Positions 1 through 64,000 are shown, counted from the stretch's first letter. The stretch: DNA of 64,000 nucleotides from an uncultured Acidobacteriota bacterium (GCA_963749265.1 CAVVML010000016.1:73000-136999); one strand, 5' to 3'. The notes: a model not told the origin generated them from the letters alone. Translations and numbers: made by a program.

Positions 1-1894
1 CGGCACGGTGCAGGGAGGCGGCGTGTAGCAGATGCCGAACTTGGCCTTGAGCAGGAAGACCGCCATCTGCTGGCGGAGGGCGTTCTGCGTCGACGCCGTA
101 GAGGCCGCCGCCGACGCCCACGGTGATCTCGTTGCGCACGAGCGTCGTCACGAAGTTGTGGAACTGATGGCCCCCGGGACGTCCAGGAAATCGAGATCCA
201 TCCGTTGGGCAGCGTCCCGCGCTGCCGTCGGTGTTCGTCAGCGTGACGTCGTTGAGACTGCCGGGCGGAAGGTCGGGGTCGTGATCGTCGCGACGTTGTA
301 GTTGTCGACGACGATGCCCGCCGCCGGCACGCCGCCGACGGTCACAGACGCGCCGGGGAGGAAGTGGAAACCCGTCAGCGTGACTCCGGTGACTCTGGCC
401 GGCCTCCCGATCCGGGGTTGATCGCGAGCACGAGCCGCTGGGAGAACTCCGAGGTGTTGCCGTCCGGATCGGTCGCCGTGGCGGTGACTTTCTCGCCCGG
501 CTCGATCGAGACCGGCAGGGTGACGTTGATATCCGCGTTGCCCGAGCCGTCGGTCGTGACCTCGGCCGAGCCGAGGAATGTGCGGCCCTCGAGGAACGCC
601 TGCGGGCGGTCGACGCAGGCCGGGTTCGAGAAGAAGTCGAGATCGTAGGTCGTGCCGGCGGCGCTGTTGAACCGTCCCGTGATCAGCGTCCCTCCGCCGA
701 CCAGCGACGGCGACGGCGGAGGTGATCATGGGGAAGTTCTGCCGGTGGTTCGCTCCGTCGTCGGCGTCGCCGAGATCGTTGAGCGTCGGATTGCAATCGG
801 AAAACGGTCCCGATGTCGATGCCCAGGCACTCCGTGCCCAGCGCCGAATCCTGATGGTTGGCGTAGATGCGATTCCGGCGGATCGGGCACCGCGTTGGGG
901 AACTGGGACTGTAGGGAGAGAGGTAAACTCCCGCGCCTCCGTTGAATGCGATGACGTTGCCCTCGCCGGGGCCGGTCCCGCCGACGATGACGTCGCTCGT
1001 CCAGACGTAGATCCCGGACCGCGGGTTGCCCAGGTTGACGGTGCCGGTGACGTCGGTGCCGATGAAGTTGCCCTGGATGATCGTCGACGACGTCGCATCG
1101 GCCGCGTTGCCGACACTGATCGCTCCGAAATCGCCGCCGGCGATCACGTTGCCGCGGATGGTCAGGTTTCCGGTGGCGGCCGGGGAGATGGCGATGGCCG
1201 TGTTCGGCATCTCGCCGAGCGGGGCGGCTCCTGTCGCGTCGGTGCCGAGGAGATTTCCCTCGATCGCGCCGTTGGCGACCTGGTCGAACCAGACGTGCTG
1301 GGCCGTGTTCCCGGCGATCAGATTCCGGTCGGCGGGCGCCGGGCCTCCGACGGTCAGGCCGGTCCCGAGCTGCCCGAATACGCCGCGCTGGTTGTCCGAA
1401 GCGATCATCCCCGTCACGTCGGTTCCGAAGAAGCAGCCCCGGATGGATACGTTCGGGCCGCCGACCGAAACCGTGTAGTTGAACCCGCCGTTGAAAACGA
1501 GGCCGCGAATGATCGATCCGTCCCCGCTGACCTGGAGAGCCGAGGCTCCCGGGATCGCGGATGCGGAGAGCACGATCTTGAGCGCGGTGTTGAGGGCCCC
1601 TCGGCGTTGGTGTTCGGCGAGGCGCCCGGCTGCGTGTAACCGTCGATCGTGACGGGGCTCGTCAGGAACGGAGGGTCGACGGGGCGTGATCGTGCAGACG
1701 CCCGAGCCGTCGCAGCCGGCGCCCGAGACGTTGAAGGCGATCGTGTCGGCGCCGGCGGCCGTGTTGGCGTCCTCGATGGCCTTCCGGAGCGAGCCCGCAC
1801 CGGAGTCGTTCGTGTTGGTGACCGTGAAGGTCGCGGCCGCGCGGCGCTCGCCGCCTGAGAGACACGACGAGCAGAAGCGAGCGAAGCGGCGCAT
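1..1894 (-). CDS. Secreted CSLREA-like right-handed beta-helix protein with IPT/TIG domain and Cys-rich SLH-like C-terminal repeats, paralog 1 (3' end runs off the window; frame-interrupted)
   Basis: ATG at 1894 preceded by AGGAGG. N-terminus MRRFARFCSS..AAATFTVTNTNDSGAGSLRKAIEDAN, then DTIAFNVSGAGCDGSGVCTI, GN.IGTD..G beta-helix repeats, LGID..ND.GDAD.G.N.QNFP.ITS and GFHFLPGASVTVGGVPA. The pieces lie in different frames (ORFs 683..4147, 1414..1800, 238..1116). Bases 1-300 still encode the RQQMAVFLLK.. repeat, so the gene continues to the left. Confidence 0.7.
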
Positions 1895-1911
1895 GGGAAG
1901 CCTCCTTGCTT

Positions 1912-4147
1912 CTATTGCAAGCCGAACATCTTCACGATGAACGTCGCCATCTGCCCGCGGTTCGCGTTCGTCAGGGGACAGTAGTTGCCGCCGCCGCAGC
2001 CGGCGGTGATGTTGCGGGCGACGAGCTCGTAGATCCAGGTGGCGAAGGGGTGCGAGCACGGAACGTCCGCGAACGTCGCGACGGTGCAGGCCGGCGGCGT
2101 GTAGCCGCTGCCTTCGCAGCGTCTTCAGCAGGAAGACCGCCATCTGCTGGCGGTTGACCGGGTTGGCGGGGCAGAAGTTGCCGCCGCCGCAGCCGGTGGT
2201 GATGCCCTGCGCCACGAGCTCGTTGATCCAGGGAGCGAAGCTCGAGGAGCAGGGCACGTCCGGAAAGACCTGAACGGTGCACGGCGGCGGCACGTAGCAG
2301 ATGCCGTACCTTGCCTTCAGCAGGAAGACCGCCATCTGCTGGCGCAGAGTGTTCTGGTTGACGCCGTAGTTGCCGCCGCCGACGCCCACGGTGATCTCGT
2401 TGCGCACGAGCGTCGTGACGTAATGCATAGAAAATGTGGAGGCTCGTTGACGTCGAGGAAGTCGGCGATCCAGCCGTTGGGCAGGGTGCCGGCGGTGCCG
2501 TCGGTGTTCGTCAGCGTGACGTCGTTGAGGCTGCCGGGCTCGAAGCGACGGTGCGGTGGCCGTGATCTGGTTGTAGCTCGCGACGTTGACCTCGCTCGCC
2601 GGAACCCCGCCCACGGTCACCGTCGCGCCGGGGAGGAAGTGGAAGCCGGAAAGCGTGACGGTCGCTCCGGTCGGCGGCCCGGAGCCCGGCGCCGAGTGGA
2701 GCACGATCCGCTGCGAGAACTCCGAGGTGTTGCCGTCGGGGTCCGTTGCCGTCGCAGTCACCTTTTCGCCGGGAGCGAGAGTGACCGGCAGGACGACGTC
2801 GATCGCCGCGTTGCCGCTGCCGTCGGTCGTCACCTCCTCCGAGTCGAGGTAGGTCCGGCCCTGGAGGAACGCCTGGGGCCGGTCCACGCAGGCCGGGCTC
2901 GAGTAGAAGTCGAGCGTGTACATCGTATCCGCATGGCCGTTGAGGCGGCCGGTGACGGTCGTCGTGCCGCCGCCGACCAGCGAAGACACGACCGAGGTGA
3001 TCATCGGAAAGTTCTGTAACTCGTTCGGCCCCATGTCGGCGTCACCGAGGTCGTTGGACGTGGGCTCGCAGTCGAGGCCGCCTCCGAAGTCGATGCCCAG
3101 GCACCCGTTCGCGTAGATCGAGTTGCCGCGGATCGGATTCGCGAATATGGGGGTAGTGCTGTGGTCGACGTAGACCCCGCCCAGCCCGTTGAACGCGATG
3201 ACGTTGCCCTCGCCCGGGCCGATGCCTCCGACCGCGTTCTGTTGGCCCTGGACTACGACCCCGCGGAACGCGTTGCCCAGGTTCAGCGTGCCGGTGACGT
3301 CGGTGCCGATCCAGTTGCCCTCGACTGTGATGCCGTGCGTCGTTCCGGAGGCGTATCCAACCTGCATGCCGTTCCACTGCGCATCTGCGATGACGTTGCC
3401 GCGGATCACGGTGCCGGGACAGTTGATGCCGACGAAGATGCCGTCGGCGTTGTTCCCCAGCCGAGCGGCTCCCGTGATGTCGGTGCCGATGAGGTTGCCC
3501 TCGATCAGGCTGTCGGCACTGTTGGCCACGAAGATGCCGGAGCCGCTGTTGCCCGAGATGAGATTTCGATCGGCCGGGCTCGGCCCGCCGACGCGAAAAT
3601 TCGGCGTGAGCTGCGCGAAGACGGCTCGGCCGTTCGGAACCGCCACCGTCCCGGAGACGTCCGTCCCGATGAAGCAACCCGCCAGAGTGTCGCCGTCCGA
3701 AACGAAGGACTGGACCGTGTGGTCGAAGCCGCCGTTGATCACCAGGCCTCGCACGGTCGAACCCGCGCCCGTACCGGAAATCGTGATCGCCGGCTGGCCG
3801 AGGTTGGCGCCGGAGAGCACGACCTTCAGCACCGTGTTCAGCGCGCCCTCGGCGTTGGTGTTCGGCGAGGAGCCCGGCTGTGTGTAACCGTCGATGACGA
3901 CCGGGCTCGAGATCGTGGGCAGCACCGACGCCGTCGTGATCGTGCAGACGCCCGAGCCGTCGCAGCCCGCTCCCGAGACGTTGAACGCGATGGTGTCGGG
4001 GCCGGCGGCGGCGTTCGCGTCCGTGATCGCCTGGCGGAGCGATCCGGCGCCCGAATCGTTCGTGTTGGTGACCGTGAAGGTCGCGGCCGCGCAGCCGCGC
4101 CGATTCCTGCCCAGAGACACGAGGAGAAGAGCGAGGACGCGGCGCAT
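1912..4147 (-). CDS. Secreted CSLREA-like beta-helix / IPT / Cys-rich SLH-like repeat protein, paralog 2 (frame-interrupted)
   Basis: ATG at 4147: MRRVLALLLVSLG..AAATFTVTNTNDSGAGSLRQAITDAN. About 560 aa of coherent beta-helix sequence follow in ORF 683..4147, then TATATDPDGNTSEFSQR and GFHFLPGATVTVGGVPA. The C-terminus has QQMAVFLLK..DVPC..FAPWINELVAQGITTGCGGGNFCP repeats. The last repeat is in another frame and ends ..QMATFIVKMFGLQ with a stop at 1912-1914. Confidence 0.75.
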
Positions 4148-4160
4148 CGGAGCCTCCTGT

Positions 4161-6458
4161 CTATTGCAAGCCGAACATCTTCACGACGAACGTCGCCATC
4201 TGCCCGCGGTTCGCGTTCGTCAGGGGACAGTAGTTGCCGCCGCCGCAGCCGGCGGTGATGTTGCGGGCGACGAGCTCGTAGATCCAGGGGGCGAAGGGGT
4301 GCGAGCACGGAACGTCCGCGAAGCTCGCGACGGTGCAGGCCGGCGGCGTATAGCCGCCGCCTTGCAGCGTCTTCAGCAGGAAGACCGCCATCTGCTGGCG
4401 GTTGACCGGGTTGGCGGGGCAGAAGTTGCCGCCGCCGCAGCCGGTGGTGATGCCCTGCGCCACGAGCTCGTTGATCCAGGGAGCGAAGCTCAATGAGCAA
4501 GGCACGTCCGGAAAGACCTGAACCGTGCACGGCGGCGGCACGAAGCAGATGCCGTACCTTGCCTTCAGCAGGAAGACCGCCATCTGCTGGCGCAGCGTGT
4601 TCTGCGTTGACGCCGTAGTTGCCGCCGCCGACGCCGACGGTGATCTCGTTGCGCACGAGCGTCGTCACGAACGGTATAGAAAGTGTGGCGGTCGTTGCAC
4701 GTCCAGGAAGTCGGCGATCCAGCCGTTGGGAAGCGTGCCGGCGGTTCCGTCGGTGTTCGTCAGGGTCATGTCGTTGAGGCTGCCCGGCGGAAGGTTCGGC
4801 GTGGTGAGCGTGACGGTGTTGTAGTCGTTCACGACGACGTTCGTGGCCGCGACGCCGCCCACGGTGACGCCGTCGCGCCCGCGAGAAAGTGGAAGCCGGT
4901 CGAGGTGACGGCATTAGCGGCGCCGGCCGGATTCCCCGACTTGGGCTCGCGACTGATCACGATTCGCTGCGAGAACTCCGACGTATTGCCGTCGGGATCG
5001 GTCGCCGTCGCGGTCACGTTTCCTCCCGGCTCGATCGACGCCGGCACGACCGCGTTGATGTCGCGTTCCCGCTGCCGTCGGTCGTGACCTGCGTGGAGCC
5101 CAGGTAGGTGCTGTCCCTCGCGAAGAGCCTGGGGCCGGCCGATGCACGCCGGGTTCGAGTAGAAGTCGATCGTGTACTCGGGTGTCCGGCGCGCTGTTGA
5201 GCCTGCCGGTGACCGTCGTGCCGCCCCCGCCGAGAGAGGCGCGGCCGAAGTGATGATCGGGAAGTTCTGGAGGCCGTTCGGCCCCGTGTCCCGTCGTCGA
5301 GATCGTTCGCGCGTCAGGCCACCGAGCCGATGCCCTGGCTATGCCGAGATCGATCCCGAGAGTGAGCTACTCGGAGCCGCGCTCTGGTGATTGGAGTGGA
5401 TGGAGTTGCCGCGGATGGTGCACGCTGCGCGCTGTTGAGTGAGAGGTCCAGTTCATGAAACTCCCGCCCCGCCGTTGAAGGCGATGACGTTGGCTTCGCC
5501 CGGGCCGGTCGCCGCCGATCGTGACGTCGTCCGCGTTGAAGATACCGATTCCCGTAGCGGGATTGCCGAGGTCGGCGGTCTCGGTCGACGTCGGTGCCGA
5601 CCAAATTGCCAAAAAGGCGCGGGTCGATGCCGAAGTTGTCGCCGATCTGGACGCCGTGCCGAGGTCCCTCCCGCGATGACGCTGCCCCGAACGACGTTGC
5701 CGCGGCTGCGTGCTCAAGTTGATCGAGATCGTCTGATCGTCGGACCGCCAGGGCCGCCGCGCCCGTGTTGTCCGGTGCCGAGGAGGTTGCCTTCGGATCG
5801 TGGCGTCGGGCACGGGTTGAAGAGCAGGACGTTGGCTGACGTCTGACCCGCGAACGAGATTCCGTTCCGCGGCCGACGGGCCGCCGACGCGTGAGGTCGC
5901 TTGCGCCGGAGAGGCCGTCGGCATAGACCCCGTGGCCGTTTCGGGGACGGGCGTCGTCCCCGACGCGTCGATACCGACGAAGCAACCCTGCACGGTGTTG
6001 CCGTCGGGGCCCAGACCTCACAATCCGTGGGTGAAGCCGCCGTTGACGACGAGGCCCCGCACCGTCGAGCCGGCGGCTTCGGCGTGTTGAATGGAAGCCG
6101 TCTGGAACCTGGGGATGCGACTGCCCGGAGACGACGATCTTGAGGACGGCGTTGATCGCGCCCTTCGCGATGGTGTTCGGCGAGGAGCCCGGCTGCGTGT
6201 AGCCGTCGATGAGGACGGGAGAGATTGATCACCGGCAGCGCTGTCGTCGGCGCGATCGTGCAGACGCCGCTCCCGGAGCAACCCGCGCCGGAGACGTTGA
6301 ACGCGATCGTGTCGAGCCCCGCCGCGGTGTTCGCGTCGTGCGATCGCCTTGCGAAGCGACCCGGCTCCCGAGTCGTTCGTGTTCGTGACCGTGAAGGTCG
6401 CCGCGGACGCGGCCGAAGCCTGGAAGCAGGACCAGCAGGACCGAGGAAGACGTCGCAT
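4161..6458 (-). CDS. Secreted CSLREA-like beta-helix / IPT / Cys-rich SLH-like repeat protein, paralog 3 (heavily frame-interrupted, possibly a real pseudogene)
   Basis: ATG at 6458: MRRLPRSCWSCFQASAASAATFTVTNTNDSGAGSLRKAI. Central beta-helix fragments are scattered over ORFs 5367..5993, 5314..6021 and 5714..7075. The IPT fragment is in 4829..5047 and 4665..4862. ORF 4161..4583 carries an intact C-terminus with two Cys-rich repeats ending MATFVVKMFGLQ. Confidence 0.6.
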
Positions 6459-6468
6459 CGAGTTCTCC

Positions 6469-8731
6469 TCATTGCAGCTCGAACGTCTTCACGAGAAACA
6501 CGGCCATCTGGCCCCGGTTGGCGGTCGCCAGCGGGCAGTAGGTGGTCCCGTTGCCGCAGCCCGCCGTGATGCCGCGCGCCACGAGCTCGTAGATCCACGG
6601 AGCAAACAGCGAGTCGCACGGCACATCCGTGAACGTCGCGACCGTGCAGGCCGGAGGAACGTAGCGCTGCTTCCAGTGTCTTCAGGAGGAAGACGGCCAT
6701 CTGCTGGCGAGTGACTGGATTGGCCGGGCAGAAATTGCCTGATCCGCAGCCGGTCGTAATGCCCTGGGCGACGAGCTCGTTGATCCACGCGGCGAAGATG
6801 TTGGTGCAGGGCACGTCGGGGAAGGCCGGGACGGTGCAGGGTGGCGGCATGTAACAGATGCCGTACTTCGACTTCAGCAGAAAGACCGCCATCTGCTGGC
6901 GCAGCGTTTCCTGCGTCAGCCCGTAGTTGCCTCCGCCGACGCCGGCGGTGATGGCGTTGCGCACGAGCGTCGTGACGAACGGATGGAAGAGCGTGTTCGC
7001 GGGGACATCCAGGAAATCCGCGACCCAGCCGTTGGGAAGCGTCCCCGAGGTCCCGTCCGTGTTCGTGAGGGTCACGGCGCTGACGGTTCCCGGAGGCGGG
7101 CGGGCGCGGTGACCGTCAGCTGCTGGTAGCCGACGACGTTCTCGCCGGTCCCGGCCGCGCCGCCGAAGTCGACTGCGGCTCCCGCGAGGAAGTTGAACCC
7201 GTTGACGGTCACGGCCGTGCCGCCCTCGGCCGGCCCCGAGGCGGGAGAGATCGAGAGGACCATCCGCTGCGAGAACTCCGAGGTGTTGCCGTCCTCGTCC
7301 GTGGCCGTGACGGTCACGCGGCTGCCTTCCGCGATGGCCACGGGCAGGACGACGTTGAAGAGACCGATGCCCGAGCCGTTCGTCGTCACCTCATCCGAGC
7401 CGAGATACTCACGGCCCTCGCGGATACTCCTGGGGCCGGGACAGGCACTCCTCGTCCCGGTAGAAGTCCAGGTCGAACGTCGACGACGCGGTGCTGTCGA
7501 GCTTGCCCGTGACCGTCGTCGTCGAGGCGCCGTAGGTCACCGAGGTGATCACCGGAAAGTTCTGGATCAGGTTGGAGCCGTCGTCCGGGTCGCCCGCGTC
7601 GTTCGGCGTCACGCCGTCGAGCGTGCTGAAGGGCGCGGAAATGTCGATGCCCAGCCCATCGAGCGTCGAGCCGAAGCCTCCGGGCGGCCCGCCGCCGTTG
7701 GAATGGATCGAGTTGCCGCGAATCGGATTGTGCACGCTGGCGGTGTAGCCGTTCACCGCGACGCCCACCCGGTTGTAGGCGATGGTGTTCGCCTCGCCCG
7801 GCCCGAGGCCGCCGATGAGGTTGTCGCTGCTCCCGACACCGATCCCGCCGGTGTTGCCGAGCGGCCCGGTGCCCGCGGCATTGGTGCCGATGAGATTGCC
7901 CTGGATGACCGCTTCCCCGTGCGTCATTAGATACCGGCGCCGAGGTTGCCCGAGAGCAGGTTGCCGGCGCCCTCCTCCGTGCCGCCGATGGTGTTGCGGA
8001 CCATCTGGTTCTGGATGCCGTGGACCGCCGTTGGGCAGCGCGGCGGTCCCGGCGGCGTTGGTTCCGATGTAGTTACCCTGCACAGGTTGTCGGTGGCCGG
8101 GAGGCCGCTGAAGCACGATTCCCGAGCCGCCGTTGCCGGAGATGACGTTCCGGTCGGCCGGAGCCGTTCCGCCGATGACGTTGTTGGGGGAAAACACCGC
8201 GATGCCCGAGCCGTTGGGAACCGCCACGGCGCCGGCCGCGTCGGTCCCGATGAAGTTGCCGGCGATCGTGTGCCCGCCGGTGGAGAGCGAAATCCCGTTG
8301 CCGAGCAGGTTGAATCCGACGAAGCCGCCGATGGCGAGACCCCGAATGGTCGAGCCGTCCGATCCGAAGTTCAGGCAGACGCCGTACCCCGCGCCGCCGC
8401 TGCGCAGCTGGATCTTGAGGACGGCGTCGTTGCCGACGGCGAGAGTGTTGGGGCTCGCGCCGGGCTGGGTGTAGCCGTCGATCGTCATGGCCTGGGCGGC
8501 GCACGGAAGATCCGTCAGGGTCGTGATCGTGCAGACGCCGGAGCCGTCGCATCCGGCGCCGGAGACGTCGAACTCGATCGTATGTGGTCCCGGCGCCGAC
8601 ATTCGCGTCCGAGGATCGCCTGGCGGAGCGAACCGGGGCCGGAGTCGGCGGTGTTCGTCACGGTGAAGGTCGCGGCGGATGCCGTCGGCGGCAAGACACA
8701 GGCCGAGCAGGAAAGCGGCGAAGCGCTTCAT
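6469..8731 (-). CDS. Secreted CSLREA-like beta-helix / IPT / Cys-rich SLH-like repeat protein, paralog 4 (frame-interrupted)
   Basis: ATG at 8731: MKRFAAFLLGLCLAADG.., then HTIEFDVSGAGCDGSGVCTITT, IDGYTQPGASPNT and a long beta-helix in ORF 7409..9358. TATDEDGNTSEFSQR and the IPT part are in 7072..7389. The C-terminal repeats are in 5714..7075, ending ..FLVKTFELQ with a stop at 6469-6471. Confidence 0.7.
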
Positions 8732-8759
8732 CGATCCCCTCCGGAAGTGGAGAGGGCGC

Positions 8760-11029
8760 TCATTGAAGGTCAAAGTTCTGAATGAACACGGCCATCTGGC
8801 CGCGCGTGTTGTTGTTGTCCGGGGCAATAGAGAGGCGGCGAGACCGAGCAGCCGCCGGTGATCTGCTCCGCCGCGAGCTGCTCGATCCAGTCGGCGAACT
8901 GGGACGGGCAGGCGACGTCGTCGAAGACGCCCGCGCAGCCCGGCGGCACGTAGGCTCGAGCCGTGCTGGGCCTTGAGGAGAAACACTGCCATCTGGTCGC
9001 GCCGGACCGGATTCTGCGGGCAGTAGATCCCGCCGCCGCAGCCTCCCGTGATGCCCTCGTCCGCCAGAGCCTCGATCCAGTCGGCGAAGGTCGAGGGGCA
9101 AGGCACGTCTCCGAAAACGCCCGTGCAGCCGGGCGGCACGTAACAGAGGCCGAACTTCCCCTTGAGGAGGAACACCGCCATCTGCTGGCGCAGCGTGGGG
9201 TCCCGACGCCGTAGTTGCCTCCGCCCATGCCGACGGTGATCTGGTTGCGCACGAGCGCCGTGACGAAGAAATAGAACTGCTGCGCCGCCGGCACGTCGAG
9301 GAAGTCGGCGACCCAGCCGTTCGCGAAGGGTCGACTGGCTGCCGTCGGTGTTCGTCACCGTGATGGCGTTGACGGTGCCGGCGGGCAGGGCCGGGGTGGT
9401 CGGCGTCGAGGGAGTTGTAGCTCGAGACCTGCACGTTCGTCGCCGGCTGGCCTCCGATCGTGACGGAGGCTCCGGCGAGGAAGTTGAAGCCGCTGAGCGT
9501 GGTCACGGTGCCGCCGGCCGGGATTCCCGAAGCCGGATTCGCCGAGAGGACGAAGCGCTGCGAGAACTCCGAGGTGTTGCCCTGCGCGTCGGTCGCCGTG
9601 GCCGTGACCGTGTCGCCCGGCTCGAGGGCAACCCCCGGAAGGATCGCGTTGATCGCGGCGTGGCCGCTCCCGTCCGTAGTCACGGTGGTCGTGCCGATGT
9701 AGGTCTGGCCCTCGCGGAATCCCTGCGGGCGGCGCAGGCACGCGGAGACCGCGTAGAGGTCGACGTCGAACTCGGTGTTCGGAGTGCTGTCGAGCGTTCC
9801 CTGGATCGTCGTGCTCTGGCCGGCGGGAGCGTTGGTCACGGCCGAGGAGATGAGCGGGAAGTTCAGGTGCCCGTTGGGCCCGTCGTCTCCGTCCCCGAGG
9901 TCGTTCGCCGTCGGGCCTCCTTGGCCGGGGGAGCCCGGGTCCCCGAGATCGATGCCGAGCGTCGAGAGGCCGAAGTCGTCCCCGAGGCCGTTCGAGTAGA
10001 TCGAGTTGCCGCGGATCGTGTTCTGGGAAGGCTGCGGCGTGTTGTAGATGACGATCACGCCGGCGCCCCGGTTGAAGGCGACGACGTTGCCCTCCCCGGC
10101 GCCGAGACCGCCGACGGTGACCTGGTTGGTGTTGACCCAGATCCCGTGGCGGTTGCCGAGCTCGGCCGTCCCGTCGACGTCCGTGCCCACCCAGTTGCCC
10201 TGCACGGTGACGCCGAAGAGCGAGTCGGAGCCGATCTCTCCGACATCGATCCCCTGGTCGTCGGCGGCCACCACGACGTTCTCGCGTACGACGGTGCCCG
10301 GGCAGTCGATGCCGATGCGCAGCGCCACGGAGCCCGACCCGATCACCGCGGCTCCGGACGCGTCGGTCCCGAACAGGTTCCCCTGCACGAGGCAGTCCGT
10401 GCAGCGCTCGAGCTTGACACCGATTGTCCGTGTTTCCGGAGATCAGGTTACGGTCGGCCGGCGCCGGGCCGCCGACCGTGACGCCGGTGCCGAGGTGCCC
10501 GTAGAAGCCGATCGCACCCCCGACCGCGGCCGCCCCCGCCGCGTCGACGCCGATGAAGCAACCGCGAATGGCGACGTTGTCCACCAGGTTGGAGTTGATC
10601 GCGAGGTTCCACGGCCCGTTGACGACCAGGCCCTCGCACCGTGACGTCGTCGGACGTGATGAGGATGCCGTTGGAGCCGGCGAGGTTGTCGCCCGACACG
10701 ACGATCTTGAGGATCGCGTTGATAGCGCCTTCGGCGTTGGTGTTCGGAGTCGCGCCCGTCTGCGTGAAGCCGTCGATCGTGACGGGATCGTTCAAGGACG
10801 CAAACGGGAGCACGGGCGTGATCGTGCAGACGCCCGTGCCATCACAGCCCGGATCGGCTCCCGGGATCGCGAAAGCGATCGTGTCGGCGCCGGCGTTGTC
10901 GTTGGCATCCACGATCGCCTGGCGAAGCGACCCCGGGCCGGTGTCGTTCGTGTTCGTGACGGTGAACGTCGCGGCCCCGGCCGCCGAGGCAAGGCACAGA
11001 CCGAGCAGGATGGCGCCGGAGCGTTTCAT
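8760..11029 (-). CDS. Secreted CSLREA-like beta-helix / IPT / Cys-rich SLH-like repeat protein, paralog 5 (frame-interrupted)
   Basis: ATG at 11029: MKRSGAILLGLCLASAAGAATFTVTNTNDTGPGSLRQAIVDAN (ORF 10448..11227). Beta-helix, LGIDLGDPGSPGQGGPTANDLGDGDDGPNGHLNFPLISS, TATATDAQGNTSEFSQR and GFNFLAGASVTIGGQPA are in ORF 8760..10388. Cys-rich repeats are in 8770..9294. The protein ends ..GQMAVFIQNFDLQ. Confidence 0.75.
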
Positions 11030-11039
11030 CGATCTCCCG

Positions 11040-13505
11040 TTACGGCAGATTGAACGTCTTCTGAATGAAGACCGCCATCTGGCCGCGCGTGTTGTTCGAG
11101 AGCGGGCAGTAGTTGCGCGCCGCCGCAGCCGCCCGTGATGTTCTCGGCGGCGAGCTGCTCGATCCAGTCGGCGAACTGCGACGGACAGGGGACGTCGTCG
11201 AAGACGCCCGTCGCAGGGCGGCGGCACGTAGGCCGAGCCGTGCTTCGGCCTTCAGGAGGAACACCGCCATCTGGTCGCGCCGCACCGGGTTCTGCGGGCA
11301 GTAGTTGCCGCCGCCGCAGCCTCCCGTGATGCCCTGGGCCGCGAGCGTCCTCGATCCAGTGCGCGAAGGTCGAGGGGCAGGGCACGTCGGGGAAGACCCC
11401 CGTGCAGGCGGGCGGAACGTAGCAGAGGCCGTACTTCGCTTTCAGGAGGAACACGGCCATCTGCTGGCGCAGCGTCGGGCTGATCGACGCCGTACAGCCC
11501 GCCGCCGATGCCCGCCGTGATCGCGTTCGTGACGAGCGTGGTGACGAAGGTGTAGAACTGCTGGGCCGGCGGCACGTCGAGGAAGTCCGCGACGAAGCCC
11601 TTTTCGAGCGTTCCCGTGGTGCCTTCGGTGTTCGTGACCGACGACGTCGTTGAGCGAGCCGGCCGCGAGCGCCGGCGCGACGCCGTGATCTGGTTGAAGT
11701 TCGTGACGACGACCGAGGTCGCGGGCTGACCGCCGATCGTCACCGTGGCCCCGTCCTCGAAGTCCGTTCCGGCGATCGTGACGCCCGTGCCGCCGGCGGA
11801 CGGGCCCGAGGCCGGATTGATCGAGAAGGGCAGCCGCTGGGAGAACTCGGAAGTGCTGCCGGCCGGGTCGGTGGCGGTCAGGCTGACTCGCTCGCCGGGC
11901 TGCGTTGTGAGAGGCACGCTGACGTCGATGACTCCTTCGCCGAATCCGTCCGTCGTGACCTGGCCCGATCCCGAGGTACCTCTTGCCTTCGAGGAAGTCC
12001 TTGGGAAACCGAACGCACGCGTCGTTGGCGAAGACGTCCAGAGTCATAGGTCGTCGAGGGCGTGGAGTGGAGGAGGCCCTGGACGCGCGTGCCGCCTTCC
12101 GGCGACTCGGCGAGCGTGTGCGTCACGGAGCTGAGCACGGGGAAGTTCTGGAGGTCGTTCTGCCCGGTGTCGCCGTCGAGCTCGTCGTTCGGGTTGACAC
12201 CGATCGGGAACGAGGTCGATCCCGAGACCGACGTTGTCGTGGATCGAGTTGCCGCGGATCGTGTTGCCGGTCCCGCCCTCGATGAGGATGCCCCCCTGGT
12301 TCGTCGTGCCGTTGTAGGCGATCGTGTTCGCCTCGCCCGCGCCCGGTTCCGCCGATCTGGACGCCTCCGGCCATGGACGTCGCATGCCCCAGCCGCGGTT
12401 CGGCAGCGGGCAGCGTGCCGGTGACGTCGGTGCCGATCTTGTTGCCCTGGACCAGGGCCCCGTCGGCCGGCTGCCGGAGCCGATGACGACGCCGTCGCCG
12501 AGGTTGCCGGAGATCGACGTTGTCGAGGAGTCGTTGCCGACCGTGTTGATGCTGATCGCCTGGACGCCGTTGCCGAGCGGCAGAGTGCCGGTCAGGTCGG
12601 TGCCGATGTAGTTGCCCTGCACCACGATGTCCGTGACGCAGGCGCCGCAGAAACTGTTCGAGATGCGGATGCCCATGAAGGTGTTGCCGGAGATGACGTT
12701 GCGCGCCCCGGCCGTCGCGCCGCCGATCGTCACGTTCGTCACGCCGAAGCAGAGGCTGACGCCGGTCTGGTTGCCGGGCCGGCGCGCCGGCGGGACTCGC
12801 GGTCCCGCTCGCGTCCGGGCCGATGAAGTTGCCCTGGATCGACGTGGCCCGATGCCGCCGGCCGATGTAGCAGCCGAAGCCGATCTGCGAACCCGGAGTT
12901 CCCCGAGATGACGTTGCGCTGTGCGGGGAGCGTGCCGCCGATCTGGACGTTCGTGGATCCTCCATCGATCTCGACTCCGTAGGTGTTGGAGAGCGCGGTC
13001 GTCCGGTCGGGTCGGTTCCGATGAAGCAGCCGCTCGATCGTGCCCCGTCGCGCCGTTGACCTGGATCGCGGCGCCCGGCGCGCGGTTGATGACGAGGCCC
13101 TCGACGATGAACCCGCCGTGGCTCGCGATCCGCAGCACGCCGGCGCCGATGCCGCCGCCCGAGTTGGTGCCGTCGATCTCGATCAGGTGCACGGAGTTGT
13201 CGGGCAGCCCCGGGCCGTTGGTGTTCGGGCTCGAGCCGGGCTGGCGTGAAGCCCAGGATCTCGACGGCGTCCGTGATCGTCGGGAAGCGGCGTCGCGAGC
13301 GTGATCGTGTGGACGCCCGCGCCCGGCGATGTCGAAGGTGATCTGGTCGAAGCCCGGGCGTGCGCGTTGGCGTCGAGGATCGCCTGCGCGGAGCGAGCCG
13401 GCGCCCGAGTCGTTGGTGTTCGTGACCGTGAAGCTGGCGGCGGCGAGCGGGCCGGCCGGCAGGAGCGCACAGGACGACGAGGCCGAGCCGCCGGGCATGT
13501 CTCAT
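11040..13505 (-). CDS. Secreted CSLREA-like beta-helix / IPT / Cys-rich SLH-like repeat protein, paralog 6 (most divergent; frame-interrupted)
   Basis: ATG at 13505, then a frame change to ..LLPAGPLAAASFTVTNTNDSGAGSLR (ORFs 12123..13505 and 12044..13498). It lacks the CDGSGVC loop (FDIAGPGVHTITLATPLPTITD). Beta-helix repeats include GNYIGTDLTGTLPLGN. LTATDPAGSTSEFSQR and the IPT part are in 11252..11917. Cys-rich repeats are in 11026..11460. The protein ends ..GQMAVFIQKTFNLP. Confidence 0.7.
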
Positions 13506-13542
13506 CGGGACCCCCGGTAGGTGCGGGGGAGTCTATATAACG

Positions 13543-13914
13543 TCAGGGCCGGTAAGTGGCCCGGTTCTCCGGTCCCTCCCAGACGGTGACCTCGACGACC
13601 CGGCCCCAGCCGAGCGCGCCCGAGGACTCCAGCCTCTCGGAAAAGTATCGGGCCAGGTTCTCGGCCGAGGTGTTCCGGCCGCGGAAGGCCGGATGGTCGT
13701 TGATGTACTTGTAGTCGAACTCTTTGGCGATGGTCTCGAGAGCCTGTTTGGCCGGCACGAAGTCCACGGCGAGGTCGTACTGCTGGAGCTTCTCCGACTC
13801 GAGGACCGCCTCGACCCGGTAGGAGTGGCCGTGCAGGGGCTCGGGCCCGCCGACGTAGTCGATCAGGTTGTGCGCGGCCTCGAAGCGGGCCGTGACCGTG
13901 ACGCGATAGCTCAT
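13543..13914 (-). CDS. queD: 6-carboxy-5,6,7,8-tetrahydropterin synthase (QueD / PTPS family)
   Basis: Intact ORF 13543..13950. MSYRVTVTARFEAAHNL..HGHSYRVEAVLE..DLAVDFVPAKQAL..INDHPAF..NTSAENLARY is typical QueD/PTPS. I prefer the ATG at 13914, which overlaps the upstream gene's stop (ATGA). The alternative ATG is at 13950. Confidence 0.8.
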   Translation of the reverse strand: MSYRVTVTARFEAAHNLIDYVGGPEPLHGHSYRVEAVLESEKLQQYDLAVDFVPAKQALETIAKEFDYKYINDHPAFRGRNTSAENLARYFSERLESSGALGWGRVVEVTVWEGPENRATYRP

Positions 13915-16526
13915 CCGCTGGAGGAGGGTGGCCTCGCGGGTGACCGACATCGCCGGCCTGCTCCGCGGGCGGAATCGCGAGCAGCGCTTCGAGGACCTTC
14001 TTCGCCGTGGCCGTGTCTCCCCGCCGCCTGGTCGAGGTTGACCTCGAAGGTCAGGCTCGCGCCGGAGGCGTCGGCTTCGAGCGCGATCGCGCGGAGCGCC
14101 GGCATCGCTTCGCGCCAGCCGTTCGGCGAGGGCGTCGCGCGGCGCGCTCGACGTGCTCGTCGCGAGTCGAGGCGCACCGAGTAGCGCGCGCCCTTGACGG
14201 CCTTCGCGAGCGAGGGCTCTCCGATGCCGAGAGCTCGCGCACCTCGAGGACCGCCACGCCGGCGGGCAGCTTGGCGTTGATGCGCTCGGCCGCGTCGGGG
14301 GGGAAGGCCGCGCGGCCGTCGACGTCGAAGACCTCGTGGCGGCTCTCGAGGCCGAGCGCGAGCGCGGGGCCCATCGAGAGCTTCATGTGGGGATTGAAGC
14401 CCTCCGTGTAGCGCGCCGGCAGTCCCGCCGCGCGGATCGCGCGCTCGAGGACGTCCATCGTGTTGCGGTGCGAGAGCAGGCGCGCGTCGCCCGTCTTCGA
14501 GAACGCGATGCGGTGGCGGACGACGCGTGTCGCCCTGGCCGCCGCGCACGCGCGACGCGGCGGGAAGGTCCGGCATGGCCTTCTCGCCGGTACGCCGCGC
14601 CCTTCGCGACGTCGCGGTACGCGGCGGGATCGCTCGCCGGCGCGGCCGCTGCGTCGAACGCCGGGAGCGCGCCGGCTCATGGACTTCGCGAGGACCGTGT
14701 CCTCGCCGTTGCCCGGCACGCCGCAGGCGTAGCAGTGGCCCCACTTGCAGTCCTCGGTCCGCATCTCCTTCTTCGCCTTGATGAGCTCGATCTGGAGCCA
14801 GCGCTTCTTGATCGACACGTCGAGGACGTCCCAGGGCAGGATCTCGTCGAGGTCGTAGGCGCGCAGGTACGAGTCCTTCGGGATGCCCTCGGCCTCGAAC
14901 GCCTTCATCCAGAGGTCGTGGCGGAAGTGCTCGGTCCAGCCGTCGAACCGCACGCCCGACTTCCACGCGGTGTGGAGGATGCGCGCCGACCCGGCGGTCG
15001 CCGCGGGAGAGCACGCACTCGATCTCGGCCTCGCGCGGCTCGTGCCACTTCATCTTCGCGCCGCGGATGCGCCGGAACCGGTCCTTCAGGTACGCGAGCT
15101 TGCGCTCGAGCGTCTCGACGCCGTCGAACGGCGCCCACTGGAAGGGCGTCCAGGACTTCGGCACGAAGGAGCCCGACCGAGACGTTGACGTTCTTCCGGC
15201 CGTGCTTGCGCCCCTGGGCGAGGATGCCCTCGACGAGCGTCACGAGCTCGTCGAGGTCGGCGTCCGTCTCGGTCGGCAGCCCGATCATCGTGTAGACCTT
15301 GATGAGGTCCCAGCCGCGCGCGAACGCGACGTCGGCCGCGGCGATCATGTCGGCGTTGGTGAACGTCTTGTTGATGACGCGGCGCAGGCGGTCCGAGCCC
15401 GTCTCGGGCGCGAAGGTGAAGCCGGACTTGCGGACCTCCGAGACGGCGTCGGCGAGGCCCACCGAGAACGCCTCGGCCCGCAGCGACGGAAGCGAGATCG
15501 AGACCCGCTGGTCGGCGAGCTGCGGCGCGAGGCACTTCACCAGCGGCTCGATCTGCGAGTAGTCGGCGGTCGAGAGCGAGAGCAGGCCCACCTCGCTCCA
15601 GCCCGACTCGGCGATGAACTTCTTCGTCATGTCCGCCACGTCGGCGGGATCGAGCTCGCGCACCGGGCGGTACCAGTAGCCCGCCTGGCAGAAGCGGCAG
15701 CCCTGCGTGCAGCCGCGCATGACCTCGAGGCCCAGGCGGTCCTGGACGATCTCGACCGAGGGCACCATGGGCTTGTCGGGGTAGTAGTCGGGCTTCAGGA
15801 CCGGCACCCAGGTGCGGCGCGCCCGCTCGGGGGCGCGCGGGTCGTTGCGCTCGATCGCCGCGATGCGCCCGTCCTCTTTGTATGTGACGTCGTAGAACGA
15901 CGGCACGTAGATGCCGTCGACCGCGGCGAGCGCGGCGAGGAGGTCGCGGCGCGTTGAGCCCGCGGGCCCGCGCCTCGCGATACGCGTCGAGGAACACCGG
16001 CAGCGCCTCCTCGGCGTCGCCGACGAGGAACGCGTCGAAGAAGTCGGCGATCGGCTCGGGGTTCGCCGTGCAGGGCCCGCCGCCCAGAACGATCGGATCG
16101 GCCTCGCGGCGGTCGCGCTGCCAGACCGGCAGCCCCGCGAGGTCCAGCATGTTGAGGATGTTCGAGTAGTTGAGCTCCGCCTGGAGCGAGAAGCCCAGGA
16201 CGTCGAAGTCGGCGACCGGCGCGAACGACTCCGTCGAGAAGAGCGGGATCCCGTGCTCGCGCATCCGCGTCTCGAGATCCACCCACGGCGCGTACATCCG
16301 CTCGCAGGCGAAGTCCTCCCGGCGGTTGACGATCTCGTAGAGGATCTTCAGCCCCGTGTGGCTCATCCCGATCTCGTAGGTGTCGGGGAAGGCCAGCGCC
16401 AGCGTCACCGAGGCCTGCGAGAGGTCCTTCCGCGTGACGTTGCGCTCGAGGCCGACGTAGCGGCCCGGCTTCTCGACGAACGGCAGGTGCGGGTCGAGGA
16501 GGGGGCGCAGGGACGCGGTATCGCAT
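13911..16526 (-). CDS. B12-binding-like radical SAM protein (TIGR03960 type) fused to a TIGR03936/DUF2344-like C-terminal domain (frame-interrupted)
   Basis: LPFVEKPGRYVGLERNV..TLALAFPDTYEIGMSHTGLKILY (ORF 15086..16408). Radical SAM motif MRGCTQGCRFCQAGYWYRP (ORF 14905..15906). SFVPKSWTPFQWAPF.. is in 13911..15164. The DUF2344-like part RIAFSKTGDARLLSHRNTMDVLERAIRAAGLPARYTEGFNPHMKLSMGPALALG is in 14051..14953. Both ends are uncertain. The ATG at 16526 needs an early frame change. Confidence 0.7.
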
Positions 16527-16708
16527 GGAACCGGAGATTCTACCTTTGCCGGCCGGGCTTCTGTCGGGACCCGGCCTCCCCGCGAGTGGCTGCCGAACAG
16601 GCTACGCCAGCTCTACTGCAGGTTGGATGCATGCGACGTCGAAAAGCGCGACACGTCACCTTGTGCGGAGGCAGTGCATTTCCAACCGGTCGGGGAGCTC
16701 CACTGCAA

Positions 16709-17855
16709 TCAGAGGTACTTGAACCCGCTCCCGGTATTGAAGAGGACGACGCGCTCGCGAGGGCGAGCTTCCCGGCCTGCGCCAGCAGCTTCGCCGCGGC
16801 CCAGGTAGCGCCTCCCTCCGGAGAGGCGAAGATGCCCTCGGCCGCCCCGATCTCGTCGCAGGCCGGCGCATCTCGTCGTCGGTCACGGCGATCGCGGCGC
16901 CGCCCGACGCCCGGACGAAGCGCAGGATCAGGTAGTCCGCAAAGGGTTTGGGCACTCGCAGGCCCGAGGCATAGGTCCGGGCGTTCGGGAACTTTTCCGA
17001 CGTCTCACGGCCCTCCGCGAAGGCTTTCGGGATCGGAGCGCAGCCCTCGGCCTGGACGACGAACATCCGTGGGCGCCGGGAACCGATCCAGCCCATCTCC
17101 TCCATCTCGTCGAAGGCCTTCCACATCCCGATCAAACCGGTTCCGCCGCCGGTGGGGTAGAGGATCGCGTCGGGGAGTTCCCAGCCGAGGTCTTCGGCGA
17201 GCTCGTAGCCCAGAGTCTTCTTGCCCTCGACGCGGAAGGGCTCCTTGAGGGTCGAGACGTCGTGCCACCCTTCCTTCGCCGCGCGCTCGGCGACGAGGCG
17301 GCCGCAGTCGTCGATCAGGCCAGGCACGAGCGTGACCTTCGCGCCGTAGCGCTCGCACTCGATCCGGAAGACGGGCGGCGTGTCCTCGGGCATGAAGACG
17401 TGGCACTCCATCCCCGCTTTCGCGGCATACGCCGCGGCCGCGCCGCCGGCGTTGCCCGCGGTCGGCAGCGCGATCTTCGCGTAGCCGAGCTCCTTCGCTT
17501 TCGAGACCGCGGCCGAGAGCCCGCGCGCCTTGAACGAGCCGGTCGGATTGCCGGACTCGTCCTTGATGAAGAGCGCGGCGAACCCGTCGCGCTGGCCGAG
17601 GCGATGCGCAGCGACGAGCGGCGTGCCGCCCTCGCCGAGCGAGACGACGTTCTCCGGATCCTCGACGGGCATGACCTCGTGCCAGCGCCAGATCGTGCGG
17701 GGACGATCCGCGGCCGCGATCGAATCGCGCTCGAGCCGCAGGTGGTATCGCGCGAAGAGCGCGCCGCCGCACGAGGCGCAGACGTTGATGCGGCGGTCGC
17801 GCTCGTACGTCGCACCGCAGCGTGTGCAGATCAGGTGCGCGAGCGAGGAGAACAT
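16709..17855 (-). CDS. thrC: Threonine synthase (two frame changes near the 3' end)
   Basis: ORF 16656..17855: N-terminal Cys-rich stretch (CTRCG..CASCGG), PLP-lysine region ..DESGNPTGSFKARG.., PTAGNAGGAAAAYAA, YPTGGGTGLIGMWKAF. Adding one base to the run at 16761-16763 gives ..KLAPRERVVLFNTGSGFKYL with a stop at 16709-16711. Confidence 0.85.
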
Positions 17856-17945
17856 GCAGGTGCGGGCTCGAGTCAGGCGGCGCTTACGCGGAGAGGCCGT
17901 TCAGACGCCACAAGAGGATAGCACTTTTCGTGCCGTTGAAGATCC

Positions 17946-17975
17946 TTGATTCTCGGCGGAAGAGGACGCGATAAT
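17946..17975 (+). promoter_or_regulatory. Candidate sigma70-type promoter (TTGATT-18 nt-GATAAT) about 10 nt upstream of the 17986 ATG
   Basis: TTGATT at 17946-17951 and GATAAT at 17970-17975. The region is unusually AT-rich for this sequence. Motif match only. Confidence 0.25.
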
Positions 17976-17985
17976 CGCCGCGGAC

Positions 17986-18345
17986 ATGGAACTCTCCGAT
18001 CACCTCCGCGAAATGCTCAAGGAGCTCGGCCAGGCGATCAACGAGTCGATCTCGGGCTCCGGGCGCGTGCACGAATCCATTCAGCGCATTCGCGACGAGG
18101 GCTACAACCTCTACATGGTGCTCGACGCGAAGGTCGGCGTGAACAAGCGCGAAGGCCGCGGTCGCGCGTCGCGGCGGGTCCTGGCGGCCGGCGAGCCCGA
18201 AGAGGTCGAGAGATCGAGCGAGCGCGCGGCGTTCCGCATCAACCTCAAGGATCTCCGCTTCCTCAAGTCTCTGGGCATCGATCCCACCCGCAAGGTCCGG
18301 GTCCGCAAAGCGGCCGCGCGCCGGGTGACCAAAGCCACGAAGTAG
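17986..18345 (+). CDS. Hypothetical small protein (119 aa), basic C-terminus
   Basis: Intact ORF with a non-degenerate composition (MELSDHLREMLKELGQAINESISGSGRVHESIQRIRDEGYNLYMVLDAK..FRINLKDLRFLKSLGIDPTRK). I recognise no family. Confidence 0.5.
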   Translation: MELSDHLREMLKELGQAINESISGSGRVHESIQRIRDEGYNLYMVLDAKVGVNKREGRGRASRRVLAAGEPEEVERSSERAAFRINLKDLRFLKSLGIDPTRKVRVRKAAARRVTKATK

Positions 18346-18412
18346 CCGCGAAGCCCGCGCGGAGTCACCGTTCGCGCGCCTCGCCCCGCAGCGGGGAATA
18401 CACTCGACCCGA

Positions 18413-19591
18413 ATGGATGCGCTCGGCTCGCCGTCCGCCGCATGGGAAGCCTTCGCCGAGACCCGGGGCCTTCCCCGATACCGCGGCCGCCAGATCTTCG
18501 ACGCGCTGCACCGCCGGGGGAGGTTCGACTTCGCGGCGATGCGGGAGCTGCCCGCGCCTCTCCGCGAGGAGCTCGCCGCGGAGATGCCGATCCGGCTGCC
18601 CGAAGTCGCGCGGCGCGAGGAGTCCGTCGACGGCAGCGTGAAGTTCGGCCTGCGGCTCGCCGACGGCGCCCTGATCGAGGCCGTCTACATGCCGGTCGAG
18701 GAGCGCACGGCCCAGGTCAACGAGTTCAGCGACGCCGCGCGCCCGCCCCTCTCGCACCCCTCGACCCTCGACTCTCGACCCTCGACTCTGCCCGTGCGCA
18801 CTTCACCGTCTGCCTCTCCTCCCAGACCGGGTGCGCGGTCGATTGCGCTTTCTGCGTGACCGGCCGCCTCGGCGGCGGGCGCAACCTGACGGCGGGAGAG
18901 ATCCTGGGCCAGCTCCACGTCGTTCTGCGCGAAACCGGACGCTCCTTGGAAGGGATGCGGATCGTCTTCATGGGCATGGGCGAGCCGTTTCTCAATCCCG
19001 AGGGCGTGCTCCCCGCGCTCGAGGTCCTCTTCGAGCTCGTGTCGCCGCGCCGCGTCACCGTCTCGACGTCGGGCGTGACGCCGGCCTTTCCGCGGTTCGC
19101 CGCGCTCTCGAAACGTCCGAACCTCGCCGTATCGCTCAACGCCGCCGACCCGACGACCCGCGAGCGGCTGATGCCGATCACGAAGACCTATCCGCTGGCG
19201 GGGCTGCTCGCCGCCATGCGCGCCTGGCCCGCTCGAGCCGCGGCGCACGATCCTGGTCGAGTACGTCCTCATCGCCTCCGTCAACGACTCCGAGGGCGAC
19301 GCCCGGAAGCTCGCCCGGCTTCTGCGAGGGCTTCCCGTCAAGGTCAACCTGATCCCGCTGAACGAGGACCCGACCTATCTCCCGGACTTGCGGAGGCCGG
19401 ACGAGGCCGCGATCGACCGGTTCGCGCGCGCGCTCGCCGTGGAGCGCGTCACGGTGACGGTGCGGCGCAGCAAGGGGCCCGACGCGTCCGCGGCGTGCGG
19501 CCAGCTGAAGGGGCGGACGGAGGATCCGAGGAAAAGAAACTCCTACGTCGGCAGGAAGTTCGTGAAGAACTCCTCCCACTTGCGGGCGTAG
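18413..19591 (+). CDS. rlmN: 23S rRNA (adenine2503-C2)-methyltransferase RlmN, radical SAM (frame-interrupted; carries an extra segment before the Cys motif)
   Basis: FAETRGLPRYRGRQIFDALH.., IEAVYMPVEER, then CLSSQTGCAVDCAFCVTG, FMGMGEPFLNPEGV, VSTSG, LAVSLNA, VNLIPLNE and ACGQL. The pieces are spread across ORFs 18413..18859, 18442..19878 and 19388..19591. Confidence 0.85.
18761..18788. repeat. Tandem heptamer run (TCGACYC x4) inside rlmN, related to the arms of the intergenic heptamer palindromes
   Basis: The sequence tcgaccc tcgactc tcgaccc tcgactc was read directly. The rlmN reading frame changes here. ctcgac variants of the ctcaac heptamer also occur in the right arm of the element at 32911-32954. 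Confidence 0.6.
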
Positions 19592-20520
19592 GCCTTCTTC
19601 GCGGTCGCGGCGGGCTCGTCGGCGTGGTGGCAGTGGCCGGCGCCGGCCACGTTCCAGACGGCGCTTCGCGGCGGCAGCGCGGCGGCCAGCCGCCGCGTGA
19701 AGCGCAGGGGAACGAGCCGATCGCTCTCTCCGTGCACGAGGAGGATCGGCGCGGTGACGCGCGCGACGGCGGCGAGCGGGTCCAGCCGCTCGATCCCCGG
19801 GCCCGCGCGTTCGGCGCCGAGCTCCCGCCGGACCCGCGCCACGGCGCGCTGGATCGGCCCAGCGCGACGTCAGCGTGAGGAGAGACGCCGGGACGTGCGT
19901 GGCGCGCGAGAGGTAGTGCCGCGCCATCTCGCGCGGCTCCGCGAACGGCGACTCGAGCCAGATCGCCCGAATGCCCGCGCGGCCCGCCGCGAACTCGAGC
20001 GCGACGGAGGAGCCCGCCGAGCACGCGTGGATGCCGACGCGCTCCGTGTCGATGCCGAAGCTGTCCTGCGCGGCGAGGAGAGTCAACGCGAGGTCCTCCT
20101 TCTCGAGGAAGCCGAGCGTGAAGAGCGTTCCTCCGCTGCGCCCGTGCGCCCGCAGGTCGGGAAGGAGAACGTTGTAGCCGAGCTCGAGGGCCCTCACCGC
20201 GTCCGGCCGCCACTCGCTCGCGTTGCCGCCCTTGCCGTGCAGAAAGAGGAGCGTCGCGCGGCCTTCGGGCTCGCCGGGGGAGGCGAAGGTGGTCGAGAGC
20301 TCGACCGGCAGTCTCGGGCTGCCGCGGTGCCGGAGATTCGCCACGACCGAGGCTTTGGCCTCGAGCGCCGCGAGGAGCTGGTCGTAGTCGTCGGGCGTGG
20401 GTCCGAGGCCCTGGGAGGAGACGAGGCGATCCGCGAGCTCGCGGGCGGCGAAGTACGAGGCGCCGAGGTACAGGGCCCCGCCGGAAGTCAGCCACGGAAG
20501 GGCGCGGCGCGCCCAGCGAG
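19543..20520 (-). CDS. Alpha/beta hydrolase (frame-interrupted; start not resolved)
   Basis: ATLLFLHGKGGNASEW, nucleophile elbow GIHACSAGSSVALEFA, then ..APILLVHGESDRLVP..AGHCHH..EEFFTNFLPT (ORFs 19178..20344 and 19543..19842). A TM-like N-terminus (LPWLTSGGALYLGASYFAARELA) is readable upstream without an in-frame start. Confidence 0.65.
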
Positions 20521-20537
20521 AACGCCTCGCCGTGGGC

Positions 20538-20921
20538 CTACTCCAGGCCGGACGCCTGCTGCGCGGCGCGGCCCTTCTTTCCGAGCACGCCGACGACCTC
20601 GACGGGCCCTTCGACGTACGTCTGGCACGCCAGGCGGACGCCGCGGTCCTTCCAGCGCTTGCGGACCAGCGCCAGCGGCTTGAGGAACCAGAGCGCGAGC
20701 GAGAACTTCTCGAGCTTCGTCGGCGGGGAGAGGTTCTCCGCGCCGGAGACCGGAAGGACCGCGCACGTGCCGCAGAGGCCGTCTCCGCCGCACCACTTCC
20801 AGAGCCGCGCGTCCGCTTCGAGGGCGGCGTCCCAGAGGCGGTAGCCCTGCCACACGTCGATCTCTTTGCCGTTGATGACGCAGCGCACGCGCTGCCGGTC
20901 CCGCTTTGGATTCGCAGCCAT
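20538..20921 (-). CDS. 2Fe-2S ferredoxin-like protein
   Basis: The ATG at 20921 gives MAANPKRDRQRVRCVINGKEIDVWQGYRLWDAALEADARLWKWCGGDGLCGTCAV..VRLACQTYVEGPVEV. This is a plant-type-like Cys cluster and is intact within ORF 20538..21668. Confidence 0.6.
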   Translation of the reverse strand: MAANPKRDRQRVRCVINGKEIDVWQGYRLWDAALEADARLWKWCGGDGLCGTCAVLPVSGAENLSPPTKLEKFSLALWFLKPLALVRKRWKDRGVRLACQTYVEGPVEVVGVLGKKGRAAQQASGLE

Positions 20922-20954
20922 CGGCGGGATTATACGGACCTTTACAATCCGGCC

Positions 20955-21904
20955 ATGATCACGCTTCTTCTTGCCGCGGCGCTCTCGACGGCTTCTCCGC
21001 GTCCGCCCCGGCGACGCTTTCCGGGGCCGCCGACGGCGCTCCGCGATTTGCCGTGAACGAAGTCGCGCCCGGCGTGTTCGCCGCGATCGCCGACCCCGAC
21101 GACCCGCGGGCCGGCGGGAACGGCGGGTTCGTGATCGGCGCGGAGGCCGTCCTGGTCGTCGACGCGTCGGGAAGTCCCGAAGGCGGCGGAACGGCTGCTC
21201 GCGGAGATCCGATCCCGAACGAAGCTCCCGGTGCGCTTCGCCGTCCTGACGCACTTCCACTCGGACCACATGGGCGGCGCCGCCGTGCTCGCGAAAGCCG
21301 GCGCGGCGGTCGTCGCCCACGAGAACGTCCGCGCGTGGGCGCGGCGCGAGTGGCAGCCGGGCCTCGACGACGCCGCGCGGGCGCGGTACGCCGGCCTGCG
21401 CCTGCCGGACGTGACGTTCCGCGACCGCGTGTCGATCGACCTCGGCGGCCGTACGGTCGAAGTCGTTCCACGGCCGGGTCACACCGGCAGCGACTCGATC
21501 GTCACGGTTCCCGATGCCCGGGTCCTCTTCGGGGGGGATCTCGTGCAGAGGCGGGCGATCCCCGGACTCACCTTCGCCGACACCGAAGCCTGGGTCGCGA
21601 CACTGGACGAGCTCCTGCGCGACTATCCCGACTGGACGTTCGTCCCGGGCCACGGCTCCGTCGCGCAAGGCCCTGGACGTCCGCGGCTCTTCCGCGACTA
21701 CCTGACGGGACTGCGCCTCGCGGTCTCGCGCGCGCTCCAGGAGGGGCAGAGCGGGCGCGGTGCTGCTCGAGACGGTCCGCGAAGCAGCTCGCCGCGGCGC
21801 TACGGAACGTGGGCCGGGTTCGACGCACGTCGACGCGCAACATCGCCGACGTCGAGAAGGAGCTCACGGGCACGAAGGCGTATCCGCCGGCGCCAACTCG
21901 CTGA
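20955..21904 (+). CDS. MBL-fold metallo-hydrolase with signal peptide (frame-interrupted)
   Basis: MITLLLAAALS.., FVIGAEAVLVVDAS, metal motif LTHFHSDHMGGAAV, PGHTGSDSIV, VPGHG. The pieces are in ORFs 20397..21056, 20906..21904 and 21231..22046. Confidence 0.7.
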
Positions 21905-22356
21905 TCGCCCGCCACTCGTCGCCAGGAAGAGGAGCTCGATTCCCGTCACGGTCTGTCCGGGCGCGACGGCGATCTCGACGAGCGCGGGGTCGCGCGGGTC
22001 CGCCGTGACGACGCCCTCGCCGTTCCAGATCAGCAGAAACCCGTAGCTGCCCGGAGCGCGGCAGGGAGAAGACGGAAGGTTCCGTCGCAGGCCGTCGGGA
22101 CCGGCGGCGCCCATGGGATCGCGGCGCCGCGCGGGATTCCGCGGACGCCGATCCCGGCCGCCGGGCCGTCCGTCGAGATCGCGCACGCGGCCTTCCACGA
22201 CGGCGCGGGGATTCGCTTCGATGCGACGCGTGGTCGCCGTGACTTTCGGCGCCGTCGCGCAGCGGTCGCGGCAACGGCCGCGCCGATGACTGTCAAGTCG
22301 TCGCGCACGGCCGCGGCGGTGATGAGCGGGACGATCGGCGCCACGCGGCGGGCCAC
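21800..22356 (-). CDS. Hypothetical protein with a carboxypeptidase-regulatory-like (CarboxypepD_reg) domain (frame-interrupted; both ends uncertain)
   Basis: Joining three frames gives VVEGRVRDLDGRP-AAGIGVRG..TACDGTFRLLPAA-PGSYGFLLIWNGEGVVTADPRDPALVEIAVAPGQTVTGIELLF. This fits the G.V.D..G.P..G..V..G.F.L..L.PG.Y pattern of that fold. Confidence 0.35.
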
Positions 22357-22381
22357 GAAATCACTATGTCATGATGCCCGC

Positions 22382-22837
22382 ATGGCCGAGAGCGAGCAGA
22401 TTCATCACTTCGATGCGAGCGCGCGCTGGACGGGCGACGGCGCCGGCTCGGGCGAGGTCCGCGTCTCCGACGGCGCGTTCGCCGTCCCGATCGCCGGCGC
22501 GACGAGCCTCGGCGGATCCGGCGGCAAGGCGAACCCGGAGGAGCTTCTGCTCGCCGCCGTCGGCGCCTGCTTCGCGAACACCTGGGCGATCTTCCTGAAG
22601 AAGCTCCAGGTGCCCTACGAGACGCCCGAGCTCTCCGTGACGGGCGAGCTCGGTCCGGATCCGGCCGGGGGCTTCCGGATGCAGAAGGCCGTCGTTCGCG
22701 TGCGCGTGCCGGCGGCTCTGCTCGCCGCGGACCGGGCGAAGGTCGAGAAGACGCTCGCGCTCGCCGAGAAGTACTGCATCATCTCGAAGGTCGCGCGCGC
22801 GGCGATGCCGCTGTCCGTGGAGATCGTCGAAAGCTAG
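22382..22837 (+). CDS. OsmC/Ohr family peroxiredoxin-like protein
   Basis: Intact: MAESEQIHHFDASARWTGDG..GKANPEELLLAAVGACFANTW..AEKYCIISKV. Both conserved Cys are in the typical OsmC context. Confidence 0.85.
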   Translation: MAESEQIHHFDASARWTGDGAGSGEVRVSDGAFAVPIAGATSLGGSGGKANPEELLLAAVGACFANTWAIFLKKLQVPYETPELSVTGELGPDPAGGFRMQKAVVRVRVPAALLAADRAKVEKTLALAEKYCIISKVARAAMPLSVEIVES

Positions 22838-22840
22838 GCG

Positions 22841-23368
22841 TCAACCGTTCGCACCGTTCCGCGGACGGAGCCGCACGAGGGTCGCTCCGAAGCTTCCGCG
22901 ATCGGGCGTCGCGTCGGAGAACTCCACGACGTCGGCGCGCGAGGCGAGCATCCTCCGGATCTCGGCGCGGCGCGCGCCCGTGCCCTTTCCGTGGATCAGC
23001 CGGACTTCGGTCAAGCCCTTTCTCCCGCGCCGCGTCGAGGTAGTCGGCGGCCGCCGCCACGACGTCCCGGGGATGAAAGGCGTGGAGGTCGAAGCTATCT
23101 TCGACCGGGAGACGCTTCAAAGCGCTCCGTCGTCGCGTGCTCGATCGCCGCTCCGGCGACCGCGACCTCGGCGCCGCAGACGCACGCGGTCCGGAAGCCC
23201 CCGTCCGGACCGACACTCGGCGCGCGGGACCTCCATGCGTCGGCCGTCGTTGACGGTGCGGTCGGTCGACCAGCGGCGAAGCGAGCCGGTGAGCCGGTCC
23301 GGAGCCTCGGCGAACTGGATCGTCACCTGGCAGCCGCACGCGGCGCAGGTTCCCCAGAAGTAGTTCAT
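22841..23368 (-). CDS. Smr (MutS2-related) domain protein with an N-terminal Cys-rich, Zn-ribbon-like segment (frame-interrupted)
   Basis: MNYFWGTCAACGCQV.. at 23368, where the ATG overlaps the upstream stop as ATGA. Later PVEDSFDLHAFHPRDVVAAAADYLDAAREKGLTEVRLIHGKGTGARRAEIRRMLA..VEFS, ending PRNGANG with a stop at 22841-22843. Confidence 0.65.
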
Positions 23369-24548
23369 GGATTCCTTTCTCCGGCCGGACCGCGGAGCTC
23401 GCGGTGGGCGCGCTTGCGCTCGTACATGACGCGGTCCGCCTGCGAGATCGCGACGTCGAGCGGGATCGCGCTTGGAATAGATGTGGACTCCGACCGAGGC
23501 GGCGAGGAACTTCATGTAGGGCTTGCCGGCCGAGCGCGACGACTGCTTGACCTCGTCGATCTTGGACGGCAGCATGTAGAACCGCCTCCGCGCGAGGTCT
23601 TCGTCCATGCCGGGGAGCACGACGAGGAACTCGTCGCCGCCCCAGCGGATCACGTGGTCGTTGCCGCGGACGAGCTTCTTGATGGCGTTGGCCACCGTCC
23701 AGATCGCGCGGTCGCCTTCCTCGTGGCCCTCCGTGTCGTTGATGCGCTTCAGGCCGTCGACGTCGATCAGGACGATCGAGCCTCCCGTGTCGCTCGACTC
23801 GAGCTGGGGCCGGATCTCGTCGAGGAAGAACCGGTTGTGCGTGTCGGTCAGCGGATCGAGCGTCGCCTTGCGCTTGGAGCGGCGGGTGTCGTCGACCGTG
23901 CGCGCGTGGAGGGCCGCGAGGCGGCGCTCCGTGTCCTCCATGGCCCAGATGATCAGGCCGATGCCGAAGAGCATCTCGAGCAGGACGTCGAAGAAGCTGC
24001 TGTACGCGATCAGCGTGCTGCGCGATGCCCGGCGAGGCGGTCGAAGACACGACGACGGCCGCGAACTGGACGCCCGCCGTCAGCAGCGCCAGCAGTCCGG
24101 AGAACTGGCGGCCCAGGCCGGCGCGCGGGCTCTGAAAGATGAAGACCGCGATGAGCAGCCATCCGACGGCGAGGATGCCGACGTGGACCTGGTAGAAGCG
24201 GGCTTCGGACACGGCGATCCGGGCCACGAGGAGCGAGATGGGGAGGGCCGCGATCGCCGCCACGGCGAGGGGCTTCACGAGCGAGATTTCGCGGTCCATC
24301 CGGATCGCCGCGATGGAGAGGGCGACCAGGAAGAGCAGCTTGAAGTACAGGAGGGCTTCCCTCTCGAACCGGCACGCCGAGGCGGTCGAGGACGAGCCCG
24401 AGGTCATCGCGGCGAAGAGGAAGAGCCAGCCGACGCCGGCGGCGCCCAGCACCCGGTTGCCTTTGCCGCGGGAAAGATACAGAAATATGACGGCGAGGAG
24501 GCCCGCGCCGACCGCCTGGACGACGGGGCCTACGGACGAGAGTTCCAT
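23365..24548 (-). CDS. Membrane-bound diguanylate cyclase (GGDEF), one frame change
   Basis: The N-terminal roughly 170 aa is multi-TM (ORF 22779..24548). The GGDEF domain is in ORF 23117..23974: DPLTDTHNRFFLDE..VLIDVDGLKRINDTEGHEEGDRAI..RWGGDEFLVVLPG. Confidence 0.75.
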
Positions 24549-24615
24549 CTCAGGTCTTTGTCCAGTCGAAGGTTAGCAGGTTTGGCGACGGGCCGCTCCG
24601 GTCTCCCGAGGGGTC

Positions 24616-25916
24616 CTAGCGGACGTTGATCCGCGCGCCGAGTGCGCCGGAGCGTCTCCGGCGCGCCGTCGGCCCGGCAGGGCGGCCGCGGGGGCTTGCC
24701 CGTGCAGGCGAGCGGCATGCGTTCGAGCCCGTTCTGGCCCTTCAGAACGATGCCCCAGGGACGGCCGCCGGCGTCGAGCGGGAGGAGCAGCGCGTCGAAC
24801 GGAGGGGCCGCGCCGCCGAGGTCGATCGTGTAGACGCGCCGTTCCGACGCGGAGCCGGTAGGGCGGTTCGCCCTCGATGGCGATCGGCGTCGTCCGCCCG
24901 GCCGGATCCGCCCAGATGCCGACGAGATCCTCCGAAGCGAGCTCGTCCTCGGCGCCGAGGAAGACCTGCCGGCCGGCGCCTCGCCACGCGCCGGCGGGCG
25001 AGTAGGCGCGGTCCCACTGCGGGCCCAGACCCTCGACGCGGACCTCGTAGGGATCGATGCCGTCGCCGCCGAGGCGGATCGCGACCTGCGCCGTGCGCTC
25101 CCCGGCGCGCGCGCCCAGCGTCGCGGTTCCGCCGCCGACGGCGTAGGCGTCGACCGGCGCGACCAGCGTCCCGCCGGGCCCGGTGAAGCGGAGCGCGAAG
25201 ATCCCGCGGGCGCGATCGGTCTCGATGCGGAGCGTCGGCTCGCGCGCGCATGTCCGCGAGCCGAAAGCGGCGAGTAGAGCGTCTCGAGCGCCGTCCGCGA
25301 GTAGAGCGTCGCCGGGTACCACGAAGGGATCGGGACTCCGGCGACGTCGGCCGACGAGCGCGCGGCGTCGAAGTCGAGGCTGAACCCGGCGAAGGCGTAT
25401 GCCTCGCGCGTGCGCAGCGTGCCGGCGTCGACCTTCTGCGCCTTCTCGCGGATCCACGCGGCCGGGCGGCCGTCCCCCTCGCGGACCCAGGACGCGGTCC
25501 AGCCCGCAGGGCGCGGCGCAGTCGGGCAGCGCGCTGGCCGGACGGTCCGCGGATCGGCATCGGCGAGAGCTGGCCGTCGCGGTATCTCCAGATCGTCCGG
25601 CACTCCATCGCGTCGGTCGCGGCGACGACTTCGATCAGGGCGCCGGCGCTGCCCGAGCGGTCCCGACGTCAGCGTCACGGGCACGACCGATCCGGCCGGC
25701 GCCGGCTGCCTTCGCGTCGGCGAGCGCCCGGCCCGCGGCGTCGCGCACCTCGAGGCGCACGGAGCCGCGGGATGGAACCGCGGTCACGGTCTCGGAGGCG
25801 CCGTCTCCGTCGAGATCCGCGTTCAAGCTCGGCGCGATGCCTGAGGTCTGCGCGGCGTTCGCCGCGGCGAGCTCCGCGGCGAGCGTGAGGACCGCGGCGG
25901 CGGCGCGGGGAAACAC
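24616..25916 (-). CDS. Hypothetical secreted protein (frame-interrupted)
   Basis: Signal-like MFPRAAAAVLTLAAELAAANA, then an FG-GAP-like DLDGDGASETV. Coherent fragments are in ORFs 25635..25916, 24530..25684 and 24573..25457 (for example EPTLRIETDRARGIFALRFTGPGGTLVAPVDAYAVGGG). No family recognised. Confidence 0.45.
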
Positions 25917-25930
25917 TCGCGCGACGGGCG

Positions 25931-26149
25931 TCAGCCCTGAGCCTTGACCGCGGCCTCCGCCGCCTGGAAACCGATGCGGCTGTGCGTGCCGTCGCAGTAG
26001 GGCTTGTTCACCGAGGCGCCGCAGCGGCAGAGCGAAACGGCGCGTCCTTCTTCGATCCGGATCGGGTTGCCCTCCGGATCGGTGATCGTCGTCGGTCCGG
26101 TCACGCGATACGGACCGTTGGGAATCACTTTGATCGTCGACTCGGCCAT
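25931..26149 (-). CDS. CDGSH iron-sulfur domain protein
   Basis: Intact 72-aa ORF containing CRCGASVNKPYCDGTHS, the CDGSH-type 2Fe-2S signature. Confidence 0.85.
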   Translation of the reverse strand: MAESTIKVIPNGPYRVTGPTTITDPEGNPIRIEEGRAVSLCRCGASVNKPYCDGTHSRIGFQAAEAAVKAQG

Positions 26150-26248
26150 CGCGATTCCTCCTCGTCGAATTGCGTCGTCATTGTAGCGTCATCGCGCGTC
26201 CGCATCGGATTCGCGCGCGTGTTTCGTGTTACCCTTTGGCGAGTTCCG

Positions 26249-27289
26249 TTGCGCGCCTTCGAGAAAGCCCCGCCCGACGTCCAGGAGCTCCTGACCAAGC
26301 CCATCAAGGAACTCGGACTCAAGCTCGAAGGGTCTCCGATCGAGAGGCTCGTCCAGCGGCTCTACCACGAGCTCGAGCGCAAGGGCCTGCGCCGGTTCCG
26401 CCCGCTGGTGCTATCTCTCGGACGAGTGGGGCTGCCCGTCGGGCGAGCCGGTCATCGGCATCCCGTTCTACCTCGCCGACCCGAAGCTCGCCCGCCTCGA
26501 GAAGGAGATGAACGACCTCGAGGACGCGCGACGAGATCATGATGTACCTGCGCCACGAGGCCGGCCACGCCTTCAACTACGCCTACCGGCTGTACCGCAC
26601 GCCGGAGTGGCGCGACCTCTTCGGCCCGTTTCGGCGGGCGTATCGCGACGACTACCACCCGGTGCCGTTCTCGCGCCGCTTCGTCCGCCACATCGCCGGC
26701 TGGTACGCGCAGAAGCATCCGGACGAGGACTTCGCCGAGACCTTCGCCGTGTGGCTGACGCCGCGCTCGCAGTGGCGGCAAGCGCTACAAGGGATGGGGC
26801 GCGCTCGCGAAGCTGCGGTACGTCGACCGGATGGCGCGGCGGTTCCGCGACACCGAGCCGCTGCGCAAGCGCGGCCAGACCGACGTCACGGTGGAGGAGA
26901 TGGAGACGACCGTCGAGCAGTTCTACGAGCAGGCGCTCGCGGCGCAGAGCCAGTCGATCGACCTGCCGCTCGGCACCGACCTCGTCGACATCTTCAAGGT
27001 GTCCAAGCGGAAGAAGCAGGGCGCCCGCCCGGCCGTCGAGCTCCTGCGCGAGAACCGCAAGACGCTCGTCGACAAGGTGACCTACTGGACCGGCGTGCAG
27101 CGGCCGCTCGTGAAGAAGCTCGTCGAGTCGATCGAGAACCGCGTCGGCGAGCTCGACCTGCGCACGTCGGTGAAGGAGCAGAAGGAGAACCTGGCCGAGG
27201 TCAGCGTGTACGCCACGGCGCTCGCCATGAACTACCTGACGCGCGGCAAGTTCGTGCAGTCGATGACGCCTCAGGGCGTCCGCAAGTGA
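26249..27289 (+). CDS. Putative zinc-binding metallopeptidase (HExxH; Peptidase_Mx-like), frame-interrupted
   Basis: YLRHEAGHAFNYAYRLY, then ..HPDEDFAETFAVWLTP (ORF 26539..27309). The N-terminal part is in 25982..26542 and an intact C-terminal half is in 26831..27289. The start is tentatively the in-frame TTG at 26249. Confidence 0.65.
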
Positions 27290-27305
27290 CGGGAGGAGGA
27301 AAGGC

Positions 27306-28366
27306 ATGAGCCGGGAAAAACTCAAGATCGCCGTCCTCTACGACGTCTTCGAGGAAGAGCCCGAGCCCGCCGCCGCCCGAGAAGCCGGCGAAAGCGAAGC
27401 GACGGAAGGGAAAGGTCCCGCGCGGAAGAAGAAGGACATCCCGGACCGCGAGGAGATCTTCGACGCGCTCGTCAAGCTGGGCCACGAGCCGGTCTACCAG
27501 GTGCTCGACGGGCGCGACCAGACCCTCGTCGCGCATCGCCCGCTCCGAGGCCGACCTCGTCTTCAACCTGACGGAGTCCTACGCCGGCGACGACACGATG
27601 GACATGAACATCGCGGCGTTCCTGGACCTCCTCGGCAAGCCCTACACGGGCGCCGGGCCGCACGCCCTCTACCTCGCGCAGGACAAGGCGCTCGCCAAGA
27701 AGATCTTCGCGTTCCACCAGATCCGCACGCCGTTCTTCGCGACGTCGTACAAGGGGAAGCTCGACCACTCGCACGACATCGCCTTCCCGCTGATCGTGAA
27801 GCCCTGCTCCGAGGACGGCTCGATCGGGATCGACATGGGCTCGGTCGTCGGATCGCGTCAAGGAGCTGATGGAGCGGATCCACTACATCCACGAGGAGTT
27901 CGACTCGCCGGCGCTCATCGAGGAGTACATCGAGGGCCGCGAGATGTACGCCGCGGTGCTCGGCAACGACAGCCCGGAGGTGCTGCCGCTGATCGAGCTC
28001 GACCTCTCGAAGCTGCCCGAGGGCACGCCGAAGATCGCGGGCAAAGAGGTGAAGTGGGAGAAGGACACGGAGCACTACCGCGTGACCAAGTCCGCGCCGG
28101 CCGAGGACCTCGACGAGGACACGACCCAGCGGCTCTCCGAGACGGCGCTCGCCGCCTACCAGGCGCTCAAGCTGCGCGACTACGGCCGCATCGACATGCG
28201 TCTGACGCCGAAGGGCGAGGTCTACGTCATCGAGGCCAATCCGAACCCCTGGCTCGCCTCCGGCGCGGAGTTCCACATGGCCGCGCGCAAGGCCGGCCGG
28301 ACCTACTCGCAGCTCATCTCCGAGATCGTCGATCTCGCGAAGGCGCGATATGCTGCGGCGTCGTGA
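27306..28366 (+). CDS. D-alanine--D-alanine ligase family ATP-grasp protein (frame-interrupted)
   Basis: KIAVLYDV.. with an acidic/basic insert. FNLTESYAGDDTMDMNIAAFLDLLGKPYTGAGPHALYLAQDKALAKKIF, FPLIVKPCSEDGSIGI, IEEYIEGREMY, YGRIDMRLTPKGEVYVIEANPNP. The pieces are in ORFs 27306..27869, 27598..28755 and 27869..28366. Confidence 0.75.
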
Positions 28367-28383
28367 GCCGGCGGAGGAAACCG

Positions 28384-28952
28384 ATGAAGAGAGTGGCACT
28401 GGCCCTGTGCGTTCTGGCCCTCGCCGTTGCTCCGACGGCCTTCGCCGCCGACGTCGCCGGCGTGAAGCTGCCCGACACGTCGACGGTGGACGGGAAGACC
28501 CTCAAGCTGAACGGCGCCGGCGTGCGCAAGAAGGTGATCGTTCAAGGTCTACGTCGCGCGGCCTCTACGTCGAGACGCCATCGAAGGACGCTTCGACGCT
28601 GCTCTCCTCGACCCAGATCAAGAGCATGCGCCTGCACATGCTGCGCGACGTCAAGGGCTCGAAGGTCAGCGGCGCGATCGCCGACGGCTTCCAGCGCAAC
28701 TCCAAGGCCGCCATGCCCCAGCTCCAGCCCCGGCTCGACCAGCTCGCGAAGATGATCCCGGACGTCTAGGAGGGAGACACAGATCGTGCTCACCTGGATT
28801 CCCGACAAGGGAACGTCAGGTCATCGTTCGCGGGACGACCGCCGGCACGATCGAGGGGCGGGACTTCGCGGACGCGCTCTTCGCCGTGTGGCTCGGCCCG
28901 AACCCGGTCCAGGACGGACCTGAAGCTCGCGCTTCTCGGAATGTCTTCCTAG
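28384..28952 (+). CDS. Chalcone-isomerase-like family protein with signal peptide (frame-interrupted)
   Basis: MKRVALALCVLALAVAPTAFAADVAGVKLPDT..GKTLKLNGAGVRKKV.., KVYVAGLYVETPSKDA, then ..FADALFAVWLGPNPVQD and LKLALLGMSS with a stop at 28950-28952. Confidence 0.6.
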
Positions 28953-30252
28953 GAGGCGCTTCGAGTCTTCAGGAAGCCGGAGCCCTCGCGGGCGTCCGCC
29001 ACTTCCGCGTCCAGCGGTCGAACCGACGCCCACGAACATCAGCTTCGTCCAGAACCACATCGCGGGAGAGACGCGCTCGACGCCTCCGGCGAGCGTCGTG
29101 ACCACGGCCGCGCGGATGCCCTCCGGCGGAGTCGGGCGTCGTGAAGGCCTCGAAGAAGACGGGGTCGTAGAAGTTGTAGACGAACTTCCGGAAACGGGCG
29201 TACATGCGGTTGGCCTGCCTCTCGTAGGCCGAGAAGTCGCGCGCGTCGACGCGGCCGCGGCGGGTGAGCGCGCGGTCGATCGCGCGGGCCGCCCGCTCTC
29301 CCGTGGCCATCGCGAGGAAGACGCCGGTCGAGAAGACCGGATCGAGAAACGTCGCCGCGTCGCCGACGAGCGCCCATCCGTCGCCGCCGAGCTTCGCCGA
29401 GCGCGCCGAGTAGTCGGAGACGCCGTGGACGCCCGAGACGCGGCGGGCGTCGCCGAGCAGGCGGATCACGCGCGGCGAACGGGCGAGCAGGGCGTCGTAC
29501 TTCGCCTCCGGCGAGACGCCCTCCGGCAGGCGGACCTCCGCCGGATCGAACACTCCGCCCACGCTGCAGGTGCCGTCGGAGAACGGGATGATCCAGTACC
29601 AGACGCCCTGGTCGATGGGCAGCAGGATGTCGCCGGGACGGCTGCCCGCGGGCCACACGATGTCCGCGTAGTGCGCGAAGAGGGCGGCGCGCTTGAGCTT
29701 CGGGTCGAACCGGCGCAGGCCCAGCTTGCGCGAGAGGATCGCGCCCTGGCCCGAGGCGTCGACGACGACGCGGGCGCGGATGTCTTCCGACGCGGCGCCC
29801 TTCGCCGTCGGGCGAGCGCGGACGCCCACGGCGCGGCCGCCCTCGAAGAGCACGTCCTCGACGGCCGTCTCTTCGCGGACCTCGGCGCCGCAGGACGCCG
29901 GCGTGGCGGAGCAGGAGGTCGTCGAACTCGGCGCGCTTGACCTGGTAGGCCATGGGGTGATTCGGGTCGCGCGCCTCGGCGAAGACCACCGGGCCGCGTC
30001 GTGCCGTTCGCCTCGTTCCAGAAGAACGCGCCGTACTTCGTCTGGTATCCGGCCGCGCGGATCTTCTCGTGCACGCCGAGCCGGTCGAAGATCGGAAGCG
30101 AGAAGGGCAGGAGCGACTCGCCGACGTGAAAGCGGGGGAACTTCTCCCGTTCGAGGACGAGCGACCGAGCGTCCGGCCCGGGACAGCGCGGTCGCGACGG
30201 TCGAGCCGCCCGGACCGCCGCCGATCACGACCGCGTCGTAGACTGAGGCCAC
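28949..30252 (-). CDS. FAD-dependent oxidoreductase (geranylgeranyl-reductase / flavin-halogenase-like fold), frame-interrupted
   Basis: GTG at 30252. Dinucleotide motif YDAVVIGGGPGGSTVATALSRAG, later VVDASGQGAILSRKLG, WALVGDAATFLDPVFSTGVFLAMATG (ORF 28969..30408 plus 29466..30074 and 28821..29105). Confidence 0.7.
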
Positions 30253-30268
30253 GGATGGGATTTTAACC

Positions 30269-31030
30269 GTGGCCGCTCCGGTGCTCGAGTTCGTCGGGGT
30301 CGGAAAGCGCTTCGCGCCGGGAGCTCCGGTGCTCGAAGGCTTCACGCTCGCCGTCGCGCCGGGAGAGACGGTCGCGCTCGTCGGGCCCTCGGGCAGCGGC
30401 AAGACCACCGCCCTGAAGCTCGCGAACCGCCTGCTCGACGCCGACTCGGGCGAGGTGCGCGTCTTCGGCGAGCCGGTGCGCGCGCCGGAGCCCGCGGCCC
30501 TGCGCCGCCGGATCGGCTACGTCATCCAGGAGGGCGGCCTCTTTCCGCACTGGACGGTGCGCGAGAACGTCGAGACGGTGCCGCGGCTGCTGGGCTGGCC
30601 GGAGGAGAAGCGCCGCGCCCGCGCCGACGAGCTTGCTCGAGACGGTCGGACTGCCGCCCGGGGAGTTCTCGGCGCGGCTGCCGCGCGAGCTCTCGGGCGG
30701 CCAGCGCCAGCGGGTCGGCGTGGCGCGCGCGCTCGCCGCGGACCCGCCGCTCGTGCTGATGGACGAGCCCTTCGGCGCGCTCGATCCGATCGCGCGCCGC
30801 GCGATCCAGCGCGAGTTCCTGGCGTGGAAGCGGTCGCTCTCGGCCGCGGTCCTGCTCGTGACGCACGACCTCGCGGAGGCCTTCCGCCTCGCCGACCGGA
30901 TCGCCGTCCTCCACCGCGGGCGCATCCGTCCAGGTCGGAACGCCGCGAAGACCTTCGCCGCCGCCCGGCCGACGCGTTCGTGCGGGAGTTCGTCCAGGAG
31001 TTCGTCGAGCCCGTCGAGACTGCGACGTGA
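30269..31030 (+). CDS. ABC transporter ATP-binding protein (osmoprotectant/glycine-betaine type), frame-interrupted
   Basis: Walker A GPSGSGKTT, signature LSGGQRQRVGVARAL, Walker B LVLMDEPFGALD, H-loop LLVTHD (ORFs 30269..31030 and 30633..31082). Confidence 0.8.
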   Translation: MAAPVLEFVGVGKRFAPGAPVLEGFTLAVAPGETVALVGPSGSGKTTALKLANRLLDADSGEVRVFGEPVRAPEPAALRRRIGYVIQEGGLFPHWTVRENVETVPRLLGWPEEKRRARADELARDGRTAARGVLGAAAARALGRPAPAGRRGARARRGPAARADGRALRRARSDRAPRDPARVPGVEAVALGRGPARDARPRGGLPPRRPDRRPPPRAHPSRSERREDLRRRPADAFVREFVQEFVEPVETAT

Positions 31031-31668
31031 GCGAGCTCGCGCGGTTCTTCTGGGAGCGCCGCGAGCGAGATCGCGGCCCTGACCGGGCAGCACGTCCTCC
31101 TCGTCGCCGCGTCGGCGGCGATCGCGGTCGCGATCGGCGTTCCCGCTCGGCGTCGCGCTGACCCGCCGGCCGAGGCTCGCCCGCCCGGTCCTCGGCGCCG
31201 CCAACGTCGTCCAGACGATCCCGAGCCTCGCGCTCTTCGGGTTCCTGATCCCGATTCCGCTGCTCGGCGGGATCGGGGCGCGGACCGCGATCGTCGCGCT
31301 CGTCGTCTACGGGATCCTGCCCATCCTGCAGAACACGCACGCCGGCATCCGCTCGGTCGATCCCGCCGTCGTCGAGGCGGCGACGGGCCTCGGCATGACC
31401 GATCGGCAGCGGCTGCTGCTGGGTCGAGCTTCCGCTGGCGTTTCCCGTCGTTCTCGCCGGCGTGCGCATCGCCGTCGTGGTCGGGATCGGCCTCGCCACG
31501 ATCGCCGCCGCGATCGGCGCCGGAGGGCTCGGCGTCCTGATCTACCGCGGCGTCGCGACGGTGGACCATCGACTGATCCTCGCGGGCGCGGTTCCGGCGG
31601 CGGTCCTCGCGCTGCTCGCCGACTTCCTCCTCGGGCGTCTCGAGAAGCGGCGGAGCCGCGCGGCATGA
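31027..31668 (+). CDS. ABC transporter permease (OpuCB-like), frame-interrupted
   Basis: The GTG at 31027 overlaps the upstream stop (GTGA). GAANVVQTIPSLALFGFLIP, and ORF 31462..31668 has RIAVVVGIGLATIAAAIGAGGLGVLIYRG. Confidence 0.75.
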
Positions 31669-32547
31669 GGAGATGGCCGGGTCTCGTTCTGGGGCGTCCT
31701 CGCTGCTGTCGCGCTCGCGGCCTGCCGCGGCCGCGACACGATCCGCGTCGGCTCGAAGAACTTCACCGAGCAGGTCGTCCTGGGCGAGATCGCGGCGCAG
31801 GCTCTCGAGGCCGAGGGGTCTCGAGGTCGAGCGGAAGCTCGATCTGGGCGGCACGTTCGTCTGCCACCAGGCGCTGGTGGCCGGCGAGCTCGACCTCTAC
31901 CCGGAGTACACGGGGACGGCGTTCACGGCGATCCTCAAGGAGAAGCCGATCTCCGACCCCGCGAAAGTGCGGGACGCCGTCGCGCGGGAGTACGCGAAGT
32001 CGGTGGAAGCTCGTCTGGCTCCCGCCTCTCGGCTTCGAAAACACGTTCGCCCTGGTCATGCGGCGCGCGACGACGCGCGCCGGCTCGGCGTGACGCGGAT
32101 CTCGGATCTCGCCGCCCATCCGGAGCTGCGGCCGGGCTTCGGCTACGAGTTCCTCGAGCGCGCCGACGGGTACCCGGGGCTCGCCGCGGCGTACGGCCTC
32201 GCGTTTCGCTCGCGGCCGCGCGAGATGGACCTCGGCCTCCTCTATGCGGCGCTCGGGCAGGGGCAGGTCGACGTCGTGGCGGGCAATTCCACGGACGGCC
32301 TGATCGCGGCGATGGGCCTCGTCGTCCTCGAGGACGATCGGCGCTACTTTCCTCCGTACGAGGCCGCGTTCGTGACGCGCCGCACGCTCGCCGACGAGCC
32401 CCGGGCGCGCCGCGCGCTCGATCGGCTTTCGGGCGCGATCTCGGCCGAGACGATGCGGAAGATGAACGCCGCGGTGGATCGCGACCGGAAGGCGCCGCGC
32501 GACGTCGCCCGCGAGTTCCTCGCGGTGACCGCTGCCCGGCGCGCTGA
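31665..32547 (+). CDS. Glycine-betaine/choline-type ABC substrate-binding protein (OsmF/OpuCC-like), frame-interrupted; 3' end uncertain
   Basis: The ATG at 31665 overlaps the permease stop (ATGA). VGSKNFTEQVVLGEIAAQALE, GGTFVCHQALVAGELDLYPEYTGTAF, VVAGNSTDGLIAAMGLVVLEDDRRYFPPYEAAFV (ORFs 31395..32093 and 31673..32890). The ORF-track frame reads on to 32890, which I take to be a lost stop. Confidence 0.7.
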
Positions 32548-32597
32548 CGAACGTCGATTTTCGGGGTTTTCTGCTACCCTGACTTCAGGCAGCTCTC

Positions 32598-32876
32598 ATG
32601 TCCGATGCATTCGAGTTGATCACCAAGGCCGACTGGATGGTCCTCGGCGGGGCCCTCCTTCTCCTCGGCCTGCTCATCGTGTCCTTCCGCTCGCGGTCGT
32701 ACGTGTTCTGCCAGTACCTCAAGACGATGACCGGCATCGCCCTCAAGCCCGCCGAAGTGAAGCGGGTCTTCAAGTCCGGAGGCCGCGAAGGCGTGCGCGA
32801 GATGTTCCTGGACCGGATCATCCGGGAGGACCTCAAGGGAGGGCCGGTGGCGATTCCGGAGAGCGTCGAGCGTTGA
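32598..32876 (+). CDS. Hypothetical small membrane protein (92 aa)
   Basis: Intact ORF with one clear TM helix (WMVLGGALLLLGLLIVSF). No family recognised. Its stop codon lies inside the first heptamers of the adjacent palindromic element. Confidence 0.45.
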   Translation: MSDAFELITKADWMVLGGALLLLGLLIVSFRSRSYVFCQYLKTMTGIALKPAEVKRVFKSGGREGVREMFLDRIIREDLKGGPVAIPESVER

Positions 32877-32954
32877 GTGTTGAGTGTTGAGTGTTAAGCG
32901 TCGGTTCTCGCACTCTCGACCCTTAAGCACTCTAAACTCTCGACTCTCAACTCG
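32865..32954. repeat. Heptamer-armed palindromic element, copy A
   Basis: Left arm gtcgagc gttgagt gttgagt gttgagt gttaagc (32865-32899). Centre gtcggttctcg. Right arm cactctcgacccttaagcactctaaactctcgactctcaactcg (32911-32954) is an imperfect reverse complement. The element fills the convergent gap between the CDS ending at 32876 and the one ending at 32957. Confidence 0.6.
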
Positions 32955-32956
32955 CT

Positions 32957-33515
32957 TCAGTTCTCGATCAACCGGAACCCCGGCACGACGTCCCTCCCGA
33001 GCACGCTCCTCAACACCGTCGCGTGCAGGACCTCGTCCGAGAGGATCCGCGACGCGGAGCCGGACAGTGCCCGGTCCTGGAACCGGTCGACCACGTAGAG
33101 ATAGACGCGCGCGGCGCCGACCTCGAGCTTGAACGCGAGCTCGAGGACGTCCTTCTCGTTCGCGAGCGGCACGCCGAAGACGTACTCCTTCTTGGGCTCG
33201 ACGGGCGAGCCGCCCTTGCGCTTGAGGGCGTCGACGAGGAGATCCCGGTGGATCTCGTGGCTTCCCTGGAAGAGGAGGCCGACCTCCTTCGCCTTCGCCG
33301 AGAGCAGGCCGCTTCCGCCCGCGAGGCCGTACGCCCAGATCGCTTCGTGCTCGAGGGCGAGCGCCGTGTTCATCAGGACGAGGTCGTCGGCCGCGGACGG
33401 CGACGTCGGCGCCCGGAGCGGGCATCGCGATCAGCGGCCGTCCCGCCGCGGCGAGGCCGAGGGCGAGACCCGTGATGCCGGCCTCGCGGAAAAGGTCGCG
33501 TCGGTTCTGGAACAC
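32957..33515 (-). CDS. Tat-signal ferritin-like domain protein (DUF4439-like), one frame change
   Basis: MFQNRRDLFREAGITGLALGLAAAG is a twin-arginine signal (ORF 32574..33515). Then LMNTALALEHEAIWAYGLAGG..EIHRDLLVDAL..LELAFKLEVGAARVYLY..SDEVLHATVL (ORF 32957..33373). Confidence 0.7.
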
Positions 33516-33534
33516 GGGCGCCTCCTTGAGGAAA

Positions 33535-33628
33535 GTTGAGCGTTGAGCGTTGAGCGTTGAGGGTGCTCGGTTCGAAGTCTACTCATTTTCCGAGATGACG
33601 CTCAACTCTCAACCCTCAACTCTCAACT
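33535..33628. repeat. Heptamer-armed palindromic element, copy B (best preserved)
   Basis: Left arm gttgagc x3 plus gttgagg (33535-33562). A 38-nt centre contains ctcggttcgaag. Right arm ctcaact ctcaacc ctcaact ctcaact (33601-33628). The arms pair 6 of 7 positions per heptamer. Confidence 0.7.
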
Positions 33629-33633
33629 TCTCG

Positions 33634-33669
33634 AAAAAAGCGCCCCGGCGGATCGTTCCACCGGGGCGC
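33634..33669 (-). terminator. Rho-independent terminator downstream of the DUF4331 gene
   Basis: On the minus strand: GCGCCCCGG-12 nt loop-CCGGGGCGC followed by TTTTTT (plus-strand A-run at 33634-33639). Confidence 0.7.
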
Positions 33670-33696
33670 GAGGGCAGGGGATGAGGCGATCCCGTG

Positions 33697-35173
33697 TCAG
33701 CGGTCGACGGTCGTGTCGGGGTCTGCGCGAAGCGCGTGATGACGCGCGCGTTGTTCTGGTCGTGGACGTGGGTGTACCCGGAGTGGGGCGTGCCCAGGAA
33801 CGGGAAGCCCGCGATGTACGGCACGTCCGGCCCGTCGACGCCGTCGCCGAGCTGGTTGTTGGGCGCCACGTTGTAGCCGTCGACGAGGACGCCGGCCACG
33901 ACGCGGAGCGCGATGTCGACCGTGTCGTCATAGACCCGTCGGCCGTTCGGGAAGCCCGCGTTGTCACCGGCCAGGACGCCGAGCCGGCTCGCCGCGTAGA
34001 TCGGCGTCGTGGGGACGGCGACGTTCAGGCGCAGCTGATCCGAGATGACCTCGCCGGGCCGCATGGTGAGGCCGGCGATGCCCTGGACGAGCGCCAGCAG
34101 GTCGTTGCGCGGCGCCGGCGGGACGGGGACGCCGAAGAGCGCGTTGATGATGCCGGCGAGCTCCGAGTTGAGGACGTAGGTCCCGAAGTTCGCGAGATCG
34201 TCCACGGGGTAGGTCGCGTTGAAGGCGTCCTTCATGCCGAGCGGAATCACGACTTCGTTGATCAGCGGGTTGCCGAGGCGCGAGACCTGGACCCAGTCGC
34301 CCGACACGCTCGGAGCGCCGCCCGTGGTCGAGAGCGTCGTCGTGGCGCGGCGCCAGGTCGAGGACCACATGCTGACGATGGCGTTGGGGTCCGCCGGATC
34401 CGTCGGGACGCTCTGGTTGGCCGTCAGGTTCTGGATCGGGACCGAGATGCGCGATCGAGTGGACGTTGAAGCCCGCGGTGTCGTTCTTGCCGCCGCCGTG
34501 ATCGCCGACCGCCGTGCCTTCACGGAAGTTGATCAGGTCGAAGATCATGCCCAGGTCGACGTAGAAGCCCTCGGCGCGCGGGCCGGCGAAGACGCGGGTG
34601 CTGTCGTCGATGTCGTAGACGGTCGTGCCGATGTCCGAGCCCTTGCCGTAGCCGTTGGGATACGACTTGGGCCCGACGTTGTTCGGCGCCTCGAGCAGGT
34701 CGGCGCCGATCACCGTGCAGTCGGTCTGGCCCGGCGACGGCCCGACGCACTTCTTGACGGTGTAGGTGTAGTAGACGTTCTGGTTCGGATCGCTCGGCGA
34801 GGCGAGCGGGCCGGTGTTCTGCAGGAACGTGTTCCCGTTGCGGACGTTGCGCGTGAACTCGACGCGGTAGACCCAGTCCTCGAGCGCGTCGCCGTTCGAG
34901 TCGACGTTGAACTCGTAGCGGATGTTGGGCTCGAAGTGCGAGAAGTTGGGTCCGCCGGCGGGCTCCTCGAGCGGGACCCAGTTCGCGATCATCACGAGGC
35001 GCGAGGGCGAGACCGGATCGCGGAAGAAGTAGACGTCGGTGTTGTCGGCGACGGGGTCGGTCGCGATTCCCGGCGCTTCCCGATGGCTCGAGGCGAAAGC
35101 GGGCGCGGCCAGGACGAGGGCCGCGAGGGCGAGACGCCAGGGACACACGAGTCACAGAGCGGGGCATGAGCAT
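33697..35173 (-). CDS. DUF4331 domain-containing secreted protein (frame-interrupted; 3' end uncertain)
   Basis: AAGGAGG then ATG at 35173. Signal peptide, then the family-typical SSHREAPGIATDPVADNTDVYFF (ORF 33964..35148). It continues in ORF 33609..34523 (..GNPLINEVVIPLGMKDAFN..GFPNGRRVYDDTVDIALRV..). The ORF-track frame runs through the terminator to 33609. An alternative frame stops at 33697-33699, upstream of the hairpin, and I prefer that end. Confidence 0.75.
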
Positions 35174-35354
35174 CCTCCTTCTTTCTTTTCCTTTGAGGCC
35201 GGGCCCGACCTGCCGGGCCGCGTTCACCCCCGGGTATCCCCGGGAAGCATCCGAGGTACGGGCCGTACGCCCCCGGCGGATTCACGGCGGGAGCCTTGAG
35301 GTAAGCTCGCGCCCGATTCGGATCGGCTTTGGCCAGGGCTTTCCGATCGATTAC

Positions 35355-35399
35355 GCGGCGAGTGCGGCGAGTGCGGCGAGTGCGACGAGTGCGATGAGC
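35355..35399. repeat. 9-bp tandem repeat (GCGGCGAGT x3, then GCGACGAGT, GCGATGAGC) ending on the ECF sigma start codon
   Basis: Read directly. Five contiguous units. The ATG at 35394 lies in the last, degenerate unit. Confidence 0.7.
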
Positions 35400-35981
35400 C
35401 AGAGGCGCGAAGATCCCGACCGCTCCCTGATGGCCCGGGTCGAGGCCCGGGACGCGGACGCTCTCGCCGAGCTCTACGACCGCCACGCGGGACGGCTGCT
35501 CGGCCTCGCGCGGCGGATCCTCGGCGACGGCGGCGAGGCCGAGGAGGTCCTCCAGGAGGTGTTCCTCTTCGTCTGGCGCTCGGCGTCGTCCTTCGATCCG
35601 GGGCGCGGCCAGGTCCTCACCTGGCTCCTGATCGCGACGCGCAGCCGCTCGATCGACCGGCTGCGTGCCCGGCGTCCGGCGTCGCGTCCGGAGATTCGAA
35701 GCCTCGAAGAGGTCGCGGAGGGTCCGGCCGGCCCCGACGACGTCGAGGCGGCGTCCTCGGGAAAACAGTGGGAGACGATCTGCCGCGCCGCCGTCGGCCA
35801 GCTTCCCGCCGACCAGCGCCGGGCGCTGGAGCTCGCGTATTTCGAAGGGTTGACGCATCAGGAGATCGCGGCGCGGACGTCCACGCCGCTCGGCACCGTC
35901 AAGACCCGGGTTCGGCTGGGATTGATGAAACTTCGGGAGCGGATGCGCCCGTACTGGGAGAGTGGTAGCGATGGCCCATAG
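35394..35981 (+). CDS. ECF (sigma-70 family group 4) RNA polymerase sigma factor
   Basis: Intact from the ATG at 35394. Region 2: ALAELYDRHAGRLLGLARRILGDGGEAEEVLQEVFLFVW. Region 4: LPADQRRALELAYFEGLTHQEIAARTSTPLGTVKTRVRLGLMKLR. Confidence 0.85.
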   Translation: MSQRREDPDRSLMARVEARDADALAELYDRHAGRLLGLARRILGDGGEAEEVLQEVFLFVWRSASSFDPGRGQVLTWLLIATRSRSIDRLRARRPASRPEIRSLEEVAEGPAGPDDVEAASSGKQWETICRAAVGQLPADQRRALELAYFEGLTHQEIAARTSTPLGTVKTRVRLGLMKLRERMRPYWESGSDGP

Positions 35982-36748
35982 CGAGCGGCACGAAGAGCTC
36001 GTCGCCGCGTCCGCCCTCGGTCTGCCTCTCGGGGACGAGCGGGCGGAGCTGGACCGGCACCTGGCCGAAGGCTGTGCCGTGTGCGAAGGGCTGCTCGCCG
36101 ACTTCCGCGGCGCGGCGACGGCCCTGGCCGCCGACCGTGCCCGAGGCGACGCCTCCGCCCGAGCTGAAGGCGAAGATCCTCGGGGCGCTCGGCCCCGCGC
36201 GCGTCGCGCCGCGCGAGGCCTCCGGCGGATTCCCGTGGAGGGCGCTCGCGGCTGCCGCGGTCCTCGCCCTGGTCGTCCTCGGCGTCGACGACGCGCGCCT
36301 GCGCCGCCAGCGCGAAGAGTTGCGCAGCCAGACGGCGGCGCTCGAAGGCAAGCTGCGGACGACGGAGACGGCGCTCGCCGAACGGGTGCTGCGCGCGCGC
36401 GTGCTCGAGAACGACGACGTCCAGATGCTGTTGCTCGGAGGCCAGGGCCCGCAGCCGGATGCCCGCGCGCGCGTGTTCTGGAGCGCCCGCGCGCGGCGCG
36501 GCATCATTCTCGCGTCGAACCTGGCGCCGCTGCCTCCGGACCGCCAGTACGAGCTCTGGGTCTTCCTGAAGGGCAAGCCGGTGAACGCCGGCGTGTTCGA
36601 CGCCGATCCGAGCGGCCGCGCGCTCTTCGAGTCCACGGAGTTTCCGCAGCCCGATGCGTCCGCCGAGGCGTTCGCCGTGACCGTCGAGCCGCGCGGCGGC
36701 GTGCCTGCGCCGACGGGCCCCATCGTCCTGGTCGGGAAGACGTCGTAG
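35971..36748 (+). CDS. Anti-sigma factor (zinc-finger N-terminus, one TM, RskA-like C-terminal domain), one frame change
   Basis: The ATG at 35971 overlaps the sigma gene's 3' end. HLAEGCAVCEGLLADF, TM helix ALAAAAVLALVVLGV, then C-terminal YELWVFLKGKPVNAGVFD..AFAVTVEPRGGVPAPTGPIVLVG (ORF 36074..36748). Confidence 0.7.
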
Positions 36749-36753
36749 CGGCC

Positions 36754-37797
36754 GTGGCGGCCGCTCCGGCGCTTCTCTTTCTCCTCGCGGTCGCCGTCCC
36801 CGCGCGTCCGACCCCGACCGGCGCCCTCGCCCGCTCTGGGCGTCGTCGTGAATCTCGAGGCGTCGGCGTCGCCGGCGGCCCGGCAGGCGGCGCTCGAGAT
36901 GGTGCGCCGCACGGGCGCCCACTTCTTCGTGCTCGAGCTCTCCTGGTCCGCGGCCGAGCCCGCGCCGCGCCGGTATCGCGTCGAGGAGATCACGCGCGCG
37001 GCCCGGCGTTCTCCGCCAGTCGGGCGCGGTCCTCCATCTCGACCTGCCGCTCGTCACACGAGGCGGGGCGCGACGTGCCGGCGGATCTGGCGCAACGTCG
37101 CGTTCGACGATCCGAAGCTCTCCCTCCGCCTCGGCGGCCTTCTCGACGCGCTGCGGCCGGCCCTTCTGGATTTCCAGACGCTCTCGCTCGGCGACGACGC
37201 CGACGCCTACTTCGCCGACAAGCCCGAGGAGCTGCGGGCCTATCGGCGCCTCTTCGACGGCGCCGTCCAGTTTCTGAAGAAGAAGGCGCCGAAGCTGCTC
37301 GTCGGCGTCACGACGGCGGCGCCGATGGACAGCCCGGCGCCGGAAGTCGCGGCCGCCCTGCACCAGCGCAGCCCGCTCCTGCTCTACACCTACGCGCCCT
37401 TCGTCCGGGGATCGCCGTTCGAGCAGCGCGATCCCGCGCTTCTCGACAAGGACTGGCGGGCGATGCTCGGCGGCGCCGGCGGCCGGCCGATCGCGTTTCC
37501 TCTGGTCAGCTACTCCTCGTCGTCCGAGAACGGCTCGAGCCCCGCGCGGCAGGCCGAGTTCGTGCGCCGGCTTTCGGGACTTTCTGGGGAAGGCCGACGG
37601 CCGGGCGCTTCTCTTCGCCCGCTACGTCGAGCTGCGCGACGAGGCCGGACGAAGAGCCCGGCCTTCCGAAGGACGCCCCCGCCGCGGAGCGGCGCCGCCG
37701 CGCGTTTCTCGCGAACCGGGGCCTTCAGGAGCTCGACGGCAAGCCCAAGCCGGCGTGGCGCGAGTGGGTCCGCGATTCGCGGACTGTGAAAAGATGA
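36754..37797 (+). CDS. Hypothetical secreted protein, possibly a TIM-barrel glycoside-hydrolase-like fold (frame-interrupted)
   Basis: Signal-like VAAAPALLFLLAVAV, then fragments ..HFFVLELSWSAAEPAPRRYRVEEI.., LLVGVTTAAP.., LLLYTYAPF.., IAFPLVSYSSS..QAEFVRRL.., ending ..GKPKPAWREWVRDSRTVKR. The pieces are in ORFs 35962..37797 and 36848..37789. The family assignment is weak. Confidence 0.4.
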   Translation: MAAAPALLFLLAVAVPARPTPTGALARSGRRRESRGVGVAGGPAGGARDGAPHGRPLLRARALLVRGRARAAPVSRRGDHARGPAFSASRARSSISTCRSSHEAGRDVPADLAQRRVRRSEALPPPRRPSRRAAAGPSGFPDALARRRRRRLLRRQARGAAGLSAPLRRRRPVSEEEGAEAARRRHDGGADGQPGAGSRGRPAPAQPAPALHLRALRPGIAVRAARSRASRQGLAGDARRRRRPADRVSSGQLLLVVRERLEPRAAGRVRAPAFGTFWGRPTAGRFSSPATSSCATRPDEEPGLPKDAPAAERRRRAFLANRGLQELDGKPKPAWREWVRDSRTVKR

Positions 37798-37816
37798 TTG
37801 CCGAGGAGGTTCCCCG

Positions 37817-38350
37817 ATGCCGCGCGTGACACGGACTCTCGCCGCTCTGCTCGCCTCCACGCTCGCCCTCGCCGTTTCCGCCTGCTCGTCGTCTTCGTCC
37901 CAGAGCGTCAAGGACCCGGCGCCCGCCCGTGCCGGTCGGCGGCGCCGACACGTCGGCACTCGTCGGCAAGTGGGAGGGCGACTACTCGAGCACCGAGACG
38001 GGGCGGTCCGGTTCGATCGTCATCGAGTTCAAGTCGGGCGGGAAGGCGGCGCAGGGCGACGTGCTCATGCAGCCCAAGGGCTATTCCGCGGCGGCGCCGG
38101 AGGGATCCGATCCCTTGAAGACGATGCCCCAGGTCCTCCAGATCAGCTTCGTCAACGTCGAGGGCGGCGCGGTGAAGGGAACGATGGACCCCTACACCGA
38201 CCCTCCTGCAACTGCCAGGTGGACACGACGTTCGTCGGCCGCATCGTCGGCGACACGATCGAGGGCACGTTCACGACGACCCCATCGGGGCAGAACGCTC
38301 CGACGGCGGGCCGCTGGAAGGTCACACGGCAGGCGCCGGCGAAGAAGTAG
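37817..38350 (+). CDS. Hypothetical lipoprotein (frame-interrupted)
   Basis: The lipobox LALAVSAC follows MPRVTRTLAALLAST. The body is read from ORFs 37929..38933 (GKWEGDYSSTETGRSGSIVIEFKSGG..) and 37817..38350 (..VDTTFVGRIVGDTIEGTFTTTPSGQ..). Confidence 0.55.
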   Translation: MPRVTRTLAALLASTLALAVSACSSSSSQSVKDPAPARAGRRRRHVGTRRQVGGRLLEHRDGAVRFDRHRVQVGREGGAGRRAHAAQGLFRGGAGGIRSLEDDAPGPPDQLRQRRGRRGEGNDGPLHRPSCNCQVDTTFVGRIVGDTIEGTFTTTPSGQNAPTAGRWKVTRQAPAKK

Positions 38351-38360
38351 CCTCGGGCGG

Positions 38361-39373
38361 ATGAGCCTCGCTCCGATCACCCTCGACCGGTTCATCCTCG
38401 AGGCGCAGCAGGTGTCGCCCGGCGCGACCGGGAGCCTGTCGCTCCTGCTCATGCGCTTCGGCGTCGCCGGCAAGCGCATCGCGAGCGCGCTCTCGCGGGC
38501 CGGCCTGACGGGGACGCTCGGCGCCGCCGGCTCCCGGAACGTGCAGGGCGAGGAGCAGAAGAAGCTCGACGTCGTCGCCAACGAGATCCTCGTCGAGACC
38601 TTCGATTACGGCAAGCTCGTGGGCCTCGCGGCCTCGGAGGAGATGGAGGAGCCCGTCGTCTACGCGGCCGGAGCCACCGGCGCGGGGGGATACGCGGTTC
38701 TGTTCGATCCGCTCGACGGCTCCTCGAACATCGACTGCAACGGCACGCTCGGGACGATCTTCTCGATCCGCCGGCGCGGCGACGGCGAGGTCGGCCGACC
38801 TGCTGCGCTCGGGGCACGAGCAGGTGGCGGCCGGGCTACGTCCTCTTCGGGCCCGCCGTGCTCCTCGTCTACACCACGGGCGACGGCGCGCACCTCTTCA
38901 CGCTGGATCCCGCGATCGGCGAGTTCCTGCTGACGCGCGACAGCCTGCGCATGCCGGAGCGCGGCCGGGCGTACGCGGTCAACGAGGGCCGCGCGCACGC
39001 CTGGGCGCCGGAGGTCCGGGCGTTCGTGGATCACCTCAAGCAGCCCGACGGGGCGATCGGGCGGCCCTACGCGACCCGCTACTCGGCCTCGCTCGTGGCC
39101 GACGTGCACCGCTTCCTGCTCGAGGGCGGCATCTACCTGTATCCCGCCGACGCGGCGGGGAAGGGGGCCTCCGGGAAGCTCCGCGTCCTCTACGAATGCC
39201 ATCCCCTGGCCTTCGTCGTCGAGCAGGCCGGCGGCCGCGCCTCGACGGGCACGCGGCGCGTCCTCGACGTCGTGCCGGACTCCCTCCACGCCCGGATTCC
39301 GCTGGCGATCGGGAGCCGCGAGGAAGTCGAGCTCTTCGAGAAGTTCCAATCCGGAGGCGCGCCCCCACCGTAA
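38361..39373 (+). CDS. fbp: Class 1 fructose-1,6-bisphosphatase (one frame change)
   Basis: TLDRFILEAQ.., NVQGEEQKKLDVVANE, AVLFDPLDGSSNIDCNGTLGTIFSI, YAVNEG.., RYSASLVADVHRFLLEGGIYLYP, GKLRVLYECHPLAFVVEQAGG (ORFs 37929..38933 and 38858..39373). Confidence 0.85.
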
Positions 39374-39380
39374 TCGGTGC

Positions 39381-41734
39381 ATGGGCAGGGGCTGGCTGGG
39401 GGTTCTGGCCCTCGCGTCGCGTTCTCTCCGCGGCCTCCGCTCCCGGCGCCGCGCTTCCCGGGGCGATCGCCGGAACGGTCACGGACGACGCGGGCTCTCC
39501 GCTGCCGGGTGTGACGGTCGAAGCCGCGTCTCCGGCTCTGCCGTCCGCCCGCGTCGCGACGACGGACCTCGAGGGACGCTTTCGGCTCGACGATCTTCCC
39601 GCCGGGACGTATCGCGTCGCCTACCGGCTCCTCGGATTTCAGGGAGTCGTGCGCGAGGCCGTCGCCGTCTCCGCCGGCGCCGACGCGGCGGCCGACGCGA
39701 CGCTGCGCCTCTCCGTCACGGCCGACGTGCTGGTGACCGGACGGCGGACGTTCCGCAACGTCGCCGACGTCACCGAGCCGGGCGAGAGCCTCGTCGGGAT
39801 CGCCGACGCCTCGACGCAGGGCGCGGTGACCGCGGAACAGATCGAGATGCGGCCGATCGCTCGCGCCGGGCGACGTCCTCGAGACGGTGCCGGGCGTCGT
39901 CGTCAGCCAGCACTCGGGCGAGGGGAAGGCCAACCAGTACTACCTGCGCGGCTTCAACCTCGACCACGGGACCGATTTCGCGACGACCGTCGCGGGAGTC
40001 CAGGTGAATTTCCCGACGCACGCGCACGGCCACGGCTACACGGACCTGAACTTCGTCGTTCCGGAGCTCGTCTCCGGCATCCAGTACAAGAAGGGGCCCT
40101 ACTTCGTCGAGGACGGCGACTTCACGACGGCCGGCTCGGCCAACATCAACTACGTCAACGTCCTCGACGCGCCGATCGCGCGCGTCGACGGCGGCTCCTA
40201 CCAGTACCTGCGCGGCCTCTTCGCGGATTCGCCGAAGGTCGGCGAGGGCAACCTTCTCTTCGCCATCGAGGGCGTCTACAACAACGGACCCTGGCTTCGC
40301 GAGGACGCCTTTCGCAAGTACAACGGCGTCCTCCGATACAGCGTCGGCGACGCCCGCAACGGCTTCGCGGCCACGTTCATGGGCTACAGCGCGAACTGGA
40401 ACGCGACCGACCAGGTCCCGGCGCGCGCCGTCGACGACGGCTCGCTCGACCGGTTCGGAACCGATCGACCCGACCGACGGCGGGGAGTCCCAGCGCTTCA
40501 GCGGCTCGCTCGAGTGGCAGCGCTCGGACGCGGAGTCCGTCACGCGCGCGGTGGCGTACGGCCTCGGCTACACGCTGGACCTCTTCTCCAACTTCACCTA
40601 CTTCCTCGACGATCCGGTCCACGGCGACCAGTTCGAGCAGCTCGACGACCGCAACGCCTACGGCCTCGAAGGCCACGCACCGCTGGCTCGCGAACTGGTT
40701 CGGGTTCCAGGCCGACAACGAGGTCGGCGTCCAGGGCCGTTTCGACGACATCCACCGGATCGGGCTCTTCCACACGGCCGCGCGGCAGCGGATCTCGACG
40801 ACGCGGCTCGACCGGGTGAAGCAGTGGAACGCGGCGCTCTTCTTCCAGAACACCATGCAGTGGGCGCCCAGGTTCCGGACGGTCCTGGGCCTGCGCGGCG
40901 ACTACTACGACTTCGACGTCACCGGCATCTCGGATCCCGAAAACGGCGGCACGGCCTCGCGGGGCATCTTCTCGCCCAAGCTCTCGATGATCTTCGGGCC
41001 CTACGGCCAGACCGAGCTCTATGCGAACGCGGGTTACGGCTTCCACTCCAACGACGCCCGCGGCGCGACCATCACGCGCGACCCCGTCACCGGCGAGCCG
41101 GCGGAGCGCGTCACGCCGCTCGCGCGGGCGATCTCGGCGGAGGTCGGCGTGCGGAGCATGATCCTGCCGCGCTGGCAGTCGACCCTCGCCGTCTGGGGGC
41201 TCGGCATCGACTCGGAGCTCATCTTCATCGGCGACGCCGGATCGACCGAGGCGTCGCGCCCCAGCCGCCGCTACGGCGTCGAATGGTCCAACTACTTCCG
41301 CGTCCTGCCCGTGGATGACGGTCGACCTCGACTACTCGTACTCCGTGGCGCGGTTCCGCGACGAGGCGCCGGCGAAGGGAACTTCATCCCGGGCGCGGTC
41401 CAGAACGTCGTCGCCGCCGGCGTCTCCGTCGACAGCATCGGCGACTTCTTCGGCTCGATCCGCCTCCGCTACTTCGGTCCGCGTCCCCTGATCGAGGACA
41501 ACAGCGTCCGCTCGCGACGCCTCGACCACGGTCAACCTGATGCTCGGTTACGAGCTCGTCCGCGGTCTCCGCGCGCAGGCCGAGGTCTTCAACCTCTTCG
41601 ACGCGCAGGTCTCGGACATCGACTACTACTACGCGTCGCGGCTGCCGGGGGAGCCGGCCGGGGGAGTGGACGACATCCACTTCCACCCGACGCAGCCCCG
41701 GTCGGTCCGGTTCTCCGTCGTCTACGGTTTCTAG
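39381..41734 (+). CDS. TonB-dependent receptor with an N-terminal carboxypeptidase-regulatory-like domain (frame-interrupted)
   Basis: GAIAGTVTDDAGSPLPGVTVEA..GRFRLDDLPAGTYRVAY. Plug and barrel: GKANQYYLRGFNLDHGTDFA. Terminal strand ..SVRFSVVYGF. The pieces are in ORFs 38824..41742, 39887..40819 and 41540..41734. Confidence 0.8.
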
Positions 41735-43196
41735 AGGGCTGACTCTGGCCGCGCGCGCGGCGACGGCTTCGGCCGCCTTGTGGCCGGACCACAGCGCGCC
41801 CTGGATCCAGCCGGGATAGGGCGAGGCGTGCTCGCCGGCGAAGTGGATGCGGCCCTCGGGCTGGGCGATGAGCGCGGGCCAGCCGTTCGAGAGCTGGCCG
41901 GGCATGAAGATCGTGTAGGCGCCGCGCGCCCAGGGGTCCTCGTCCCAGCACTTGGCGATTCCGCCCTCGTAGCTCTGGGCGAGGCCGGGATGGACTTTTT
42001 CGAGCGTGTCGAGCGCGAACTGCACGCGGCCCGCCTCGTCCAGCTCGCAGATTTCGCGCGCCAGGTTCTCGTAGAGGTACGCCTGCAGGAGGCCGCGGAC
42101 GCCGGGCTGGTCCCAGCTCGGGGCCCAGATCTCCATCGGCCGATCGATCGAGGGCGAATCCGTTCTCGCCGCGCTCCTCCCAGAAGCGGTCGCGCGTCTG
42201 GAGCTCGATGCGGGTGACCGAGCCCGACGAGAGATCCTGGATGGCGTTCCGCTTGTAGGGAGGCAACGCCGGCTCGACCGGGATCGTCCGCAGCACCGTG
42301 AACGGGATCGCGCAGATCATGAGGTCGCCGCTTGACCGTCTCGCGGCTTCCGGCCGCCGTCTCGACGATGGCCTGCACGCCCCACTCGTCCTGCCGGATC
42401 GCGACGACCGGGCTGCCGTAGCGGATGACGCGCGCGAGGCCGGCGGCGAACGCCTTCGGCAGCCGGTCGTTGCCTCCCTTGATCTTCGAGAGCGTCTTCG
42501 TGTGGTGGTGCGTGGCGTCGCGGAGGCTGTCGAGGGCGCTCGTCCTCTCGAAGCCCAGGGAGACGTAGGACGCGGCGCTCGGCGAGGCGCCGCTCTGCAG
42601 CAGGAACTGCGCCGAAGCTCATGCGGTCGATCCCGGCGAGCGCCGGCGGCGGCCAGCCCGAAGCTTCGATGTCGCCGATCCGGGCAGCAGGTTCGCCACG
42701 TACGTCTGGTCCATGCCGGCGAAGCCGAGCTTGCGCTCCTCGGGCGTGAGGTCCAGCGTGCACCGCCTCATGTCGACGTCCTCGAGCTTCGCGTACGGGA
42801 AGCGCTTCCCGCCGACGTAGAGGACCTGCTTGCCGCGCTCGGCGGAGGGTAGAAGGGCTCGAGCTCGAGGCCGAAGAGCTTGACGTAGTGCAGCGTCAGG
42901 TTGTGCGTCTCGGGGATCCGGCCCGCGCCGGCCTCGGCGTAGAGGCCGTCGGAGAACGGCTCGCGCAGCGTCAGGACGCGGCCGCCCGGGCGGCGCTGGG
43001 CTTCGAGGATGACCACGTCGTGGCCGGCTTCCTGCGAGCAGCCGCGCGGCGCACAGGCCGGCGAGGCCCGCGCCGAGGACGACGATCCGCTGCGGAGGCC
43101 CGCGCCGCGCCAGCGGCTTCGGGTCGAGGGCGAGGGCCAGGCCGAGCCGCCGAAGGCCGAGAGGCGGAGGAAGTCCCGCCGGTCGAGCGCCGTCAT
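41731..43196 (-). CDS. Tat-signal flavin-containing amine oxidase family protein (frame-interrupted)
   Basis: MTALDRRDFLRLSAFGG (twin-arginine), GHDVVILEAQRRPGGRV, LYAEAGAGRIP (ORF 42768..43196). The C-terminal part is RIHFAGEHASPYPGWIQGALWSGHKAA (ORF 41384..42136). Confidence 0.75.
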
Positions 43197-43204
43197 CGCG
43201 CGCG

Positions 43205-43996
43205 TCAGAACCGCAGGGAGAGGCAGCTCAGCCCGCCGTCCATCTTCTGGAACTCCGACATGTCCAGCACGAGCGGACGATAGCCCAGGTCGGCGATCCG
43301 CCGCTCGAGACGCGGGAAACCCCTCGCGAAGAGCACGGCATCGTTCACGGCGACGCAGTTGGCGGCGTAGTCCTCCTCGGGATCGACGCGGGACGAGCTC
43401 CCAGCCCGGAAAGGCCGGGTCGCCCGCGCAGCGAGTCGATGACGACGAGGCGGCGGCCGGAGAGCCAGGCGATGCCGCTCTTCAGATGCAGGATGCCCGG
43501 GACGCCGCGGATGTCGACGAAGGAGGAGGAGACGCCGTCTTCCTGCGAGGAAGCGGGCGAGCTGACGCGCGCCCTCTTCGTTCGTCCGCTGCGAGATCCC
43601 GATGAACCAGTGGTCGCCGGCCTCGCAGATGTCGCCGCCGTCGAGCGTTCCCGGCGCGGCGATCGCGCGGGCGGCCGGGAAGAAAGGCGCGAGCGCCGCC
43701 GCGATGCTGTCGACTTCGCCGGCGCGGCTCGGCGCGCCCGGGACGCGTGAGGATGGCGCCGCGCGGGCGCGAGCACGGCGGCGTCCTCGACGAACGTGGA
43801 ATCGGGGTAGGCCGGGATCCGCCGGCAGCCGCGTCAGCGCCAGCCCGCAGCGCCTCGAGCGCCCGCAGTAGCGCCTCGTGCTGCGGCGAGCGCCCGGCCG
43901 ACGTCGGGCTCCCGAGGTCCACGGTCGTCAGGCCGTCCGCGAAGTTCTGCGGCGGGAGGCCGCACGATGGCGCGTGCGAAAGTACGACTCAGACAT
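43205..43996 (-). CDS. Dimethylarginine dimethylaminohydrolase / amidinotransferase-family protein (frame-interrupted)
   Basis: The ATG at 43996 overlaps the ychF stop. [41 protein letters not shown].., [21 protein letters not shown]-terminal ..[16 protein letters not shown] with a stop at 43205-43207. Confidence 0.7.
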
Positions 43997-45098
43997 TGAA
44001 CTTGAAGAGGATGACGTCGCCGTCCTGGACGACGTAATCCTTGCCTTCCTGGCGAACGAGGCCCTTCTCCTTGCGCGGCCGCCATGGAACCGGCGGCGAG
44101 CGAGGTCGTCGTAGAAAACGGTCTCGGCCTTGATGAATCCGCGCTCGAAGTCGGAGTGGATGACGCCGGCGGCCTGCGGCGCGGTGTCGCCGGCGTGGAT
44201 CGTCCAGGCGCGGGCCTCCTTCTCGCCGGCCGTCAGGTAGGTGCGCAGGCCGAGCAGGTGATACGCGGCGCGGATGAGGGTCGATACGCCCGAGTCCGAC
44301 ACGCCGTGGTGGGCGAGGTACTCCTTCGCCTCGGCCTCCGGGAGCTCGGCGAGCTCGGACTCGATGGCCGCGGAGACGACGACGGCCTCGGTGCCCACGT
44401 GCGTCTCGGCGTACTGTCGGACGGCGGCCACATGGGGCGAGGACGCCTCGGCGGTCGCGAGCTCGTCCTCGGACACGTTGCAGACGAAGAGCATGGGCTT
44501 GCTCGTCAGGAGGAAGAACCTCCGCGCGAGGGCGGCCTCCTCGGCGCGAAAGCTCCAGCGAGAGGGCGCGCTTGCCGGCGTCGAGGTGCGGCAGGAGCTT
44601 GTCGGCCACCGCGAGCGACTCCTTCGCTTCCTTGTCGCCGCCCCGCGCGAGCTTTTCGAGCTTGTCGCGGGCGCGCGTCATGGTCTCGAGGTCCGCGAGC
44701 ACGAGCTCGGTCTTGATCGTCTCGATGTCGGCGATCGGGTCGAGATGGCCGGCGACGTGGACGACGTCCTTGTCCTCGAAGCAGCGCACGACCTCGACGA
44801 TCGCGTCGACCTCGCGGATGTGCTGCAGGAACTTGTTGCCGAGGCCCTCGCCCTGCGAAGCGCCCCGGACGAGGCCGGCGATGTCCACGAACTCGATCGT
44901 GGCGGGAATGATGCGCTCGGACTTCGAGATCTTCGCGAGCGGCTCGAGGCGCGCGTCGGGCACGACCACGACGCCGACGTTGGGCTCGATCGTGCAGAAG
45001 GGGTAGTTCGCCGCCTCGGCCTTTCGGGTCCGCGTGAGGGCGTTGAAGAGGGTGGACTTGCCGACGTTGGGCAGCCCGACGATTCCGGCGCGCAGCAT
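43989..45098 (-). CDS. ychF: Redox-regulated ribosome-binding ATPase YchF (frame-interrupted)
   Basis: [93 protein letters not shown], ..[18 protein letters not shown]. Confidence 0.9.
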
Positions 45099-45121
45099 GG
45101 AGCGGGGGATTATAGGGGCAG

Positions 45122-45227
45122 GTTGAGAGTTGAGCGTCGCAGCGTTCGAGCGTGGAACGCGGCACTTTCGCGAGACCGGCGAAAGAGCCGTCTTTACGCT
45201 CAACACTCAACTGCTCAACGCTCAACC
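45122..45227. repeat. Heptamer-armed palindromic element, copy C (left arm degenerate)
   Basis: Left arm gttgaga gttgagc gtcgcag.. (from 45122). Right arm ctcaaca ctcaact gctcaac gctcaac (45199-45226). It lies in the divergent gap between ychF and the permease gene. Confidence 0.6.
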
Positions 45228-45307
45228 TCCTTACAATCGCCGCACTCTGACTTCCGCCCCACCGTCCTCCCCCGGCTTTCCTGCGCGCCGTCTCCCGCTG
45301 GGAGATC

Positions 45308-46609
45308 GTGGCGCTCTCGGTCAACGACGTCATCGGCAGCGGCGTGTACCTGATCCTCCCCGTCGCGGCGGCGGCGCTGCTCGGCGCCGCGAGCGTCTGG
45401 GCGATCCTCGCCGCGGGCTTCGCCGTGCTCCTCCTCGTTCTCTGCTTCGCCGAGGCGGGGAGCCTCTTCGACAAGCCCGGCGGCGCGCTACGTCTACACG
45501 CGCGCGGCGTTCGGCGAGTTCGTCGGCTTCGAGGTCGGCTGGATGACCTGGATCGCGCGCATCGCGTCGATCGCGAGCCTGTCGGTCTTCTTCTCGCGGG
45601 CCGTCGGATACCTCTGGGACGGGGCCAACCACGGCGTCGGGCCAGGCGGCTGACGATCGTCCTGCGAGCTCGCCGTCCTGACCTGGATCAACGTCCGCGG
45701 CGTCAAGTCCGGAGCGCGCACGGCCGTCGTTCTCGCGTTCGGCAAGATCATCCCGCTCGTCCTCCTCGTCTCCGTCGGCGTCTTCGCGATCGACTGGAGC
45801 CGCGTCTTTCCCGTGCCGGCGCCCGACTCCGGCAACTTCACGAAGGCCGCGCTCCTCGTGCTCTTCGCGTACGCGGGCTTCGAGAACACGTCGGCGGCCG
45901 CGGGGGAGTACAAGAATCCCGCAGCGCGACGTGCCGTTCGCCCTGATCGTCCAGATCGTCGATCGTGACGGCGATCTACACGCTCGTGCAGCTCACGGCG
46001 ATCGGGACGCTGCCGGATCTCGGCGTCTCGAAGACGCCGCTCGCGGACGCCGGGCGGCTGCTCCTCGGGCCCGTCGGGCGGGCTGCTCCTGACGGTCGGC
46101 GCGGCGCTCTCGGTGCTCGGGACGAACAACAACACGGTGCTCGCGGGGCCGCGCTACCTCTACGCCCTCGCCGAGAGCGGCCGGCTGCCGCGCGTCCTTC
46201 GCGAAGATCCATCCGCGGTTACCGCACGCCGCTACGTCGCGATCCTGACGCAGTCCGGCATCGCCCTCGGGCTGATCGCCGTCGACTTCGATCGCTCCAC
46301 ACGGATCCGGCCCGGAGCGCTCGGCGTCGCCGAGAAGCTCGCCGTGCTCTCGGCCATCGCGCGGCTCGCGACCTACATCGGGACGTGCCTCGCCGTGCCG
46401 GTCCTGCGCCGCAAGATGCCCGCGACGCCGCGCACGATCCGCCTGCCCGGCGGGTCCGGTCATTCCGATCCTGGCGCTGGTCATCTGCCTGGTCTTTCTC
46501 TCGGCCGCCGAGAAGAAGAACTTCATCGCCGGCGCGATCGCTCTCGCCGTCGGCGCGCTCGTGTATCGTCGCGCGGGGACGCGCGGCGAGAAGCGGCGGA
46601 GGCCGCTGA
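45308..46609 (+). CDS. APC-family amino acid permease (frame-interrupted; both ends uncertain)
   Basis: WEIVALSVNDVIGSGVYLILP, LCFAEAGSLF, FAYAGFENTSAAAGEYKNP, VLGTNNNTVLAGPRYLYALAE, multiple TM segments. The pieces are in ORFs 45308..45946, 45130..45546, 46113..46901 and 46561..47937. Confidence 0.7.
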
Positions 46610-46640
46610 GGGAGATTCTGCCGGATCGCCTGTCGCCGGA

Positions 46641-47937
46641 TTGGCTCTTCATCGTCGCCGGCCGTCTCGCCGCCCAGGCCCCGGCGCCCGTCGCCGACGC
46701 CCGCCCGTCACCGCGATCCGGGCGGCCCGGATCTTCGACGGCAAGTCGGACACGACCGTCCGCGAACGCAGTCGTCGTCGTCCAGGGATCGAAGATCCTG
46801 GCCGGCGGGCTCGGGCGTCGCCGTTCCGGCCGGCGCGACGGTCATCGACCTCGGCGACGCGACGCTTCTGCCCGGCTTCATCGACAGCCACACGCACCTG
46901 ACGGGCGAGGCGGGCGACAGCTACATTCGCGACTTCTTCGACGGCCTGCGGCGGCCGGCGACCGAGCAGGTCTTCTACGGCGCGGTCTACGCCCGACGCA
47001 CGCTCGAAGCGGGCTTCACGACGGTCCGCGACGTCGGCTCCGAGAAAGACCTCGACGTCGGCCTGCGCAACGCGATCGACGCGGGCCTGACGCCGGGGCC
47101 GCGAATGCTCGTCGCCCGCTACGCCCTCGGCGCGACGGGAGGCCACTGCGACAACACCGGGATTTCCTCCGGGGACGTTCGGGCCGGAGCCCGGCCTCGA
47201 GCGCGGCGATGCTCCACGGCGCCGACGAGGGCCGCCAGGCCGTGCGCCTGGACATCAAGTACGGCGCCGACGTGATCAAGATGTGCGCCTCGGGCGGCGT
47301 GCTGTCGCTCGGCGACGACGTGTCGGCGCCGCAGCTCACCGACGCGGAGCTGACCGCGATCGTCGACGAGGCCCATCGGCTGAAGCGCAAGACCGCGGCG
47401 CACTCCCACGGCGACCTCGCCGCGCGCTCGGCGGTCAAGGCGGGCATCGACTCGATCGAGCACGGCTCGTTTCTGACCGACGAGACGCTCGCCCTCATGA
47501 AGTCGAAAGGGACGTTCCTCGTCCCGACCTGCATGGCGGGGCAGTGGACGGGCGGCAAGCTCGAGCGCTTCCCGCCCGCGGTCGCCGCCAAGGCGAAGGC
47601 CGCCCTCGACGCGCACGACGACATGATGCGACGCGCGATCAAGAGCGGCGTGAAGATCGCCTTCGGCACCGACTCGGGCGTCGGACCGCACGGCTCGAAC
47701 GCCGGCGAGTTCGCCCTGCTCGTCGCGCGCGGCATGACGCCCGCCCAGGCGCTGCGGACCGCGGGCCCGTCGGCCGCGGAGCTGCTCGGCCTCGCCGCCG
47801 AGATCGGCACGCTCGAGAAGGGCAAGCAGGCCGACATCGTCGCGGTGCCCGGCGATCCGCTCGCGGACATCCGCGTCACCGAGCGCGTTGTCTTCGTCAT
47901 GAAGGGCGGAGAGATCTTCAAGTCGCCGGCGAAGTAA
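46641..47937 (+). CDS. Amidohydrolase family metal-dependent hydrolase (imidazolonepropionase/prolidase-like), frame-interrupted; start approximate
   Basis: RIFDGKSDTTV..VVVVQGSKILAGG, LLPGFIDSHTHL, GFTTVRDVG, then a coherent C-terminal part in ORF 46561..47937 (AAHSHGD..SIEHGSF..FGTDSG..ADIVAVPGDPLADI). Confidence 0.7.
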
Positions 47938-47999
47938 CGCCGGGAACCCGGGGCCGTCTCCGTTCCGGCCTGGTGGGTTAGAGTCGCCGTCAGCTCGCG

Positions 48000-49388
48000 A
48001 TGACGGACAGAAAACAGGCCTCCCGCGGCGCGGCCCGCGACCCGGCCGCGAAGTCGGCCGGCGGGGACCGCAGACGCCTCCCGCGGCACACCAAGATCCT
48101 CTTCGGTCTCCTCTTCGGGATCGTCGCTGGGACTGCTCGCCAACTCCATCGGCGGCGACGCGCCGTGGGTCGACTGGAGCGTCCGGAACATCGCCTACCC
48201 GCTCGGGCAGCTCTTCCTCCGCCTCATCTTCATGATCGTCGTGCCCCTCGTCTTCTCCTCGCTGGTCCTCGGCGTGCTCGAGCTCGGCGACATCCACCGG
48301 CTGGGCCGCGTGGGCCTGAAGACGCTCGTCTACACGCTCTTCGCGAGCGGGATCTCGGTGGCGGTGGGCATCTTCCTCGTCAACTTCTTCAAGCCGGGCG
48401 TCGGGATCGATCCTTCCGTCCGCGCCAACCTCGAGGGCACCTTCGCATCGCAGTCGCAGAAGGCCATCGAGAACGCGAGCCAGGCCAAGCCCTGGACGGA
48501 CACGCTCCTCTCGCTGATCCCGCGCAACCCGCTCGCCGCGGCGGTCGACGCGCTCCAGGGCGAGATGCTGGCCCTCATGGTCTTCGCGGTCTTCTTCGGC
48601 GTGGCGCTCGCGCAGGTGAGGCGCGAACGCGAGGCCATCATCGAAGTCTTCGACGGAATCCAGCGCGTCTCGATGAAGATCGTGGACTGGGCGATGGGCC
48701 TCGCGCCGTACGGCGTCGGCGCCCTGATGTACTCGCTGACGGCCAAGTCGGGATTCGCCGTCATCCCGCGGCTGGGAGGCTACGTCGCGGTCGTCGTGGC
48801 CGGCCTCGCGTTCCAGCAGTTCGTGGTCTATTCGGCGATCCTGAAGTGGCTGGCCCGCGTGCCGCCCATCGAGTGGGCGTTCCGGATCCGCGAGGTCGCG
48901 CTGACCGCCTTCTCGACGGCCTCCTCGAACGCCACGCTGCCGACCTCGCTCCAGACGGCGGAGAAGAAGCTGGGCATCGCTCCGCGGATCGGGAACTTCG
49001 TGCTCACGGTCGGCGCGACCGGCAACCAGAACGGCACGGCCCTCTTCGAGGGCGTGACGATCCTCTTCCTGGCGCAGGTGTTCGGCGTGCAGCCTCACGC
49101 TCGGCCAGCAGGTGACGGTGGTCATCATGTCGATCCTCGCGGGCGTCGGGCACGGCCGGCGTGCCGGGCGGCTCGATCCCGCTGATCGTCATCGTGCTGC
49201 AGACCGTGGGCGTTCCGGCGGAGGGCATCGGAATCATCCTCGGCGTCGACCGGTTCCTCGACATGTGCCGGACGACGCTGAACGTCACGGGGGATCTCGT
49301 CTGCGCCACGGTCGTCGCCCGTTCGGAGGGCGAGCTGCGATTCGACTCTCCGCAAATGGAAGCCGAGGCCGCGGCGCAGGACGCGTGA
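48000..49388 (+). CDS. Dicarboxylate/amino acid:cation symporter (DAACS, GltP-like), frame-interrupted
   Basis: ORF 48232..49185 holds most of the protein (..FSTASSNATLPTSL.., GATGNQNGTALFEG). ORF 49161..49388 has VPGGSIPLIVIVL..LGVDRFLDMCRTTLNVTGD. Confidence 0.8.
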
Positions 49389-50295
49389 GGCTCGCCGTCG
49401 CCACAGCCGCCGCCCTCGCCTCGCGGCCGTCGCGAGCCTGGCCGGCGCGGCCTCGACCTCGACCCCGAAAGTCACCCTCGACGTTTCCCCGGCGCAGCCG
49501 AAGCAGGGAGAGATCGTCGTCGTGACGCTGCGAAGCCCCGCGCCGCTTTCCTCCGCGACGCTTTCGGACGGCACGCGTGAGTTCGCGATGGAGGCCGTCG
49601 GAGACGGGCGGACCTGTCGCGCGCTCCTGGGCATCGACTTCGAGAGCAAGGTCGGGAAGCGGACGATCGAAGTCTCGGCCGTCGGGAAAGACGGAGGCGC
49701 CGTGCGCGCCGCGAGAACGCTCCAGGTGCGTTCGGGAAAGTTCCCGACCCAGAAGCTGAAGGTCGCCCCGGCCTACGTGGAGCCGCCCGAAGAGGAGCTC
49801 GCTCGCATCGCGGAGGACCGGGAGAAGGTCAAGCGGGTGTATGCCGCCGCGGACACGCGCACGCCGCTTCGACGCGGCCTTTCGAACGACCGGTGGAGTC
49901 GCGCTCGCATGGCAGCTTCGGCGTCCGTCGCGTCTTCAACGACCAGCCGCGCTCCCCGCACGACGGCGTGGACCTCGCGGCGCCCGAAGGGGAGCCGGTG
50001 GTCGCGGCGGCGCCCGCGGTCGTCGCCCTCGCGGAGAATCTCTACTTCTCCGGCAACACCGTCATTCTCGACCACGGTCGCGGGCTCTTCACCTTCTACT
50101 TCCATCTCTCGGCGATCGACGTCCGCCCGGGCGAAGAGGTCGCCGCGAGAGCAGCGGATCGGCGCGGTCGGCGCCACCGGCCGCGCGACGGGACCTCATC
50201 TTCACTGGGGCGCTCGCCTCCATGGCGCGCGCGTCAACCCACTCGATCTCCTCGAGTTACCGGCCTGGCCCGCCGAGCCGCCGCCCGCTCGCTGA
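49385..50295 (+). CDS. M23 family (LytM-type) metallopeptidase with signal peptide (frame-interrupted)
   Basis: The GTG at 49385 overlaps the upstream stop (GTGA). HDGVDLAAPEGEPVVAAAPAVV, GNTVILDHGRGLFTFYFHLS, GATGRATGPHLHWG (ORFs 49522..50295 and 49893..50306). Confidence 0.75.
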
Positions 50296-50360
50296 ATCCT
50301 GTCTGACCAGTCGGTCAGGTATACGTCGCCTTTCCTTCACAAAACAAAGGGATTAGAGTC

Positions 50361-50964
50361 TTGCGAATCGTGGCCTCTCGGAAGAAATCTCGCGCCCCCG
50401 AGCCCACGCGGGCATTGATCCGTTTCGAACTGAACGGCGAGCCGGCCGAAGCCGCATTCGCGCCGCACAAGACGCTTCTCGAGGTCCTGCGCGAGGACCT
50501 CGGACTGACCGGAACCAAGCACGGCTGCGAGCTCGGCGAGTGCGGCACCTGCGCCGTGCTCGTCGACGGCAAGCCGGTGCTCTCGTGCCTCGTGCTCGGG
50601 CTCGAGTGCGAGGGCCGCCGCGTCGAGACGGTCGAGGGGATGGCCGGGCCGGGCGGCCTCCATCCGCTGCAGAAGGCCTTCGCCGACCTCGGCGCGGCGC
50701 AGTGCGGCTACTGCACGCCGGGATTCCTGCTGACGGCGAAGGCGCTGCTCGAGGAGAACCCGAAACCGACGCTGCCGCAGATCCGCGAAGCGCTCGCCGG
50801 GAACCTCTGCCGCTGCACCGGCTACATCAAGATCTTCGAAGCCGTCGAGCTCGCCGCCGCCTGGATGCGCGGCGAAGACGCCGCGCCGCGCAAGGAGATC
50901 CTGTACGGGTATCGACTTCGACGAGAGTCCGGGCTGTCTGCCCGGTGCGTCCGAAGATCGCTGA
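50361..50964 (+). CDS. Molybdenum hydroxylase small subunit, (2Fe-2S)-binding (CoxS/HcrC-like); 3' end reconstructed
   Basis: GTKHGCELGECGTCAVLVDGKPVLSC and QCGYCTPGFLL..GNLCRCTGY are the two 2Fe-2S motifs. The ORF-track frame reads on into the large subunit with no start codon. An alternative frame stops at 50962-50964. Confidence 0.75.
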
Positions 50965-53410
50965 CGGCGGCGCCCGACGCGTCGACCCGCGTCGTCGGGC
51001 GTCCCTACACCAAGGTGGACGGCGCGGCGAAGGTCACCGGCCAGACGAAGTTCGCCGACGACGTGATGCTGCCGCGGATGCTCCACTGCAAGCTCCTGCG
51101 CTCGAAGATCGCCCACGCGCGGATCCGCTCGCATCGACGTCTCGAAGGCCCTGGCGGCGCCCGGCGTCGTCGCGATCGCGACGGGGAAGGATCTGCCGAC
51201 GCCCTTCGGGATCCTTCCGGTCTCGCAGGACGAGCACGCGCTGTGCACCGACCGCGTCCGCTTCGTCGGCGACCCGGTCGCCGCGGTCGCGGCGGTGGAC
51301 GAGGACGCGGCCTTCGACGCGCTGGACCTCATCGCCGTGGACTACGAGCCGCTGCCTCCGATCGGCTCGATCGACGACGGCCTCGCGCCGGCCGAGCACG
51401 CCGATCCACGACTACGGCGACCAGGCCAACATCCACAAGCTCGTGTCGATGGAGTTCGGCGACACGGAGCAGGGGTTCGCGCGCGCCGACCGCGTCTACG
51501 AGGACCTCTTCTTCTACGAGGGCAACACGCACCTGCCGCTCGAGCAGCACGCCGCGGTCGCCGACTTCGGTCCCGACGGAAAGCTGACGCTCTGGTCGTC
51601 GACCCAGACGCCGCACTACGTGCACCGGGCGCTCGCGAAGGTGCTCGAGATGCCGCCCGCGAAGATCCGCGTCATCGCGACGCCCAACGGCGGCGGCTTC
51701 GGCGGGAAGTCCGATCCCGTTCAACCACGAGATCGTCGTCGCCCACCTCTCGCGCGTCACGGGTCGGCCCGTCAAGATCTGCCTCACGCGCGAGGAGGTC
51801 TTCTACTGCCACCGCGGGCGCCACCCGACGCTCATGAAGGTGCGGACGGGCGTGAAGAAGGACGGCGCGATCACGGCGATGCACTTCCAGACCGTGCTCG
51901 ACGGCGGCGGCTACGGCTCCTACGGCGTCGCCTCGACGTACTACACGGGCGCGCTGCAGACCGTGACCTACCAGGTGCCGACGTACCGCTTCGACGGCGC
52001 GCGCGTCTTCACCAACAAGCCGCCGTGCGGCCCCAAGCGCGGCCACGGCACGCCCCAGCCGCGCTTCGCCCTGGAGGTCCAGCTCGACAAGATCGCGTGC
52101 GACCTCGGCATCGACCCGGCGGAGATCCGCCGCCGCCACCTCCATCCGGCGAACACGCTGACCGCGAACTTCCTGCGCGTCGGCTCGATCGGCCTCGGCG
52201 CCTGCATCGACAAGGTCGTCGCCGCCTCGGGCTGGAAGAAGCGGCGCGGGAAGCTTCCGCCCGGGCGCGGGCTCGGAATCGCCTGCTCGTCGTACCTCTG
52301 CGGCGCGGGGCTGCCGATCTACTGGAACACGATGCCGCAGTCCGGCGTCCAGCTGAAGCTCGACCGCGGCGGCGGCGTCACCGTCTTCTGCGGCTCGACG
52401 GACATCGGCCAGGGCTCCGACTCGATCCTGGCCTCGATCGTGGCGGAGGTCCTGGGCATCGATCCCTTCGACATCCGCATCGTCACCGGCGACACGGACC
52501 TGACGCCGGTGGACCTCGGCTCCTACTCCTCGCGCGTGACGCTGATGACCGGCAACGCCGCGATCCAGGCGGCCGAGCGCGCGAAGGAGATGCTCGTCGC
52601 GACGGCGGCGAAGAAGCTCGAGATCCCGCCGGAGCGCGTGGGCTTCGCCGGAGGGCGCGTCTTCGACGTCGGCGGACCCCGAGAAGGGCATGAGCTTCGC
52701 CGAGGCGGTCGTCCTCGCCGAGTCGCGCTTCGGCACGCTCGGCACCGTCGGCTCGTACTCGCCGCCGCCCTCGGCCGGCCGCTACCGCGGCGCGGGCGTG
52801 GGGCCCTCGCCCGCGTACTCGTACTCGGCCGCGGTCGTCGAGGTCGAGGTCGATCCGGAGACCGGGATCCTGACGATCCCGAAGATCTGGATCGCGCACG
52901 ACGTCGGCAAGTGCATCAACCCGGTCCTCGTCATGGGTCAGGTCGAGGGCTCCGTCTACATGGGCCTCGGCGAGGCCGTGATGGAGGAGATGGCGTATCG
53001 CACCGACGCGAACGCCAACGTCGTCCACAAGTTCCCGTCGATGCTCGAGTACAAGAGCCCGACGACGAAGGAGATGCCCGAGGTCGAGACGTATCTCGTC
53101 GAGGATCCCGACGCGAACGGTCCCTTCGGCGCGAAGGAGGTCGGCCAGGGGCCGCTCCTGCCGATTCCGCCGGCCGTCGCGAACGCCGTCTTCGACGCCG
53201 TCGGCGTGCGCGTGGACGAGGTCCCGGTGACGCCGGAGAAGGTGCTCCGCGCGCTCAAGGCGAAGGCGAAGGGGCAAGCCCGCGCGCTTCGGCCCGACGC
53301 GGTTTCCCGCGGTTCCGTACCCCGCGCCGATCCACGTGCCCACGCCGGCCGAGGGCGGCGACGGCAAGGCCGTGGACGCGGCGGTCACGGGGGCCGGAGG
53401 AGTGCGGTGA
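50945..53410 (+). CDS. Molybdenum hydroxylase large (molybdopterin-binding) subunit, xanthine dehydrogenase family, HcrA-like (frame-interrupted)
   Basis: VGRPYTKVDGAAKVTGQTKFADD, GGGFGGKSD, PPCGPKRGHGTPQ, STDIGQGSDSILA, DLGSYSSRVT, FGAKEVGQGPLLP. The pieces are in ORFs 50361..51587, 50540..52693, 51834..53441 and 52690..54375. The candidate GTG at 50945 needs an early frame change. The stop is at 53408-53410 after correcting the GGGG run at 53271-53274. Confidence 0.8.
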
Positions 53411-53437
53411 AGACGGACGTGCGAGTGACTTCTCCTC

Positions 53438-54430
53438 ATGATGCGCCTGCCGAAGTTCCGCTACTTCGCGCCGACGACGGTGCGCGAGGCGCTCCGCATC
53501 AAGGCGGGCGAGGGGCCCGACGCGGCGTACGTCGCGGGCGGCACGGACCTCTATCCGAACATGAAGCGGCGGCAGCAGACGCCGAAGGTCGTCATCGGCC
53601 TCTCGCGCGTGCGCGCGCTGCGGCCGCCTGCGCGTCGGCGACGGCGGGCGCCTCGATCGGCGCCGCGGTGACGCTCTCCGCGATCGAGACCCACCGGCGC
53701 ATGCGGCGCGCGTACCCGGCGCTCGTCCACGCGATCGAGGAGATCTCGACGCCGCCGCTGCGCAACATGGGCACGCTCGGCGGGAACCTCCTCCTCGACA
53801 CGCGCTGCAACTACTACGACCAGAACTACGAGTGGCGCCAGGCGATCGACTTCTGCATGAAGAAGGACGGCGCGATCTGCTGGGTGGCGCCGGGCTCCCC
53901 GAAGTGCCTCGCCGTGCAGTCGGCCGATTCGGTGCCGATCCTGATCGCCCTCTCGGCGCGCGCGGTGCTGGCCTCGCCGGACGGGGAGCGCGAGGTGCCC
54001 GTCGAGGACCTCTACGCCAACGACGGCATCCACTACCTCACCAAGCGCCCGGAGGAGCTCCTGACGGAGATCCGAGTTCCGAAATCCGAGGGCTGGCGAG
54101 CGGCCTATCGAAAGCTGCGCCGGCGCGGCGCTTTCGACTTCCCGGTGCTCTCCGTCGGCGTCGCCGCTTCGCTTGGAAGGGCGAAAGAGTTGCCGAGGCC
54201 CGCATCGTCCTCGGGGCCGTCGCCTCGGCGCCCGTCCGCGCGTCGCGCGCCGAAGCGATTCTCGTCGGCTCGAGTTTCGATATCGCGGCGATCACGGAAG
54301 CGGCCGAGGCGGCGGCGCAGCCTTCGCGGCCGATGGACAACACCGACTTCTCGTTCCTGTGGCGCAAGGAGATGACCAGCCGGTGGGTCGGCCAGGCGCT
54401 CCGGAAGCTGGCCTCGAGGCGGCAGTTTAA
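53438..54430 (+). CDS. Molybdenum hydroxylase FAD-binding subunit with an extra four-Cys loop (HcrB-like), frame-interrupted
   Basis: FRYFAPTTVREAL..YVAGGTDLYPNMK (ORF 53438..53671), TPPLRNMGTLGGNL, then the insertion CNYYDQNYEWRQAIDFCMKKDGAICWVAPGSPKC (53806-53907), then AYRKLRRRGAFDFPVLSVG. The stop is taken from the frame ending at 54430. Confidence 0.75.
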
Positions 54431-54444
54431 GAAAACCTTAAGTG

Positions 54445-54474
54445 TTGTCGACCCCCGAGACCCGCTGCTATACT
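54445..54474 (+). promoter_or_regulatory. Candidate sigma70-type promoter (TTGTCG-18 nt-TATACT) for the RNA-binding protein gene
   Basis: TTGTCG at 54445-54450 and TATACT at 54469-54474, about 140 nt upstream of the ATG. Motif match only. Confidence 0.25.
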
Positions 54475-54617
54475 TCGCGCCTTCCCGATCGCTCGCCTTC
54501 CAAGCACGCATCCCGCGCTCGCACAGAAGTCCGACGATTCGTCAGGGGAAGTCGGCTCCGCCGAGCGGCGCGACGGAGTCGGAGGAACGTGACGCCGGTT
54601 TCGAGGATTCTGTTTCG

Positions 54618-54893
54618 ATGAAACTCTACGTCGGTAACCTTCCCTACAACACCTCGGAGGACGATCTTCGTTCGCTCTTCTCGACCTATGGAGCGGTCAG
54701 CTCCGTCGCGATCATCACCGATCGCGATACGGGTCGGTCGAAGGGCTTCGGGTTCGTCGAGTTCGGCAACGACGACGAGGCGCGCAACGCGATCTCGGCG
54801 CTCTCGGGTCAGGAATACGGCGGCCGCGCGCTGACCGTGAACGAGGCCCGTCCGAAGACGCAGGGCGGCGGAGGCCGCGGCGGCCGGTACTGA
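54618..54893 (+). CDS. RRM-type (RNP-1/RNP-2) RNA-binding protein with Gly/Arg tail
   Basis: Intact. RNP-2 is KLYVGNL, RNP-1 is KGFGFVEF, and the C-terminus is GGGGRGGRY. Confidence 0.9.
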   Translation: MKLYVGNLPYNTSEDDLRSLFSTYGAVSSVAIITDRDTGRSKGFGFVEFGNDDEARNAISALSGQEYGGRALTVNEARPKTQGGGGRGGRY

Positions 54894-54920
54894 TTTCACA
54901 TCCTGCAAGGACATCCACAA

Positions 54921-54947
54921 GGGGGGCGCAAGCCCCCCTTTTCTTTT
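54921..54947 (+). terminator. Rho-independent terminator of the RNA-binding protein gene
   Basis: GGGGGGC-GCAA-GCCCCCC followed by TTTTCTTTT. Confidence 0.8.
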
Positions 54948-55053
54948 GAGGCGGACGATCGACGATAGACTTTCCGCCACCTTGGACGACGCCGCGACGT
55001 CCGACTCGAACGCTGGTCCGCCGAGAGACGGCTCTCTGACCGAGAAGCGGCTC

Positions 55054-55305
55054 ATGCGTTCGATGGAGCTCGAGGGCTACGACGTCCTCGTCTACACCTA
55101 TCGCGCCGGGATGACGTTTCCGCCCCACGAGCACGCCCAGTCCAAGTGCGACGCGGTGCTCGAAGGAACGTTGCGGGTGACCGTCGGCGAGACGGTCTAC
55201 GATCTGAGAAGCGGCGACCGCCTCTATCTCCCGGCGGGCACGCGGCACGCCGCCGAGGTCGTGGGGGAGAAGACCGTCGTGTCGCTCGACGGAACGCTCT
55301 GGTAG
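55054..55305 (+). CDS. Cupin domain protein
   Basis: MRSMELEGYDVLVYTYRAGMTFPPHEHAQSKCDAVLEGTLRVTVGETVYDLRSGDRLYLPAGTRHAAEV has cupin motifs 1 and 2. The upstream TTG at 54946 lies inside the terminator, so I prefer the ATG at 55054. Confidence 0.7.
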   Translation: MRSMELEGYDVLVYTYRAGMTFPPHEHAQSKCDAVLEGTLRVTVGETVYDLRSGDRLYLPAGTRHAAEVVGEKTVVSLDGTLW

Positions 55306-55317
55306 GAGGAGCTGGCG

Positions 55318-55817
55318 ATGGCCCACACGAAAGCGGAACGCGAAGCGCTCATCCGGCGATACGAGGAAGGCCCCGCGAAGCTGGCCGCGGCGTGGGCGAA
55401 AGTCCCGCCCGAGGCGCGACAGTGGCGGCCGGCCGAAGGCAAGTGGTCGGCGCACGAGGTCGTCGTTCACTGCGCCGACTCCGAGACGAACGCCGCCGCG
55501 AGGATCCGCTACCTCGCCGCCGAGGAGGATCCGAAGATCCTGGGCTACGACCAGGCCCACTGGGCCCGCGCCCTCGACTACCAGTCGCTCCCGGTCGAGC
55601 CGGCGCTCGAGACGGTCAAGGCCGTTCGGGCGAACACGGCGCCGCTGCTGCGCCGCCTGCCCGAGATCGGCGTGGGCCAAGGTCGGCACGCACAGCGAGT
55701 CGGGCACCTTCGGCGGCCGAACGGTGGCTCGAGGTTTACGCCGAGCACCTCGAGAAGCACCCCGGCCAGATCGAGCGCAACCTCGAGGCCTGGAAGGCGA
55801 AGACTGCCGGAGCCTGA
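55318..55817 (+). CDS. DinB family protein (two frame changes near the 3' end)
   Basis: WRPAEGKWSAHEVVVHCADSE..RIRYL.., then ..GTHSESGTFG and AERWLEVYAEHLEKHPGQIERNLEAWK (ORFs 55318..55842 and 55146..55817). Confidence 0.75.
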
Positions 55818-55841
55818 ACGAGTCCGGGATCCCTCGGGGTA

Positions 55842-55864
55842 AACGCCGGCCGTCGGCCGGCGTT
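55842..55864. terminator. Perfect 10-3-10 GC-rich hairpin between the convergent DinB and M1 peptidase genes
   Basis: AACGCCGGCC-gtc-GGCCGGCGTT. Only a short T tract follows (TTT on the minus-strand reading), so a terminator function is tentative. Confidence 0.4.
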
Positions 55865-55937
55865 GCCTACGGCGGGGGGCTTGCCTTCGGTGGGCGGCTC
55901 GGCCTCGGGATGACCGGCGACGGCTTCGCTTCGCCGG

Positions 55938-58313
55938 TCAGTCTCTCGTCAGCACGTCGTTCATCGCGTTGGCGACGACGCGGCGGGGTTTCTTCGGCAG
56001 GGGGACGGTCGTGTCGATGGGAACGGTGGCCGTGCCGCGGAACGACACCAGGCCGAGACGGACGAATGTGCCCTTCTCGAATTCGATGTAAAGCGGAACA
56101 AAGCCGATGAAATCGTCGGACACGCCTTCCTGCCGGACGCTTCCGACGAGCTTGTACTGGCCGCCGCCGAGATCCTGCACGTCGATTTCCGCGGAGCACC
56201 TGGGGATCTCCGTGCCGTCGATCCACTGGCGGAAGAACCAGTCCATCTTCCCGTTCTTCTCGAGGTCCATCGCCGGGCTCATGTGCCGTTCGACCACGGT
56301 CTGGAAGTCGCGCGTCGTCGGGTTCTTTCCGGCGTACGTCGACACGAAGTCCTTCAGGGTCGCGATGAAACGCTCGTCGGGGGGCTTGGCCTTCGGGTCG
56401 CGCATGAGCGTCCGCAGCATCTGCACGACCCAGGCGCCCTTGTCGTAGATCATGGCCTGACCCGCCGCGGGGTTCCGCCAGGTCGACAGACGCCAGCCGT
56501 CCGAGATCGGACCGGCGCGGTCGTTCGCCACGTACGCGTGGGCCGGCTTGTCGAAGACGTTCCTGGCCGCCTTGTCCCAGAACTCGTCGACCCTGGATCG
56601 CGGCGCGGTGTACTCGAGGACCAGGCCCGCCGTGAACTCCGCGAAGCCCTCCGAGAGCCACTGATCGCGGTAACTGTTCCAGCCGACGAGGTGCCCCCAC
56701 CACTGGTGGGCGAACTCGTGCGGTCCGACGATGTCGACGAAGCCCTGCGTGCTCTGCAACCCAATGCGGAAGCGGTTGTACGAGTCCAGGAAGGAAATGT
56801 AGGGCAGGAAGATCAGCGACGGCCACGACTGTCCGAAGAAGAACTGCGACTGCTGCGTGATCGCGACATGGCCGAACGGCAGCGAGCCGAAGTAGACGGA
56901 GCCGACGCGCGCGGTGTTGATGCCGTCCGCCATGGCGGAATCCGCCAGCTTTTCCGGGCGAACGCCCGAGAGGCCCTGGAGGGCGTCGGGCATGCCGGGA
57001 TTCGTGAAGACCTGGATGTGGAGGCCGCTGTCCGGGTCCTTCTGCTCGAGCCGTTTGAACTTCCCGTAGTTGAATCCCGCGACGCGGATGGGCCGGTCCG
57101 ACTTCCAGGTCGAGATCCGCTCGTCGTTTTCGACGCGGCTGTCGACGAAACTCCCGACGGAGACGACCTCGTAGGATTTCGGGATCCGAAAGGTCAGGTC
57201 GTACGTCGCGGGGTCCTCGAAGACGCCGAGGTTCGGATACCAGCTGGTCCGCGCGCCGACGGCGAAGTTGCCGTCGCCGGAGTCGTAGAGGACCTCGGAG
57301 CCCTCGTAGACGAGCCGCAGCCGGAGCGTTTCGCCTCGGGAAAGCCCGGCCGGGAGCACCACGGCGGCGTCGGAGTCTTCGTCCTTGTCCTCCTGGATGA
57401 CGGCCACCGCCTTCCAGGGCGTGTCGCCGCCGCCGGACAGCTCGGCCTCGCGGATCCGAAGCTGGCCGAGGAGGTCCAGAGGCAGCACCCGCACACCCTC
57501 CCGGAGCGTCTCGAGAGTGATCGTCGTCTCTCCCTGGAGACGCTCGTTCTTCCGGATCGTCGTCTCGATGGCGTAGTGCGTGGCTCGAGCGGGCGGCGTC
57601 GCGCGCGGGGCCGTCTCGTTCCGGCGCCGTTCGAGATACCAGGAGCCTCCCTCCCGCTCGTGCACCACGTACAGCAGGGAGCCGGCGTCGCCCGCCATCG
57701 ACATGTCCGAGATCCAGCGCAGCCCCGACGGGTCCACCACGACGGCCGCGGGAGGCAGCTTCTTGCCGTCGACGAGTGCGATGAAGACGCCCGCGGATGG
57801 CTCGGTCCCGCTGAGCACGTCGGCGAGGAGGCGAAGCTGGAGGTTGGTCTCGAGGTCCTTGCGCTGGCGCTTGCGAAAGGAATCCCAGATCGAGGCGGCG
57901 CGGCCGTCTGCGGGGGCGTCGGGTCCGGGCTTTCGGATCTCGGCCTCGGTGCCGTCGGTGAAGAGGAGGATGAGGGACTCGAAGCGGTCCGTCAGGACCT
58001 CGAGCTTCGGGTCGTTCTGCAGCAGGGCGAGATGCCGGCGCGCTCCCTCGCCGGCCGGCGTCAGCTGCCATGTGCCTTCGCCGACGAACACCGCGCCGGT
58101 CACCCGTCCGGACACGGGCTCGAGGAACTGGAAGGTCCCGCGCACGAAGTCGAAGCGGAAGACGTCGCGCTCGAGCTTCAGATCCTGCACGGCGACCGCG
58201 GGCCCGGCCGGGCGGGCGGCGCGCAACGCGGTGTACGTCGGATCGGAATCCGCACGCAGGGTTGCCGCCAGAACGAACACCCAGATCGCCGCGGGCCCGG
58301 AGCGTTGGCGCAT
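55938..58313 (-). CDS. M1 family (gluzincin) aminopeptidase with signal peptide
   Basis: The ATG at 58313 is preceded by GAAGGGAG. MRQRSGPAAIWVFVLAATLRA. Active site VGPHEFAHQWWGHLVGWNSYRDQWLSEGFAEF (HExxH-x18-E). It reads in one uninterrupted frame within ORF 55938..59174. Confidence 0.85.
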   Translation of the reverse strand: MRQRSGPAAIWVFVLAATLRADSDPTYTALRAARPAGPAVAVQDLKLERDVFRFDFVRGTFQFLEPVSGRVTGAVFVGEGTWQLTPAGEGARRHLALLQNDPKLEVLTDRFESLILLFTDGTEAEIRKPGPDAPADGRAASIWDSFRKRQRKDLETNLQLRLLADVLSGTEPSAGVFIALVDGKKLPPAAVVVDPSGLRWISDMSMAGDAGSLLYVVHEREGGSWYLERRRNETAPRATPPARATHYAIETTIRKNERLQGETTITLETLREGVRVLPLDLLGQLRIREAELSGGGDTPWKAVAVIQEDKDEDSDAAVVLPAGLSRGETLRLRLVYEGSEVLYDSGDGNFAVGARTSWYPNLGVFEDPATYDLTFRIPKSYEVVSVGSFVDSRVENDERISTWKSDRPIRVAGFNYGKFKRLEQKDPDSGLHIQVFTNPGMPDALQGLSGVRPEKLADSAMADGINTARVGSVYFGSLPFGHVAITQQSQFFFGQSWPSLIFLPYISFLDSYNRFRIGLQSTQGFVDIVGPHEFAHQWWGHLVGWNSYRDQWLSEGFAEFTAGLVLEYTAPRSRVDEFWDKAARNVFDKPAHAYVANDRAGPISDGWRLSTWRNPAAGQAMIYDKGAWVVQMLRTLMRDPKAKPPDERFIATLKDFVSTYAGKNPTTRDFQTVVERHMSPAMDLEKNGKMDWFFRQWIDGTEIPRCSAEIDVQDLGGGQYKLVGSVRQEGVSDDFIGFVPLYIEFEKGTFVRLGLVSFRGTATVPIDTTVPLPKKPRRVVANAMNDVLTRD

Positions 58314-58351
58314 GACCGCTCCCTTCGATACGGAGAAGAAGGTGGCTGGGT

Positions 58352-59820
58352 CTAGGTTACACCCTCGGCCTTCGCGAGCTCGCGGCCGATCCGCTCCGCT
58401 TCGTCGAGCAGCGCGACGAGATCCTCCTCGCGCGTCCGGAAATTCGTGATCGACACGCGGAGGGCGGTCCGGCCCTTGAGGATCGTCGGAGCCAGGAAGA
58501 ACGTGCCCTCGCCCACGACGCGGTTGATGATGCGGCGGTTGATGCCGTCGAGGACGGCGTCGGGAAGGCCGGCGCGGCTCGGCCGGTAGCGGAAGTTCGC
58601 GATCGAGAGCACCGGCTCGGCCAGACGCTCGAACTCCGGGCGGCGGTCGACTTCCGCCGCCAGAAACCGCGCGAGGCGCACGTCGTTCTCGATCTGCGCG
58701 GCGTAGGCGCGGCGGCCGTGCACCTTCAGGCCCATCCAGACCTTGAGCGCCTTGAAGCCGCGCGAGAGCTCGACGCCGCGCTCGGCGAACCAGGCCGGCC
58801 CCGGGAAGGGGCTCTCGGGATCCTGCGCGAGGTACTCGGGGAACTTGCGGAAGGTCGCGGAGAAGCGGCCGGGCTCGCGGACGAGCGTGGCGCCCGCCTC
58901 GTAGGGCACGTAGATCCACTTGTGCGGGTCGGCGGCGATCGAGTCGGCGCGCTCCATGCCCGCGAAGAGCGGCTGCAGCGACGGCACGATCGAGGCCAGG
59001 GCGCCGTAGGCGCCGTCGACGTGGAACCACAGCTTCTCGCGCGCGCACACGTCGGCGAGCGCCGCGAGCGGATCGATCGCGCCGGTGTTGACGGTGCCGG
59101 CGTTGCCGACCAGGATCGCGGGAAGCAGGCCCGTCGCGCCGGTCGGCGGCGATCGTCTCTTCGAGGAGATCCATCCGGATGCGGAAGGCCTCGTCCGTCG
59201 GGATCTTGCGGAGCTGCCGCGTGCCGATCCCCAGCAGGTCCGACGGCCTTGTCGACGCAGGCGTGGACCTGGTCCGAGGCGTAGATGATCAGGCGCGGGC
59301 GGTCCGGTCCGGACAGCCCGTCCTCGCGGACGTTGCCGGGCGTCTGCGCCCGCCGCGCCACGGCGAGCGCGGTGAAGTTCGCCATGGACCCGCCCGAGAC
59401 GAGGATGCCCTCCGCCGTCGGCGGGAAGCCGAGCATCTCGGCCAGCCAGCGCACGACGCGGCCTTCGACGTGCGTCGCGGCGTGATCGCCGCCCCAGCAG
59501 TTCGGGTTCATGCCCGACGGCCAGGAAGTCCGCGAAGATGCCGACGGGATCCGCCGTCGCGTTGATGAAGCCGTAGAAGCGAGGATGGGAGTTGCCCATC
59601 GGGTAGGGCATGACGTTCTCGCGCACGAACGCGAGGACCTCCTCGAACGGCCGGCCCTCCTCGGGCAGAGGCTCGTCGAAGAGCGGATGCCCGGTCGCCG
59701 ATCTTCCCGAAGACCGGCCCGCGAATCGAGGCCCTCGCGATGCGCGGCGACCGCGTCCGCCGCGAGCGTCCCCAGACGGCGCAGCTCGCCGGGCGGAAGG
59801 TCGAAGGTGGGCTTCGTCAT
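58352..59820 (-). CDS. Pyridoxal-dependent (group II) amino-acid decarboxylase (frame-interrupted)
   Basis: ATG at 59820: MTKPTFDLPPGELRRLG. PMGNSHPRFYGFINATADPVG, MNPNCWGGDHAATHVE, GILVSGGSMANFTAL, FHVDGAYGA, and the PLP-lysine motif SIAADPHKW (ORFs 58726..60030 and 58352..59626). Confidence 0.8.
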
Positions 59821-59845
59821 GCCGCCGATTGAATCACGGCCAACG

Positions 59846-59869
59846 AAAAAGGGCGGCCGCGTGCCGCCC
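59846..59869 (-). terminator. Rho-independent terminator downstream of sodC
   Basis: On the minus strand: GGGCGGC-5 nt loop-GCCGCCC followed by TTTTT (plus-strand A-run at 59846-59850). Confidence 0.7.
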
Positions 59870-59897
59870 CTGCGCGTCGCCGAAGAAGAAGGCCGTC

Positions 59898-60449
59898 TTA
59901 CTGCACGACCCCGCAACCCAGGCGCCCGCCCGCGTCGCCCGGACGGCTGCGTCTTCAGATCATCGGCTTTCTCGTGGAACACGACGGCCTTGCCGACGAC
60001 CGAGTTCGGACCGGGCTTGACGGTCAGCATGGTCGGTGGTCATCTCGAGGTGACCCTTGCCGTCCGCGCCGACCGTGATGTTGCCCCAGTCGCCGTTGTG
60101 ATGCTTCGCGTCGGCCGGGCCGCGCGTGCGGGATTGCCGGCCGGGTTGAAGTGCGCCCCGGCGGAGGAGGCGTCCGGCGCCGAGCAGTCGCCCTTCTCGT
60201 GGAGATGGATTCCGTGCGTCCCGGGGGTGGCGTTTTCGACCCAGACCTCGACCTTCGTGCCGCCCGAGGGCAGCTCCGTGAACACGGCCTTGCCGGTGAC
60301 CTTCGAGCCGCTGCGCGACTCGATCGTGGCTTGGCCTTGGCGCCGTCCGGCGGCCGCGGCGCCGCCGACTGGCCGACCCGCAGGCGCCCAGGGTGACCAG
60401 CGACGAGGGCGGCCCCCGCCGCCGCTGCCAGAGAGCCGATTCGCCTCAT
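59898..60449 (-). CDS. sodC: Cu/Zn superoxide dismutase (frame-interrupted)
   Basis: The ATG at 60449 is preceded by AGGAGGAAG. GKAVFTELPSGGTKVEVWVENATPGTHGIHLHEKGDCS..GAHFNP, HHNGDWGNI, VVFHEKADDLKTQPSG, ending GDAGGRLGCGVVQ with a stop at 59898-59900. Confidence 0.8.
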
Positions 60450-60716
60450 TTCTTCCTCCTTTGCTTAAGCGCCGGTCATAATACTGGCGTCGAGACTCTA
60501 TGATTCCGGCCGTGCCGCCCATCGTGGTGTCCCGCCCCCTGCTGTTCGGCCTGGTGGCCGTGGGCGCCGTCGGCGCCGTGGCGCTCGACGCCCCCGCATT
60601 CCTCCTTCGCCGCGGGATTCGCCGCCGGGGCCGGATCGGCCTTCGTCGTCTCATTCATGAAGCGTGCCGGCGAGGAGCGGGATCCGGCCGCCGCGAGGGC
60701 CGGAGGATCCAGAGCC

Positions 60717-61411
60717 ATGAGGGTTCTCGTCGTCGAGGACGAACAGCGCATCGCGCAGTTCCTCCGGAAAGGGACTGACCGAGAAGGGCTACGCGGTCGA
60801 AACCGTCGGCGACGCCGACGCGGCGCTCGAGAAGATCGTCGCGAGCCCTCCGGACCTGATCATCCTGGACCTCCTGCTCGAGGGCTCGCGCGACGGCCTC
60901 GAGCTCTGCCGCGAGCTCCGCGACCGCGGCGTCGCGCGCCAAGATCCTGATGCTGACCGCGCGCGACACGATCGAGAACAAGATCGAGGGTCTGGATGCC
61001 GGCGCCGACGACTACCTCGTCAAGCCGTTCTCCTTCCGCGAGCTCATGGCGCGCATGCGCGCGCTCCTGCGGCGGACGGAGGTCGTGCCGCCCGGGCCCC
61101 TCGTCTTCGAGGACCTCTCGTACGAGCCGGAGTCCCGGGAGGTCACGCGCGCCGGCGAGACGGTGCGCCTGACGGTGCGCGAGGGCGCCCTCTTCGAGCT
61201 CCTCCTGCGCCGGCGCGGCAAGGTCGTCTCGCGGTCCGAGATCCAGGCGCGCATCTGGGAGGACTCCTTCGACCTCTCGACGAACATCATCGACGTGTAC
61301 ATCAACGCCCTCCGCAAGAAGATCGACGGCGGCGAGCGCGAGCGGCTGATCCAGACGGTCCGCGGCGTCGGCTACCGCGTGCGCGAGCCGGGCGCCGGTC
61401 CGGCGGCCTGA
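60717..61411 (+). CDS. OmpR-family response regulator (frame-interrupted)
   Basis: MRVLVVEDEQRIAQFL..PDLIILDLLL (receiver). ORF 60950..61411 has MLTARD..GADDYLVKPFSFRELMARMRALLRR and the winged helix ..IDVYINALRKKID..IQTVRGVGYRV. Confidence 0.85.
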
Positions 61412-61427
61412 CGAGGCCGGCGCGTCC

Positions 61428-62312
61428 ATGAGCGGAGTCTTCTCCCGGCTCTTCGGTTCGAGCCGCTCCGAAGCCGAGGCGCCCTCGGAGCTGTCGGTCA
61501 TCGCGCGCCGGCTCGAGGGGACCGAGCGGCATCCGCTCCGCCGCATCCCGGCGGAGGGGCTGTCGGAGGAAGCGCCGCCGCGTCGTCGACCTGCTGAACA
61601 CGCGGCTCGACGCCCTCGCCGCGACGGAGAAGGAGCAGCATCAGTTCATCGCCGACGTCTCCCACGAGCTGCGCACGCCGCTGACCGTGCTCCGCGGCTC
61701 CCTCGAGGTGGCGCTCGAAGAGGAGCGGCCCGCGGAGGAGTACCGCGAGGCGATCGGAAACGCGCATCCTCGAGGTCCGGCACCTCGCGCGGATCTCGCA
61801 GAACCTCCTCTTCCTGACGCGCGGCGAGAGCGGGCGCGTCACGCTCTCGTTCGCCAACCTGGATCTCGGGCGGTTCGTCTCCGAGACCGTCCGGGACTTT
61901 GCGCCCGCCGCCGGCGACCGCGGACCTCGAGCTCTCGATCGAGGTGCCGGGGCTCCCGGTCTACGTCTTCGCCGACGCGGGACGCCTCCAGCAGGTGCTG
62001 CACAACCTGCTCGAGAACAGCCTTCGCTACACGGAGACCGGCGGCCGGATCGTCGTCCGCGTCGAATCCGGCGCCGGGCGAGGCGCGGATCGCGGTCGCC
62101 GACACGGGCGTCGGGATTCCCGGAGGCGGATCTGCCCTTCGTCTTCGAGCGGTTCTACCGCAGCAAGCGCTCCCGCGCGGCCAACCCCGGAGGCTCGGGC
62201 CTGGGCCTTTCGATCGTGCGCTGGATCGTCGAGGCCCACAAGGGGCGGGTCACGGTGGAGAGCACGGTCGGGAAGGGGGCCGACGTTCACGGTGCATTTG
62301 CCGGTGGTCTAG
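61428..62312 (+). CDS. Sensor histidine kinase without an obvious transmembrane segment (frame-interrupted)
   Basis: H-box FIADVSHELRTPLT, N-box LHNLLENSLRYT, G-boxes DTGVGIP and GGSGLGLSIV (ORFs 61428..61817, 61687..62376 and 61899..62312). The N-terminal roughly 60 aa are hydrophilic. Confidence 0.75.
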
Positions 62313-62388
62313 ACGAGTCCGAACATTCTCGTCTTTGATCCCTCCGCGCCGCGCGCCCCAGGCCCGTCACCTATAATCTGCCCCCCTC

Positions 62389-63571
<1,183 letters not shown>

Positions 63572-63611
63572 CGGCCGCGCACAAGAGAGCCGAGCCCCTA
63601 CAATAGAGACG

Positions 63612-64000
63612 ATGCGCATCGCCCTGACACTCGACCGGGACGCCGACCTCTCCGAGTCCAACGACTATCTCCGAAGCCTGACGCGAGGCCGGCGTGCCTC
63701 GCGAGGCGATCGAGGTCGTGACGCCGCTGTCGCCGGCCACGCGGCCCTTCGACGCGCTCCTGCTCGGCGGCGGCGTCGACGTGGACCCCGCGCGCTACGG
63801 CCGTTCGCCCCTCGACAACGGCACCGTCGAGGTGGATCCGGAACGGGACCGGATCGACTTCGCGCTCTTCGAGCAGGCCCGCCGCGCGGGCGCTCCGGTG
63901 CTCGGGATCTGCCGCGGGCTGCAGGTCGTCAACGTGGCGCTCGGGGGCACGCTCGTCCAGGACATCCCGGCGGAGCGGCCTTCGGACGTCGTCCACGCCC
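63612..64000 (+). CDS. Class I glutamine amidotransferase, peptidase C26 / gamma-glutamyl-GABA hydrolase family (5' part; runs off the window; frame-interrupted)
   Basis: [10 protein letters not shown].., [59 protein letters not shown]. Confidence 0.7.

What the first reader, a model, noticed from the sequence alone, without database searches (positions are those of the whole stretch)
1..13505. Six head-to-tail paralogs of a secreted beta-helix / IPT / Cys-rich-SLH-like protein occupy 13.5 kb
Six genes on the minus strand share one architecture. It runs: signal peptide, A(A/T/S)FTVTNTNDSGAGSLR.AI..AN (CSLREA-like), a DTIAF..GAGCDGSGVCTI loop (absent in paralog 6), IDGYTQPG.SPNT, many GN.IGTD..G parallel beta-helix turns, LGID..ND.GD.D.G.N..NFP.I(T/S)S, TATATD..GNTSEFSQR, an IPT/TIG-like G(F)xFL.GA.V..GG..A module, then two or three roughly 60-aa Cys-rich repeats. 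Stop-to-start spacers are only 10-28 nt (1895-1911, 4148-4160, 6459-6468, 8732-8759, 11030-11039). The array therefore reads as one transcription unit. It also follows thrC, the radical SAM gene and queD on the same strand. N- and C-terminal modules are strongly conserved between copies, while the central beta-helix cores are clearly different. That pattern is what you expect from a diversified surface-adhesin or S-layer-associated family kept together by recombination. I know of no described function for such an array, and the tandem layout would allow cassette-type exchange.
Basis: partly seen in the sequence, partly recalled or inferred. Interest (0 to 1): 0.7.

Follow-up and report, generated by a model that had tools for sequence, protein, structure and literature searches.

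The report
Tandem SLH-anchored variable beta-helix protein genes
An uncultured soil Acidobacteriota (Thermoanaerobaculia) genome carries a head-to-tail array of at least six genes for secreted, cell-wall-anchored proteins. Their beta-helix "head" has one fast-evolving face while the wall anchor is kept uniform by gene conversion, which suggests an undescribed repertoire of envelope recognition or adhesion proteins.

Summary
Copy 1 is cut by the window edge.

None of the six is an intact ORF as assembled: each needs 4 to about 30 frameshift corrections. The neighbouring radical-SAM gene needs 12-13, and corrected copies keep 93-99% of family-invariant residues. So the frameshifts are assembly noise, not gene decay.

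The architecture is signal peptide, Cys-less CSLREA-homologous cap, right-handed beta-helix, Asp-rich linker, Ig sandwich, IPT/TIG and three SLH repeats. Pfam, an AlphaFold model (pLDDT 86) and Foldseek support it.

The mosaic is real: cap 71%, helix 41% and SLH 65-75% identity. Hypervariable residues form one stripe on the helix. Copy 2 and its orthologue differ by 13 non-synonymous and 0 synonymous codons across the head (p=8e-6). The 3' SLH tract of copies 2 and 3 has undergone recent gene conversion.

Such arrays, with up to 18 or more copies, are common in Thermoanaerobaculia MAGs. The family has no curated model and no literature.

The most likely function is wall-anchored recognition or adhesion. 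Silent-cassette switching is not supported.

The parts
11040..13505 (-). Copy 6 (c6). It lies nearest queD, is the most divergent copy, lacks the Cys loop and has one extra beta-helix coil. It needs about 17 frameshift corrections.
   Evidence: Frameshift-aware alignment, three-frame reading of the N-terminus and the alignment of corrected proteins.
8760..11029 (-). Copy 5 (c5). It needs 7 frameshift corrections. Its head has no orthologue in L001; the best match is P0108, with 622 of 754 residues identical.
   Evidence: A Pfam TIG hit lies within it.
6469..8731 (-). Copy 4 (c4). It needs 10 frameshift corrections. It is the orthologue of L001 gene 5459-7720, with a 92% identical core, dS 0.25 and dN/dS 0.19.
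4161..6458 (-). Copy 3 (c3). It needs about 30 frameshift corrections and has 2 in-frame stops after correction. It is the orthologue of L001 gene 7729-9990 and still keeps 120 of 122 family-invariant residues.
1912..4147 (-). Copy 2 (c2), the best-preserved copy, needing 4 single-base insertion corrections at 2539, 2442, 2420 and 2110. It is 95% identical to P0001. Domain coordinates: signal 4147-4085, cap 4084-3848, beta-helix 3847-3083, Asp-rich linker 3082-3005, Ig sandwich 3004-2708, IPT/TIG 2707-2461, SLH1 2460-2267, SLH2 2266-2074, SLH3 2073-1915.
1..1894 (-). Copy 1 (c1), cut by the window start at about residue 633, within the SLH1-SLH2 junction. It needs about 10 frameshift corrections.
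1912..2416 (-). Gene-conversion tract in c2, running from most of SLH1 to the stop codon. It is 97.0% identical to the c3 tract over 506 columns, against 57-63% in the cores.
4161..4665 (-). The partner gene-conversion tract in c3.
2573..3913 (-). c2 head segment (residues 79-525). Compared with the L001 orthologue it has 0 synonymous and 13 non-synonymous codon differences, all at family-hypervariable positions.
13543..13950 (-). queD-like 6-pyruvoyl-tetrahydropterin synthase, 37 nt upstream of c6. It is a conserved landmark next to these arrays in at least 10 species.
13903..16550 (-). Radical SAM gene of about 870 aa with a B12-binding-type N-terminal domain. It is split over three frames in the window and needs 12-13 frameshift corrections. 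I used it as the control for assembly noise.
16656..17855 (-).

Best explanation
The region is a tandem multigene family of about 750-aa envelope proteins from a Thermoanaerobaculia (Acidobacteriota) chromosome.

Each gene is translated on its own, from its own Shine-Dalgarno-like site (weak upstream of c6) and ATG. Each protein is exported by a Sec-type signal peptide. It is then held on the cell wall by a C-terminal trio of SLH repeats, which probably bind a pyruvylated wall-associated polymer through the conserved Arg of each repeat. Disulfides probably stiffen SLH2 and SLH3.

An IPT/TIG domain and an Ig sandwich act as a stalk. The stalk carries a capped right-handed beta-helix head. One sheet of that head, one strand per coil, is hypervariable and is the working surface, so I read each paralogue as recognising a different ligand, most probably a glycan or another surface.

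The family evolves in three ways. Tandem duplication, loss and reordering of copies change the array. Positive selection acts on the variable stripe. Gene conversion homogenises the anchor-coding 3' ends of neighbouring copies, which fits all copies having to fit the same wall ligand.

Shown here: the architecture, the mosaic, the stripe, the conversion tract, the non-synonymous excess and the lineage-wide spread of such arrays. Inferred: export, wall anchoring, binding function, cellular location and co-transcription.
For: Six copies and their spacers. Domains: Pfam Beta_helix, TIG and SLH; AlphaFold2 model with pLDDT 86 and pTM 0.80.

Foldseek: the SLH trio matches Sap and SpaA SLH at TM 0.74-0.84. 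The head matches beta-helix proteins (8wm1, tailspikes, AlgG, AlgE4). The middle domains match the Bap Ig domain and Met/plexin IPT domains.

The Arg of Sap's TRAE motif aligns with the family's invariant R601, R665 and R729.

A Shine-Dalgarno-like site plus ATG precedes each copy (weak for c6), and there are no terminator-like sites in the spacers.

Mosaic. Stripe: 49 of 255 helix residues have entropy of at least 2.5 bits, against 2-5% of residues in other domains, and they recur once per coil in the same strand.

Positive selection: c2 against its orthologue shows 13 non-synonymous and 0 synonymous differences in residues 79-525, against 12 and 27 in the flanks. Fisher p=8e-6, and all 13 sites are hypervariable family-wide.

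Concerted evolution: third-position identity in the 3' tract is 96.5% for c2-c3, 85-90% for orthologues and 61-67% for other paralogues.

The genes are under constraint: 93-99% of 122 invariant residues are retained.

The whole head cassette occurs 4-12 times in cis in giant proteins of Verrucomicrobiota and others. That layout suits a binding or structural module better than a catalytic one.

Arrays next to queD occur in at least 10 species with different copy content and order, and one contig has at least 18 copies in 57 kb.
Against: There are no expression, localisation or binding data. The organism has an outer membrane (TonB-dependent receptor), and nothing shows how an SLH-anchored protein without a beta-barrel would reach the cell surface, so it may act in the periplasm. 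I did not look for CsaB or a pyruvylated polymer in this genome.

The nearest structural neighbours of the head are mostly carbohydrate-active enzymes. Several charged residues are conserved (D193, R194, D283, R340), so catalysis is not excluded.

Both sequences in the dN/dS comparison come from noisy assemblies. High entropy alone could reflect weak constraint rather than selection.
Confidence: 0.55

Rival explanations
1. The paralogues are wall-anchored carbohydrate-active enzymes (lyase, hydrolase or epimerase of the beta-helix CASH type). The variable stripe is a substrate groove, and each copy handles a different polysaccharide, for foraging or for remodelling the cell's own exopolysaccharide.
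For: Foldseek neighbours of the head are tailspike depolymerases, the alginate epimerases AlgG and AlgE4, VexL and an enzyme named 'DHS dehydratase' (8wm1, E 1e-15). There are weak Pfam NosD/Beta_helix hits. Conserved D193-R194, GTD motifs and R340 are present. SLH-anchored multi-modular enzymes are known, for example ChiW (PMC5132251, found).
Against: No Pfam or NCBIfam enzyme family matches, and the helix has no sequence relative among solved structures. TM-scores to enzymes are low (0.2-0.5), which indicates only a shared fold. The conserved residues sit in the repeated structural motifs (GNxIGTD, RGN). The same cassette is repeated up to a dozen times within single giant proteins, which is unusual for catalytic modules.
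Confidence: 0.25
2. The array is an antigenic or phase-variation system, or an S-layer gene set. One copy is expressed as the main surface-coat protein and the others serve as donors for cassette-type replacement of the variable head.
For: There are SLH anchors, conserved ends flanking a variable core, and tandem layout. Gene conversion between neighbours is demonstrated. Copy content and order differ between species.
Against: All copies are full-length genes with their own start codon, ribosome-binding site and signal peptide, so none is a silent truncated cassette. The detected conversion tract covers the conserved anchor, not the head. Heads are stably orthologous between genomes: the c2 core is 97% identical to its orthologue and the c4 core 92%. 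Whether Acidobacteriota have S-layers at all is described as ambiguous (bioRxiv 10.1101/2024.05.28.596244).
Confidence: 0.1
3. The array is a set of decaying pseudogenes, or an assembly artefact of a repeat region with wrong copy number or chimeric copies.
For: Every copy is frameshifted as assembled, and c3 has about 13 indels per kb plus 2 stops. The assembly is noisy throughout.
Against: The adjacent radical SAM gene shows the same indel density (4.9 per kb), and frame switches occur about every 350 nt across the whole window. Corrected proteins retain 93-99% of invariant residues, and orthologue pairs give dN/dS of 0.19-0.49. An independently assembled relative shows the same order for c4-c3-c2 at about 90% identity over 7.7 kb. 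The heads are only 35-50% identical, so collapse or chimerism is unlikely.
Confidence: 0.05

Closest known systems
SLH-anchored surface proteins of Bacillota (B. anthracis Sap/EA1 and BSL proteins; Paenibacillus SpaA and ChiW)
   Same: They share three tandem SLH repeats. The predicted fold superposes on Sap and SpaA SLH at TM 0.74-0.84, the ligand-contacting Arg is conserved in each repeat, and a variable functional region is attached to a common wall anchor.
   Different: Here the SLH trio is C-terminal and Cys-rich, with GCGGGN(F/Y)CP and GICYVPPPC motifs, and the motif is xRQQ/xRGQ rather than TRAE. The host is a diderm Acidobacteriota. The functional part is a CSLREA-type beta-helix cassette. 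The genes form long tandem arrays.
Giant multi-cassette 'right-handed parallel beta-helix repeat-containing' or CSLREA-domain proteins of Verrucomicrobiota and other phyla (e.g. P0121, P0168, P0258)
   Same: They carry the same roughly 390-460-aa cassette (cap, beta-helix, ND..D.D.G.N..QNFP linker, Ig sandwich ending TATATD..GNTSEFS) at 38-48% identity. In P0258 the cap is a true CSLREA domain, scoring 28.5 bits against a cutoff of 25.
   Different: In those proteins the cassettes are joined in cis, 4-12 per polypeptide, and I detected no SLH trio in the few I scanned (P0258 ends in a CarboxypepD_reg domain). Here there is one cassette per gene, each with its own TIG plus SLH anchor. The cap has lost the Cys and fails the CSLREA model. 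These giant proteins are also uncharacterised.
Clostridioides difficile cwp gene cluster (from general knowledge, not tested here)
   Same: It is a paralogous family of wall-anchored proteins. Each has three anchor repeats plus a variable functional domain, and many are clustered on the chromosome.
   Different: The anchor is CWB2, not SLH. The functional domains are unrelated to each other rather than variants of one fold. It does not form regular 2.3-kb head-to-tail arrays.
Phage tailspikes and alginate C5-epimerases (AlgG, AlgE4)
   Same: They share the right-handed parallel beta-helix fold.
   Different: The resemblance is at fold level only: TM 0.15-0.5, 9-14% identity, no sequence-level relationship and no shared catalytic motif identified.

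Membership tests
SLH domain trio (PF00395) | Match to the SLH profile above the curated cutoff | tested here: met
   P0001 scores 54.4 bits against a cutoff of 20.8, and the window ORFs score 39.4 and 28.8 bits.
SLH domain trio (PF00395) | Three repeats folding into the three-pronged SLH module | tested here: met
   The AlphaFold2 model superposes on Sap 3pyw and 6bt4 at TM 0.82-0.84 and on SpaA at 0.74-0.81. This is a prediction, not an experiment.
SLH domain trio (PF00395) | Conserved TRAE-type motif whose Arg contacts the pyruvylated polymer | tested here: inconclusive
   The Arg is invariant in all three repeats (R601, R665, R729) and aligns with Sap's TRAE Arg. The motif reads xRQQ/xRGQ, not TRAE.
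SLH domain trio (PF00395) | Pyruvylated wall polymer and CsaB pyruvyltransferase present in the organism | not tested
   I scanned only a selection of the window's ORFs and found no such gene. A whole-genome search was not possible, and the literature search found nothing.
CSLREA domain (TIGR04214) | Match to the CSLREA_Nterm model; Cys-Ser-Leu-Arg-Glu-Ala motif | tested here: not met
   No hit appeared even at E<=10 on the caps of c2 and c6 or on full proteins; the motif is GSLRQA. The homologous cap of relative P0258 does pass, so the cap is a divergent homologue but not a member by the curated model.
Right-handed parallel beta-helix (PF13229, PbH1/CASH type) | Profile match and a coiled three-sheet beta-helix | tested here: met
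   The c2 ORF scores 44.6 bits against a cutoff of 25.9. P0001 scores 24.8, just below it. The model shows regular short strands through residues 100-355, and beta-helix proteins top the Foldseek lists.
IPT/TIG domain (PF01833) | Profile match above cutoff | tested here: met
   c5 scores 25.2 bits, P0005 31.8 and P0114 35.5, against a cutoff of 20.9. Foldseek finds Met, plexin and EBF IPT domains.
Silent-cassette antigenic variation systems (vls, pilS, msp2 type) | One expression site plus promoterless, truncated donor cassettes | tested here: not met
   All copies are full-length and have a Shine-Dalgarno-like site (weak upstream of c6), an ATG and a signal peptide.
Silent-cassette antigenic variation systems (vls, pilS, msp2 type) | Segmental conversion of the variable region | tested here: not met
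   The only clear tract lies in the conserved SLH-coding 3' end. I found no paralogue donor for the clustered head changes.
Beta-helix polysaccharide lyases, hydrolases or epimerases | Match to an enzyme family profile and its catalytic residues | tested here: not met
   Only the generic Beta_helix and NosD profiles match, and there is no sequence relative in the PDB. Activity itself cannot be tested with these tools.
S-layer (lattice-forming) protein | Forms a two-dimensional lattice and is the dominant surface protein | not testable with these tools
   No expression or lattice data exist. S-layers in Acidobacteriota are described as ambiguous.
Diversity-generating retroelement target | Adenine-specific substitutions, with a template repeat and reverse transcriptase nearby | tested here: not met
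   The substitutions between c2 and its orthologue involve all base types. No second copy of the variable segments exists in the array. I saw no reverse transcriptase among the window ORFs I scanned, but that scan was not exhaustive.

The most novel reading that the evidence does not exclude
The arrays encode a genomic repertoire of recognition proteins: dozens of wall-anchored beta-helix heads per genome, whose single hypervariable face is under diversifying selection. The repertoire would be used for discriminating partners, prey, kin or phages (or as phage decoys). It would be a bacterial counterpart of the variable-receptor gene arrays of eukaryotes, in a major uncultured soil lineage. It would also be the first indication of an SLH-anchored envelope layer in Acidobacteriota.
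Probability: 0.15. Interest if true: 0.75.

Novelty: new variant of a known kind. Interest (0 to 1): 0.45.

Why it matters
Thermoanaerobaculia are abundant, almost entirely uncultured soil and sediment bacteria whose cell surface is unknown. They devote tens of kilobases per genome to these arrays: at least 18 copies in 57 kb in one MAG, and more than 7,000 family members in public data. Yet the proteins carry only generic names.

This analysis gives the family a testable model: an SLH wall anchor kept uniform by gene conversion, a stalk, and a beta-helix head with one positively selected face. It links the head to a cassette found in about 37,000 protein clusters, including giant proteins of other phyla. 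It also raises the question of what SLH domains bind in a diderm of the Gracilicutes type.

There is a practical point too. Automatic gene calling on noisy long-read MAGs shatters these genes, so their abundance is likely under-reported.

Tried and rejected
- The curated CSLREA model gave no hit on the family caps. I kept it only as a homology by transitivity through P0258.
- A PDB sequence search with the head alone gave nothing meaningful.
- The literature on 8WM1 and 'DHS dehydratase' gave nothing, so the top structural neighbour remains uninterpreted.
- Literature searches on Thermoanaerobaculia or Acidobacteria with SLH or CsaB turned up nothing relevant.
- The viral structure library gave only generic beta-helix similarity at TM 0.3 or below.
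- I rejected a DGR-type mechanism, because the substitutions are not adenine-specific and there is no template copy.
- I rejected micro-conversion from paralogues as the source of the clustered head changes for the sequences in hand.
- I rejected homopolymer-type errors as the cause of the frameshifts. Most are single inserted bases in non-homopolymer context.
- I rejected pseudogenisation specific to the array.
- The promoter and terminator scans were uninformative, with counts at shuffle level.
- No tRNA genes are present in the window.


Full report
**1. What is in the sequence**

The window has 66-74% G+C. A plain ORF list for 1-13505 is a tangle of overlapping frames, and codon-position G+C shows the coding frame changing every few hundred bases. 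Translating 4183-683 shows why. Real coding sequence (signal peptide, ATFTVTNTNDSGAGSLR and so on) alternates with Arg-rich out-of-frame stretches, and it runs in one apparent frame into the next gene.

I wrote a frameshift-aware protein-to-DNA aligner and guided it with the closest intact homologues. This resolves six minus-strand genes:
- c6 13505-11040
- c5 11029-8760
- c4 8731-6469
- c3 6458-4161
- c2 4147-1912
- c1 1894-1

c1 is cut by the window start at about residue 633. tblastn finds no other copy in the window.

**2. The frameshifts are assembly noise**

The copies need the following numbers of frameshift corrections: c2 4, c5 7, c4 10, c1 about 10, c6 about 17 and c3 about 30. Most are single inserted bases outside homopolymers. 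Three results show this is not decay of the array.

- A frame tracker finds frame switches about every 350 nt across all 64 kb.
- The adjacent radical-SAM gene is split over three frames. Against intact orthologues from short-read MAGs it needs 12-13 corrections in 2.65 kb, or 4.9 per kb. The array ranges from 1.8 to 13 per kb.
- The corrected proteins keep 113-121 of 122 family-invariant residues (103 of 104 covered in c1). Orthologue comparisons give dN/dS of 0.19-0.49.

c3 stands out, with about 13 indels per kb and two residual stops. I cannot tell whether that reflects locally poor consensus or a very recent inactivation.

**3. Architecture**

- Pfam finds Beta_helix, IPT/TIG and SLH.
- NCBIfam has no model that reaches its cutoff.
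- An AlphaFold2 model of P0001 (the intact orthologue, 95% identical to c2), built with 52 homologues, has pLDDT 86 and pTM 0.80.

The model's domains, in P0001 numbering, are:
- an N-terminal signal helix;
- a cap (residues 22-100);
- a regular beta-helix (101-355);
- a low-confidence Asp-rich segment (NDLGDADxGPNxxQNFP, 356-381), which looks like a Ca-binding linker (my inference);
- an Ig-type sandwich ending in TATATDxxGNTSEFS (382-480);
- an IPT/TIG domain (481-562);
- three helical SLH repeats (563-743).

Foldseek against the PDB matches the SLH trio to B. anthracis Sap (TM 0.82-0.84) and to SpaA. It matches the sandwich to the Bap C region and the TIG domain to Met/plexin IPT domains. 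The head matches beta-helix proteins: 8wm1 'DHS dehydratase', tailspikes, AlgG, AlgE4 and VexL. By sequence, only the Bap Ig domain and Sap SLH are detectable.

Sap's TRAE arginine aligns with an invariant Arg in each repeat. SLH2, SLH3 and the inter-repeat linkers carry conserved cysteines; SLH1 does not. Copy 6 lacks the GAGCDGSGVCTI loop and has one extra coil.

It does hit, above its cutoff, the equivalent cap of a homologous protein. So 'CSLREA-like' is correct as homology but not as membership.

**4. The mosaic and the stripe**

Among the six copies, mean identity by module is:
- cap 71%
- helix core 41%
- linker 55%
- sandwich 56%
- TIG 58%
- SLH1, SLH2 and SLH3 75%, 73% and 66%

The same profile holds across 52 family members: 0.77 bits in the cap, 1.47 in the helix and 0.77 in SLH.

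Positions with at least 2.5 bits of entropy make up 49 of 255 helix residues, against 2-5% in the other domains. They recur once per coil in the same strand (the xGIxVx strand after each GN turn), while the GNxIGTD and IRGN strands stay conserved. The head therefore carries one hypervariable face.

**5. Selection on the head**

c2 and its orthologue in L001 differ at 13 codons between residues 79 and 525 (window 3913-2573). All 13 are non-synonymous. They fall at 143/146, 177/179, 202-209, 321, 456 and 496/497.

The rest of the gene has 27 synonymous and 12 non-synonymous differences, excluding the signal peptide. Fisher's exact test gives p=8e-6. The 13 sites have a mean family entropy of 2.84 bits, against 1.30 for the region. 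No paralogue in either locus could have donated the clustered changes.

Two conclusions follow. First, the head segment has no synonymous divergence, although the neighbouring gene c4 shows dS of about 0.25. The two lineages therefore shared this segment very recently, by recombination or transfer. Second, it has since changed only at stripe positions, which is what diversifying selection predicts. The caveat is that both assemblies are noisy. Random errors, however, would not be confined to hypervariable, non-synonymous sites.

**6. Recombination at the anchor**

c2 and c3 are 57-63% identical in their cores but 97.0% identical over the last 506 columns (window 1912-2416 and 4161-4665).

Third-codon-position identity in the last 520 nt is:
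- 96.5% for c2-c3
- 89.7% for the equivalent pair in L001
- 85-90% for orthologues
- 61-67% for other paralogue pairs

Neighbouring anchors are therefore homogenised by gene conversion, and this continued after the two genomes diverged. c5 and c6 show a weaker version of the same pattern. However, it acts on the conserved anchor rather than shuffling the heads.

**7. Spread and dynamics**

The family has more than 7,248 hits at E<=1e-5 among the 8,000 candidates scored. Members are typically 740-760 aa and often occur several to a contig. Their names are limited to 'hypothetical' or 'IPT/TIG domain-containing protein [Thermoanaerobaculia bacterium]'.

In one-genome-per-species data, all 80 hits kept (60 distinct loci) are Acidobacteriota or Thermoanaerobaculia MAGs. 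Same-strand arrays with a 2.25-2.5-kb period are the rule. One contig has at least 18 copies in 57 kb.

The radical SAM-queD block precedes such an array in at least 10 species. The closest relative, L001, has at least 10 copies after queD. Only c4, c3 and c2 have clear orthologues there, at 92%, 70% and 97% core identity. Counterparts of c6, c5 and c1 turn up in other genomes and in a different order. The arrays therefore evolve by gain, loss and rearrangement of copies.

**8. The head cassette elsewhere**

An exhaustive search with the c2 head finds 36,963 representative clusters at E<=1e-3 and 9,388 at E<=1e-30. The top hits are proteins of 1,300-7,400 aa that contain the whole cassette (cap, helix, QNFP linker, sandwich) 4-12 times, with a 390-460-aa period. 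They are named only 'right-handed parallel beta-helix repeat-containing protein', for example in Verrucomicrobiota. Repetition of the module in cis favours a binding or structural role over catalysis.

**9. Expression signals**

Five of the six copies are preceded by a GGAG/AGGAGG-type site 5-7 nt before the ATG; the sequence upstream of c6 is weaker. No terminator-like site lies in a spacer, although the scan as a whole is at background level. Co-transcription with queD, which ends 37 nt upstream of c6, is plausible but untested.

**10. Interpretation**

The best reading (confidence 0.55) is a repertoire of Sec-exported, SLH-anchored envelope proteins whose hypervariable beta-helix face recognises diverse ligands.

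The rivals are:
- wall-anchored carbohydrate-active enzymes (0.25);
- an S-layer or antigenic-variation cassette system (0.1), weakened because all copies are complete genes and the conversion tract covers the anchor;
- pseudogenes or an assembly artefact (0.05).

Location is the main open point. The window encodes a TonB-dependent receptor, so the cell has an outer membrane, and an SLH-bound protein with no barrel could be periplasmic.

**11. Novelty**

All the domains are known, and paralogous families of wall-anchored proteins are a known kind. I found no curated model or paper describing the following, and a 2024 survey calls S-layers in Acidobacteriota ambiguous:
- this particular combination, a Cys-less CSLREA-type cassette plus TIG plus a Cys-rich C-terminal SLH trio in a diderm;
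- the long regular arrays;
- the single selected face;
- the anchor-specific concerted evolution.

I rate it a new variant of a known kind, of moderate interest.

Noticed in passing
window 1-64000: The whole window carries frequent indels, mostly single-base insertions. The coding frame switches about every 350 nt in housekeeping genes too, so automatic gene calls on this contig will be fragmented. Many related MAGs are long-read assemblies, and L001 shows fragmented gene calls as well.
   Followed up: yes
window 4876-6115 (core of c3): Indel density here is about 13 per kb, several times the window average, and two in-frame stops remain after correction. The frame tracker calls this stretch non-coding. 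Even so, c3 keeps 120 of 122 invariant residues. Possible causes are a locally poor consensus, a mix of strain variants, or very recent inactivation.
   Followed up: partly
window 4138-4090 (c2 signal peptide, residues 4-20): Every codon but one differs from the 95%-identical orthologue, mostly by 2-3 bases, and the hydrophobic core reads VSLGRNRRGC. This looks like a short out-of-frame stretch between two compensating indels rather than real divergence.
   Followed up: no
window 13543-16550; loci L002, L003, L005, L006, L010, L011, L014, L018, L057: A radical SAM gene of about 870 aa (Radical_SAM_N2, B12-binding-like and Radical_SAM domains) followed by queD sits immediately upstream of an array in at least 10 species, at 84-91% nucleotide identity. 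L006 and L011 have a second queD-like match inside or beside the array. I do not know whether this link is functional or only positional.
   Followed up: partly
PDB 8wm1_A (structural hit to the model of P0001): The best structural neighbour of the head (E 1e-15, TM 0.54 on the target) is deposited as 'DHS dehydratase'. I found no paper on it in the library and cannot say what it does.
   Followed up: partly
proteins P0121-P0270 (e.g. P0168, caps at 43/829/1220/1613): Giant proteins of 1,300-7,400 aa in Verrucomicrobiota and other phyla consist of 4-12 copies of the same cap, beta-helix and Ig cassette. The same module is therefore arrayed either within one polypeptide or as separate tandem genes, depending on the lineage.
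   Followed up: partly
window 2573-3913 compared with L001 10235-11575: There is no synonymous divergence over 1.34 kb between two genomes whose neighbouring genes differ by dS of about 0.25. This implies a recent exchange of this head segment between the lineages.
   Followed up: partly
window 38824-41742 (+), 55938-59174 (-), 50540-54375 (+): The surrounding genes are ordinary chromosomal ones: a TonB-dependent receptor with a CarboxypepD_reg domain, a large M1-family peptidase, and a xanthine-dehydrogenase-type molybdoenzyme. Elsewhere in the window there are also an OpuAC-type binding protein, a YchF GTPase and a halogenase-like flavoprotein.
   Followed up: no
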